Source: Haliotis cracherodii | Lineage: Eukaryota | Assembly: GCF_022045235.1 (NCBI RefSeq) | Contig: NW_027266290.1 | Location: 1,860,001-1,924,000 of the forward strand | Direction of reading: 5' to 3' | Length of the DNA: 64,000 nt | In this document: positions 1 to 64,000 of the stretch, piece after piece | Numbering within the stretch: the stretch's first letter is position 1 | How the letters are laid out: each line of letters begins with the position of its first letter | The notes under the pieces: generated by a model | The model's database searches: none | Told to the model about the DNA's origin: nothing | What the model saw: only the letters and a program-made list of their open reading frames with translations | Made by a program: the position numbers and the translations under genes

Positions 1-659
1 ATAAGTCATGGCAACCTGTCAATGCAATAATCAAGTCTGGATGAAGAAAATCAATGACTGAAGGCATAATCCATGATCCCATCATTGCAGAAGGTACACC
101 CGCGAACATCCGGGTTAGAATAGGCCAAGGCTCGCTGACTTGGTTCATGCATGTCATCGATCTCAATTGCGTGGATGCTCATGATGTCATACGCTGGACT
201 GTCTGGTCCAGACTAGATTATTCATAGACCGCTGTGGAATATTGCTGAGTGTGGCGTTAAACAACAAACGAACAAAACATTAACTGTGTGTTGTGTGACT
301 TGTGTTTAGACTTACCGATGGAAAGATATTTGTTTTAAATAATAGGACATGATTTGACAGAAGGTTTCAGATACACAGGACCTGACTGGGAGTTGTTTGT
401 AACACGGTTACACACTAGACAATAACATTTCGCTTTGCCTACAGAACAGCCAACCCTATGTAGTTACATTGCATGTGTTACCATATTATCAATACTGCAA
501 ACGTCATGCTCATGTTTCTGTCCCTGATTATTATGGTTGCTATCGTTTTGGTGTTTTATTTGGGAGCATGACTTTCATGCGCATGATATGTTAGTGTGAA
601 CAGCATACAACTATTGTTTAGCTTTCGACTGCTCATTAAACACTTACGCAATCTCACGG

Positions 660-1340
660 TTTGCTGAAAATCAACATCTACCCACCGTGGATGTGCTCAA
701 AACAGGAAACGAAGTTTTGAAAAATCAACATCATCTCTTTGGAGACGTTATCTACAGCAGGAAACACTCATGAGTTGCCACTGGCCGGTCGTCGCCGTGT
801 GGCTTCACGTCAACAAGACAACCATATCCGGTTGGTGCATCTATGGAATCGATACCAAAGTGCCACATTAACAAAACGGACAATTTGTGGCTTGACACCA
901 ATAAGGGACAGTACCGTACGCAACCGGTTGAGCGAGCACATCGCCTGGCTTGACACTAATAAGGGACAGTACCGTACGCAACCGGTTGAGCGAGCACAAC
1001 GCCCGACTTGACACCAATTAGTGAAAGTACCGTACGCAACCGGTTGAGCGAGCACATCGCCTGGCTTGACACTAATAAGGGACAGTACCGTACGCAACCG
1101 GTTGAGCGAGCACATCGCCTGGCTTGACACTAATAAGGGACAGTACCGTACGCAACCGGTTGAGCGAGCACAACGCCCGACTTGACACCAATTAGTGACA
1201 GTACCGTACGCAACCGGTTGAGCGAGCACATCGCCTAGCTTGACACCAATTAGTGACAGTACCGTACGCAACTGGTTGAGCGAGTACAACGCCTGGCTTA
1301 ACGATGGCCCCTACCTCCAGGCACGCCAAGCTTGCTGTAG
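660..1340 (+). mobile_element. Tc1/mariner transposase N-terminal relic (duplicated at ~11480-12050)
   Basis: Translation TGNTHELP..GRPRVTSRQQDNHIRLVHL..RYQSAT..TVRNRL matches the Tc1 GRPR/HTH region. Confidence 0.75.
891..1296 (+). repeat. 58-bp minisatellite, 7 units, inside a Tc1 transposase relic
   Basis: CTTGACAC starts at 891, 949, 1007, 1065, 1123, 1181, 1239. The unit encodes TPIRDSTVRNRLSEH, a Tc1-type HTH segment. Confidence 0.95.
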
Positions 1341-2326
1341 ACATGCACACAGGAGTGGGACAGCATAATAATTGTTGAATTTACAATCCCGATTGATTAC
1401 TTTCATTGGTCACTCTAGAAATAAATTATTTTTAAACAGCAACGTTAAACAACAAACAAACAAACAACGATGTTCATGCAACATTGCTAGTTTCGACAAG
1501 ACAAACTAGTGACCACCCAATCCTTTTAGTCGCCTTTTACGACACGACGCATTAGATGCCGGATACCTATTCTAATCCGAAATATTCTTGTGGGTCATGT
1601 CATTGAGCAAAACGATATAATGTCTGTGCATTATTAAAAGCGGCGTTAAACCAAACTCACTCACTCTGTGCATTACTGAAGTGTCATCAGGACTGAAAAA
1701 AGTGACAACAAATAGGATGAGTGGACTGAATTTAACATCGCACTCAACTTATCATGGCGACCTGTAAACAATCGAGTCTGGACCTGGCGAACTGGAATCA
1801 CTAACAACGAACCATCCAATTGGGGAAGGTAATATACTAAGTCTCCAAGTATGACCACCCGATCCTGTTCGGTTGGATCTTTTGTCAAACATCTGTCGGG
1901 TGCCTAGTGGTTAAAGCGTTCGATCGTCACGCCAAAGACCCAGGTTCGATTCCCGACATGGGTACAATGTGTGAAGCCCATTCCTGGTGTCCTCCGCCGT
2001 AATATTGCTGCAATATTGCTAAAAGCGGCGTATAACCAAACTCACTCACTCACTTTGACAAACATAGGATGTTTGGCACCTTTTCGTCCCTTCACTCCCA
2101 AATTATTCGTACTAAATAGAGGTATCTGACGTTTCCAGATAATAAAAAAATTAAAGCTAAGATTGAAGTTATTAATTACAAAATGAATTTTGTCGATTTT
2201 ATTTAAACGACTCTTGCAAGTCACTAAAATTAATATTATCCATTTTTTAAGTGATGGACAACAGAAGCTGAGGTGAGGAGAAACGCGGTTCAAGGTCACG
2301 TTAACGATTATTAGTTCACGTATATA

Positions 2327-2697
2327 CCCGATCCACCCCAGTGGGGAAGGTAATCTACCCAGTCACCGAGCCTGACCACCCGATCCATCTCAGTGGGAAA
2401 GGTAATCTACCTAGTCACCGAGCCTGACTACCCGATCCATCTCAGTGGGGAAGGTAATCTACCCAGTCACCGAGCCTTACCACCCGATCCATCTCAGTGG
2501 GGAAGGTGATCTACCCAGTCACCAAGCCTGACCACCCGATCCACCCCATTGGGGAAGATAATCTACCCAGTCACCGAGCCTGACCACCCAATCCATCTCA
2601 GTGGGGAAGGTGATCTACCATGCCACTGAGCATAACCGCCAAAGCCACCCTGTCTGGGAAGGTAATCTACCAAGCCACTGAGACAAACCAACCGATC
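2327..2697 (+). repeat. 52-bp minisatellite, ~7 units, derived from SINE family A
   Basis: CCCGATCC recurs with period 52. The unit contains AGTCACCGAGCCTGACCACCCGATCC, matching the reverse strand of family A. Confidence 0.93.
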
Positions 2698-3221
2698 ATC
2701 TTTAGTAGGATCTTCAATCCCTGAGAGTTCGTAACAAATAGAGTTATGTGAGGTTTTACTGCAGACACTACATTGTTTATTTATTCAAGTTTTAACAACG
2801 AAGCAGCTGCTTACATTAAACATATTAATGATTCTGTTCTGAAAGCAAATGAAAACAGTATGTTGGGGCACTTGGTACAGTTTATGACTGTTTGCAACTG
2901 TAGTAAATATTATGTCCTTGTCTCTAAAGACTCTCGCTTACCTAATTACGTGCTTTAATGAATGTTCTATATACGCCATACACGGTGGATGAATGACATA
3001 AAACGGAGGAAGTGTAAACCAGGGACGAAGTTAATGTAGAACGTTTTCTACAGGATTGCCCAATCAATATTCTAAATGAAGCGTCTCGAGCTTCTAACTC
3101 TCGTTGGTATTACACATTCGGGAAAAGAGCAGCAACAACATTGAATTACATACCTTAAATCGACATGCCTTCATATTTTTCAGAGAGTTTCTTTGGTTTA
3201 ATGCCACCAATTTGAATAATA

Positions 3222-3389
3222 CAGTAAACTACGGTTATGACGAACACGCTTATAACAAACTGACTGATATAACGAACTTACTTTTTAGTCCCGGCCATTT
3301 GTTGTATATATTCTGTATATATGCTTATAACGAACTACGGTTATAACGAACTGAAATAAGTTTGAGTTCGTTATAACCGTAGTTTACTG
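3222..3389. mobile_element. Tc1/mariner-type MITE (TIR CAGTAAACTACGGTTAT, TA TSD, internal TTATAACGAAC repeats)
   Basis: TA|CAGTAAACTACGG..CCGTAGTTTACTG|TA. Other copies: 13960-14127, 41930-42104, ~43341-43516, 54564-54704. Confidence 0.88.
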
Positions 3390-3569
3390 TATTTCAGTTC
3401 TTTCACAGTATGTCCGTTAACGTTGCAGGAGAGCCCAAAGTGATGCAGGTTCTAGGCGTTTACCACATTTGTGGGATAAGACTACTCTCATTGTGCCATG
3501 GGACAGTTACTTCGTAGCATTAAACATCCATGACACAGTTCTAAAATAAAATCTACTTTCTCTAATCAC

Positions 3570-3834
3570 TTTGGTTGGTTTGCTGTTTTACGCCCCTCTC
3601 AGCAATATACCAGCTATATGACGGCGGTCTGTAAATAAACGAGGCTGGACCAGACAATCCAATGATTGACATCATGAACATCGATCGACGCGAATGGGAT
3701 CGATGACATGCATCAACCAAGTCAGCCAGCCTGACTAACCGATCCCGTGAGTCGCTTTTTACGACAAGCATAGTCGCCTTTAACGGGAAGCATGGGTTGC
3801 TGAAGACCTATTCTACACCGGATCTTGACGGGTC
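3570..3834 (-). mobile_element. SINE-like family A copy
   Basis: TSD TCTCTAATCAC at 3559-3569 and 3835-3845. Confidence 0.9.
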
Positions 3835-4689
3835 TCTCTAATCACGGATGGTCCTTGACCAGTCGCCTAGGATACGGCAACTTGGATACCTTGTCACGTC
3901 AGAATCCGATCATAGATGGTACGAATCCTAGAGTTTGCACCATACCCGTGCAAATGGATTTCCAGGAGCTGCGTCACTTGGGCTCTCTTCCCAAGTTGAG
4001 CTGACACGCCCTGATACAACTGAAAGACTGAAAGAAAGTTCACATAGTGTTGAACCCAAGTACCTAAGGAATTCCCACAAAGTCAGCTGTCTATACGTGT
4101 CTGAAACGCCGTGATATAAAAAGGAAAGACTGAAAGTTACTCTCAACTCACTTAACTCGCACTAAGCCACCCGCTTATACGTGTCTGACAAGCCCTGATA
4201 TAACTGAAAATTTAAAAAAATTCAATCCTAAAGATGTGTTTAGAATTTTATTTTGTATCATAGCCATACAACCCTTTGCAATTCTAAAGGACACAGTAAA
4301 ATAGTTAGAGTGGTATGTCTAACATAGCAACGAGTTTCTTAAGTTCAACAATTCAAGGATAAAAGATAAAAACGGTACTGCAAACACGGAAACGTCTATA
4401 GAATTCAAATGTCAAATACATTCTATATCAAATATAAGTGGCAACATATACGATACAGGCTCAAACAGTTCTGCATAAATAATTATAAACTGTAATGATA
4501 TCATATACACTCAAAATATGCATATGTACAGAAACGCAAAAGAAACGTCATCATGGATAGATATATGAGAACCCTTATTTGTCCAAACATACTTTGAGAC
4601 ATTTTGAAAAGATGAAACTTGGCAAAACTGATCATCAAGGTTGAAATTAAAGTGTCAAATGTACTTAAAGTGAAACACAACACTAGTCT

Positions 4690-5240
4690 CTGAGAAAATG
4701 GCATCACAAGTCAGTATCTCGTGTGTCCGCCATGTGCATTGATGACTGCCGTGCAAAATCGATACATTGAATGTATGAGTCGGTTGATGAAGGCCATAGG
4801 CACTTGAGCCGAAACTCTAAGGAACGCCTGACTCAGTTCAGCTGCAGTTGTCGGCTATGTCGGACGTCATTCGGCCATCTTTGAATCTTGTCCCACAGGT
4901 GCCCAATGGGATTTAAATCGGGACTGAGGGCAGGCCTCTGCATGGTTCTGATGTCATTCTGCTGGAGGAAGTCTCTTGTTGCTCTGGCAACGCGACGTGC
5001 CAAATGAGGTATGGCGTGTGGTCTCACGACTTGATCAATGTACCGAGCTGTTGTGACACCATCGCCTCTCCAAGGAATGACGTTCTGGAAGACCACAGGG
5101 CCGACCCTCTGTGCAAGACCAATTCCACCCCACACCATGATGCTCGGACCACCCCATGAGTCTCTCTCAATAACAGAAGCATCCGAATAACATTCCCCAT
5201 GACGTCAACCACTTCTCCTGGTCTTCATAACAATAACTTT
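4690..5240 (-). mobile_element. Tc1/mariner transposase catalytic-domain relic (duplicated at ~15430-15980)
   Basis: MVWGGI..RYIDQVVRPH..ARATRDFLQQNDIRTMQRPALSPDLNPIGHLWD; degenerate. Confidence 0.88.
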
Positions 5241-7430
5241 CGTTTGAATGTTGTAAACCAGGTAAAGTTTGTCTCTCGATGCAAACAGGCCTCTTGTCTT
5301 ATCATCAAAGACTATTCTATGAACTCAAAACACTCAAATATTATGCAAACGTATGTGCCCAAATACAAACAGCAATACATATAATCAAGATCCAAAATTC
5401 AAAAGACAATAATTACACAAATACTCTTCCAAAACTTACTCGTCTATAGAAAAGAAAATACTCATACATCAAAACGTTTGTTTCTCCGTTTGCTGTTTAA
5501 CGCTCCACTAAGCATTTCAGTAATCGACTATGGACCAGACAACCTAGTTGGCTCCATGAACATCGATCTACGCAATTGGGACACGATCACATGCATTAAC
5601 CAAGTCAGTGCGCCTCACCACCCTATTCCGTTAGTCACCTCTTACGACAAGTATGGGTTGCTGAAGGTCATTTCTAACCCAGATCTTCATCAGGTTATAT
5701 GTCATAACGATGTATGTTATCTGATAAATGCAGCGGTAGAGTCTGATGTGAAATTCTTCCTTACGGGCTCTAACGACCAATCAGACTAATTCCATTTGTC
5801 AAGCTGATTGTGGGTATCGAATGAACATAATATACCACACTGTTAATATGATCTACGTGTGTGGACTTCTTTAATGCGTTGTATCAAACACTTAAATAGA
5901 GGACTACGATTTGTTAAATGCTTCCTAGACACGGAAAATGTATATACAACCTTGTGTGTAAATATTAAGATAATTGTGCTCCAGTGCAACGTTTCCGTTT
6001 GTGGAAGGGGAGACTATGATATTGTTTCATTGACAACACAAATCGGTCACCTGACGAGGTTTTGTCTGTTATCACTATTGAATGAGACAAATGGACAGGA
6101 CATACTATAAACATTATGAAGAGGCATAAAACATTCAGTACACTAACACTGAAATATTATTAGTTAACAGTATAAAACATCAACATCAGAGAACAACAGA
6201 TTCCAAAGGCGAAACAGCAGTGCAAATTATGTGAATGGATCACTGAAAATAAGTGAAAACAGCAGGTCTCGCGGAAAGGCAAAGCATGCCCTGCTCTACC
6301 GGTAGCACCCACCACTCACACAATTTGCATAAAAAATAAATGCTGCAACATGATGTTATACTATGACAGCAGTTGAATGAATAACTGGGATATGAAGGTT
6401 AGAAATTTGATACATAAAAGTGGAATAGATATGTATGGTTAGAGCAACAGATCCCAACAATACCCAGTGTCATTTGTTAAGTCTTTTAAACAAGGATAAA
6501 CGATTAATATTCCAACGAAATATCCACATCTTTATCTTCATCTACTTTGAGTTTGATTGTTTAATATTCTGTATAATTTGTTTCTGGATGCTAATCCTTG
6601 AAAAGTTCATTGACGTTTACGATGTCCAATACACTGTTTGTATGTAAAAACTGGTATATATAAAATTTTCCCCTAAAGAGAAGAATAATGAATTTGTGAC
6701 CAATGTTATGTGTGAACTTTCACTTGTTTTATCAGTAGCTTTGAAATCTAAGATTTATTATTTTCCAAGAAATTCGCGTGTCATCTCACTTACAAGTTCA
6801 AGTTGCAACAGAGAAACTTTTGCTTTGTATCTTTGAAAACACTAAAAGCATGCTGCTTGTAAATGCCAACATGTCTTAACCACTTAAAATCATAGGGATC
6901 TTAAAATCATAATTCCTGTCTGAAATGTCATTGCATTCATTTTTAATCATCTAAATTCAAAATGTCCTCTTGCCATGCTCTGACTAGAAACACACACAGA
7001 AGACAGCGTTAAACCCAACTCACTCACTGAGTCACGACACACAAGTGCTACGTGATTGAGCACATAAACCATATAAATTGGATTAAATACCATTTTCAAC
7101 TTTTGTTGACGGGCGACTGAAAGAATAGTATAAATTCAAAACCTAACTGAACTGAAATGGAATACGGTCACTTTTACGATTGACACTGTACTTGTAACCA
7201 TGATCCAGTGACTGGCAAAACCGAATGTCACAGGGATCAAGATGAATGAAATATCTACCAAATAACATCTGATTGTTAACTTAATGGACGAAGGGTAGGG
7301 CATTATTCGAAATTTGTATTTCCTTAAAAGAGTCTATGAATTTTGTCAGTTTTACGGGGCTTGTTTGGAGTAATTTAGATTAATTTACAGTTTACAGAAT
7401 TAATTAGAGCGTTTACAGTATCAGAATTCG

Positions 7431-8051
7431 TCAGTTGCACTGGTACCTGTCAGCAGAACTTTCTGATATATTGTCCAACACATTCGGTACCAATGACAAT
7501 GTACCATTGGGCACACAACCTCCTCCAAACCCGCCGCATTTGATATGAATAACAGCCCCCTCAGCACTCCTTGACAAAGTCTGTATGGCTGATTTGTAGC
7601 CTATCAGTTTCCATTGTTGCTCGGGTGAAACAATCCATCCTGTTCCTCGCAGATCCATGGTGAATTCTCCTTTTGCCCCACAAGAACTCACATTGAAATC
7701 TTCATGTTTAGCATAACAATCTGTTGCATAGCCATACCTCGGAGGAGTTTGTGAAATGTTTGCATATGTGGTGTCGTCAACAATCACATGCATTGTGACT
7801 GGATGAACTCTTATTTTCGAGTACCATACTTCTCCATCGCGCCCTTCACAGGTGGGATACAGATTTGTTTCTCCTTGGCAAACTTGGTTACTCTTATTAG
7901 GAAAAATACCATAATTTTTATATGTGAGTGTAAGGTACTCCTTTGGGTTCCCGCTACTCATATTGTGGCAGTAGATGCGAGTTCTGTAGAAGTCGAAGTT
8001 AGGCAACCTAATCCAGGTTCTAAAGAAACCCTTTGAAGTGGTTTGCACCAT
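7431..8051 (-). pseudogene. 5'-truncated duplicate of the PAN-Sushi-GON gene (most of the GON domain only; still a 206-aa ATG-initiated ORF)
   Basis: 7431-8016 is near-identical to 18169-18754. Signal, PAN, EGF and Sushi parts are absent. Twelve unrelated codons from the ATG at 8051 are fused in frame. Confidence 0.8.
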
Positions 8052-9040
8052 ACCAATACCCCTAAACGTCGTGGAGCTTTTGTCCCTATAGACATTTTAA
8101 AAGTATTGAAAGTACAATTATACAGTAAAATGCTTTTCTCCAATTCCACAGATTGGCAAGAATTCAGTCACTCACTAACATCATCACAAAATAGAAACAA
8201 TTAACGCCAGATCCATTAGACTCCCTTTTATCTATCCATTAGAAAAGATGTTCCAGACAGGTGCAAGATGCCAATATCATTCTGCCCTGTTCTTCTGAAT
8301 GGCACTCTCCAGTTGTCACAGTTAAAAAACGTGATACCTCTTACCGATTTGACGTAGATTATAGACACCTTAATACAGTTACCAAGCCAAAAGTTTTCCC
8401 TCTACCACATTTTGAAGATGTCGTTGATGCTGTAGGCGACAGCCATCCCACAAATCTTAGTGTCCTTTAGTGTGCTAGTGGCTTTTGTCAAATACTCTCC
8501 ATCAAGACACAAAACACAAGTCGGCCTTCATTACATCTGATGGTGTTTTTGAATGGAATCTCCTCCCTTTCGAACTCAAAAATGCTCATTTGTGCAAACC
8601 GTTTTAGAAGCACTAACAGAAAGGAATTTGCGTTACATACTAATATATGTGGATGACATCATAACGTTTTTGGAACATTTGAATTATCTCAAAGCAGTAT
8701 TCTAAAAGATCAAAGAAGCAGGACTCACTAAAAAACCAATCAAATGTAATTTCGCGACAAAACAAGTCACCTACTTCGGTAGTATTTAGCATAGATGGCA
8801 TCCATCTTTATCATTCGAAATTAGATTCAGTCACACAAGTCCCGTCCCCTAAAAATGTCCATGATGTGCGTCATTACTTTGGTTTGGCCTCGTTTTATCA
8901 CAAATTTGCACCAAACCTTTCTGGCAATGCCCTCCCTCTTTACAACCTTCTGAAAAAGGACGCGTGTTTTGATTGGTCCAACAATTGCCAACAGGCATTC
9001 GAAAGGCTAAAAGAGACAACATACTGACAACCTGTATTAC
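8017..9040 (+). mobile_element. Ty3/Gypsy pol (RT) relic, with frameshifts and stops
   Basis: IILPCSSEWHSPVVTVKKRDTSYRFDVDYRHLN..FPLPHFED, HKSAFIT..FEWN..PF, LIYVDDII. Confidence 0.9.
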
Positions 9041-9460
9041 CATTTGTCTTTCATGATGACAACGCCCGAGTTCACCGTGCACGGATCGTCAGTGCTCACC
9101 TCCAGCAGCTCAACATCCATAGAATGCCATAGCTAGCAGTGAGCGCAGGCATTTTCCCCAGTGAACACGTCTGGTACATGATCGGGAGACTTGTACATCA
9201 ACGTCATAGGCCGCCGACCACGTTGGCTAAACTTGGCAAGGAACGACAACATTGGCGGAACAGACACATACAAATCCCCATTTGGAGACTCATATGCAGT
9301 ATTCCATATCGAGTGAATGAATGTTTGACAAATCGTGGCGTGTTACCATAACAGACAAAAACATTGAAATTTCCAATCTTACTCCTACTGTCCTTCAAGA
9401 TCGTTTGTGGTCCAAACTTCTGTCATTCTTCACTACCAGTTGTAATGTAGTCCCAATAAG
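9040..9460 (+). mobile_element. Tc1 transposase C-terminal relic
   Basis: FHDDNARVHRARIV..LNIHRMP..PSEHVW..IGR. Confidence 0.8.
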
Positions 9461-9599
9461 TTCATTTCTATCATACCACTATTACCAGAAACAATTTTGG
9501 AAAATGTAAGTATATATATCCGAGTATACCTTACTTTTGATGACCATGATTTGTCAAAAGATGAGCAGTGAAAACATTTCAACATAGATTGTCTGTATG

Positions 9600-10441
9600 G
9601 AACAAACAATCAACATTATTAGCATCAAGTGAGAACATTTTCACATTTGTAAAACGGGAATATCACACAATTTGGTGCTTTAGTTCCAAAACATTGATCA
9701 ATGTGTTGACCGTGTAGGATATAACGGCAAGAGGGGTCCCTTTCTTTTTTTGTAGTTGTCGATGGATTCGCACTCTCGCTCTTAGGGTATCTCCTGTCTG
9801 TCCAGTCTATTTGGCTTTGCATCCAGCAAGCACATTGTATGACATAAATCAAGTTTTTGGAAGCACAAATCATATTTTCACGGACATAGAAAGTTTTTTT
9901 CCGTCATTGAATGTACAAGAACAACATTGAAAAACATGAGGACAAGTACCACAATTAGGTCTGTTACACTTTTGTACTGTTTTACATTCTCAATTTCCTT
10001 GAGAGAAAGAAGCCCTAGAAAGAATCTGTCAAAATTACGGCTGTGTCTTTTTTTTTTTAATAAGTTTATTTTCTGACATTTTTTGTGTACGTTCTTTACA
10101 CTCATTTAGAGTATCTCCCGAACATTTCCAAATATTTCCGGGTTTGGGGAATTAAAGGCTGTAACAAAAGGGAGAACACTCTCGTTAGGTATATCTTTAG
10201 GTTCTACAAGATCACAACGGTTTGTGATTTAGCATTGTTTATTGCGCATTCTACCATTTTTCTAGGGTAGTTTCTTTCTAGTAGTAAATCCCTCAGTTCT
10301 CTGAGTCTACATTGTGCTCGATCTGAATTAGATACTTCGGCGCAGATTCTACATGCTAATGTGTAAGGGACATTGATTTCTGTGTGATGGGATGGACAGG
10401 GATTGTAATGAGGTTTTGTTTGTAACCGGTTGGTTTGTAAT
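9600..10441 (-). mobile_element. Penelope-like retroelement relic (RT C-terminus + GIY-YIG endonuclease)
   Basis: YKPT..VPYTLACRI..RELRDLLLERNYP followed by CASKNLIYVIQCA.C, the PLE GIY-YIG signature. Confidence 0.8.
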
Positions 10442-11709
10442 CAATCTCTTTAAAATCAGATCTTAGTTCTCGCTACCACTAAACAAAGATCTGAGGACAT
10501 CCCATTACCGGTCACTTCAGACCGAGCTTGCACGAACTTTGACCGACCAATGAAATGACTGACAGGAAGTCCACATTAGCCAGTCAGAAGGCAGCTTTCT
10601 CGTGCTTTATGGCACTAATTTTAAATTGGCGACTACGCTTCGAAACACATCATGACAAATGCTCCATAAAAAAATGAAACCTGAACATAAAAGCATTCTG
10701 GAATGGCTAATAGATGGTCTAGATTGTATGGATTCAGTCGTTAAGCCCGTAACTTGGATTCAGTCGTTAAGCCCGTAATTTAAATGAGACTAGTTTGTTA
10801 TATACATCTGTTTCTATGTCAGTATATGTCATGGCAACCTGTCAACAATCAAGTCTGGATGAAGAAAATCAATGACTGAAGGCATAATCCATGATCCCAT
10901 CATTGCAGAAGGTACACCCGCGAACATCCGGGTTAGAATAGGCCAAGGCTCGCTGACTTGGTTCATGCATGTCATCGATCTCAATTGCGTGGATGCTCAT
11001 GATGTCATACGCTGGACTGTCTGGTCCAGACTAGATTATTCACAGACCGCTGTGGAATATTGCTGAGTGTGGCGTTAAACAACAAACGAACAAAACATTA
11101 ACTGTGTGTTGTGTGACTTGTGTTTAGACTTACCGATGGAAAGATATTTGTTTTAAATAATAGCACATGATTTGACATAAGGTTTCAGATACACAGGACC
11201 TGACTGGGAGTTGTTTTGTAACATGGTTACACACTAGACAATAACATTTAGCTTTGCCTACAGAACAGCCAACCCTATGTTGCTACATTGCATGTGTTAC
11301 CATATTATCAATAATGCAAACGTCATGCTCATGTTTCTGTCCCTGATTATTATGGTTGCTATCGTTTTGGTGTTTTATTTGGGAGCATGACTTTCATGCG
11401 CATGATATGTTAGTGTGAACAGCATACAACTATTGTTTAGCTTTCGACTGCTCATTAAACACTTACGCAATCTCACGGTTTGCTGAAAATCAACATCTAC
11501 CCACCGTGGATGTGCTCAAAACAGGAAACGAAGTTTTGAAAAATCAACATCATCTCTTTGGAGACGTTATCTACAGCAGGAAACACTCATGAGTTGCCAC
11601 TGGCCGGTCGTCCCCGTGTGACTTCTCGTCAACAAGACAACCATATCCGGTTGGTGCATCTATTCAATCGATACCAAAGTGCCACATTAACAAAACGGAC
11701 AATTTGTGG

Positions 11710-11999
11710 CTTGACACCAATAAGGGACAGTACCGTACGCAACCGGTTGAGCGAGCACATCGCCTGGCTTGACACCAATAAGGGACAGTACCGTACGCAA
11801 CCGGTTGAGCGAGCACATCGCCTGGCTTGACACTAATAAGGGACAGTACCGTACGCAACCGGTTGAGCGAGCACAACGCCCGACTTGACACCAATTAGTG
11901 ACAGTACCGTACGCAACCGGTTGAGCGAGCACATCGCCTAGCTTGACACCAATTAGTGACAGTACCGTACACAACTGGTTGAGCGAGTACAACGCCTGG
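11710..11999 (+). repeat. 58-bp minisatellite, 5 units (duplicate copy)
   Basis: Units start at 11710, 11768, 11826, 11884, 11942. Confidence 0.95.
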
Positions 12000-13040
12000 C
12001 TTAACGTCCAGCGATACGCCCAACATGGCCCCTACCTCCAGGCACGCCAAGACATGCACACAGGAGTGGGACAGTATAATAATTGTTGAATTTACAATCC
12101 CGATTGATTACTTTCATTGGTCACTCTAGAAATAAATTATTTTTAAACAGCAACGTTAAACAACAAACAAACAAACAACGATGTTCATGCAACATTGCTA
12201 GTTTCGACAAGACAAACCAGTGACCACCCAATCCTTTTAGTCGCCTTTTACAACACGATGCATTAGATGCCGGATACCTATTCTAATCCGAAATCTTCTT
12301 GTGGGTCATGTCATTGAGCAGAACGATATAATGTCTGTGCATTATTAAAAGCGGCGTTAAACCAAACTTACTCACTCACTAACTCTGTGCATTACTGAAG
12401 TGTCATCAGGACTGAAAAAAGTGACAACAAATAGGATGAGTGGACTGAATTTGACATCGCACTCAACTTATCATGGCGACCTGTAAACAATCGAGTCTGG
12501 ACCTGGCGAACTGGAATCACTAACAACGAACCATCCAATTGGGAAAGGTAATATACTAAGTCTCCAAGTATGACCACCCGATCCTGTTCGGTTGGATCTT
12601 TTGTCAAACATGGGTCGGGTGCCTAGTGGTTAAAGCATTCGATCGTCACGCCAAAGACCCAGGTTCGATTCCCGACATGGGTACAATGTGTGAAGCCCAT
12701 TCCTGGTGTCCTCCGCCGTAATATTGCTGCAATATTGCTAAAAGCGGCGTATAACCAAACTCACTCACTTTGACAAACATAGGATATTTGGCACCTTTTC
12801 GTCCCTTCACTCCCAAATTATTCGTACTAAATAGAGGTATCTGACGTTTCCAGATAATAAAAAAAAATTAAAGCTAAGATTGAAGTTATTAATTACAAAA
12901 TGAATTTTGTCGATTTTATTTAAACGACTCTTGTAAGTCACTAAAATTAATATTATCCATTTTTTAAGTGATGGACAGAAGCTGAGGTGAGGAGAAACGC
13001 GGTTCAAGGTCGCGTTAACGATTATTAGTACACGTATATA

Positions 13041-13465
13041 CCCGATCCACCCCAGTGGGGAAGGTAATCTACCCAGTCACCGAGCCTGACCACCCGATCC
13101 ATCTTAGTGGGGAAGGTAATCTACCCAGTCACCGAGCCTGACCACACGATCCATCTCAGTGGGGAAGGTAATCTACCCAGTCACCGAGCCTGACTACCTG
13201 ATCCATCTCAGTGGGGAAGGTAATCTACCCAGTCACCAAGCCTGACCACCCGATCCATCTCCGTGGGGAAGGTGATCTACCCAGTCACCGAGCCTGACCA
13301 CCCGATCCACCCCATTGGGGAAGATAATCTACCCAGTCACCGAGCCTGACCACCCAATCCATCTCAGTGGGGAAGGTGATCTACCATGCCACTGAGCATA
13401 ACCGCCAAAGCCACCCTGTCTGGGAAGGTAATCTACCAAGCCACTGAGACAAACCAACCGATCAT
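13041..13465 (+). repeat. 52-bp minisatellite, ~8 units (duplicate copy)
   Basis: Period-52 units from 13041 to 13457. Confidence 0.93.
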
Positions 13466-16400
13466 CTTTAGTAGGATCTTGAGGTTTTACTGCAGACACT
13501 ACATTGTTTATTTATTCAAGTTTTAACAACGAAGCAGCTGCTTACGTTAAACATATTAATGCATCTGTTCTGAAAGCAAATGAAAACGGTATGTTGGGGC
13601 ACTTGGTACCGTTTATGACTGTTTGCAACTGTAGTAAATATTATGTCCTTGTCTCTAAAGACTCTCGCTTACCTAATTACGTGCTTTAATGAATGTTCTA
13701 TATACGCCATACACGGTGGATGAATGACATAAAACGGAGGAAGTGTAAACTAGGGACGAAGTTAATGTAGAACGTTTTCTACGGGATTGCCCAATCGCTA
13801 TTCTAAATGAAATATGAAGCGTCTCGAGCTTCTAACTCTCGTTGTTATTACACATTCGGGAAAGGAGGAGCAACAACATTGAATTACATACCTTAAATCG
13901 ACATGCCTTCATATTTTTCAGAGCGTTTCTTCGGTGTAATGCCACCGATTTGAATAATACAGTAAACTACGGTTATGACGAACACGCTTATAACGAACTG
14001 ACTGATATAACGAACTTACTTTTTAGTCCCGGACATTTGTTGTATATATTCTGTATATATGCTTATAACGAACTACGGTTATAACGAACTGAAATAAGTT
14101 TGAGTTCGTTATAACCGTAGTTTACTGTATTTCAGTTCTTTCACAGTATGTCCGTTAACGTTGGAGGAGGGCCCAAAGTGATGCAGGTTCCAGGCTTTTA
14201 CCACATTTGTGGGATAAGACTACTCTCATTGTGCCATGGGACAATTACTTCGTAGCATTAAACATCCATGACACAGTTTTAAAATAAAATCTACTTTCTC
14301 TAATCACTTTGGTTGGTTTGCTGTTTTACGCCCCTCTCAGCAATATTCCAGCTATATGACGGCGGTCTGTAAATAAACGAGGCTGGACCAGACAATCCAA
14401 TGATTGACATCATGAACATCGATCCACGCAATTGGGATCGATGATATGCATCAACCAAGTTAGCAAGCCTGACCACCCAATTCCGTTAGTTGTTTTTTTA
14501 CGACAAGCATAGTCGCCTTTAACGGGAAGCATGGGTTGCTGAAGACCTATTCTACACCGATCTTGACGGGTCTCTCTAATCACGGATGGTCCTTGACCAG
14601 TCGCCTAGGATACGGCAACTTGGATACCTTGTCACGTCAGAATCCGATCATATATGGTACGAATCCTAGAGTTTGCACCATACCCGTGCAAATGGATTTC
14701 CAGGAGCTGCGTCACTTGGGCTCTCTTCCCAAGTTGAGCTGACACGCCCTGATACAACTGAAAGACTGAAAGAAAGTTCACATGGTGTTGGACCCAAGTA
14801 CCTAAGGAATTCCCACAAAGTCAGCTGTCTATACGTGTCTGAAACGCCGTGATATAAAAAGGAAAGACTGAAAGTTACTCTCAACTCACTTAACTCGCAC
14901 TAAGCCACCCGCTTATACGTGTCTGACAAGCCCTGATATAACTGAAAATTTAAAAAAATTCAATCCTAAAGATGTGTTTAGAATTTTATTTTGTATCATA
15001 GCCATACAACCCTTTGCAATTCTAAAGGACACAGTAAAATAGTTAGAGTGGTATGTCTAACATAGCAACGAGTTTCTTAAGTTCAACAATTCAAGGATAA
15101 AAGATAAAAACGGTACTGCAAACACGGAAACGTCTATAGAATTCAAATGTCAAATACATTCTATATCAAATATAAGTGGCAACATATACGATACAGGCTC
15201 AAACAGTTCTGCATAAATAATTATAAACTGTAATGATATCATATACACTCAAAATATGCATATGTACAGAAACGCAAAAGAAACGTCATCATGGATAGAT
15301 ATATGAGAACCCTTATTTGTCCAAACATACTTTGAGACATTTTGAAAAGATGAAACTTGGCAAAACTGATCATCAAGGTTGAAATTAAAGTGTCAAATGT
15401 ACTTAAAGTGAAACACAACACTAGTCTCTGAGAAAATGGCATCACAAGTCAGTATCTCGTGTGTCCGCCATGTGCATTGATGACTGCCGTGCAAAATCGA
15501 TACATTGAATGTATGAGTCGGTTGATGAAGGCCATAGGCACTTGAGCCCAAACTCTAAGGAACGCCTGACTCAGTTCAGCTGCAGTTGTCGGCTATGTCG
15601 GACGTCATTCGGCCATCTTTGAATCTTGTCCCACAGGTGCCCAATGGGATTTAAATCGGGACTGAGGGCAGGCCTCTGCATGGTTCTGATGTCATTCTGC
15701 TGGAGGAAGTCTCTTGTTGCTCTGGCAACGCGACGTGCCAAATGAGGTATGGCGTGTGGTCTCACGACTTGATCAATGTACTGAGCTGTTGTGACACCAT
15801 CGCCTCTCCAAGGAATGACGTTCTGGAAGACCACAGGGCCGACCCTCTGTGCAAGACCAATTCCACCCCACACCATGATGCTCGGACCACCCCATGAGTC
15901 TCTCTCAATAACAGAAGCATCCGAATAACATTCCCCATGACGTCAACCACTTCTCCTGGTCTTCATAACAATAACTTTCGTTTGAATGTTGTAAACCAGG
16001 TAAAGTTTGTCTCTCGATGCAAACAGGCCTCTTGTCTTATCATCAAAGACTATTCTATGAACTCAAAACACTCAAATATTATGCAAACGTATGTGCCCAA
16101 ATACAAACAGCAATACATATAATCAAGATCCAAAATTCAAAAGACAATAATTACACAAATACTCTTCCAAAACTTACTCGTCTATAGAAAAGAAAATACT
16201 CATACATCAAAACGTTTGTTTCTCCGTTTGCTGTTTAACGCTCCACTAAGCATCTCAGTAATCGACTATGGACCAGACAACCTAGTTGGCTCCATGAACA
16301 TCGATCTACGCAATTGGGACACGATCACATGCATTAACCAAGTCAGTGCGCCTCACCACCCTATTCCGTTAGTCACCTCTTACGACAAGTATGGGTTGCT

Positions 16401-18168
16401 GAAGGTCATTTCTAACCCAGATCTTCATCAGGTTATATGTCATAACGATGTATGTTATCTGATAAATGCAGCGGTAGAGTCTGATGTGAAATTCTTCCTT
16501 ACGGGCTCTAACGACCAATCAGACTAATTCCATTTGTCAAGCTGATTGTGGGTATCGAATGAACATAATATACCACACTGTTAATATGATCTACGTGTGT
16601 GGACTTCTTTAATGCGTTGTATCAAACACTTAAATAGAGGACTACGATTTGTTAAATGCTTCCTAGACACGTAAAATGTATATACAACCTTGTGTGTAAA
16701 TATTAAGATAATTGTGCTCCAGTGCAACGTTTCCGTTTGTGGAAGGGGAGACTATGATATTGTTTCATTGACAACACAAATCGGTCACCTGACGAGGTTT
16801 TGTCTGTTATCACTATTGAATGAGACAAATGGACAGGACATACTATAAACATTATGAAGAGGCATAAAACATTCAGTACACTAACACTGAAATATTATTA
16901 GTTAACAGTATAAAACATCAACATCAGAGAACAACAGATTCCAAAGGCGAAACAGCAGTGCAAATTATGTGAATGGATCACTGAAAATAAGTGAAAACAG
17001 CAGGTCTCGCGGAAATGCAAAGCATGCCCTGCTCTACCGGTAGCACCCACCACTCACACAATTTGCATAAAAAATAAATGCTGCAACATGATGTTATACT
17101 ATGACAGCAGTTGAATGAATAACTGGGATATGAAGGTTAGAAATTTGATACATAAAAGTGGAATAGATATGTATGGTTAGAGCAACAGATCCCAACAATA
17201 CCCAGTGTCATTTGTTAAGTCTTTTAAACAAGGATAAACGATTAATATTCCAACGAAATATCCACATCTTTATCTTCATCTACTTTGAGTTTGATTGTTT
17301 AATATTCTGTATAATTTGTTTCTGGATGCTAATCCTTGAAAAGTTCATTGACGTTTTCGATGTCCAATACACTGTTTGTATGTAAAAACTGGTATATATA
17401 AAATTTTCCCCTAAAGAGAAGAATAATGAATTTGTGACCAATGTTATGTGTGAACTTTCACTTGTTTTATCAGTAGCTTTGAAATCTAAGATTTATTATT
17501 TTCCAAGAAATTCGCGTGTCATCTCACATACAAGTTCAAGTTGCAACAGAGAAACTTTTGCTTTGTATCTTTGAAAACACTAAAAGCATGCTGCTTGTAA
17601 ATGCCAACATGTCTTAACCACTTAAAATCATAGGGATCTTAAAATCATAATTCCTGTCTGAAATGTCATTGCATTCATTTTTAATCATCTAAATTCAAAA
17701 TGTCCTCTTGCCATGCTCTGACTAGAAACACACACAGAAGACAGCGTTAAACCCAACTCACTCACTGAGTCACGACACACAAGTGCTACGTGATTGAGCA
17801 CATAAACCATATAAATTGGATTAAATACCATTTTCAACTTTTGTTGACGGGCGACTGAAAGAATAGTATAAATTCAAAACCTAACTGAACTGAAATGGAA
17901 TACGGTCACTTTTACGATTGACACTGTACTTGTAACCATGATCCAGTGACTGGCAAAACCGAATGTCACAGGGATCAAGATGAATGAAATATCTACCAAA
18001 TAACATCTGATTGTTAACTTAATGGACGAAGGGTAGGGCATTATTCGAAATTTGTATTTCCTTAAAAGAGTCTATGAATTTTGTCAGTTTTACGGGGCTT
18101 GTTTGGAGTAATTTAGATTAATTTACAGTTTACAGAATTAATTAGAGCGTTTACAGTATCAGAATTCG

Positions 18169-19419
18169 TCAGTTGCACTGGTACCTGTCAGCAGAACTTT
18201 CTGATATATTGTCCAACACATTCGGTACCAATGACAATGTACCATTGGGCACACAACCTCCTCCAAACCCGCCGCATTTGATATGAATAACAGCCCCCTC
18301 AGCACTCCTTGACAAAGTCTGTATGGCTGATTTGTAGCCTATCAGTTTCCATTGTTGCTCGGGTGAAACAATCCATCCTGTTCCTCGCAGATCCATGGTG
18401 AATTCTCCTTTAGCCCCACAAGATCTCACATTGAAATCTTCATGTTCAGCATAACAATCTGTTGCATAGCCATACCTCGGAGGAGTTTGTGAAATGTTTG
18501 CATACGTGGTGTCGTCAACAATCACATGCATTGTGACTGGATGAACTCTTATTTTCGAGTACCATACTTCTCCATCGCGCCCTTCACAGGTGGGATACAG
18601 ACTTGTTTCTCCTTGGCAAACTTGGTTACTTTTATTAGGAAAAATACCATAATTTTTATATGTGAGTGTAAGGTACTCCTTTGGGTTCCCGCTACTCATA
18701 TTGTGGCAGTAGACGCGAGTTCTGTAGAAGTCGAAGTTAGGCAACCTAATCCAGTATTCCCCATCTCCACTGGTCGGCCCACACCGCTTCACCTCACGAC
18801 ATGAGGATGGTACGGCTAAACGGCAATCTGTGAATGACCAATTACCACTCAGTCCACATGATGCACTGGCTTCCGGGTAGAAATCTGATTCACACACATA
18901 CTTGACAGTAGTTCCTATAGGAAGTTCACGAGCAGAAACCGTGGTGTTCAAGACGGCATTGGGAATGGCATCGAGATGAGACGTTAAACAACCAGACACC
19001 TCACAAACAGGTTCTCCTGCTGGAATGCAAATGGTATTGAGAGGGCACACATGGTTGGTACACATGGCAGCAAGTCGCTGTGGCCAGTGTTGAATGTCAG
19101 AGAAGAGAAAGCTTGATATACTTTCCATGTTTGCGTCTGTGCTGTCAGATGACTTATAGTTCAGATCACACTGATTTTGTCCCTCATTATAGTTGAATGA
19201 CTCACAATACTTTTTCCCAAGACAGTAGCGTGCACAGACCATCAGTCCACTGGCGTTAGTGGACAGGATTTGAGCATTTGCCATTTTAACTCCTCTTTTC
19301 ACAGAGGGTACATTCTCAGTGCACATTTTCTCTGCAGCTACTGTAAGGTCCAAGAAGTTAAGCCTGTGCAATACAACAAGGCAAACTGCCCAGACATAAT
19401 TGCCCGTTTGATTCCTCAT
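18169..19419 (-). CDS. Secreted PAN/Apple + EGF-like + Sushi/CCP + GON domain protein (416 aa from the ATG at 19419; ORF is open to 19491), single coding exon
   Basis: Signal-like N-terminus MRNQTGNYVWAVCLVVLHRLNFLDLTVAA. PAN pattern CARYCLGKKYCESFNY..QCDLN. Small EGF-like CTNHVCPLNTICIP..VC. Sushi C..IPNA..GTTVKYVCESDF..SCGLSGNWS..C. C-terminal ~200 aa has ADAMTS9/20/GON-1 GON hallmarks: PSSCREVK, DGEY, VYCHNM..PKEYLTL, YSKIRV, YGYATDCY, GEFTMDLRGTG, CGGFGGGCVP. Confidence 0.88.
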   Translation of the reverse strand: MRNQTGNYVWAVCLVVLHRLNFLDLTVAAEKMCTENVPSVKRGVKMANAQILSTNASGLMVCARYCLGKKYCESFNYNEGQNQCDLNYKSSDSTDANMESISSFLFSDIQHWPQRLAAMCTNHVCPLNTICIPAGEPVCEVSGCLTSHLDAIPNAVLNTTVSARELPIGTTVKYVCESDFYPEASASCGLSGNWSFTDCRLAVPSSCREVKRCGPTSGDGEYWIRLPNFDFYRTRVYCHNMSSGNPKEYLTLTYKNYGIFPNKSNQVCQGETSLYPTCEGRDGEVWYSKIRVHPVTMHVIVDDTTYANISQTPPRYGYATDCYAEHEDFNVRSCGAKGEFTMDLRGTGWIVSPEQQWKLIGYKSAIQTLSRSAEGAVIHIKCGGFGGGCVPNGTLSLVPNVLDNISESSADRYQCN

Positions 19420-20566
19420 GTCTACTCCGGAAAAATTCAGAACCGACCAGGTAAGTATAAATGGTCCTTCAAATACACGATACTTATACACATGTGAGCA
19501 AATGTTAAAAGCACCTACTACACCCGACCGGAAAGGCTGGATAGGCCTGGTAAATAGTTAAGCCAGCCAATACAGTCAATACAATGCAATTCAACCTTAC
19601 ACATACACATGTGCTTACATTTAATTATTGATGCATTGTTCAATGTGTAAATAAATAATCGTTTAATAATAATGTTTTCTTTCATTGTCTTGAGAAGCAA
19701 CTGCCATGGCGACACCATAACGTGGACGTCACCGATGCTCCATAGAAAGCATTACCCAGCAGCCCTACTTGCAATGACCCCCGAGAGGACTCCAGGTTAG
19801 AACTGGCTGGTCGTCACAGCCGACAAAACAAAAGATTTCAAAGGGAATATGATTTTAGATTGCCCATTCGACATTCCAATTGTATTTGCAATGACCCCCG
19901 AGAGGATTCCAAGAGTTATCTATTCTTATCAAGTGTTCCCTTCATTGGCAGAACGCTGAGATATGTTTGGACAAAATAGATTATGTACGAGATAATGTCT
20001 GACGATATTCAACAACTGAGTCAACAAGGATACAACTGAAGGCATATTTAGATATTAAGAATGCCAACCAGGCGGCGGCCATTTTGATACGACAAGCTCA
20101 CACGACGCAGCTGATGCCTCTGTATTGAGAGGTGGCACTTCGTGATCGATCGTGTAATTGTACCTGAAGCTAGGTCCGGAAAACGTGATTACAACTAACT
20201 GCTAGCGTATTAAAATACTGAGTAAGAGACTGCATTAAAGAGTGTATAGTCAATGAGGGACATACCCCTCCCCATAGTAGAACAAAGCAAACTTAGATTT
20301 TCCTTATGTTTTTGTATCCAGCAGACTAAAAAATGATGGTTGTGATCAAATGTATTGGTGGCAGATACTGTTTGTGGGTCGAAATGCACTTTGTTTTTGG
20401 TAAAATAGAGTCCCCCCAAAAGCTGGTGTGTGCATTGAGTCCTCATTTGTATCATTTATGTGATTGCTTAGACATAGTAGACATGACACTGTGTAATTAG
20501 TTAAAATATGAGGAACACATATACTTATACCTTCATCAATTAATGCTATAAAGCAGAGAACATTTT

Positions 20567-21184
20567 CCTGTAAGAACAACAAAAGTAATAAGATAACAAG
20601 GTGGCAACTTTAGAAGAGAAGCCAACAGTTAATTGGCGCGGACAGGTGATTAGCAATGGACAAATGGAACAGTTAACAGTCTCCGAACCATTGGCAGAGG
20701 CGCCAGCAGCGCAAGTCCAAACCCAAGAGGATGATTATACCAGATCCCCTGCAACTGTGGCCACCAATTCATTGGAGAAACCCTCAGATCCCTCAAGACA
20801 CCACTAAAAGAACATGACCTCTGTCAACAAACAAGAACATGACCTCTGTCAACAAACAAGAACACTTTGTCAAGAACCAAGACCACAACATCTAGTGGGA
20901 AGCCACCAAAATCCTGTCAACCAACAACAACAACTGGCGACATAGAAAACTACAAAGAAGACACCAGCCAGCCATGAACCGTGGCCTGAGAACCTATCTG
21001 CCCAGTGCGACGGACTTATTGCTTGGATAATTGTCTGCGCTAATTATCAAGCTGGCTTCCATCAGCGCTAATTAACTGCTAAGTGTGAGCTTCCATTTGT
21101 CCATTGCTAATCACCCATTAACTGTTTGCTTCCCTTATTTAGTTTCCACCTTTGTTATCTTATTACTTTTGTTGTTCTTCCAGG
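20567..21184. mobile_element. Foldback / long-TIR element (~110-bp imperfect inverted termini)
   Basis: 20567-20676 is the inverse of 21072-21184, including a perfect GGTGATTAGCAATGGACAAATGGAA; internal ~25-bp tandem at ~20808-20865. Confidence 0.7.
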
Positions 21185-21218
21185 TACATATACATCGTCT
21201 CTGCTTCATAGCATTAAA

Positions 21219-21736
21219 TAACCATCTAAAAAAAAATAAAAAACATACTACAGGTAACTGCCCACACTGCAAACAACTTGAAACCCCAGAACACGCACTC
21301 ATCCACTGCACACACTCCCTAACACATCGAACCGCATTACAAACCACCCTCAATCTAAACAAGGCTATCACTCTAGAAGCAATACTAAACCCACAAAATA
21401 AACTAGAAAACTTCAAGGCCTTAGGCGTATTCTTAATCAAAACGGAACTAATAAAACGCATATAAAAACACTATAATCTACCAAATCAAAATTACACAAA
21501 CAAACAAACATCCACCATACCCAGCTCCCTTAGTTCTCCTCCCCAACCCCATCGGCATCTATTCCAAATCTCAAAATTCCAAAATTTCTATATAAGCAAC
21601 CCCTAAAGCCCCCTCTTGGGTTGTACAGACCACTTTCGCCCCTTTCGGAAACACATTAAATGGCCTGGCCGGGCCCGTGTGCGAAATACGCATCAGTCGG
21701 AAAGCGCACGTTAAATCTCCAAAGTAAGTAAGTAAG
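21219..21736 (+). mobile_element. 5'-truncated non-LTR retrotransposon (I-group / Nimb-like) 3' end
   Basis: C-terminal CCHC knuckle CPHCKQLETPEHALIHC, stop at 21465, 3' UTR ending GCGCACGTTAAATC + (AAGT)n, 14-bp TSD TTCATAGCATTAAA (21205-21218 / 21737-21750). Confidence 0.85.
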
Positions 21737-21748
21737 TTCATAGCATTA

Positions 21749-21792
21749 AACACCTGATGAAGGAGTAAGTATATGCTCCGAAATGTTGTGTT
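21749..21792 (+). ncRNA. Minimal type I hammerhead ribozyme motif (Penelope-like-element type)
   Basis: AACAC-CTGATGA-A-GGAG(taagtatatg)CTCC-GAAA-TG-TT-GTGTT: stem I AACAC/GTGTT, core CUGAUGA and GAAA, stem II GGAG/CTCC. A related repeat at 33829-33900 keeps the canonical GAAACGTT. Confidence 0.7.
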
Positions 21793-22002
21793 CCTCATTA
21801 TATAAAAATTAACATCCATAAATTGTCTACTTGATGTGTATGAGTTCTAGATGTCATTCAGAAGTCTACATAAATTTATCCTAACCTCATAATCTGACAT
21901 ATAATCATAATATTAATGAATACAGTTTTGCTCTCAATTCCCAGAAAGTGCAATATTATGATTATATTTGTAATTACATACATGATTCTTCATAAGAGAA
22001 AG

Positions 22003-22281
22003 GGGGTACGGGTGGCCCAGTCGTTTAAGGCGCCGCGATTCGTTGTGCAGAGTTGCGTCCCTTGGGCATGCCAGAAACCTATGATTTTGAGTTCGAATCC
22101 CGGTTCGCCCAAATTATGTTTCTAGGTTTGTCACCACCATACCCGTGCTCGTGGGTTTCACCGAAGTGCTTAACGTCTTAGACCTGCATCACTTCAGGCT
22201 TTCCTCCCACATTAAGCTGACACGCCGCGATATAAATGGAATAATGTTAACAGCGGCGTTAAACCCAACTCACTCACTCAC
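22003..22281 (+). mobile_element. tRNA-derived SINE, family D (V-SINE/RUDI-like body)
   Basis: A-box at 22013, B-box at 22091, GTGGGTTTC..CTTTCCTCCCAC body, (ACTC)n tail, TSD TCATAAGAGAAAG. Other copies: ~32311-32484, ~33015-33126(-), ~39210-39460(-), ~48527-48751, ~63690-63945(-). Confidence 0.85.
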
Positions 22282-23654
22282 TCATAAGAGAAAGTTGCTT
22301 AAACCATAAAACGCATACGGTTCGGTATGACTAGACTGTTAAAAGTAACAACAAATGAATATGACTGAGATATAACCGAGAAATATCTTTACTCATGGCA
22401 TAAAAGCAATATTGTGTTCATGTAGCCATGGTGCATTCCAAACACATTTCTGCAATTCTTCACGGCAGAGGTAATTCAAAATAAACATGTATGATTTTAG
22501 TTTCCGCAAATAGCAGTAAATACAATAGCGTGTAATTGGATTTTCTGTCTGGTCCATTGCTTGATTCTCTGGGGGTTTTTAAAGACAACCGTCGCATGGC
22601 AACATACAAAGATAAATGTTCATGCAAATTGTGTGAGTGGCAAGTGTTACCGGTACGGCAGGACATGTTTACCCTTTTCGCTGATTTTCAATGATCTATT
22701 CATATAATTTTCACAGCTGTTTTGCTGTTACTCCCAATGGAATCTGTATTGGCGGATAATTGAGACTGGTTGTTCTCTGGTGTTGACGTTTATAACTTTA
22801 AAAAAATGGTCTGTTTTCTGCTGCAATACTGAATTTTAAGGGTCGTGTCTATAAGATGTTACCACATTTAAAGACTCTAATAATGTGTAATGGTATGAAA
22901 TAGGTTTTAAACATACCAGATGTAAACATGCTTTGTATTTGTGTCTTTGTGTGTTTTAACTCAACACGTTAAGGACATGTAACACATGTCAGTGGCTCAA
23001 TATGAACATTCTTTGAACATAACATGTTCATGAAAAGTGAGGAATATAGTTGTTTGTGTCATTCTTTAGTAACCCCCTACCGCTCGCAAGTAAATACGAG
23101 GTACGTCTACATATATCTACTGCCGCAACAATCGTTATATCAAGAGGCTAGAAGAGCTAGAAGAGAAATGTTCATAGTTGTGCGATGTCCAAGCGAAACA
23201 CAAGTTCTTGATTATTCACTTTGCTTTGATAAATACAGTCGAGCAAGGATTGTGGAATGTACTTATTGAACGGACATTTTAAAGCTTCAATAACGTAATT
23301 CCACTGAGCTGAGATAATCGAAACAGGGTATTCTCTGTTATTTATTTGTAAGTGAATCGGGAAAGGCAGTTGCACACTTGTAATTGTGATCTTGAAGAAC
23401 ATTGTGAAACGTGATATTCTTATGGTGATATCTGGTATTAAATTCAAAGAAGACAGCTTTCTCAACATTGCTGACACATGTTGCGATGTTCAAGAACTTG
23501 GATTGAGTTTGGATTGAGCCCCCAAGAAGTGTCCTCAAACTCTGCTTGAGCATTCGTCCTCCTGCAACACCTGGATGACCTGACAAGGCAGCTACAATGG
23601 TCCCACCTGTAGAAGATGTTTCAAGCAACACATAGTCAGAGTCATGTTTCAGAC

Positions 23655-24000
23655 TCCGTGGTCTAGTGGTAGAGCGTCCGCCCGGAGAGCGGAAGGTCCA
23701 GGGTTCGATCCCGGGCCGCGTCATACAAAAAGACGTTAAAAGATTGTACTTGTTGTTACCCTGTCTGGCGATCGGCATTAAGGGGCTAAAACAAGGACTG
23801 GTCGGCTCGGAGTCAGTATACTGTGTCTGAGTGGGGTATTCATGTTAAACTGCGGCATGGTATCTCAGTGGGCTAGCACTATAAATCGGCATCAGTCCGG
23901 ACTAGTACAAGCAGCCACACAAACACATACACGTGCATGCACGTCGCTATATAAGTGCAATAATCTTGGACGCGACGTTAAACCCAATTTCACCTCACCC
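23655..24000 (+). mobile_element. tRNA-derived SINE, family C (body resembles molluscan MetaSINEs)
   Basis: A/B boxes, TSD CATGTTTCAGAC (23643-23654 / 24001-24012), GCGACGTTAAAC + (TCACC)n tail. Superfamily assignment is from recalled consensus, not a search. Confidence 0.85.
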
Positions 24001-25058
24001 CATGTTTCAGACGACAATATGGCTGTAGATATGTCATAGCGACTGAATTACGACTACCATTGTCTGAAGTACATTTGATTGCAAAGGCTAATTACCCTGT
24101 AGCCATGACATGTATATTTCTCCGTAACTTAATTGTCATTATTTATATGACACTAATCCCCGTTGTTAATCCTCACCAACATTTCATTGTATTTTGGCTG
24201 TCAGTCAGCCTGGACTACCATATCACTTCCCTTTAACTACTGCTTTTTATCGTATGGCATTTATTGCCCTAATTGATCATCCCATGAACTGTGTTGGTTA
24301 ATCACGCCCATATGTCCAATGTCCAAAGCAACGTCGTTGTCTCTTTGTCTGTCCATTGTTGTTCATTACTATATATGTGCTACCATTACACAGTTACTAC
24401 GGTGTTAGACAGGCTTGGTATTCCGAGTGCTGGCATAGGGACGACATCGAGCAGGATATGCTGCTCGTAGGAAACGTCCTGAGGTGAGCTGGAGCTCCGC
24501 TCACCTCTTGTACGCCTGAGCTGGAAGGTCCGCTCATCGCTGTGTTTGTGTTGTCAGAGCAGGTATTCCGCTCGTTGTGCAATTGTTGTTTACTGTTTAC
24601 ATGTTGTGCATAAAGCGTTCCGGGACAGTGATGTCGATTTTGTCCTTTATTCCCCCAAGAGCTAATTCCCCGTTAACATGCGCGTTGACAGATACATCAC
24701 TCATCTCATCTGCAGTGACAGATCAAATGTCGTCTCCAGAGAGTGTCCTTGTCTCATGCCTGGACTGGCACGTACGAAACACTGCACCTGCTTTGGTTGT
24801 CAAAACTCTGCACATGGCTGGGTGGGTGAGTGAGTGAGTATGGTTTTACGCCGCTTTTAGCAATATTCCAGCAATATCACGGCGGGGCACACCAGAAATG
24901 GCACATGATGATAAACATGAAGGCTGAAGAGACAGTGGAAGTGGTGGCAGTGACTAATTGTATCTTACTGTATACTGTAGATATGATGGATACTTAATGA
25001 GTTACTGACAATACTGAAGCAACTCGACTATGGTCAGCAAATTTAATAGACAATAGAC

Positions 25059-25460
25059 AGTGAGTGAGTGGGTGAGTGGTTGGTTGGTTGAGTGGGTGGT
25101 TGTGTGGTCGAGTGGGTGGTTGTGTGGTTGAGTGGGTGGTTGTGTGGTTGAGAAGGTGGTTGAGTTGCTGGTTTGTTGATTGAGTGGTTGAGAAGGTGGT
25201 TGAGTTGGTGGGTGGTTGGTTATGGGGATGGTTGATAAGGCGGTTGAGTTGGTGGTTGGTTGAGTAAGTGGTTGGTTGAGTGGGTGTTTGGTTATGGGGG
25301 TGGTTGATAAGGCGGTTGAGTTGGTGGTTGGTTGAGTGAGTGGGTGGTTGAGTGGGTGGTTGAGTGATTGAGAAGGTGGTTCAGTTGGTTGTTGGTTGAG
25401 TGAGTGGTTGGTTGAGTGATTGAGAAGGTGGTTGAGTTGGTGGTTGGTTGAGTGGGAGGT
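25059..25460. repeat. ~400-bp GT-rich degenerate (GAGT/GGTT)n array contiguous with a SINE tail
   Basis: Low-complexity array directly abutting the 3' end of a minus-strand family B SINE. Confidence 0.9.
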
Positions 25461-25579
25461 TTTAGCAATATTTTAACAATGCCATGGCGAGGAACACCAG
25501 AAATGGGCCCACATATTATGCCCGTGTGGGGAATTGATCCTGAGCCTTCGGTGTGACGGGCGAATAAATTTACCATTTG

Positions 25580-26092
25580 CCGTGGTCGTCCTTTCATGTA
25601 GGTGGCGTAGTCCAATGTAGTGATCTTGGGCGGGGGTGGTTACTCTTGGTCGTCCCGACCTTGGCCGATCACGTGTTGATCCATGCTGTTGAAACCGATT
25701 CCATAGCCTCTTGATGTGGGCCCTTCATTGAAAACCCTGGCTACAGCTGATCGGGATTCCCCTGCCTGCAAGCGGCCTATGGCGTTGTTTCTTTGCACTT
25801 CTGTTAATCTTGACATGTTGTTGAACTGTCACTGATGCCAGGCAATCACGAACCCTGCACTTTAACGTTCATCGTGCTGCTCCATGGCCCTTTTTGTAAT
25901 GGACTTGGTGCGTTTTTCCGAATCGAACGTGTTTCCCGACTAATGGTTTGCATGTCTTTGTTGTGATCATTTTGATCCGGGAAATTTGTCACTGACACTG
26001 GTCCTCTCTGGGCACTGGGGCACCTCTTGGTCCGCTTATTTTGATTTTATGTCCCAAAATATCCGTATTGCGTTTCTCTTTTTAAAGAGCAT
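25580..26092 (-). mobile_element. Tc1 5' relic (terminus + transposase N-terminus)
   Basis: MSRLTEVQRNNAIGRLQAGESRSAVARVF from the ATG at ~25816. Confidence 0.75.
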
Positions 26093-26589
26093 ATAAAACG
26101 ATTCCACTATCCTGGCTTCTGAAACAGGTGGTTTAAAAATTTGCATTGTTAACTTTTTTTAAATACATATTTAATATAAATTATTAATTTTATTATGCTT
26201 CTATGCATCAATGTTGAGTCTCAGAAAACAATGTTTTTTCATCATTGTTTATGGTAACTTAGAGCAGGTCTCAGAACACATTTAGTTTCATTCTCATTCT
26301 CAACAGTGATTCCATCTCTGCAACAGTGACATACCAGCCATACGGGGTAGCTGTGGACTGAGGCCTATCATGGCAAGGGTGTTTCCACTCCAAAGGTTAA
26401 CTACAGGATTACTTGGGGTCACAGGGTCATGTATCTTTAAAGTAGTCTGTCATGAAAGAGACCGATCATTGAATTGCGAAAGGACACTTACTCTTGCCTT
26501 GATAGCCCAAACAATGGCTGATTCAGCTTTGACAATGCACCTGCTATCTTACGCTTTTGTGAAATTCTCAAATATACTGGCTCGCTATG

Positions 26590-27290
26590 AAGCTCACCTG
26601 CCCACCGACTGTTTTGACGCACCGAGGAAGCCGCCCATTTTTGCTGAAATGGGTGAGAGAGTGAATGAAATGTTTCAGTCTAGATGGGGTTGTGCATGGT
26701 CAAAGGGATCAGGAGAGGCTTATGCACCAGCCCATGACAGCCTGGAGGATCCAGGAAGGGGCCATCCAAACATTGTAGGCTTAAGGCCTTCTGTAGCTTT
26801 AAGGTTTCCTGTAGGAGGTCTTAAACCTACAGAGGTCTTAAAGGGGAAGTGTATATTTGACCAATACCCTAGGGTGCATGGGGCTGTATAAAAGCTTACC
26901 TGGCAAGCTGGCAGAACCTCTGATGTACACATTGACCTCCTCCTTGACACGCTGAGGAAGCCGTCCATTTTAGTTGAAATAGGAGAGAGAGTGAATGGAA
27001 TGTTTCAGTCTAGATGGGGTTGTGCATGGTCAAAGGAATCAGGACATGACATGACAGCCTGGAGAGTCCAGGAAGGTACCCACCAATCATTGTAGGCTTA
27101 AGGCCTTCTGTAGCTTTAAGGTTTCCTTTAGGGGGTCTTAAACCTTCAGAAGTTCTTAAGTCTGCACACAAGTATTTTAGAAAAGACAGAGAGAGAAAGA
27201 AATGATATTTGACCAACACCCTAGGGTGCATGGGGCTGAATGAAGCTCACTTGGCAAGCTGGCAGAACCTCTGAGGTGGACAGTGACTGT
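26590..27290 (+). repeat. Direct repeat of ~300-350-bp units (two units plus the start of a third)
   Basis: AAGCT.ACCTG.. at ~26590, 26892 and 27243; GAGGAAGCCG.CCATTTT..GTCTAGATGGGGTTGTGCATGGTCAAAGG is shared. Confidence 0.85.
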
Positions 27291-28299
27291 CGCCTTTTTG
27301 ACAGTTCTTCCGTTTTTGGTAACAGACAAATGCTCAGTAATGATCAGTAATTAGCCAAATGTTTAATTTATAAATGTAAATTCAATTTGAAAAATATATA
27401 TAAACAGATTTTATGGAAATGAGGCATCAGATAAGATATTGTTTGAAGATAAAAGTTGTGTCACTTGATTACCTTGGATTGTATGCAATACATTTTACTT
27501 CAGTTTTGTTATATGTTTTACATGTATGTGGACGATTGTTAAGCAGTATAGAATGAATGAAATTGTTGTGTGGATGTGTGGTTGAAAATGGGAAAAAATC
27601 AGAATCACTGTTCATATGGTTATTTTTATCCAGAAAGAGGATTGCACATTTCTGAACCTCTGTCTCTCAGACACATAAGAAAGGAAACCAACTCAACTCT
27701 CGAATGATTTGTCCTGATTGCTTCAGTCCTGGGCCTGATTAATAAACATTGTTCTAGGCGCCATATAATATAAGCATGATAACTCTTTTTCTGGGATAAC
27801 ATGTTAATTAACTCCCTGGAATCTTATCAGGGTGTCGGAAATTAAAAAAATTACAGTTGCAAAATATCTTATAGTTGACCTTCTTTTGCCATACGCAGAA
27901 ATTGCTTTGCTCTTGCATATAACAAATAGAGAAAGATGTATTGTATAAGTATGGAGTTGGGTGACAAGAGGTTTTAGCTGTTTTGGGGAATGAATTGCTG
28001 TGGAAGTAATAGCAAAGACATGTCAATGGTTCGAGCAGGGCTACTGTGCTTCACTGAATGTTTCGGAGAAAGGCGAGTTGGGTTGACTCTGTAATTCGCG
28101 TAACTTTCGATCTGTCCGAAGTCGAGACTCGCAAATACAGCACAGCACAATCTTCAAAGACACATACACTACATGTTATATACCTGAAGTGAGTGACACA
28201 TCGTATCACGCAATGACAGCCGAGACAGCGATGCGTTCGTTAGACGTCAACCAGCTTTGCGGAAGATTGTGCCACGTGATCACATAAGCTCCTCCCATT

Positions 28300-29600
28300 G
28301 TAGACTTTAGACCATTGTAGGTTTAAGGGCAAAACATACGTCCTTGGCTTTACCGATCTTGACGATGCATTGATCTATTCTTGGTATTGGATAAGAGTCA
28401 ATTTTGGAAACAGCGTTCACACGTTTTATATTTGTACAACATTTGTAACTACCATCAGGTTTCGGCACTATGACTTGGTTCAATAATGTCATTGTCCAGC
28501 ATGTATTGAATCTCCTTCTTCAAAGCTTCAAGCTTAATTGGATTCATTCGGTAGGGATGTTGTTTCACGGGCAGAGCGTCACCTGCATCTACATCATGGC
28601 ACGATCCGTGAAGATCCGGGGTAGAATAGGTCTTCAGCAACCCATGCTTCCCGTAAAAGGCGACTATGCTTGTCGTAACAGGCGACTAACGGGATCGGGT
28701 GGTCAGGCTCGCTGACTTGGTTGGTGCATGTCATCGATCCCAATTGCGTGGATCGATGCTCATGATATTAATCACTGGATTGTCTGGTCCGGACTCGATT
28801 ATTTACAGACCGCCGTCGTATAGCTGGAATATTGTTGAGTGCGCCGTTAAACAAGAAACCAAACCAAACCAAACATCATGACACACTCAATCTGTATGGC
28901 CAGGTACATCCGTGAACAAGTAGGCAAACTCTTGAATTAACTCTAACCCTAACACTCTGACATTTGAGAATTTTGCTCAGATGAAAAATGACTTAACTTA
29001 GCATCCAAATATGCTAAAACTTCAGACTTGTGTAGCTTAGGGCTAGCATAGTCAGCTCTGCCATCAAACTTTTCGAAGGCTGAATCTGATACAATATTTC
29101 CAGGAGAAACGGTGGCAACACATGTTTCTAAACATATTGACATGACAAAGCTGTGTCTTTTTACGACGGCCTGGGGTTTGTACAACATAGACAGTGTCAC
29201 TGACTTTTCTATCAATAACATATGGACCATGGTACCTAGATTGCCTGTAATGGTTGACCAGGGATTGGCAAAAACATTAAACCTTTATCGCCGCAAATTA
29301 GGCCCCAAAAAGGAAGGGAATTCAAACCCAAATGATCTGCCAAAGGAGTTTCATGTGCCAAGCTCAAAACATGTGTTTGATGTGAATTTGGAAGGACAAT
29401 CTTATGAAAAATCATCCATTCATTATCTGCAGGAACATCTAGCGGCCTCCATTTCCTCATCAAAACTCTATCCTTGAAATAATAGCAAACTGGAACATTT
29501 CTTCTTTCCCCTGTAACGACCCAGAACTGGTTCCTCATCAGCCAAATTGTCAGAAATTTGAGCACTTTCCTTCCTGTTTCAAGTCTTAGCAAAAGACATA
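28300..29600 (-). mobile_element. Internally deleted Ty3/Gypsy relic with integrase upstream of RT (Gmr1-like order)
   Basis: On the minus strand, 5' to 3': VLMRKWRP..LAHETPLADHLG (IN zinc-binding), PGQPLQA / LCHVNM (IN C-terminus), then CHDVDAGDALPVKQHPYRMNP and VPKPDGSY..VNAVSKIDSYPIPRID (RT). Confidence 0.8.
28603..28872 (+). mobile_element. SINE-like family A copy inserted in a Gypsy relic
   Basis: TSD ACATCATG(G/A)CAC at 28591-28602 and 28873-28884; interrupts the RT reading frame. Confidence 0.9.
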
Positions 29601-30381
29601 GGAGTATGTTACGGCCACTTCATTCACTTAACAATGAGGTTGATGAGGTTAAAATAAGGTATTGGTTAAAATAAACTTATAAAGTATTGGTTAAATAAAA
29701 GTTATTCGACGACATTGGTCATATTACCTGGGTGGCATCACCTCATCTTCTGACATTTTACAGACAAAGTGATAGTAGTTTTGAGGGATTAAAAGGGAGA
29801 TTTATGAGAACAACGGGCGAGAATTGTGAGGAGTCCTCTATCTGCACAGCCAAGAACTGGAGACCCAACTCGACCCAGGTTAAACAGGTAAAAATCTCAA
29901 GGTCTATGCAGTTCGAGCAATACTGCTGTGTGAAGTGGATTTCTTGGAGTATATTATGAGAATAGTATTGCACTACACAGGACCCAATGATAAATCTATT
30001 GGTCCAGGGCATTTAGTAGTCTGTCTCACAGTCCCTGAACTATCTTATTTCACCTCCCGTCCACCCAGCCTTTACTGTAATGTTATAACCTTAAATGAAG
30101 CAAGTCTAGGTTTGCCACAGGTTTTTAATCTATAAACGCGCTGGGTCTTCTTTTCATTTTAAATGTAGTTGCTTATTTCCATCAATACTATTTTTTCAGA
30201 GACTAAGCGTTAGTCTAGGCATTCAGCCGTGATTTAACTTCATACATTAGCATTAAATTTTAATAATAAATTTATCCTTTTGCGCTACTATAATAGTCAA
30301 TCCAGTCAATCTGTAATTGCAACAGAAACAATTTCTGAAATCAGAATACATTTAAGTTACACCAGGGACCATCAAATAGAA

Positions 30382-31411
30382 TTTTATCACATAAATAGAG
30401 GTTATCACGCGAGTGTGTTTGGGGATGGTAAATATCCTGCATTAGGAATAAACATTGTATTTAGCGAGCCTTGGCGAGCAAAATACATAGTGTTTATTCC
30501 TAATACAGGATATTTACCATCCCTAAACACACAAGCGTGATAACCTCTTTATTATATAATGTCATTCTTCAGTTCTGTGCTTGAAAATCGCTTCCCCTCA
30601 CTCACAAACATTACTTAAACATTGCGAGTTTTCCTGGAATGCGCGCATTAATATTTTTTACGTCACAGGGTAGGTGATGTGTCAGTCGGACAGTGACATT
30701 AGCCAATATAGTTCAAACTGAAATCTGTTTCTTATACAGTGGCGAAGCAACATATACGCAAAACAACAATTGTTTTTACTTGCCTTTCGCGACAATCCAT
30801 CGGTCTGTCCGCTAGAGTAACTGCCCTTTGTCAAAGGGAAGCTACTCTAACCCTAGTCTATGAGACATCACGGCCAGTGATTGTTCACAGTCGGCCTGTT
30901 CTGTCATAACGTTAAGAAGTGTAGTCAGATGTATACACAGCGCCAAAACGAAACAAGGTAACAATTCATACATATTTCGCCTAAACCCAACTATTTTTAT
31001 TTGTGGAAAAGGTTTCAAGCCGCAGAGGTCTACAAGCACAGATATGGCTTCTGATCCCGCTTGGCTAGGCCTAGTGCCCTCGGAAAATTGTTTCGAAATT
31101 TATATCTCCAAAGTTGCCCAAACTTATAAAATGCCTTAGTTACGTCGCAGTTCGACACTGACTTTCAGTATATAAGACTGTTTTTTTTAATAATTGTATC
31201 AATTATCCCTGTAGTTTATCCAGATTCACGATGGTTAATTATGACTCGATCGCCGAATGACAAGTGCGACGCCATGTTTGTTTATAAACACTGAAAGTAG
31301 TCCCTACTTGACCTTTGATATTTGCATCTCTATCCGCATATGACCCCAACGGATATCGTTTTTATCCGTTGGCTTTATCCTGCCGAGAAACTTACCCATT
31401 ATATGATAAAA
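30382..31411. mobile_element. Non-autonomous element with 13-bp inverted termini and a long subterminal hairpin
   Basis: TTTTATCACATAA / TTATATGATAAAA termini; near-perfect ~66-bp-arm hairpin at 30397-30548. Confidence 0.6.
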
Positions 31412-33290
31412 GTAGTTACATATATTAAAAGTCTAGAAATATCTAATGAGGGAATTTTTCGATTAAAATTTTCAACATAATGCTGAAAAGTATGGCGCGA
31501 ATGGGCCACCCTACATGTAGAGGGAGATAAATCCTTACGATGTGAAGCCGACGAAGTTTGTTTACCTTGTGATTCGGCTCTTATGATATTAATTTCAAAA
31601 CAATTCAAAACTAAACATAAAATGAAACAAACACATATTTGGGAATGTCGTAGTATGTATGATCGCCAGACCATGTGTTCGTCTGCTAGCCGTGATATTG
31701 CTGGAATATTGCTAAAAGCGGCGTAAAACCATACTCACTCACTCGTCTGGTAGCGATACGAATCATACTGAGAAAAAGGCGATTAACGGGATCGGGTGGG
31801 CAGGCTCGCAGACTTGGTTGATGCATGTCATCGTATCCTAATTGAGTGGATCGATGTTCATGATGTCAATCACTGGATTGTTTGGTCCAACTGGATTATT
31901 TACAGACCGCCGTCATACAGCTGGAATATTGCGGAGTGCGGCGTTAAACAACAAACAAACAAACGAATCATACGACAGCTTCGTTCTGCATACAAGTTTT
32001 CACAAGCGCATTGGTCGAAATCGTCCAGTTGGGATTTGATAACAGGGCGATTTCGCGACTTGTTTCGGCAAATAAAACTACTCTCATCTTTGTCACGGGG
32101 ATACCTTCTGTTCTGCTGCTCTTTAAGGTAGACACAGATAGACCAGTGGCAATTGTAGCTTTAGACAATGCTTGAGAGTTATTTGTACAGTCTTTCTCCA
32201 TGTAATTTATTACATTGTTTGCCAATTCTCGATCTTGAGAATGTATGATCTCATCATGCTTACCTAGCTTTGACATCTTTATTTGTTTGTAATCAACCTC
32301 TATCAAACGTCCCCGATTATGTTTCTAGGTTTGTCAGCACCAGTCCCGTGCTCATGGGTTTCACCGAAGTGGTAAACGTCTGAGACCTGCATCACTTCGA
32401 GCTTTCCTCCCAAATTAAGCTGACAAGCCGTGATATAACTGGAATACTGTTAAAAGCGGCGTTAAACCCAACTCACTCACTCACTATCAAACGTCTTTAG
32501 AGAATTCTGGTATCGACTTGTCACACTGATCTCTTAAGTCTTATGAGCAACACGTGTGTCAACGGGAGTGAATGACCCGCATCTGCACGACGTGCGTACA
32601 CACTCTCCTACATGTAACAAAACAAATATGTTTGCCCAAATTCTGTGCACCCATACTTGTCTCAACCGCGTTTTTGGAGTTGGTTCAACTTATCCTGGTT
32701 TACCAGTTGTGTCAAAAACATGGTTTAACATGAAAGAAATTGTAATATTGTTTTAAACATGCCAGTGTTGATTAAACACTTTCGGGCAATTACATTATTA
32801 TAAAATTTAATCTGATCAACAAACAATTTGCGGCCGTTTTGATGCAACGCATCAAAGTTTGCTTGTTATCAATTTGTAACCATAAATGACACATATCACA
32901 TATTTCTTAAAAAAACGATGCAATGTGACGTCATGTCGCTTCAACTTAACCGCTAAAATGCAAATATCGGTCTATTTCTTCCCATACGTGTAACATGAAT
33001 CGATTTTTGAAATTTAATGGGCGAACCGTGATTCGAACCAACGATGATAGAAACTGGCGTGCCTAAGAGACACAACTCTGCGCTGCGAATTGCCGCGCCT
33101 GAGAAGACTGGGCCACCCCTGCCCCCATAACACATACAATCCGAGGGATATCAAGGTTTTATGTCATCGTTCTTTACAATCAGCAAATCAGCAATCAATA
33201 TCTGATCGTACTCGTTGTCGTGTCACTTCATTCATATTCTAAACTGCTGGATCTGTTATCGGAATACGTTTTGTTGTTATTCTTTTACAG

Positions 33291-33409
33291 GGTACAAAAC
33301 GTCGGAACACCGGTTCGCCTGTACACGATAAAGTTTCATATTTCTTTATAAAGGTGCTGCTGTCTGTACCACAAACTCGCAATCAATTCGGAACAGCTGC
33401 TGATCTCAG
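33291..33409 (+). other. Candidate non-coding 5' exon of sulfotransferase paralogue 1
   Basis: Strong acceptor (TTATTCTTTTACAG|) and donor (CAG|GTAAGT). Both SULT ATGs sit 6 nt after an acceptor, so upstream UTR exons are expected. An analogous donor for paralogue 2 lies at ~47811 (CTG|GTAAGT). Confidence 0.35.
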
Positions 33410-33499
33410 GTAAGTGGCAACTATGTACATGTGTCATCTTGATTCATTTGCAAATTTTATTTGACTTCTAAACGAACGAAACTTCTTAACAGTCAGTCG

Positions 33500-33676
33500 G
33501 AGGGTGGGGGTGGGGTGGGGTGGGGTGGGGTGGGGTGGGTTGATGTATTTACTGATTGGCATAAACCACATATGTATGACAGGCATAAACCACATATGTA
33601 TGACAGGCATAAACCACATATGTATGACAGGCATAAACCACATATGTATGACTGACATAAACCACATATGTATGAC
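33500..33676 (+). repeat. (GGGGT)n run followed by a 24-bp tandem repeat x5
   Basis: GGGGT repeats at ~33500-33540; AGGCATAAACCACATATGTATGAC at 33557-33676. Confidence 0.95.
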
Positions 33677-34012
33677 CAGAGACACCAACTGCACTAGCTG
33701 CATGGTATACCAGCAGAAGATCAATGTGTTATATGGCATGTAGATGTCTTTCTTTCAACTCGTGTATATTGGTCGGTGTAACACTGACCCAGTTAGGATT
33801 CAAAATGGCGCAGTTTGGATTGTGAAAGAATATACCCCGAAACGTTGTGTTCCTCGTAATAAAGAAGGTGACATCGATAAATTCTCTCTTATGTGTGTCA
33901 CGTCTAAATGTCATTTAGAGACTTCTTATTTTATCGTTTTGACTAGTTTCAACAACAACAACAATAAATATACTGTTATTGATCATTCATCACTTGATTG
34001 TCTGGTTTGTTT

Positions 34013-34506
34013 CAATTTCATTAAAATCAGATCTTAGTTCTCGCTATCGTTAAACAAAGATCTGAGGACATCCCAGAAGGGGTCACGTCAGAACGACCTT
34101 TATTCCAACCAATCACAGCGTCGCTTACCAGATCATGAAAGTGACAGTCGGAATGTGTTTTCTAATCATGCAACCACGATATATTTAACACGGGGTATTC
34201 CGAACAGGTTATATGGTTTTATGATTATATCCATACCATCTATGCCATCTATAAGCCATTCCAGAATGTTCTTCTTATCAGTTTTAAAGTTTAAATCGGG
34301 AATACGTCAAAATATGTTTCGAAGCGTAGTCGCCAGTTTGAAACTAGTGTCGTAAAGCTCGAGAAAGTTGCCTTCAGATTGGCCAATGTCGATTTCTTGT
34401 CAGTCATTTGACTGGTCGGTCAAAATTCGCGAAAGGCCGTTCTGACGTGACCCGTAATGGGCGTAATAGCGGTAGCGAAAACTAAGATCTGATTTTAATG
34501 AGATTG
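34013..34506. mobile_element. Mutator-like MITE, same family
   Basis: Same TIRs; 9-bp TSD GGTTTGT(T/C)T. Confidence 0.85.
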
Positions 34507-35064
34507 GGTTTGTCTACATGCAACCGTCACATGGCTGTAGTACTGCAGTGCTGCGTCAAGCAATAAATACTTAATTTGTTTATGCAAATTGTATAAATGG
34601 CGGGTGCTACCGTAGGACAGGACATGCTTACCCTTTTCGCGAACACCTGGTGTCATTTTCAGTGGTCAATTCATATACTTGCCATAGCTACTTTGTCCTT
34701 TACGCCAAATGGCATCGGCGGATAATCTTGACTGGTTATTCTCTTGCATAGACAATGTAACTATTTGAAATGTTGACATCATCCTTCAATATAATCATCA
34801 ATCATATCAGTCAATCTACACTTTTATGACGTGGAGTGGCTTACTGGTGGGGCGAATATGCTCACCTTTTCGCAAACACCTGGTGGCATCACTATTTGAT
34901 AGTGATTCATAACCACATGCTCATGATATAGTCGAAATCGAACAATCGACTGTGCTTTTGGCTGCGATTTTTTATGAATATGGAAAAGGTTTTGTAGCTT
35001 TTAATAAAGTAATTAATACTATCTACGCTGCATTGTGCTGTCATTAAACAGCTCACACTATTAA

Positions 35065-35333
35065 GACCCGTGAAGATCCGGGGTAGAATAGGTCTTCAAC
35101 AACCCATGCTTGCCGTAAAAGGCGACTATGCTTGTCGTAAAAGGCGACTAACGGGATCGGATGGTCAGGCTCGCTGACTTGGTTGATGCGCGGTCATCGA
35201 TCCCAATTGCGTGGATCGATGTTCATGATATCAATCACTGGATTGTCTGGTCCAGACTCGATTATTTACAGACCGCTGTCATATAGCTGAATATTGCTGG
35301 AGTGCGGCGTTAAACAACAAATCAACCAACCAA
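35065..35333 (+). mobile_element. SINE-like family A (no tRNA head), full-length copy; ~20 copies or fragments in the window
   Basis: 12-bp TSD TCACACTATTAA (35053-35064 / 35334-35345); 3' end GCGGCGTTAAAC + (CAAA/CCAA)n. Other copies: 3570-3834(-), ~14308-14572(-), 28603-28872, ~37893-38156(-), ~47175-47418(-), ~50102-50330, 52471-53190, ~55384-55533, ~55778-56003, ~62755-62995(-). Confidence 0.92.
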
Positions 35334-35920
35334 TCACACTATTAAACATGTCTGCCTGAATGCATTTGCAAGCTCTTTATCAATCACGAGTTTTATCAAA
35401 ACGTTTACAGTTGTCTTCAGAAAACACCACTGTTTATGACCAACATGTTTTACATTGCTGCGAATCATCCGTATATGTTTATACAGTCGAACATCGTTGT
35501 GTCGAATTCCGGTATTACAAAAACTCGGTTGTGTCGAACTGATTTTCCGTTCCTTCGATAGTTATGATTTGATCTGCGGTACATCGAATCGGATGTGTGG
35601 AATGTTCGGTTATTTTATACAACATTTCCCTGATATGTTTAAGTGGAAATGTTGTTATTGTTTTATTCTAGTATTAAAAGCTAACGTAATATTTTTTGCT
35701 GGTTAACTTAAATTGTTTTCAACTGTAATCTATTGTACAATATCGTTCATTTACGTTGTGAATTGATCCCAAGCGGTCTTCCTGGTGTAAGAGGCAATTT
35801 ATTGGATCGGGAAGTCAGGGTAGGGGATTAATTGTGTGTAACAGAACCCCGAGGAAGATCGTTGCTTTTAATATTAATCACTGGTTTGTCTCATCCTGGC
35901 TCGATCTCTTACAGAACGCG

Positions 35921-36090
35921 GGGCGGTCGGGTAGCCAAGTGGTTAAAGCGTTCGCTCCTCACGCCGAAGACCCGGGTTCGATTCCCGACATGGGTACAAT
36001 GTGTGAAGCCCATTTCTGGTGTCCCCCGCCGTGATATTGCTGGAATATTGCTAAAAGCGGCGTAAAACCATACTCACTCACTCACTCACT
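35921..36090 (+). mobile_element. Short tRNA(Asp-like)-derived SINE, family B
   Basis: A-box TAGCCAAGTGG, B-box GGTTCGATTCC, (ACTC)n tail, TSD ~TTACAGAACGC; nested in a degenerate family A copy. Other copies: ~1895-2053, ~12611-12769, ~25460-25580(-), ~40293-40460(-), ~43091-43215. Confidence 0.9.
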
Positions 36091-36488
36091 TACAGAACGC
36101 CCTCATCATATGTAATGTGGCTGGATTATTGTTGAATGCAGCGTTAAAGATCAAACAAATCAAGTAATCAGATGCATCGAACAATTGGATAAGACAAACT
36201 TATTCTCAGGATCATTTTAGTTCAACACAATAAAGACCAAATGAACTGGGAAACACTTGCTTGCATATAAGGAGGGGTCACGAAATACATGTATTAAGCT
36301 TTAAGACACGTGAGAATTATAAGAATTCACGATTTCCCATAGCTAGTCGACTATATTGGTCAGGTGACACTGTGACCTGGCCGAGTGTTTGCCTGTGAAA
36401 CTTTATATGCAGTAGTGTTTCATGAGACATCGCTAGACTTGAACTACACTACCGTGCATTAATAACCCCCTCTCTGTGACAGTTGAGG

Positions 36489-38650
36489 ATGTCGGTCGTA
36501 AAGATCCCGGACGCTGGCGGAGACAACATCACTCTCCTGGAGGTGGAGGATCATCTGTACCCCAATTCTCCCATTGATTCCCCCGCTGACGTCATCAAAG
36601 GCATCCGCGACCTCCCCATCAGAGAGGATGACGTCTTTGTCTGCGCATATCCTAAATGTGGTGAGCAGTAGAGAAGTAACTTCTATTTTTCCTTTGCTAA
36701 GATTTCTTTAAGGTGCAGAATATTGTACTAGTACTTCAACTATTTTCTTCTCCGATAGGAGCAGCCAAACATTTTTGTGTGTGGATATTTCTGTGTTGAG
36801 AACATCCAGTAAATCCAATGAACATTTCTTTGTATGTGTAAAACCTGGAGGCTTTAGTAACGTTATGATGTGACGTACAATTATTTATAGCCATTTCACT
36901 AAACGTAACAAACAGAAACAAATTTTGGGAAACGACCATTTGATATTCTGAGCGTGGAGGCCTGAGGTTGTATTAATAAACATAAATTGTCCCTGAAAAT
37001 TCTTGAAAAAAATAAGTACGCTTCAAATAATTGAAAAACAAATAAATTGCAAGCCACAAAAAAATCATTGTTGCAAGGCGTTTTTTCTAAAATAAAAATT
37101 CAGGCTCATAGTTTTAAATTAGAAAATATCTGGTTTTTGTAGCTGGAGCTGAAAAAAAATCTTACCTCGACACAACCCCTGCTTCAGATTGCCTGATTAT
37201 TCAGATTATTTGATCACATTGTATTTTTGTATATATGTATGCTATTATGTTGCTCATATACCACCGGTCGGCGGTTTGAGTTAATAAAGAACTTGAACTT
37301 GAGCCTACCCCGCCTCGCTTTGAACTGATCTCTCTCTGTTGTGATATTCCAGGCACTCACTGGGTGTGGGAAATGGCCCGCCTCCTTCTGTCGAGCGACA
37401 CAGAGACTGTTATAGAGAAGGATGAATTGATGTTAGAGTTCATCGGAAATGACGTCTTAGAGAAGTTCCCGTCCCCGCGAATTTTAAACACGCATTGCTT
37501 TGTTGAGCAGCTGCCACGTGGTGTGTTTGAGAAGAAGTGTAAAATAATCTACATTCTTCGAAACCCCAAGGACATGGCAGTGTCGTTGTTCCACCACCAC
37601 AAGAAACTGAAATGCTATGAATATGATGGGAAATTTGAAAATCATGTTTCATTACTGCTGGATGGGAAAGGTTAGAGCTATTTAGAGTGAGTGAGTGGGT
37701 GAATGTTGATTTATGTCGTAAAAAGCTCATTTCCAGATAGGCAAACTACTGACTGAGAGTACTGAGATATTTTATCCTTGAACGCAGGTTGTTAAGATTA
37801 ATCTTAACTAAGATCCTTCGAAGATCTAGACCTCGGTCACCATAACACACTGTCAAGCCATACTATGTAACATTAATACGACTGTTTCCTCGTTTGTTTA
37901 TTTGCTGTTCAACGCCGCACTCAGCAATTTTCCAGCTATATGACGGCGATCTGTAACTAATTGATTCTGGACCAGACAATCCAGTGATTGACATCATGAG
38001 CATCGATCCACACAATTGGATACGATGACATGCATCAACCAAGTCAGCGAGCCTGACCACCCGATCCCGTTAGTCGCCTCTGACGACAAGCATAGTCGCC
38101 TTTTACGGTAAGCATAGGTTGCCGAAGACCTATTCTACCCCGGATCTTCACGGGTCTAGTCACGTTTAATGAAAGCAGCAGGAAGGAATTACGACTGGTG
38201 AAAAACCACAATGCTGGGTTGATATAGTTGTTGAGAACATGCAAATGTATCACCTAAGCGAATTTGAGTAAGCGAATGGGTCCAGTGTGGTTCTCAAAAT
38301 AGAATCGAGATAACATACAACAGATTATAAAAACTAGGTTGCACAAACCTCTTATATAACACTCTCCACAATTCAGTTGACTTCGGGTCGTTTTTCACAT
38401 ACCTGAAGGACTGGGCTGCCATTGGGACAACCCATCCCGACTTGCCGACCTTGACCTTGGTGTATGAAGATCTAAAAGAGGTAACAGTTAACTGCACGTG
38501 GCCACGCGCTCTATTTGTATAGCATAGTGCAAAGTCCTTTGGGGCTTATGTGGTGTATGGGCAATGCATTGCGTCTTTTCACATGAAACATCAAGTGAAA
38601 TTCCCAGCGTTTATGTTTTCGCAACACTGATGAGAGCGAGACAGTACAAA

Positions 38651-38694
<44 letters not shown>

Positions 38695-38976
38695 CGTTTT
38701 ATTGCCTAACAAGTGATGTTGCACGTGTATATCATGTTGGTTGTGTTTTTGCGATGTTTCCATCTTTTCACCAAATTTCTGCAGTACCTCATTCTTTCGA
38801 CACATATCAATCCCAATCAGACATTATCAATTCAAATTTGGTATTGATTCTGTAGGATGTCGGCAACACTCTATCAGATATTTGCGGTTTTACTACTTTT
38901 GCATTTCTTCATTTTGTAGATCAAATTTTAAATTCCAAGAAGTTTCATAAAAATAGAAAATTAATAATAATTAATC

Positions 38977-39016
<40 letters not shown>

Positions 39017-42000
39017 GAGACAGAGAGAGAGACAGAGAGAGAGACATGGCAACGTTTTATTGCCCAACAAGTGATGTTGCACGTGTTTATCATGTTGGTT
39101 GTGTTTTTGCGATGTTTCCATCTTTTCACCAAATTTCTGCAGTACCTCATTCTTTCGACACATACCAATCCCAATCAGACATTATCAATTTATATTTGGT
39201 ATTTGGAGAGAGTTTGGTTTAACGCCGCTTGTAACAATATTTCAGTCACATCACAGTTAAAGTGAACAGGTTGATGTAGGAGGAAGGCAGCAAGGATGCA
39301 GGCTTTAGACGTTTACCAGTACTGTGAAACCCACCAGCACGGGTATAATCAGGGCGAATATGAGATTCGAACTCACGATAATAGGTTACTTGCACGACCA
39401 AAGCACGCGACTCTGCACTGCGGATTTCGGAGCCTCTGATGACTGGGTCACCCGTGGCCCCATGAGCTGGGATGGAAATGAATGTTACGGCAACAATACC
39501 AAGCATGTTAAGTGTGCATTCATCTATGTATTATGGTGGTAATGTCATCCAATATTTCATCTATTTCAGGATCCACTTTCCGGTATAAGAAAGTTAGCAA
39601 AGTTTCTGAATGCTGAGAAATCAGAGGAATTTTACCTTAAAGTTAAAGATTTGACGAGTTTCAACAAAATGAAGGAAGCGAAAGGCAAATTCTTTAAAGC
39701 ATCTGACGGTTCAGCTGTTATGTACAGAAAAGGTGGGTAGATTTGCCAGCACGTCTAATTGGTGTGATGCTAATCATTGACAAAAACCAGTATTGAGTGG
39801 TGCCAAGCTACCACCAGCTTGTTGCCAATGGAAGTGGAGCAGCCCATTGATATATATGTACGTTCTATGTTCTAATACTTACAACAGAGGTAACGCTAAG
39901 ATCCTGTCGGAAACTCGGTACCTTAACCAAAGCAGCTAACGCTAAGATCCTGTCGGGAACTCGGCCCTCTTCGCCAAAGCAGCTAACGCTAAGATCCTGT
40001 CGGGAACTCGGCCCTCTTCGTCAAAGCAATCTTAGCGCTTTGACGACTCGCTTGTGGTCCCACTGTTGATGTGGCCTTAGAGAGATAGAACACTTTAAAC
40101 ACAAAAAGAAACGCAAAATGAATGAAGTCAATAATATGTAAGAATGTTACCCACTGTGATGCAGGAATCATGAATTTCATGTATTTTGGTGGTCCAAACA
40201 TGTAGTCATTCTTACATTGACCTCAACGCAGCTGGGGCAAGATGCAGTTCACAAACGTGCACTTTCGCTACTGCCACTTGCGCGATCTGGATGTGAGTGA
40301 GTGAGTGTGTATGGTTTTACGCCGCTTTTAACAATATTCCAGCAATAGCACGGCAGGGGACACCAGAAATGGGTTTCACACATTGTACCCATGTGGGGAA
40401 TCGAACCCGGGTCTTCGGCGTGACGAGCGAACGCTTTAACCACTAGACCACCCGACCTCCCATCTGGATATGAAACGTGAAGACAAAGTCTATGAAAGTG
40501 CAGGATTTTGTTTACCTGCCTCTTTACATGGGCGATTACACGACAGCAAACACAAACCATGACTGGGTGAATCAGAAAGAAACAACGCCATCGTTTGCTT
40601 GGAAACTGGTGAATCTAGGTCAACGATAGCCAAGCGCCTTTGCGAGACTTTGGAATCGATACCAACAAGGGACAACGCGTGCCTTTACCAGGTCCGGAAG
40701 AACACGTTTGAAATCCATAGCCCAGGACCGCTACATCAGATAGATGTCATATATCAGTCCCAGACTGTGAGGATCTGCCTACGTGAGACAGGTCAGTCTG
40801 TTCGAGGTGTCATTTTGACGGACCAACATTGTCTGCTATGACCTCAGTGGTGTCGAATCCACGTTTGGCGCTAAACTGCATAAAGGAAGTCAAAAGATCC
40901 GGTGGAGGTAGCGTGATGATGTGGGCTGTAATCTCGCACAATGGCAGGACCAGCCTAGTTCACGTTCAGAGCAGCATAACTGTATAATTCCCAGGAAGCT
41001 GAGAATGAAAAATCAAGAGCACACTGGTCCAACGCCCGGGGTAAGAATGTAGCGCTTTGAGCAACCACCGAGCGTGTGGAGGCTAGCGCAATATAAGTAT
41101 AATTACGTATAATTATTTAACATTATCATTATTTAACTGCACAAATATACGAAGATGAAGTTCTACTACACGTCACTCCTAATATGCAGAAAACCAGCAC
41201 GATAATGCCAGACCACACACAGCACAACTAACATCGACATACCTAACAACATTCAAGTCCTGGACATTTACGGAATGAAACTGCCACAGCTGGCACTAAC
41301 AGGCACTTCCCTAGTGTCTGATTCGTACAGTTACGTGTCGACTTCCAAATTGAAACAATAAGTTCGTCCAGAAATATTGACGTAAAGGAAGTCAGTGTGA
41401 AACCAACAAACAACAAAGAAGTGGTATACAAATATCAATTGTATTATTTAATTAACTCGGTTTACGAATCAACACAAATACTGCACATCAATTACAATGA
41501 CAGTACACAATAGAATGACAGTACAAAATTCAATAGCAATACACATACAATGGCAATATGAAATATGACAGCAGTGGTATTATCATTCACCAAGCAGGAA
41601 CAGTGGTCAAACTTCCAAAATAGACCTAGGGTGGATATCCAGGGTGACAACAATGATTTTCACACAGTGCTGGTCTTTACATCATGTGAAATGAGAGAGG
41701 CACCCCCTTGCCCCTTTATATAGTCTCAATGCCTCCTAGACGTTTCTATACAGTGCTGGATTAGTTTAGCGGTTCTAGAACATTCTAGATCGCACTTGAG
41801 TTAAAAAACATCTAAATATAGTAACCTCAACACTGCTTACATTAGACAGTACTACATTCTTGACAACTAATCAATGTCAAAACACAATCTTTTGAACTTC
41901 TACTGAATCTCAACAAAATCAATGCAATACAGTAAACCACGTTTATAACGAACTCGAAGGGACCACTAATTTTAGTTCGTAATAACCGTAGTTCGTTATA

Positions 42001-42744
42001 AGCATATATACGACATTTACACAACAAATGGTCGGGACTGAAAAATAAGTTCGTTTTATCAGTCAGTTCGTTATATGCGTGTTCGTTATAACCGTAGTTT
42101 ACTGTACAATTAACAATGAATTACTCTGCCATATAACAGTACAACCATTGCTTCCATGGGCAGATGTCAGGAAGCTCGTGACTCCTCGGGTGGGCACAAA
42201 CTTTCTGCAGATGGCCTTGACTGGTGTCAACTGCCGTATGTGCATTGTGATCATACGACTGTTTTACGTTGATCCATACAACGAATTCATTAATGTGCTT
42301 TTGTGTTTCTTTTGTGTGGGGGGAGTATATGAACCTTGTTACCATTCGTCATTTTCGTGGTCGCTTATTGTTGGACTGTATTATCACACATTATTGCTAT
42401 ACAGATTAACATTCTGAGTACATAATAGTATAGACCGGTGAAGATCCGGGTTAGAATTGGTCTTCAGCAACCCATGCTTGTAATAAGGGGCGACTAACGG
42501 GATGCAATATGTTGTATCATAGTATTTCTTTATTTTGCAGCGAGAAATCAAGATGCAATCTGATAATTGCCTAAATATGTACAAACATATATTAATTCAA
42601 TGAGATTCTGTTTTTTTCCGTCTTTCAGGTGAAGTTGGCGACTGGAAGAATTATTTCACAGTGGCCAAGAACGAGGTATTTGACAGAGCATACAAGAAGA
42701 ACATGGCTGATTGTGACATAAACTTTAGATACACGCTACAGTAA
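36489..42744 (+). CDS. Cytosolic sulfotransferase (SULT1-like fold), paralogue 1, 290 aa; exons 36489-36660, 37353-37670, 38377-38480, 39570-39732, 42629-42744
   Basis: GT-AG introns with phases 1,1,0,1 join into an open 873-nt CDS. PAPS 5'-PSB YPKCGTHW, PRILNTH (catalytic His), 3'-[35 protein letters not shown]. Confidence 0.95.
38652..39205 (+). repeat. Local duplication in SULT intron 3: (GA)n + ~155 bp, twice
   Basis: 38652-38845 versus 38979-39205; each starts with a GA microsatellite followed by ATGGCAACGTTTTATTGCC. Confidence 0.9.
39891..40037 (+). repeat. ~46-47-bp tandem repeat x3
   Basis: TAACGCTAAGATCCTGTCGG(A/G)AACTCGG..CAAAGCAGC. Confidence 0.9.
40090..40980 (+). mobile_element. 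Tc1 relic related to 25580-26092, interrupted by a family B SINE
   Basis: [20 protein letters not shown].. and [23 protein letters not shown]; the SINE at ~40293-40460 is flanked by ATCTGGAT. Confidence 0.75.
41710..41790 (-). promoter_or_regulatory. Heat-shock element + TATA box, antisense within SULT intron 4
   Basis: TTCtaGAAcaTTCtaGA at ~41773-41789, and TATATAAAGGGG on the minus strand ~55 bp downstream. Confidence 0.4.
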
Positions 42745-44487
42745 GAATCGAATTCTTACATTGGAATGTCACGTCGTTAAGGTATCTTACTACAGATAAC
42801 TGATAATTATAATGTATTACGCGAGGGAAAATGTTAATATTTGATGAATTATGCCTGCAATTCTATTTAACATATTTCGAAAATAAGATTTGAGATGTGT
42901 GCTAAATATGAAGTTCATTGGAATATCTAGTGGTTTGGTGTTGGTGATGGTGTGAGTACAATGGATATCCTTTTATGATTAAACGTCCACGTTAAATCCA
43001 TTTATCTATAAGTATATGTAAGTATAGCTAGTGTCAATATAAGGGGTTGGTGTATAATGTATATGTTAAAATGTATATACCAGATATTCATTAAAGCCGA
43101 ACACCCGGGTTCAATTCCCCAAATGAGTTCATTCAATATGTGAAACCCGTTTCTGGTGTCCCCCGCCGTGTTTTGGCTGGAACATTGTTAAAAACGGCGC
43201 AAAACACAACTGACATAAACAAACCAGCAAAATTTGGTTTTGTTATAATGTTCTATGGCTTTGACTTACCGAAAGCAGTATATCACGAATATTCATAAAC
43301 GGATATCTAATTTACATTCCATTTAGCAAGCGTTTGAAATACGGTTAACTACGAATATAACGAACTCAACGGGACCACTAATTTTAGTTCGTTATAACCG
43401 TAGTTCGTTATAAGCATATACAGAATATGTACAGCAAATGGTCGGGACGAAATAAATAAGTTCGTTATATCCGTCAGTTCGTTATGAGCGTGTTCGTTAT
43501 AAACGTAGTTTGCTGTCCTGTTGCCTAACGCCGTCGTCGAAGGTCGAAGGTGAAGATTAGGTAGTCAGGCCATGTTGCGCGGCCTTTTTTCATCGAACTG
43601 CTCCACATTAAACGGTGCTCATGCCGTCAGCCATTGGTTTGCCAGGCCGTAACTGGATCATATGCAGGCCGTGATGTAGCTGGACTAGTGCTGACTGCGG
43701 CGTTAAACATCATTATCTCTCACTTATGAAACTGACGTAGCTTGTATTTGGGACCGTTTTGCTTTGTGTTGACGTGGTCCCGTTGCTACGTCACAATGAC
43801 TAAGATAGTAGGGGAATCAACTTGAGAGCTGATTACTCGGCTATCACCTTAAAACAGAGAGAAGGCTGCTGAGTCCCTTTAAGTCTTTATTCGTGGCAGA
43901 GTGAAGTATCTGCCACTGGACTCCGTGTATACAGGGACTCAGGCCTACTGTAGAATGCGTTAGTTACGTTAAGTTACGTTGAAGCTATGATCGAAATCTG
44001 CCACATTGGTGGTGTGTTAATTACAATTATTCGTTAGTTACGGCGTGCACTGACCACGTAATATCCTTTATATTCCACCTATCTGATACCAAAATGAAGG
44101 TGCGTCCGGCCATACACAGCATGTTACAGCCTGGGGGATAACCCTAGCGTGACCTCCTGGCTGCGTTGGATAATCCAGAGTAAAATAATCATGACCAACA
44201 TGTTGTTAAATGCCGCGTATTTCCGTCATATTTACCACAGATTCACGGACAGTGAACATTGTTCAAGGTGCTAATCGATGTGTTCACGTCAGTTGTCTTA
44301 AGATTTTACGATATAGTTTGCCTTTTAATGAAGGATTCATGACTGATTAAAATGCCATGTTGACAAGATTCTTGGTCATGCAACTTGTTACATTTTGAGT
44401 GTAAAGAATTGTCCAAACCTTACTTCTCTGTTGTGTGATTGTTATTTCTGTGACAAAATACGCATGCATACACACGCACTCACAACC

Positions 44488-44927
44488 CAATCTCATTAAA
44501 ATCATATCTTAGTTCTCGCTACCGCTAAACAAAGATCTGAGGACATCCCATTAAGGGTCACGTCAGACCGACCTCTCATCCGACCAATCAGAGCGTCGCT
44601 TACCAGATCATGAAAGTGACAGTCGGAATGTGATTTCTAAACACGGAGTATTCCGAACGATAGTTACCAGAATGTTCTTATGTTCAGGTTTCAATTTTTT
44701 AATCGAGAATTTGTCAAAATATATTTCGAAGCATGGTCGCCAATTTGAAATTAGTGCCGTAAAGCACGAGAAAGCTCCTTTCTGATTGGCTAATGTCGAC
44801 TTCTTGACAGTCATTCCATTGGTCAGTCAAAGTTCGCGCAAGGTCGGTCAGACGTGACCTGTAATGGGGTGTCCTCAGATCTTTGTTTAGCGGTAGTGAG
44901 AACTAAGTTCTGATTTTAATGAGATCA
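44488..44927. mobile_element. Mutator-like MITE with ~90-bp TIRs
   Basis: TIR CAATCTCATTAAAATCA.ATCTTAGTTCTCGCTACCGCTAAACAAAGATCTGAGGACA..; 10-bp TSD ACTCACAACC. Confidence 0.88.
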
Positions 44928-47900
44928 ACTCACAACCGCACCTAGACAAACATATGTGACATGATGAACTGAATGGCGGCTCGATATTCCATTGCAAGAT
45001 TTAGAAGGGAATAAAGGGAATAATGATAATACGTACCATGGTAGGACGCGGTTGTCTACTATTCAGATGAAAAAGCTTATACTTAAAAAAATCGTGCTGA
45101 AGATGTAATATGGAACGGATGTTAATAAATACTCAACCCGACGATAACAGAATAAGGGTTGTTGTCATTTCAGTTTTCAACAACAATGTTTCTCTGAGTA
45201 AAATGCAATGAACTTCCTTCACAATCAGTTTTCGTGTTATTGTTGTGGCCATTTCTCAAAGAAATATTCTCTGTTTAAATACAGTCTGGTATATGATTAC
45301 ATGACACAACCTCGGCCAAAGAATGTCAGTGATTATAATTATTTCCAATGCGTTTGGCTTGTGGGTGAGCATCAATTATTTGACCAACCAAAATGACAAA
45401 AATGTGACAAATACATTTAACTGTTATACTTTATACTAATACCAACTTATATAACTTGTATTTTTCACAGAAAAAAAACAATAATGATTTTTATGACATA
45501 CAAACATAACAAGGTTTGTTTCTAAGTTTAAGATCCTTCAAACACAGATGCGAGTCATGATTCTCTTTTTAATGTAATTAAAATCTTATTTTAATGAGAT
45601 TGCGTCTTTTTGTGTCAAACTAGACAAACAACTACAACGAGTCCACAGCCTGTACCATCCACCCAGCTTGTGTTCTTTCATTGATTTATAATGATTTATC
45701 AATATACATACGTTTCTCTATCTCTTTCCTTTCCTTTCTGTCATTTGATTTATTAACTGTAAATAAGCATACATGTAAATCTATGGGAGAAGGCGTTCTG
45801 AGTTGTGATAACTTGTGCCCAATCATTTTCATGAGAATAAAATATTTTTAAACTAAAACTAAAACTAAACTAATTGATTTATATGTTGTTTAAAGCTGCA
45901 CTCGGCAATATCCCAGCTATATGATGGCGGTCTGTATATAAATAATCGAGTCTGAACCAGACAACCCGGTGATTGACACTATGATTTACGTAAATGACAA
46001 ACGATGACATGTATCAACCAAGTCAGCGAGCCTGACCACCCGATCCCGTTAGTCGCTTCTTACGGCAAGCACGGGTTGCTGAATATTTAAGGGAAGTCTT
46101 GCTGTATAAAACTGATACCATTCTTTATGTAAGAAACAAACAAATCTGGTGGAGACTGACTTGGAAGTGAATAATATATAAATAGCAAACATTAACTACG
46201 TGTGTGACAAGTTCGGGGTCGACATTTCAGTGGAGGAGATAGTCCCTTAGGTCTATCAATTTCTGCCTATCTGAAGAAAAAATAATAACATTAACACTGT
46301 ATCGAACAATGAACGAATGGGCATGTCAGTTTTGTTTGCCAGTTATGACAACTATTCGGTATTTAAAATTGAAACCATCAGGAGATGTCTACATACCGTC
46401 TTTAGTTGTGCTGCGAAACATACCTTTCGACCTTCAGTAACAATGGTATGACGTAACAATAGTTGTGACGTTGTTGTTGAACAGTGACATGAAGCGAAGC
46501 TGCTGCTTTTAATAGATCAAACGCGGACGTCAGAGGAGACGACTAGCAACCCTGTCCGTTGCTAGGTCTGTTTGAAATGTCAAGGTCAAAATGTGAACTC
46601 TGTTCTTTCTGGGTCCCGTTCCACGCTCCTACCCAGAATTCCATGCGGCCACCCTAGAAGTGAAATGCTAAGACATCACTGCACCAGAGTGTGGTCCCCG
46701 TTCCACAAAGCGGTCGTAGCGGTAAGAACTCCCATACTTCATTTTCACTATGGTAGCCCTTAGATCGCTTTGTGGATCTGGACCCATGCATAATATACGT
46801 TGCCATTAACTTGGAAAGCTTAACAATGAAACCGCTTTATACCTGATAATCAGGCATGAGGTTTTTGGAGAATCTGTTGTGTGGAACCTGGACAAATAAT
46901 AATTGATGTAACTGGAAAAAACATAGGAATATATAAAATGGAAAATGAAGTGAAGAGGAATGTCTTTATTCACAATTAGTGGACTCCAAACTGAAAACGT
47001 ATATCACCGTCGGGACCAGGTTCTCTCAAACTTTAAGGGTGTACTGAAATAATAGTGACACCAGCCTTACATCAGCGGTTCTTGCTCTGAATGGTGGTTT
47101 TGAGGCATGATTAAGCTGGTTATTAAACCGTACATGCCTGACAATATGAGTTACTGTATCAGTCTTAATGTGTTTTTGTTTGTTTGTTTATTTGTTTGTT
47201 GTTTAACGCCGCACTCAGCAATATTTCATCTATATGACGGCTTCAGTGATTGACATCACGAGCATCGGTCCACGCAGTTGGGATACGATGACATGTTTCA
47301 ACCAAGTCAGCGAGCCTGACCACCCGATCCCGTTAGTCGCCTCTTACGACAAGCATAGTCGCCTTTTACGGCAAGCATGGGTTGCTGAAGAGCTATTCTT
47401 CCCCGGATCTTCACGGGTAGTCTAGATATGTATTTTTTTGCGACCCCGATAATAAAGAAATGTCATTATCCATATCAGTCCCCGGGCCTGATAAGCCATC
47501 CCAAACGGCAAGCCTGATGACCCATATCAGTCCGCGGAGCTATTTATGCAACCTCATGGAAAGTTTATCAAAATAAAAGATGTCGTCATTTATTCGATGA
47601 CGTCGGCCTTTTCAACTGTTAATGGAAGACCTCGGGCTTATGCAAATGATAATGCCCTGAAAAATAGCGTTACCCTTATCTTATTGAATGGAAATACAAG
47701 CTACTCGAGGATGATATTTTACATGAGACCCTAAACCTCTTGTACACCGGTTAGTATTTAGGTCATTTATTATCAGGTCGATGCGACCTAAGTCTTGCTG
47801 CAACACTCCTGGTAAGTACACACTCCAATTACACGACCGAGGCAGGCCGCTGTGCAGGTCGCGTCGTGTGTTGACAGCACACTGTTCAGTGATATTTGAG

Positions 47901-47981
47901 ATTAATTTCAATAGAGGGAAGGGAAAATACAGAAACTGCATACCGGAAGGTTTCTGGGCCTAGATCAAAGGTCAGGATGAA

Positions 47982-48307
47982 GTGAGGTGAGGTGAAATGG
48001 GATTAACGCCGCGTCCAAGATTATTGCACTTATATAGCGACGTGCATGCACGTGTGTGTGTGTGTGTGTGGCTGCTTGGATGCCGATTTATAGTGCTAGC
48101 CCACTGAGATGCCATGCCGCAGTAAACATGAATACCCCACTCAGACACAGTATAATGACTCCGAGCCGACCAGTCCTTATATTAGTCCCTTACTGGGAAC
48201 TACAAGTACCATCTTTTAACGTCTTTTGGTATGACGTGGCCGGGGGTCGAACCCCGGACCTTCCGCTCTCCGGGCGGACGCTCTACCACTAGACCACGGG
48301 GGCAGTC
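47982..48307 (-). mobile_element. SINE family C, second copy
   Basis: Reverse complement of 23655-24000 with internal deletions; TSD AAGGTCAGGATGAA. Confidence 0.85.
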
Positions 48308-49473
48308 AAGGTCAGGATGAAACTTACTGTCAGGACTAAACTAAATGCGCATGATGTTAATCACTGGATTGTCTGGTCAAGATTGCCAGACCACCGCCAT
48401 ATAGTACGGTGTTAAACAAACAAACAAAAGCAACTTCTACTTCAGCTTCGACTGATGCAAAAGAAGAACTTCAGCTGTGGCAGGTGAACACCTGATGGGA
48501 ATCGAACCTGAGTCTTGGGCGTGGTGGGCAGAGTTGCGTCCCTTGGACATACCAGAAACCTATGATTGTGGGTTCGAATCCTGGTTCGACCCGATTATGT
48601 TTCTAGGTTTGTGAGCACCTTACCCGTGATCGTTGGTTTCACTGAAGTGGTAAACGTCTGAGACCTGCATCACTTTTCTCCCGCGTTAAGCTGATATAAC
48701 TGGAATACTGTTAAAAGCGGCGTTAAAACACAACTCACTCACTCACTCACTACGGCGTGGCGCACTAACGATTTTATCACTAAGCAAGTTCAATATCTGG
48801 ATTAAAAGCGATTCCTTGCACAAATACAGTGAAGATAACATTACACTCATTTGACCATCGATAAACTGGACAATTAGTAGGTTTGATAATACCTATTTTG
48901 CTATTTATACTTCTAAGTCGCTTCGCTAAAAGATCAAAGGCGCCGACTGTATCTTATCCAGCGATATAAGATAGCTAACTGGAGATTCGAACATGCGCTC
49001 GTAACTTGATGACGTCGTAAATTGGACGACGTTATTTTTTAGAGGGAAGTGTATATGGTGAGTTGTTCCCCATAGATGTAGCTGGACAGTGTAGATGAAC
49101 GCAATTGCTGAACGATCGCATCCAAAAGTGGGAGAGATATAACACATGGTATTAGGAGATAAGGTACAGATAATGGACGTGAGGATTGCGATAATGTGCG
49201 GGAAATACCAAACTAACCCACCTGTTCGTAAAAATGGACTTGTCCGACATTTCCGAGGTCGGATTCTGTTCAGGGAGTCATTATTATTAAAATTTGGGTA
49301 AATAATTTTAAAGCTTTTATGCAGATATATCATATAAGAAATAAACGACTCGTGGTCGTTGTTTATTTCGTAGGTATGAGGAGGAAGGTAGGATGTACAA
49401 ACAGATCACCTCTGTGGTCTGATTTTCCCAAAAGCATTCTCAGAGGCTGCAGGCGTGCATATTTCAGCTGAAG

Positions 49474-52400
49474 ATGACGACAGTGAAGATCCCGGATGGA
49501 GGGGGAAGTACTCTCACACTGCTGGAAGTGGACGGCCATTATTACCCAAACTCATCTGCTGACGTCATCAGGGGTATACGTGACGTCATGATCAGAGATG
49601 ATGACGTATTGATTTGTGCATACCCTAAAAGTGGTAAATATGACAGGGGGGAGATTGTTAGGGAGGGAACATCATCACTTTACTCTAATTTGATCGCCTA
49701 AGACATAAATGCTACACAAGAACTACATTTTCTGTACTTATATTTACTTATATTTTTCAATTTTCACGTTACATTTTATGAAAGCTTCACAGAGAAAGGA
49801 CTTTCAGAATATTCCGTCATTGGATGTGTACTTGTAACATATATATAGTCAGCGTCATTATTTTGGGGTCACAAAGATAATGAAAGATGGAGCGTCGCAT
49901 TTTCAACTTAAAAGAGTGCAGTTCAGTTCCTTCTGCAAAGAACAACTTCATTCCCACACTGACTGTTAATTGTCATACATGTACTACATGTGCATGGGAT
50001 AAACATCTGGTTGCGTTTAGGCGTGTGTTTTGGGTAGTTCTTTCCACCACCTTCAATCATGCACTTTTGCGTTTCCTTCATTGTCGTTTTTTTGTCCATA
50101 TTTCAGCAACCCACGCTTGTCTTAAAAGGCGACTACGCTTGACGTAAGAGGCGACTAACGGGATCGGGTGGTCAGGCTCGCTGACTTGGTTGATGCATGT
50201 CATCGTAACTCAATTGCGGGGATCGATGCTCATGATGTCAATCACTGGATTGTCTGGTCCAGACTCGACTATTTACAGACCGCCGTTATATAGCTGGAAT
50301 CTTGCTGAGTGCGACGTTAAACAACAAAAAAACATCATTGTCATTTTAAGAAAGAAAAAACAGAAACTTCACTGAAGTCAGCCAATTGTTCCGACTACGT
50401 AATGTTATCAATATGTGACGTCATGAACAGTGGATGACGTCATATCGTGTTGTTTTAACTAGTAAGCTGACTAATCAGCACCGAGAATAGCCTAAAAGTA
50501 AAACTGTGCAAATATCGGAAATATATTGCACTCTTTTCGGTAATATCCGCTGTATATAATCTCCCAAGATTGGCTCTCATTCACAGGCACACACTGGCTA
50601 TGGGAAATAACCCGCTTACTACTGGCGGGAAATACAGACGGGGAAATACGAGAGAAGGATGAGCTCCACTTGGAATTCGTAGCAAATGACGTCATGGAGA
50701 AGTTTCCATCGCCGCGAATTTTGAATACGCACGTGCTGTTCCATCAGCTGCCGCGGGTAGTGCTGGAGAAGAAATGTAAAATTATCTCCCTTGCCAGGAA
50801 CCCGAAAGATGTGTCAGTGTCGTTCTACCATCACCATAAGAATCTACCGATGTACTATCAATATGAAGGAACGTGGGAGAATTATCTCCCCTTATTCCTG
50901 GAAGGCAAAGGTAACTTACAGTTATACTCACATTATGTGTCGTTTTAAGCTCGTTGACTGAGGGAATACACAATTAAAACGAACTGTGAAGTAATGCCGA
51001 TCCCATTCTAAACATTGTATACTACTCAAGGTTTGCTAAGGATCACCACATTGAAAGGCAATGCGTCAAATTGTGTGCATCTGTTGAAATAGTCAAAGAC
51101 AATATTGCGTGAAGACATGTATATGAACAAAAGTCCATTGACATGTGAAGAAGAAAGGAGAGTTTAGCATCTCTTATAAATAGATTTTTCCGGCACGAGT
51201 GTTCTGATTGGTCAATGAGTATCGCGAAGGGGGTAACGTCGCGGTAAAATTGTAGCTATTGCGAGGTATGGTGCAATACTGGGGAACGCCCGGCGCTATA
51301 ACCATAGCAAAGTCCTGTCTCTCGGAGGAGAGTGCACAGTGTAAGGCTTAGGTAAACAGAAAGTAAGACTAGGTCACATAGTTGGACTGTAGTTAGTTCG
51401 ATAAGCTTTGGAATTTTTAATAATTATTATTAAAACAAACTTAAAGTAAGCGTATAGTATAAATATTTATTATATACTTCAGTGTGAAAGACTGATTTTT
51501 CTGAAGTTGAGAAAAGTGATATTTTCATTGCAGTGAACATAAACTTGAAATGTCACTGCAGTGAGCATAACACTTTGACCGAACTATTGTCATACAAGAG
51601 TAACCTCCCCTTACATTGTCTCCCTTTATCGTAAGTGTCTCGCCCGTACACAAACTGTTGACGTCCTTATCACGTTAGTTCCACATAGGCAAGGCAAAAT
51701 AATGATATTTATGGAGTTAACATAACTTCTTGCCGTTTGTTATTCTCTCGAAAATGTTTCGTTATAAACTGTAAATTTCTCAATCAACTATTCGAAACTG
51801 TTAGTTTTACCATGTTCACCAAGTGCCATTTTTGTTACTTGACTAGCGTGTATTCTTTCGCTTCCAACTGCGGTTTCCTAGTTTTGAAGATTTTTTTTAA
51901 AAGTTGATTTTGTTTATAATCATATCTAAATGTATGATAAAGAATGTTGGTGATCCTTAATATTTTTTAATACTTTTGTTTATATTGTTTAAGATTTTGC
52001 TAACACGAAACTACTTTTTAAGTCGCAAATACAAGAGGTGGTGAACCGTCCTTGTCTGTTAGGTGGGAAATAAACTTAGCAGACGTGTCTCACACACGTA
52101 TATCTCCAGGTATATTTAACCTGCCACCTGCCACTCGGTCAATAAACTTGAAGGCATGAATACAATAATAATATTTATTTCCACCATATATATATGATAC
52201 TAGTCACGGATTGAGACATTTCCTGATAGTACCTTACAGTCAAATGTCACAACATTATTCAGTGTCTATCTTGGTCACTATGGTCCTCATTGGCCGGATC
52301 ACTGACAGTCTTCAGCCTCAGACAATTCCATCTGAAATATAATATCTTTGACAATGGGCTTCATCCACACGTAGTTGATAGGACATCTGGATGTGTATCA

Positions 52401-54991
52401 GGGTGCATAGATCTCACCTTTTTCCAGAACAGGTTTAAAGAGGGGTCAAAGAGAGGTCCATAACTAAAGTGACCCGTGGAGATCCGGGGTAGAATAGGTA
52501 TTCACCAACCCATACTGGCTGTAAAAGGCGACTGTGCTTGTCGTAGCAGGCGACTAACAGGATCGGGTGGCCAGACTCACTGACTTGGTTGATGCATGAC
52601 ATCGTGTCCCAACAATCTCATTGTAATAGATCTTAGTTCTCGCTATCGCTAAGCAAAAAGATCTGAGGCCATCCCATTACGGGTCACGTCAGAACGACCA
52701 TTCATGCAACCATTCAGAACGTCACTTACCAGATCACGAAAGTGACAGACGGAATTTGTTTTCTAATCATGCAACCACGATAAATTTACAGAGGGTATTC
52801 CGAACGACAGTTAGGGGTTTTATGATTATATCCATTTCATCTAGGCCATCTGTTAACCATTCCAGAATGTTCTTTGTATCAGTTTTAATTTTTTTTAATC
52901 GAGAATACGTCAAAGTATGTTTCGAACCGTAGTCGCCAGTTTGAAACTAGTGTCGTAAAGCTCGAGAAAGCTGCCATCTGATTGGCTATTGTCGATTTCT
53001 TGACAGTCATGTTAAGCGGTAGCGAAAACTAAGATCTGATTTTAATGAGATTGTGTATCCCAATTGCGCGGATCGATGCTCATGATGTCAATCACTGGAT
53101 TGTCTGGTCCAGACTCGATTATTTTCCAGACCGCCGTCACATAGTTGGAATATTGCTGAGTGCGGCGTAACACAACCAACCAACCAACCAATCCTATCTT
53201 TAGCCTGGGAATCGGCCTCTTCTGATGGCTTAGCAACAATGTGCACAGGTGGGAGGTTGTTGACCAATTGAGATGATTCCTTTTTCTTCTTCTTTTATTT
53301 TGAGAGATTTTACGTTCGCTTTCCGACATGATACGTATTTCGCACACGATTCTTGAACTGGCAGCCCTTTTTTCGTTGCTGAGCTCCGTACATGAACGGA
53401 TTGTAACAAACAGTGTCCTTCACCTTGCAGTTGACTTTGGCTCTTGGTTCACGTACATGAAGAATTGGGAGAAAGAGATGAAGAACCATCCAGAGTTACC
53501 GTTCTTGACCGTCTTGTACGAGGATTTGAAAGAGGTATTAATTATCTCCGTTCTCACTTCGTCTTGTGATCAGACAGAATTATTGATGGTCTGATTTTAA
53601 CAAATTTTGAATTTGTCCTGGCATCCAATTTTCAAAAGATCTCCTGAGTCACATCAGTGCATATAGCTGGAACAACCATTTTAGTTTGGGATTGTCACAT
53701 AGAATGCATGACCATGGATGATCAAGAGCTTAATATTATATTGATGTGTCACTCTTTCCAAACAACAAAAATCTCTTTGAAACATTGGCATACGGAACCA
53801 GATAAACATATCATGGTATCAAGCGTTCGGCATCCGGTGTACCAAAAAGGTGTCGGCAACCTCTTTTCAGAACGTTTTACCTGAAACGTCTTTCCTTTCA
53901 GGACTCTTTGTCAGTGATTAGGAAGATGGCGGAGTTTCTAGGGGTTGAGAGATCGGAGGAGTTCTACGAGAAAGTGTCGGAAAGGACAAGCTTCAGTCAT
54001 ATGCAGGCCACCAAGGGGAGACTACTCAAGGAACATGGAGGAACTTCAATAGTGTACAGGAAAGGTGGAAATCAACTCCTCAAGCAAGCTTTGTGTGTGT
54101 TTGTTTGTTGTTTAATGCTGCACTCAGCAATATTCCAGCTTTCTGTGCTCTGTCTGTAAATAATCGAGTCTGGACGAGACAATCTATTGTAAATGCCATC
54201 ATGAGAATCGATCCACGTTGTTGAGATAGGTTGACATCCTAACAAACAAGTCCCAGGGCCTGACACCCGATACATTTAATTCGTTATCTTTATATATTAA
54301 AAAATAAAACATTGAGCACCAGTTAAATATGAGACAAAATATTTGAGCTCCTAAGCTTTAAAACAACACTTATCTCAAACCAAACAAGCATTGGCTGTCT
54401 GGGACCATATTCCTACCCGGAATCCCAACCAGTTTGAGGCGATGTATGTGTTGGCAAAACCAGAAAGCAACAAGAGAGCATAAGGGATCGCCCATTTAAT
54501 ATTTGCAGGTCTGAATGAATTATCTGCATTCTACATACGTTCTCTGCTTTATGTTGGAAAACACAGTAAACTACGTTTATAACGAACACGCTTATAACGA
54601 ACTTTTTTGCTGTACATATACTGTATACATGCTTATAACGAACTAGGGTTATAACGAACTAGAATAAGAGCTCCCTATGAGTTCGTTATAGCCGTAGTTT
54701 ACTGTAAGCCGTGCTTCAGTATGACGAGAAGACAGTATCACCACAAGACGAGCCTACCCCCAGTACGCATGTGGGGGAGTCATGGTTCTGTTCAATCTGT
54801 TGATAAGCGTCTATTTCTTACTTTCAGAATATATTGTTATACTATCGTGTGTCATTTATGCAGGTGAAGTGGGAGACTGGAAGAATCACTTCACTGTGGA
54901 CCAGAGTGAGATGTTTGACGAACTGTACAGGGAAGAGATGGACGGAAGCAGCTTTAACTTCAGATATTCCATAAATGACTCCGTCCCTTAG
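49474..54991 (+). CDS. Cytosolic sulfotransferase (SULT1-like fold), paralogue 2, 292 aa; exons 49474-49633, 50587-50910, 53431-53534, 53902-54064, 54864-54991
   Basis: Same intron positions and phases as paralogue 1; open 879-nt [51 protein letters not shown]. Confidence 0.95.
52613..53053. mobile_element. Mutator-like MITE nested in a family A SINE
   Basis: Same TIRs; flanks CGTGTCCCAA / TGTATCCCAA duplicate the SINE target. A partial copy in the opposite orientation lies at 10442-~10730. Confidence 0.85.
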
Positions 54992-57900
54992 GCGCTGTAC
55001 GGAGTTGTGTTTCTCAGGCGTGCCAGAATTCTATGTAAAAACATGGACTGAGTATGTATAATAGATTTCTACAAATCTTTGAGTATATAAAATTCTATCG
55101 GTAAATCAATGTTGTTTTATGCCTTAGTCAGCATCACAGAGAGAGACAGTTTATTCAGTATCCCCTCAAGCTTCAAGTCCAATTTGTGGTCATGTAATAT
55201 AATTACGATAAATCAAAGCTTTACCCCGATTCTGGTCTGTCAGCACCATCCTACCCGTGGGTTTCTACAAAGTGGAAAGCGCCTATATATGATCTGCGTT
55301 ACACGGGCTTCTGGATGAACCTGATACGCCGTGATGCAACTGAAACCCTTCTCAAGCGAGGAACCGAACTCACTCACCCATCAGACCCGTGGGGATCCGA
55401 GATAGAATAAGTCTTCACCAACCCATGCTTGGCGTAAAAGACGACTACGCTTGTCGTCAGAGGCGACTAACGGATCGGGTGGTCAGGCTCGCTGACTTGG
55501 TTGATGCAAGTCATCGATCCCAATTGCGTGGATTGTCTTCACGTCAGCACTTTGATTAAAAAAACATGAAAAGATTGGGAAAATATATGTCAACGCCCAG
55601 TTGAGGGTACACATATGCTCTGCTATTCTTGCAATCGACCAAAATCTGCAGGCAGTTTTACGAATCAGATGTCGATTTTGCATAGACTAGTTAGTCCAGC
55701 CAAAACAAAACCAAGTTGGGTAAGGGTGGAAACTAGACTTCAATAGTCAGTTAACTCTCTTGGCTTGGGAAGATGGGCCCCCGTGAAGATCACAGTTAGA
55801 ATACTTCAGCAACCCATGCTTGTCATAAAAGGTGACAAACGGGATCAGGTGATCACTCACTAACTGGGCTGTTATGATATTCCAATTGTGCAGGCCAATG
55901 CTCATGATGTCAATCATTGGATTGCCTGGTCCAGATTGGATTATTTACAGACCACGGTGAACTAACTGGAATGTTGCTGAGTGAGGCAAACAAACAAACA
56001 AAAAGATCATTGGCCATCCATGTTCAAAAAGTGTTTGAAATAATTTTAAAACCCAACAACACAGTCAGGTAGATGACCCAAAGTGTTGCCTGCCCATCTT
56101 CAAAATTAACTGCCCGCGCAGGCATTATAAATACTGAACTATCGCACAAACTAAGAGACAAATCAAGTCTTCATTCAGATGAAATAGTGGAAACAGTTAC
56201 TTGAGAATTTACAAGGAAACATAATATAAAATAAAAAACAAAAAAACAAAAACAAATAATAAAACTGAATACAAAAGTAGTCTTAAATTTTTTGTGCCAG
56301 ATAGTTGGGTAGGTGGAGGAAAATTTCATTCAGCCTGACAGCAAAGGTTCCTGCCTAGGGCAGGCGGGCAGGCGGGCAGGCAGTCATTTCGGACATGGTG
56401 TTCCCATGATCGTTGAAAGAAATGAAATAAAGCAACACTGGTAATACATGATACAGAAACAACATATACTGACTTTATTGTAAGGAAATAAATCGCTGCA
56501 AGATGACAGACTCAAAAGATCATCTACATGGTGCTGTTTGTAAAGGATAATGAAAGATCATTAAACCCTGAGATCATGTGGAAACAAATCCTGAGGTTAC
56601 ACTTCACTACCAAACTTGCAATTTATTTACCAATAACTAAATGAAAAAAAAGTTATTATTAAGAAACAACACATTTTCCTTTCATTTGAATGGTCATAAT
56701 GGGCGTCAGCTGAGTTATTATTTAAACTGAAAGGGACACAAAAAATACCAAGAACTTGTTTGTCATTTCGTTGAGTCTAACCTGAGGTTATTTTTGGCCT
56801 TGGAAGTAATTTTGCATCCAAATAGTGTAAATTGTTGAAAAACTTAAAACCATAATTTCTGCAGATTTGGAAAAAAGATAAACAAGATATTGATTTGTTG
56901 TGGCTTAAGAACTTGATTTTTTTCAATTTTGGCATGATGTATTTGTGAAGACGCAGTTGTACCGCATGACTCCCACCTTGTCTAAAGGTAGAAATACCCC
57001 CCACGTGGCAACAAGAACATTTCAACGGCGTTTCATGAATACTTCTTGGGGGTAGTTTGCTGGTCTGTATGCATTGCTGACATCAGTGTATGTTTAAATG
57101 CTACATATACATATATCTGAGTAAAAACATGGACTGAGTTTATATAATAGATTTCTACAAATCTTTGAGCATATAAAATTCTCTTGGTAAGTAAATGTTG
57201 TTTTATGCCACAGTCAGCAACAAAGAGAGAGAGAGTTTATTCAGTATCCAAGAATAAACTGTCTTCAAGGCCAAGAGTACAATTTGTTGTCATAAAACAT
57301 AATTCCATAGTGGTATGTGGAAGTATTACGTAAGTTTTAAATACAAAATATATATCAATAAATACACCTGTATATTTGGTATTATATTTCTGCTTTACAA
57401 GAATCTGGCAAATTTCTTTATATATAAATAGCAATACCTCTTACATTAACATTCTGGGATATCAGGGAGACAAATGTCTGTCGCATGGATACCGATGAAA
57501 ATAACGAGGAATTACACATTCCTGCATTTTTGCCCAATTCGCCTGCCATGGGCACTTAGTTTAGAACCCGAGATAAATCCCTGCTAACAATGAACATCAT
57601 CACACCAGAAGTGGACATGGGTCGAGCGGGACGCACCTGCGGTTATCACCTAGCAAGATATGGGAGTTTCTGTCCAATGTTGGACGTCCCATACTGGAGG
57701 TTTCTGTCAACCTATGTCCAAGAGATACTTGGCAGGAACAGTTTAACTATTAAAGGGCTGTTTTCGTCAAGACACTTCCATATATGGCCTGTGTTGATTC
57801 TGTTTTATTTCTGACCGGCCATGTGTTACAGAGTACGGTCATGTCTGAAGTCCGCAACATTCAGCGGTCAAAGTGCCCTGTAACTGAGACACGACAACCC

Positions 57901-58279
57901 AGTAGGACAGCGTAAACAAGTATCCACAACACATGGTGGCCTTTCAATCCTCAACTAAATCCTCACTAACTGTAATCATGTTGCACATAAACAGATAAAG
58001 AAAATGTTGTGGATCATTGTTAGTGAGTGTTACTTGTCTTACATCAATCTTTTACTTTTGTATCTTGTACAGACATCTATAACCCAATGCTGACCATGCC
58101 TGCGATCTACACAACATCTACTTACCATGTTGCAGGAAATGCTGTACCACAAATGGTAACATGGATCATACAAATTCTAAAATTTACCTCTTTTTGCCAT
58201 TATCATGCAAACAACATCTACAATCAAAGTCCCTCTTTCATACACAATAAAATGCAGAAGTGTCTCATTTTGGAGAAGG

Positions 58280-59517
58280 TCAAGATCCTGATTCCGAATC
58301 TTCACAGTTACCATGTGGGTCACTTGATACAGGATAATAGGGTCGAATAACTTTGTCCATGAGGTGATCGACAGATCTGTCTATCGGAGAAATGATGAAA
58401 GGGATGCAGACTAGTCCTATGCCTGTGGTTGTCCATTTCCTCACACTGCATGGGAGGCTGGAAGTTTTCTTCAAGAGGACGTTAGACAGGGCACAGATTC
58501 TGTTGATTGTCAGACCAGGAATAGCGACGGATGCCAAACCCTGCCAGACCAAGGTGTCGCCCACTGACACAGAAACCTGAGTTCTCTTTTCATCCGGACC
58601 ATTGAAGGACTTCTGAAGGCAGAACAGTAATAATGTTTAATTCTGAAATATAGTTTAATAGTTCAGTCTGTGCCAAATACTTTTGAGTCTACTTGCCCGA
58701 ACATGGATCTTAACATCATTTTCATTAGATTTTAGTGTATTCATATGGACTATTAACAGAATTTTACTAGACTCAGGCTTCAGACTAGTGACTAAAATCG
58801 ATATTTTAACCCTTAATAAAATCATATTATGTAATGTTGTATTAATTGTGAATTAATACCCAAGTTTTTATAAATTATGGACCTACAACAAGAAAATTCT
58901 TCTTGTTCTAAAACTCTGTACAGTCTAATAAAATCAAGCTATTGAAATCATGATCAAGAAGGTGGTCTATTGACTAGATAAAGATTGAATTTATATAGTT
59001 GTTCCTTAAGCAGAAGTGACTGCCTTATCATGTTCATAATTTAATGCAAATACAAAATATTCAAAACAATAACACACATTAACAGAAACTCAGTCCTTCT
59101 ACCCTAGGAATGAGTGAGAAGGGTATTAGGCCACTTTCTTTTAAGTATCACAGCTAAACCAAAAATGGGTTGCACACATGTGTGAAAAAACAAACTCTGG
59201 CTTTCCGCTTTAAAAACAAACATTCCAACCACTAGTTGAGGAATAAATACCATTATTCATTTAATAACAACTTTGCCTATAGATATGGATTGTCCATGAG
59301 TTAGTTATTGCCGAAATTGAATGAGTAGAAAAACTACTGGGTATTGAAATCAACCCTTTAAGGAAACTCAAAATACTGGTGTGGTTAACCTGTGAAGTGA
59401 GGTATCCCTTGTGTATGGAGTCTGCCACCACATATCCAGATGCTGTCAGGTAGGACAACCGCACCCAGTTCACGTGGATCAGGGCACGGAAAGATTCACC
59501 TACCTCATTGGCATAGC
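58280..59517 (-). CDS. MTFP1: Mitochondrial fission process protein 1 (MTP18), last two coding exons 59517-59390 and 58612-58280; first exon not found in the window
   Basis: (G)YANEVGESFRALIHVNWVRLSYLTASGYVVADSIHKG and DTLVWQGLASVAIPGLTINRIC..RKWTTTGIGL..IPFIISPIDRSVD match MTP18 family motifs. CAG acceptors and GT donor are in frame. Confidence 0.92.
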
Positions 59518-60705
59518 CTGCAAGAAAACATTACTTGTATTAGTCCATTTCTCAGGAAAACAATATTTTGCCGGTCTTTAACCTTGAACACTTCTAGCCA
59601 AAAATTATCCAAAGAGTAAAGTGTCCATCGATTTTTACAACTCACTTACGTATAAAAAATACATTCTTGTAAAAACACAAAACATTCTAGTTCTCTACAT
59701 GAATCGGTTATATGTTTATTAAATCTGCATGATAAAGTATTATTAAACATATAATGGAGGTCTAATACACTGGATAATAGACATGATAGAGGGTGACAAT
59801 GTACATTCTACTCCATTTTCATAATTAATTACTAATTCCACACATAAATCAAGAACAATACTTTGTTCATTTGGTAACTCATGTGGGTCTACGTGATTTA
59901 TTTTTACATTTTATCAATATCAGTCTATAGAATAATCCTAATTCTTTATGTTTAACGCTTCAAATTTGATACAATTTACTGATATGAAAGACTATAATAA
60001 ATATATCAGTCTGTTGGTGTTTCTGTATGGCAATGGCCAAACTGTACTTAAAACTACATAGAGAGTGTCCTTGCGCGAAAACAGAGGACCTAGATCAAAT
60101 GGTAAATGGAGGCTACCTTATCTGAAAAAATGGCAGATACGACATTCTCGCTACAAATAAAATATGTTTTCACATACCAAAATATCTTATCAAAGTATGT
60201 TTAAATATGTCATGTTCTCTTTCACGATTACGATCGTCGGAATCCGTCGTTACTTTCCACGTGCATAAATCTATAATAAATTTCGTGCAGACGATTCCTG
60301 AAGGTCAATCCAAATAATAAGATATTCTTAACAACTGGTTTCAGGCGTAATATTTTCTTAAATCCCATATACTTCATCGGCATGGCATTAATGCGAATTA
60401 TGTGACAATAATATTCCGAAGATTAATAGAAAATATTTGTGATTGACTTTGAACAATGAAACCGTCATCTGCTTTAATTATCTTTAACGCTGAATTTCAA
60501 ACATTATTAGTTATGTTTCAGGTAACTTGAAGGTAACTCCATGTCAGCGCGTGCCTCTTCAACGGAAGTGCTGTCAGACAAACGGTGTCCAATGTAAACA
60601 TCCTCATCATCTGGCGATGTGATGTAGTTGCTGCAGCCGTGCATGTCGCTGTGTTTTTGTCAGTATAGACTGGTGGTGACATGACAACACGAACTGTTAA
60701 ACGCA

Positions 60706-62382
60706 ATGGATAAACCAAAAGCATTTGAGATAGACTTTGGCGAGCCTGAGCGAAAACTGAGACCACCACCACAACGACTTACACGAGTAAACGTCAAACC
60801 CTCGCTTACACGTGAACAAATAGAAGAAAAACAGACTCAAGCTGAACTTAGAAGAAAGGTAAATGGCCTTATATTAAGGAAATAGGTACGATGCAAGGAA
60901 ATGACTATGTGATCAATGTAATATGATTAATTACAAGTATATATTGGTTAAACTTTGTTGAACACTTGATACAACGAGCATCGCAAAGACTTGTATGTAT
61001 TTGTGCTTGTGGGAGTTTTTGTAACCCCGTGTTATGGGTTTTCGGACGCTTAAGAAACATTCTTAGATTTCTCTCTAATCACATGAACAACTGTAAAACA
61101 TCCCGTTCACTTAAAAAAGACAACTTTCTCTTAAAAACAAACCATCATCTGATTATTTAAGATGTCTGTGTGATGCTACATAATGTCCGAAAAACGATTT
61201 CCGACAATATAAAAATTGCCATCTCCCTGAATATGACTCTTACCAGGTACTTGTATACCTTTTCAACAGTCTCCCCAACCACAAGTGTAAAAACCACGAA
61301 TGAGGCCTCCTAACATTTTAAAAGTACAGTATTCGACGTAATAAGCGCCTCGCGATATTTGCTAATATATTGGCTAGTGAACAATCCCAATAAGCACCCC
61401 TTCCGATTGACTTATTTATTCACGTATAATACCTAATCGTGTTATATGCACAATTAAATTCTGGAAAAATATATTTGTCATATATAAACATTTCAGACTG
61501 TCAGCATAAACCACAAGATTTATCTTTCAACTCTCTTTTTTTTTCACCAAAATAATATTCTAATAAGAGCCCCCTATTTCTAATTTTGAGAGCGGGGTAC
61601 GTCGAATACGGTATATGTGCCATTTATATATGCTCCTCCCTGATCATGCTAATGTTTTTGGTTTCACACTGCACCTAATTCCCTTGATGTTGACATGCCC
61701 TCTTGTACACACTAGTCTATGTTTTAATTAATAGCTTCTGCAACCTGCTAGGAAAATGTGCGTCAGAAAAAAACCTTGGCATCCAGAGGGTAAATACTTT
61801 ATGATGGATCTGAAGTATATTTTCTCTATAACTCCAAGCAATCATCAACCGCAAATACGATTGGGGATACTGACATTGAATATTTACCACCAGCCAGTTG
61901 GACCACCAGTCTCAGAGTTACTGGTCCTGAGGTTTATTTGCATGTTTGTTCGGACCAGCATTTTTGTTGAGCATTTGTCAACATTGTAATGGAATTCTCC
62001 CAAATCAAAAACAGAAATGGACTTCAGCACAGCAGAATAACAATACCAGAAAAATTCTTTTGTCACGCGAGAGCTGATATTATATTTGAATTGTAAATTG
62101 AATGTTGCACCTCTAATGTGAATTCTTGTTGATTTACAGCAACAAGAGCAGTTCATGATCGAGCGTGTGCGCAAGACACGCGAGGAATGCATAAAACTTG
62201 ACAAGAAAGTTCAGAAACTGATGGACCAAGATGCCAAACGACGGGGTTTACCTGGGTCAGAAGGTGTGAAAATCATGTCAAGCAGAGAAGCAAAGAAAAC
62301 CGCAATATCAGTGGTTAAAGAGTTTGCCAATATATCCAGCAAAATCTCATCAAGTACGGACACTGTTGACAAGCCTACGTGA
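60706..62382 (+). CDS. Small stathmin-domain (STMND1-like) coiled-coil protein, ~131 aa; exons 60706-60858 and 62140-62382
   Basis: Exon 1 MDKPKAFEIDFGEPERKLRPPPQRL..SLTREQIEEKQTQAELRRK has the stathmin AFE(I/L)..PP..S/T.EEI..K..AE.RRK pattern. AAG|GTAAAT donor and TTTACAG| acceptor join in phase 0 to QQEQFMIERVRKTREE. Exon 1 is missing from the ORF track because it is too short. Confidence 0.72.
61327..61611. mobile_element. TA-flanked MITE (Tc1/mariner/pogo type)
   Basis: TA|CAGTATTCGACGTA ... TACGTCGAATACGG|TA. Confidence 0.7.
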
Positions 62383-63145
62383 GTCAGAATGTACAAGAAT
62401 CCGTCTTTTTAAGGCCTGTGGAAGGGACATTGGGAAACAGCTGTTAATTTGTCCCCAAACTGGGAGCTTTACTTTACTAAAGTCCTTATTTTCTTTTGCA
62501 GATATTTTAGCATTGTATTCATTATAACAATGTAAATATAAGTATCTATGCCATCAATAACAAATAAGCCACCTTTGTAAAACTGAAACTTTATTACTTC
62601 TATTGAGAATTTGAGATTGCCTTAATAAATCTTTTCAATTGTCCTTGATACTTGCGCTTTGTACCAAGTCCAATCTGTGATATATTTCTCGTCATTTTCA
62701 TTCCATGTTTTTTATGTGATCTTTGTCAATAAATCCACATAAATATATTTTTCTGTGTTTAATGCTGCACTCAGCAGTATTACAGCTATATGACAGTGGT
62801 TTGTAAATAATCGAGTTTGGACCAGACAATCCAGTGATTGACATCATGAGCATCATTCCAAGCAATTGGGATACGATGACATGCATCAACAAGTCAGTGA
62901 GCCTTACCACCTGATCCCGTTAGTCACCTCTTACGACAAGTAGTCGACTTACGGCAAACATGTTTTTTGTGGAGACCTATTCTATCCCGGATTTTCAGAT
63001 GAAGTAAATATTCAAGATGTACAGGTATAATATAATGTTGTTGCTGCTATATAGATGTAACTGTCATTGTTGAGATCAATTGCAATATCACAACCAATCG
63101 TAAAATGAATGGGAGTGTGTGCTGCAATCTGATTGGTAAAATAAC

Positions 63146-63258
63146 CAGGGCCCACTTGCACAAAGCGATCTTAGCGCTACGACTATTGTTAGCCTATGTT
63201 AATGTATAGGAGTTACGATCATCTTAGCGCTAAGATCGCTTTGTGCAGGTGGGCCCTG
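63146..63258. mobile_element. Palindromic MITE (PIF/Harbinger-like termini)
   Basis: CAGGGCCCACTTGCACAAAGCGATCTTAGCGCTA ... TAGCGCTAAGATCGCTTTGTGCAGGTGGGCCCTG; a related degenerate copy lies at ~46692-46786. Confidence 0.75.
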
Positions 63259-64000
63259 ATCAAATGGGATCCCGGAAATTTCCTGGGGTATTTATTGACT
63301 GCACATGAATACTTTTATTGATAAGTCATGTCTTTTTCTCAATCCCAAATTTTAAAAATGCGACTTGCAGCTAGGTGAAAGATTTCAGAGTGATGTAATG
63401 TTTGTCTCATAACTGTGAGTTCAGGTATAGAGAGATACAGAAAATAACTGATAACCTATGTATGTTACAATGTTGACAGATATGTGGGTTTTGAGTATTC
63501 AGTGCCTGGAAATTATGTAACATTTGAAACTTGTCTGATGCTCTCAGGGTCCAAATGAAATTTCCATCCATCGAATGCTCAGTATTATCTGCAAATCTGA
63601 AAACATGTTTTCTCCTAAATCAAGCTAGATAAATAAAAAAAATATCAATGATCTGACCACATCCTTACTACCGGGTTGATGAGTATGTAAATTGGGCTTA
63701 TCGCTGCTTTTAACAGTATTCCAGTTATTCACAGCATCCCAGATTAATGTGAACAGAAAGCCTGAAGTGATGCAGGTCTCAGACTTTTACCACTTTGGTG
63801 AAACCAACAGGCACGGGTATTGTGCTGCCAAACCTAGAAACAATTTGGGCAAACCAGGATTCGAACCCACAATCATAGGTTTCTGGCATGCCCAAGGGAC
63901 AAAACTCGAAAAGCAAATTGCAGAGCCCCAGTAGACTTGGCCACACAGTGTGTCGCTTCTTCTGTATAATAATAACACTGTACTATCACAGCTCATAAAT

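Follow-up and report, generated by a model that had tools for sequence, protein, structure and literature searches.

The gene and its domain architecture

The window, which is the whole 64,000-nucleotide stretch of Haliotis cracherodii DNA that was analyzed, carries on its minus strand a complete open reading frame of 416 amino acids without introns (P0001), which starts with an ATG at 19419 and whose stop codon ends at 18169; the plus-strand frame across the same interval contains many stops. An earlier note made from the sequence alone had placed one uninterrupted reading frame at this interval, and this was confirmed. The features of the gene and of the array to which it belongs are as follows.

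18169..19419, minus strand: complete intron-free reading frame, 416 amino acids (P0001), last of seven tandem copies by contig position
19333..19419, minus strand: predicted signal peptide, residues 1 to ~29 (hydropathy and model helix; putative cleavage near VAA/EK)
19102..19293, minus strand: PAN/Apple domain, residues 43-106 (Pfam PF00024; Foldseek)
19003..19062, minus strand: four-cysteine truncated EGF-like linker, C120/C125/C131/C139 (no EGF family above cut-off)
18823..18990, minus strand: Sushi/CCP domain, residues 144-199 (Pfam PF00084; CR1 and factor B matches)
18229..18807, minus strand: GON domain, residues 205-397 (Pfam PF08685; beta-rich domain after about residue 250)
18673..18816, minus strand: predicted fibrinogen/COLFI-type N-terminal subdomain, first 48 GON residues (VIA-align superposition on the model; profile match)
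18253..18276, minus strand: CGGFGGGC motif, residues 382-389, without the middle Cys of the family (the clade has C278 in the 257-287 loop)
18172..18228, minus strand: C-terminal tail ending in Cys415 (from the sequence; no ER-retention motif)
7431..8016, minus strand: 5'-truncated tandem copy, codons 223-416, 98% identical, without leader, PAN, Sushi, and the start of GON
1..18754, no strand: tandem duplication with a unit of ~10.7 kb (1007-8016 versus 11710-18754 at 96.8%)

The Pfam GON profile (PF08685) matches residues 205-397 of P0001 over profile positions 2-195 of 199 (E 4.9e-32, 111.9 bits against a cut-off of 22.6), which makes the protein a member of this family, as the earlier note had expected of its C-terminal region. 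PAN_1 (PF00024) was found at residues 43-106 (E 5.7e-9) and Sushi (PF00084) at residues 152-195 (E 1.1e-4, 23 bits against a cut-off of 20.7); Foldseek relates the PAN region in structure to HGF NK1, factor XI, and other proteins with PAN/apple domains. The Sushi region matches CR1 and factor B. In the module order that had been read previously (signal peptide, PAN, EGF-like, Sushi, GON), these three domains therefore stand above their Pfam cut-offs, but the EGF-like module does not, as it has four cysteines rather than six and its best Pfam EGF match reaches only E 0.055 (13.7 bits against 27). The four cysteines of this half-EGF (C120, C125, C131, and C139) are invariant across 10 aligned paralogue front ends. 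Neither reprolysin nor TSP1 matched P0001 at E up to 10 in Pfam, and its sequence contains no HExxH motif, in agreement with the former description of a protein lacking metalloprotease and TSP1 modules; collagen, TSP1, and low-complexity matrix regions were likewise absent from P0001. The AlphaFold2 model, built on an alignment of 97 sequences, has a mean pLDDT of 92.3. Taken as a whole, P0001 is an intact member of a large molluscan PAN-halfEGF-Sushi-GON family.

The N-terminal leader has its best nine-residue hydropathy at residue 9 (3.09, with at most 1.09 further on) and forms a helix in the model (residues 5-28, low pLDDT), and no later hydrophobic or membrane segment and no KDEL was found in P0001, which contains 24 Cys and nine N-glycosylation sequons, one of them inside the leader. 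A signal peptide and secretion are thus plausible, judged by hydropathy, sequons, and the absence of a later membrane segment. Residue 19 of the leader is Arg in the window copy and Gly in two sister copies. Upstream of the ATG, a TATA-like box (~70 nt, minus strand) and a strong splice-donor-like site on the plus strand (19445-19460, ~30 nt) were also observed.

The terminal motif was rightly read in the earlier note as CGGFGGGC. Among 132 GON sequences (partial GON domains and duplicates left out), 115 have the middle Cys of CGGxCG, and 13 of the 17 without it, including all of the clade of P0001, have two Cys in the 257-287 loop. In these proteins a local C268-C278 bond may have taken the place of C268-C386; the association is not strict, as 15 other sequences have two loop Cys and retain the middle one. 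C213 and the tail Cys occur together in 70 of the sequences, are both missing in 41, and are discordant in 21, counts that are not corrected for relatedness; a disulfide between C213 and C415 is predicted for P0001.

Relatives, intron loss, and the tandem array

The nearest proteins are those of H. rufescens (P0002, 95% identical, named 'ADAMTS20-like'), H. asinina (P0003, 72%), and H. rubra (P0004, 51%), all of which, labeled ADAMTS20-like or ADAMTS9-like, have the same architecture as P0001. A full HMMER search gave 571 matches at E up to 0.001. GON was present in 94 of the 96 relatives scanned (93 of the 150 listed representative matches plus the three nearest proteins) and TSP1 or reprolysin in just four, with some of the scanned proteins perhaps being fragments; a further 13 of the 150 representatives were scanned separately, two of them being in both sets. 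The named relatives (n = 30) come from Haliotis, Patella, Lottia, Gigantopelta, Ruditapes, cuttlefish, amphioxus, and jellyfish, and relatives belonging to the P0001 family occur in limpets (Patella, Lottia), a vent snail (Gigantopelta), clam, and cuttlefish. The front end of P0001 also matches a mainly molluscan PAN/Sushi cluster of 87 members (score 0.95). The H. cracherodii genome itself has 94 matches to the GON profile, 58 of which start within the first four profile positions by hand count; as short genomic matches may be fibrinogen-type subdomains, 'dozens of loci' is the safe statement. These paralogues are diverged (~30% identity). The many paralogues, the distribution in molluscs, and the per-module exons described below bear out the earlier view of a domain-shuffled, lineage-expanded, protease-free GON family.

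Introns at positions corresponding to P0001 residues 115 (phase 0), 201-203 (phase 1), 296 (phase 0), and 355 (phase 0) were present in all four mapped paralogues (in the one called C22d, the intron position after the EGF exon was read from the junction peptide). A paralogue on C7 with the same four modules has an extra intron at 143 (phase 1), its Sushi exon being a phase 1-1 cassette, and the C22a paralogue has one at 404 (phase 1). In an intron-bearing paralogue every module lies on its own exon or exons, and the window gene lacks all six positions. In an IQ-TREE analysis of 48 of the 132 GON domains, the C27 genes (the contig of the window) and the C17 paralogue form a clade (100/96) that is sister to C22-type proteins (97/90), in a group including C22a (95/96), so that the window gene is nested in an intron-bearing clade whose loci lie on different contigs. 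A single origin of all GON-intronless genes was rejected (p-AU 5e-5) in a test in which three C10 genes are intronless within GON only. For both the nesting and this test, intron status was shown for genes of the H. cracherodii genome and assumed for P0003 and P0004.

Because its paralogues carry up to six conserved introns while the window gene has none and is nested in their clade, it is likely to be a retrocopy that was later tandem-duplicated. The event would be old, as suggested by a dS of ~2.6 to the C17 paralogue, and the 330 nt downstream of the reading frame show no poly(A) tract. The nearest intron-bearing relatives (C22) have no Sushi exon and the exact parent gene was not found, implying that either Sushi was lost there or the parent is gone. 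For the family, the simplest reading is that retroposition occurred at least twice. On C3, C8, C14, C16, and C45 (L013, L014, L019-L030, and L065-L067), an older, second group of PAN-Sushi(n)-GON genes, each with a single exon, was also observed; their GON heads have diverged strongly, and some of the genes stand in tandem arrays of their own.

Contig C27 contains seven copies at a spacing of ~10.5 kb, of which three are intact, one has a frameshift and a stop, and three are 5'-truncated. The truncated copies have a common 5' junction, and as the sequence preceding it is found again ~0.8 kb upstream of the frameshifted copy, a single deletion of ~1.5 kb that was copied afterwards is indicated; the truncated copy in the window is likely non-functional. 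An assembly artefact was ruled out, since ~1-4% of codon sites differ between the copies and their lesions are not the same. With four of the seven copies broken, the array would best be read as the product of birth-and-death evolution. Within the tandem unit, minisatellites of 58 bp and 52 bp (888-1299, 2326-2701, 11707-12002, and 13040-13467) differ in copy number between units and are possible substrates of unequal crossing-over, and both units have a remnant of a DDE_3 (Tc1/mariner-type) transposase (4833-5138 and 15571-15876, minus strand). The second copy at 7431-8016, the intron loss, the tandem array, and the fibrinogen link treated below had been missed in the earlier note.

The dN/dS between P0001 and the C17 paralogue (53% identical) is ~0.16, with dS close to saturation. 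For the three intact copies, dN/dS ranges from 0.41 to 0.94 on 13-21 differences per pair, values that are uninformative and cannot be told from neutral; a search for positive selection among these copies gave no sign of it. None of the eight indels in run X11 falls within the reading frame. The gene is real and constrained. In runs X1-X4, coding coverage equals flanking coverage at low depth and no splice joints occur at the gene, so these runs are uninformative on expression.

The GON stem and its exchangeable heads

The model of GON alone has a pLDDT of 97.4. Its residues 1-48 superpose in VIA-align on L-/M-ficolin and intelectin-1 with an rmsd of 1.5-1.9 Å over 44-45 residues (Z 3.7-4.1), or, with the procollagen C-propeptide added, 1.5-2.3 Å over 44-47 residues (Z 3.6-4.1). 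Profile searches agree with this, with matches to the collagen C-propeptide (E 3e-6) as well as MFAP4 and intelectin and a further match to NF040941 (E 1e-4) below the cut-off, and Atlas neighbours carry COLFI or Fibrinogen_C. The likeness to ficolin covers 48 of the 215 model residues at Z ~4: tight alignments to ficolin/FReD proteins end near residue 48, and longer ones have an rmsd above 4 Å. The remaining ~165 residues gave no clear PDB match, the whole domain gave no fold match in Foldseek (best E 0.02) or the wide VIA search (best Z 3.0), a result that is no proof of a new fold, and Fibrinogen_C (PF00147) did not match P0001 at E up to 10. GON is predicted to consist of a stem subdomain of the ficolin/collagen-propeptide type with another kind of beta domain on it, and, as far as tested, would share the stem of the FReDs but not their head. 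The sugar-binding part of ficolins, at what we take to be its location, falls outside the structural alignments, so that its binding chemistry is not transferable to GON. No description of a fibrinogen link of GON was found in the literature searched, which omits most subscription journals; in domain databases, GON may already be placed with the fibrinogen domains.

In Ruditapes, homologous front ends are followed by Fibrinogen_C, GON, or kringle heads. A GON-headed and a FReD-headed protein of this clam share 72% identity in their first 143 residues and show no relation by BLAST beyond that point, and P0001 aligns with a FReD-headed protein through PAN, half-EGF, and Sushi into the stem (28% over 180 residues, E 4e-19). 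Another relative has a C-type lectin head; the amphioxus proteins combine GON with C-type lectin, F5/8, SUEL, Link, VWA, or trypsin domains. A Patella vulgata model (P0068) combines a VERL_C egg-coat domain, Sushi repeats, and GON, and is either real or an annotation fusion.

Candidate functions and comparison with known systems

It is proposed that the intron-free PAN-halfEGF-Sushi-GON gene arose by retrocopying first and tandem duplication later, and that its product is a secreted, non-enzymatic binding or recognition protein in which GON would be the exchangeable head. The PAN-halfEGF-Sushi part may be a spacer or docking frame presenting this head, and the variable GON loops at ~268-281 and ~352-371 may contact the ligand; met in mucus, gut, or haemolymph, this ligand could be either a surface of microbial or food-borne origin or an extracellular partner from the host itself. 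We give this reading an even chance of being right: it draws on the architecture, the gene history, and the head swap, takes the fold as predicted, and extends from there to secretion, a ligand, and an immune role. If recognition is indeed the function, an expanded gene family would be added to gastropod immunity; otherwise, this is an ordinary lineage-specific secreted family. A wider and doubtful proposal places GON as sister to the fibrinogen-related and collagen-propeptide domains, with a recognition head of yet unsolved fold on the same stem subdomain, and has molluscs expanding it, through shuffled exons, repeated retroposition, and turnover in tandem arrays, into an unrecognised pattern-recognition family paralleling the FReDs of bivalves; the GON of ADAMTS9/20 would in that case be a ligand-binding head.

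Alternatively, P0001 might be secreted and have a structural or adaptor role in an extracellular matrix (mucus, shell matrix, or egg coat), where its COLFI-like subdomain would serve assembly and not the recognition of non-self. The stem is also common to collagen C-propeptides and MFAP4, the protein is disulfide-rich with its nine sequons, the limpet model joins Sushi-GON to an egg-coat domain, and a table in PMC4224354 counts GON as an ECM domain. Such a role is nevertheless unlikely, given the absence from P0001 of collagen, TSP1, and low-complexity matrix regions; in the main text of one paper on a lophotrochozoan shell proteome, GON is not mentioned. The head swap in clam and the ficolin-type subdomain would favor recognition over matrix, and rapid copy turnover and replacement by FReD heads are more typical of recognition families.

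A function inside the cell, as a helper of ER-to-Golgi export amplified for highly secretory cells, is quite improbable. A cuttlefish Sushi-GON protein presumably comes from a secretory gland, and the combination of a signal peptide with a C-terminal GON resembles constructs of GON-1 and ADAMTS9 that rescued secretion in worm and human cells (PMC3338439, PMC4517882). The only tested function of GON lies inside the ER (PMC3338439), and its role in secretion was extended by PMC4517882. However, the genome retains its own ADAMTS GON gene, a housekeeping role would not call for dozens of divergent paralogues at ~30% identity, and P0001 has no retention signal and adds a Cys tail to a C-terminus that, according to PMC3338439, is important for ER localisation.

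It is about as improbable that the array is a decaying, largely redundant set of retrocopies in which the window copy is silent or neutral. The four broken copies, a dN/dS among the young ones that cannot be told from neutral, and the weaker leader of the window copy agree with such decay, but the open frame is retained in H. rufescens (95%) and H. asinina (72%), and both the dN/dS of 0.16 against C17 and the avoidance of the frame by indels in run X11 argue for constraint.

The upstream surroundings consist of repeats and plus-strand exons of cytosolic-type sulfotransferases, forming at least two tandem genes (37280-37672, 50544-50945, and 53806-54156; PF00685 E 3e-20 and 4e-21). A weak tRNA match (23652-23723, plus strand, 29.9 bits) opens a repeat of very high copy number and is likely the head of a tRNA-derived SINE, and ~8.9-9.3 kb past the end of the window an exon (L076, minus strand) reads by eye like the large subunit of replication protein A. 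A GON gene of several exons lies on contig C56, preceded by many TSP1 exons (its protease exons were not located), with introns at ~236, 301, 338, and 374 in P0001 numbering plus one unmapped, unlike those of the PAN-Sushi-GON family. None of at least 76 genomic TSP1 matches (150 of 343 candidates scored), many of which adjoin the GON exons on C56, and none of at least five reprolysin matches (an exon-wise search of low sensitivity) lies on C27. The reading of the window gene as a terminal exon of ADAMTS9/20, which the 'ADAMTS9/20-like' names given by NCBI to the orthologues would imply, is thus largely refuted and hardly credible: the gene has its own ATG and leader, C27 has no TSP1 or reprolysin match within these lower bounds, the upstream neighbours are sulfotransferase exons on the opposite strand, and the TSP1-bearing GON gene is on C56. 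Splicing onto upstream ADAMTS exons, named in the earlier note as the outcome that would overturn its reading, is accordingly unsupported on genomic evidence.

Protease-free GON proteins were known before, being already mentioned in PMC3338439, whose Table S1 of GON architectures may already hold PAN-halfEGF-Sushi-GON; as an orthologue was also annotated, P0001 is a modest addition, and how surprising it is had been overstated in the earlier note. The literature searched, which omits most subscription journals, contains no description of this molluscan family or of its retroposition; the GON-domain papers listed included none on molluscs, judged by title or abstract start, ADAMTS/gon-1 in the abalone literature came down to a mention in a clam GWAS, and the cephalopod salivary papers searched contain no passage on GON. 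The label 'ADAMTS9/20-like' stands on many molluscan proteins that are not proteases, a point to bear in mind when abalone and clam transcriptomes are read. Single-exon GON proteins with models at pLDDT 97 and many natural variants offer an easy route to the structure and ligand of GON, and results from abalone proteins would bear on human ADAMTS9/20.

Compared with known systems, the ADAMTS-like proteins of Haliotis and the limpet 'GON domain-containing proteins' are automatic annotations, and the ADAMTS name is misleading. Cuttlefish GON-Sep-2 (UniRef100_R4FJA6, P0174), which we take to come from the posterior salivary gland study of Ruder et al. (2013), has, like P0001, a leader, Sushi, GON, and Cys tail and no protease (33% identical over 214 residues, E 3e-35), but it lacks PAN and half-EGF, retains CGGHCG, and falls in a different clade (placed via its cluster representative). 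The 'ficolin-2-like' P0184 and other FReD proteins of Ruditapes share with P0001 a homologous front end, and ficolins and intelectins have the same first 48-residue subdomain as its model; unlike ficolins, intelectins, and PAN-Sushi-FReD proteins, however, P0001 has ~165 further residues that do not align, no Fibrinogen_C match, and no collagen stalk. With ADAMTS9, ADAMTS20, and GON-1, P0001 shares the C-terminal GON domain and probable entry into the secretory pathway, whereas it lacks their prodomain, metalloprotease, TSP1 repeats, and middle Cys of CGGxCG, and has instead a PAN-halfEGF-Sushi front, a Cys tail, and another intron history.

Follow-up and report, generated by a model that had tools for sequence, protein, structure and literature searches.

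The head of a short retroelement of Haliotis cracherodii is predicted, from base-pairing patterns, to fold as two stacked pseudoknots with a hairpin (P4) inserted in the second, and the same covarying module lies in the 5' UTRs of LINEs and in the 3' UTRs of viral contigs. It may represent an uncatalogued exonuclease-blocking RNA that has moved among animal LINEs, SINEs, unrelated RNA viruses and a large DNA virus, in which case the SINE, with neither promoter nor ribozyme, would have its 5' end carved by a host RNA decay enzyme; this account as a whole is put forward tentatively, with clearly more doubt than confidence. If an exonuclease block is at work, it would add a third way, besides promoters and ribozymes, of defining a retrotransposon 5' end, and would offer a new xrRNA scaffold usable to stabilise RNA. 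Function aside, a covarying RNA that Rfam lacks and that occurs both at the 5' ends of retrotransposons and in viral 3' UTRs merits a family entry. The SINE itself is already known, as a member of the LP-SINE class (PMC4758252). New are the fold, the viral presence and a LINE that combines an HDV-like fold with the module, all absent from Rfam 15 and from open-licence PMC/bioRxiv full text, in which no structural description of the module was found; Repbase/Dfam, Ruminski et al. 2011 and supplements may hold part of it.

The repeat measures ~255-275 bp, has target-site duplications (TSDs) on either side and belongs almost certainly to the class described by Matetovici et al. 2016 (PMC4758252; here and below, published work is cited from the parts of each source that were at hand). 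That paper reports LP-SINEs of 255 bp from Haliotis, Ostrea, Saccostrea and Littorina and notes that their initial ~70 bp correspond to the 5' ends of Nimb-17_LMi, I-3_DR and RTE-9_CPB. The copies studied here resemble its Hdi_LP/Hmi_LP elements in length (~255 bp), in having variable TSDs and 3' short tandem repeats, in lacking a tRNA head and in carrying a LINE-derived head of ~70 nt, the same module being present in the published 'Nimb-17 homology' block and in LINE 5' UTRs of this genome. We infer identity with Hdi_LP; two SINE body motifs gave no match in part 1 of the supplementary PDF. The first-pass annotation was therefore right to propose a non-autonomous retroelement with a LINE-derived, non-tRNA, RNA-structured head, of a class already published. 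In the parts at hand, PMC4758252 proposes the head as a promoter, without a test and with Pr77 cited as a promoter/ribozyme precedent, calls the partner LINE unidentified, and, unlike the present analysis, gives no RNA structure, viral copies or partner LINE. Its scallop alignment contains the same module with other stem letters, in copies that start in a C run. The function of the head and the mobilising LINE were thus left open, and the fold, the viral copies and a candidate LINE now bear on both. The parts at hand of PMC5786205 and PMC11481361 hold nothing on the SINE head.

In the window (the whole 64-kb stretch of DNA analysed), a 15-mer of the SINE has 12 matches against 0.84 expected, and a 25-mer of its head has 7,544 exact matches in the 1.18-Gb genome, its reversed control having none. 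A covariance model gave 54 matches in 400 kb of sampled genome, i.e., ~1.6e5 copies if extrapolated. That this family is the most abundant, as described earlier, is not established: the window has 12 tails attached to its own body and 400 kb have 41, vs 14 and 65, respectively, for several other families pooled. Among 105 tail-bearing matches in 464 kb, 37 start at nt 1-10, and no other 10-nt bin exceeds six except nt 181-190, where 34 tail-only matches begin; these are attributed to other SINEs with a common tail. The tail is indeed also common to tRNA-headed SINEs, and one such element at window positions 23652-23960 (+), with a weak Rfam tRNA match, resembles by eye the published MESC type.

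Several searches were made for a longer or conventional head. Rfam at E<=10 on positions 35000-35400 returned four chance snoRNA/lncRNA matches and nothing else, ARAGORN found no tRNA in the head, and 53 head copies had no common upstream sequence. The small-RNA-derived head with A/B boxes that characterises tRNA, 5S or 7SL Pol III SINEs was thus not found, in agreement with the annotation's statement that a tRNA head and A/B boxes are lacking. Because neither an Rfam head, tRNA or other, nor a common upstream sequence turned up and starts cluster at nt 1-10, nt 1 is taken as the real 5' end; a truncation hotspot of a longer tRNA-headed element is ruled out on the same grounds. As for individual copies (Table 1), the TSDs described at 35065, 28603 and 3834 (-) were recovered and abut the head, the second with one mismatch; none was found at 38156 (-), and the copies at 42433, 52471 and 55384 are 3'-truncated.

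Table 1. SINE copies in the 64-kb window and predicted features of the copy at 35065
Feature	Position	Strand	Remarks
Full-length LP-SINE-type copy	35065..35333	+	head, body, LINE-like tail, short A/C repeats
5' target-site duplication	35053..35064	+	12 bp; second copy 35334-35345
3' target-site duplication	35334..35345	+	
Predicted pseudoknot 1	35065..35097	+	S1 = 35067-70 with 35079-82; S2 = 35072-78 with 35091-97
Predicted pseudoknot 1 loops		+	one-base loop U 35071; crossing loop 35083-90, ends AGAAUA
Predicted stem S3	35098..35110	+	35098-101 with 35107-110; stacked on S2
Invariant hairpin P4	35112..35148	+	22-nt tandem duplicate in this copy: 35112-126, 35134-148
UAA junction and predicted 3' strand of S4	35149..35157	+	overlaps competing body helix 35153-35204
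3' tail	35273..35333	+	like 3' end of this genome's EN-RT-RNaseH LINEs
Full-length copy	28603..28872	+	TSD 12 bp, 1 mismatch
Full-length copy	3570..3834	-	TSD 11 bp; duplicated at 14308-14572 within segmental duplication
Full-length copy	37892..38156	-	no TSD found
Head-only copy	42433..42505	+	single P4
Copy with internal deletion	47178..47419	-	T at position 1
3'-truncated copy	52471..52595	+	
3'-truncated copy	55384..55533	+	
Older diverged copy	55778..55998	+	begins with C run; single P4

The fold was tested on 17 rows less than 80% similar, kept from 59 candidates after dereplication; they comprise this genome's SINE and LINE, other animal-type repeats from metagenomes, and viruses, and were aligned without structure input. 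The descriptor used to choose rows rewarded S1 and S2 pairing and the U, so that pairing counts for S1 and S2 lean high; S3 and S4 played no part in the choice. Paired cells amount to 89.7% in S1, 87.4% in S2 (with double changes in 7/7 pairs) and 89.7% in S3, the AGCA/TGCT hairpin (double changes in 3/4 pairs). P4 is paired in 95.3% of cells and sequence-invariant; since the search patterns fixed AGAAT and most of P4, the invariance of both is partly by construction. The covariation score was 0.542 vs 0.182 +/- 0.022 for shuffled alignments, none of 500 shuffles (which ignore relatedness) being as high, and slid controls reached at most 0.121. S4, which pairs the S3 loop with the strand after UAA, scored 218 against a maximum of 210 in 2000 swaps, its pairing being weak in three rows (L032, L036, L117), and S1 also passed the swap control (7/2000 swaps as good). 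This covariation points to selection at the RNA level.

The predicted order is S1a-U-S2a-S1b-(..AGAAU)-S2b-S3a-S4a-S3b-U-P4-UAA-S4b. It is preferred because S1-S4 find support in these tests, while two elements proposed in the first-pass annotation fail the swap test: the closing stem CCCGT/ACGGG is paired in 49% of cells with 1420/2000 swaps as good, and the GGGT-ACCC kissing loop is equalled by 960/2000 swaps. An intermediate model, with one pseudoknot and an internal-loop hairpin, was replaced once S3 had been tested. The covariation check on diverged copies that the annotation suggested, run with shuffle, slid and swap controls, thus bears out its GAAGATC/GGTCTTC and AGCA/TGCT helices, which covary, and its GTCGT/GCGAC hairpin, which is sequence-invariant; pseudoknots are supported as it had supposed, but with the partners swapped. 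Its remark that the last hairpin occurs once or twice also stands (of 49 head copies, 23 have one and 26 have two). Folding energy does not bear out 'highly foldable': z-scores of three copies are -1.95, -0.46 and -1.08, pseudoknots lying outside the model. In the SINE itself, S4 would be only 3-4 bp long and would compete with a body helix, and S3 has one mismatch in the 35065 copy, AGCA being found in most copies. In Rfam, neither the head nor the viral loci nor the 5' ends of the LINE have a matching family, and its hammerhead, twister, twister-sister, pistol, hatchet and hairpin ribozyme models gave no match, in line with the earlier view that the structure cannot be assigned to a known ribozyme class.

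A candidate partner LINE was reached through the ORF1 that follows the module in locus L195, which has 124 scored relatives in this genome. Among 30 relatives retrieved, the module was recognised by pattern in 27 and by eye in a further 2, at 420-580 nt upstream of the ORF1 match. Full copies span 5.7-6.2 kb between TSDs and contain two ORFs and the domains EN, RT and RNase H; local alignments (no E-value) show a resemblance between their last ~50 nt and the tail of the SINE. The start of the LINE lies 58 nt ahead of the module and is formed by a minimal HDV-like fold (P1 of 7 bp, P2 of 7 bp, P3 of 3 bp, CC/GG for P1.1, and C in J4/2), complete in all six features in 51/60 LINE heads, where TSDs abut G1. 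In module-selected LINE loci, the fold or upstream part is present in 30/30, and 0/30 start at the module. The search for an autonomous LINE beginning with the same module, as proposed earlier, therefore succeeded in part: a LINE with the module and a similar tail exists, but none of the 30 module-selected copies starts at the module. The homologous LINE in L195 (one copy) has no HDV-like fold upstream, like published LINEs that begin with the module. The HDV-like fold is predicted to cut at the LINE 5' end, and a Nimb/I-type LINE protein likely copies the SINE RNA from the common tail. As separate observations, the ~58-nt HDV-like fold at an exact, TSD-bounded 5' end (e.g., L229:312-369, L231:365-422) has no Rfam match, and the young EN-RT-RNaseH LINE family has 607 exact module matches.

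The module also occurs in viral sequences. An 18-mer from P4 matched 9 loci among 2.9 million viral contigs, of which 7 bear the rest of the module, absent from the search pattern, and two (L035, L039) match in the 18-mer only. A looser scan added L341 (model E 1.7e-8, outside the training set); the looser patterns gave 57 distinct matches, six scoring 21-25 and the others <=19, mostly chance, and two other such searches yielded no further module. Seven RNA-virus-type contigs, two of them near-identical, carry the module: two have a tombus-like RdRP_3 (L036, L038), one a toti-like RdRP_4 (L034), two a peptidase-A21 capsid (L032, L037), one an S-domain capsid (L341) and one no Pfam match (L031). 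The ORF of the last has atlas matches to RNA-virus clusters at 0.92-0.93 with low recognition, a lead only. In 7/7 the module lies on the coding strand, 4-196 nt past the final long ORF and at a distance of 0-104 nt from where the contig ends, and it is tandem in 2/7 (L031, L341; two copies each). An eighth viral module is intergenic in a 212-kb DNA-virus contig that encodes an NAD-dependent DNA ligase. In viral copies the fold is maintained by compensatory changes of their own. No module match was found in 50,697 phage records.

Further settings were encountered in metagenomes and prokaryote assemblies. In the metagenome repeats L091, L098, L112, L055 and L108 the module is fused ahead of a tRNA-like head, in parallel with published scallop MESC SINEs, and it has been added at the extreme 5' end of SINEs several times, including ahead of tRNA heads (cf. 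PMC4758252). Prokaryote genomes gave 15 matches, 7 of them scoring as modules. One (L195) is followed by a zinc-knuckle LINE ORF1, one (L194) lies within simple repeats, two (L188, L196) are <=250 nt from contig ends, and three (L185, L189, L191) have no ORF >=170 aa nearby; because of these surroundings, bacterial occurrence was rejected in favour of host contamination or chimeric contigs as the probable source. Four of these assemblies (L188, L194, L195, L196) carry animal-type retroelement sequence. Minisatellites of 45-52 bp, made of SINE nt 1 to ~50 in up to 30 units, stand at SINE 5' ends (L389-L407, L005, L016, L267, L287).

The 5' junction was examined more closely. Position 1 is G in 7,544 of 9,992 exact SINE heads (75.5%), so that the common G start noted in the first-pass annotation applies to these but not to the remainder. 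Where a non-G copy has a TSD, its deviant base does not usually come from the target (28 examined, with 11 TSD-like matches, several of them tandem units). LINE heads keep GG in 59/61, at the HDV-like fold; the SINE start is thus less exact than the LINE start, a comparison confounded by age. SINE 5' ends lie 1-2 nt before S1 in this genome; 56 metagenome copies from other families begin 1 nt before it, with A or G immediately ahead of S1 in 45 of them. These junctions fit an exonuclease stop over two bases, and they also fit a capped start at A2, in which case the G1 of 75% of the family could be a copied cap. If G1 is instead the start, there is no cap-copy signature, because no excess G precedes it (1,746/7,544, or 23%, in the SINE; 15/59 in the LINE comparator).

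Among known RNAs, the module is analogous to xrRNA classes 1-3 and coremin, which likewise have a compact pseudoknotted fold, lie in viral 3' UTRs and place the 5' end at the base of the first helix: the module is in 3' UTR position in 7/7 RNA-virus-type contigs, and insertion 5' ends 1-2 nt before S1 serve as a proxy for RNA ends. Plant-virus xrRNA stops for Xrn1 lie at the base of P1, and in one case the xrRNA is positioned 28 nt inward from a 5' end that is made independently (PMC6299227). The stop of one xrRNA falls on two neighbouring bases (PMC12397905), and frameshift pseudoknots of the ordinary kind fail to stall Xrn1 (PMC10321173). The module nevertheless differs in topology and sequence and is found in host retroelements. 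It lacks the three-way junction with a double pseudoknot ring of classes 1 and 2, the junction-closing stem having failed, and, by eye against PMC12397905, the P1/P2 stem-loop, L2B T-loop and apical loop-3' end pairing of class 3.

HDV-like ribozymes combine a nested double pseudoknot with P3, pairing of the L3 CC with the J1/4 GG, and a G1-U pair. The module has no P3, L3 or P1.1 and no G1-U pair, its first S3 pair takes four types, and it is a separate element from the HDV-like fold; it does share a 5'-terminal position with the HDV-like ribozymes of R2, L1Tc/Pr77, RTE and Baggins (PMC6765202, PMC11331408). Similarly, the twister T-variants of Perere-3 (PMC8501958) mark a LINE 5' end, next to the TSD, with a structured RNA that is not HDV-like, but no twister core is seen in the module by eye and Rfam twister models do not match. 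A different parallel is s2m, a short structured mobile RNA in 3' UTRs with a patchy distribution among unrelated RNA viruses. The module is shared by unrelated viruses in the same patchy manner; s2m, however, is a single stem-loop with an Rfam entry, and Rfam gave no match here.

Because the module is repeatedly recruited to the extreme 5' ends of retroelements, even ahead of tRNA heads, it probably sets or protects the 5' end. That an xrRNA-like, exonuclease-blocking fold fixes and shields the 5' end of the SINE RNA is given just under an even chance; for comparison, R2 insertion increases with a stable 5' fold (PMC11331408). Starting from the observed copies, TSDs, covariation and placement in LINE 5' UTRs and viral 3' UTRs, this proposal supposes folding in the cell, nuclease resistance, read-through transcription and LINE partnership: host read-through transcripts would carry the promoter-box-free SINE; its head would block 5'-to-3' exonucleases, so that trimming of the transcripts would end, and their protection begin, at the base of the first helix; and a Nimb/I-type LINE protein would then copy the trimmed RNA from the common tail. 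Viruses would use this fold to generate or preserve a short 3' subgenomic RNA, and in this genome's LINE it would be a second shield behind the predicted HDV-like cut. The block is favoured because it fits all settings, and a promoter or a 5'-cleaving ribozyme does not: a promoter is meaningless in an RNA virus and would remove the HDV-like part of the LINE, and a 5'-cleaving ribozyme would presumably cut viral 3' UTRs and the LINE. Against it, the LINE has kept the module intact even though its HDV-like end should make it resistant to Xrn1 already; P4 is invariant and does not covary, which suggests partner recognition not needed for nuclease blocking; the purine before S1 would also be expected of a transcription start; and the predicted topology matches no xrRNA class 1-3.

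A dual element is a less likely reading that still deserves weight, in which the DNA acts as an internal promoter from the purine before S1, as in the published LP proposal, and the RNA as a host-factor- or ribosome-binding module for cap-independent translation or stability. It would be a 3' enhancer in viruses and a 5' enhancer in LINEs, and the SINE would borrow it to reach the LINE protein. A purine at +1 in 45/56 metagenome copies, a G1 that could be a copied cap, and sequence-invariant P4 and AGAAU agree with it, as does the fact that a LINE expected to make uncapped RNA retains the module after its HDV-like fold; a precedent for a dual promoter/ribozyme is Pr77 of L1Tc (PMC4758252). A promoter start at the module predicts, however, LINE copies without the HDV-like part, of which 0/30 were seen. 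Two separate functions are needed, G is not in excess before G1, the published scallop copies start in a C run (PMC4758252), and PMC12397905 describes 3' CITEs as specific to plant viruses.

It is improbable that the module is a self-cleaving ribozyme of a new class, whether cutting just 5' of S1 or at an internal site near nt 48-52. Such a ribozyme could account for a sharp 5' end and for two pseudoknots with invariant junction bases, its S3/S4/P4/UAA half follows by eye the strand order of HDV P1/P2/P4/J4-2, and UTRs of linear RNA viruses contain ribozymes (PMC13725137). The tandem heads, in which head-to-head junctions cluster at nt 46-54 (1,199 matches vs 20, 9 and 10 in three other intervals), had suggested the internal cut, but arrays of up to 30 tandem units swell this hotspot, and microhomology or a small number of dimer masters could explain it. 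A cut within a viral 3' UTR would presumably detach the genome end, and the module has neither HDV P3/L3/P1.1 nor a fixed first S3 pair. The ribozyme option raised in the first-pass annotation is weakened by the separate HDV-like fold at the LINE 5' end, the 0/30 LINE copies starting at the module, and the viral 3' UTR position; the lack of a match to any Rfam ribozyme also counts against it. It is very unlikely that LINE ORF1p/ORF2p bind the module during packaging or second-strand synthesis and that viruses carry it as a passenger acquired from host transcripts: the 5' position in LINEs and SINEs agrees with this and R2 protein binds a 5' pseudoknot (PMC6765202), but viral copies keep the fold via compensatory changes, always in the 3' UTR, and the module is common to Nimb and RTE clades with different proteins.

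Other features of the window were also recorded. Positions 1-8016 and 10824-18754 form a tandem segmental duplication (period ~10.8 kb, 96.5-97% identity), and a 52-bp minisatellite at 2353-2594 and 13067-13360 (-) includes part of the SINE body. Positions 42631-42738 (+), a short way downstream of the head-only copy at 42433, resemble a sulfotransferase last exon (PF00685, E 3e-6). Small-RNA reads on the 35065 copy number 5, 109 and 13 in three runs, with no pile-up of starts at the head; such data are uninformative for a 270-nt RNA. In these three runs of one study, antisense reads of ~31 nt pile on the SINE body at 35238-35268 (-), and 63 molecules, piRNA-like in size, start at 35268 in one run.
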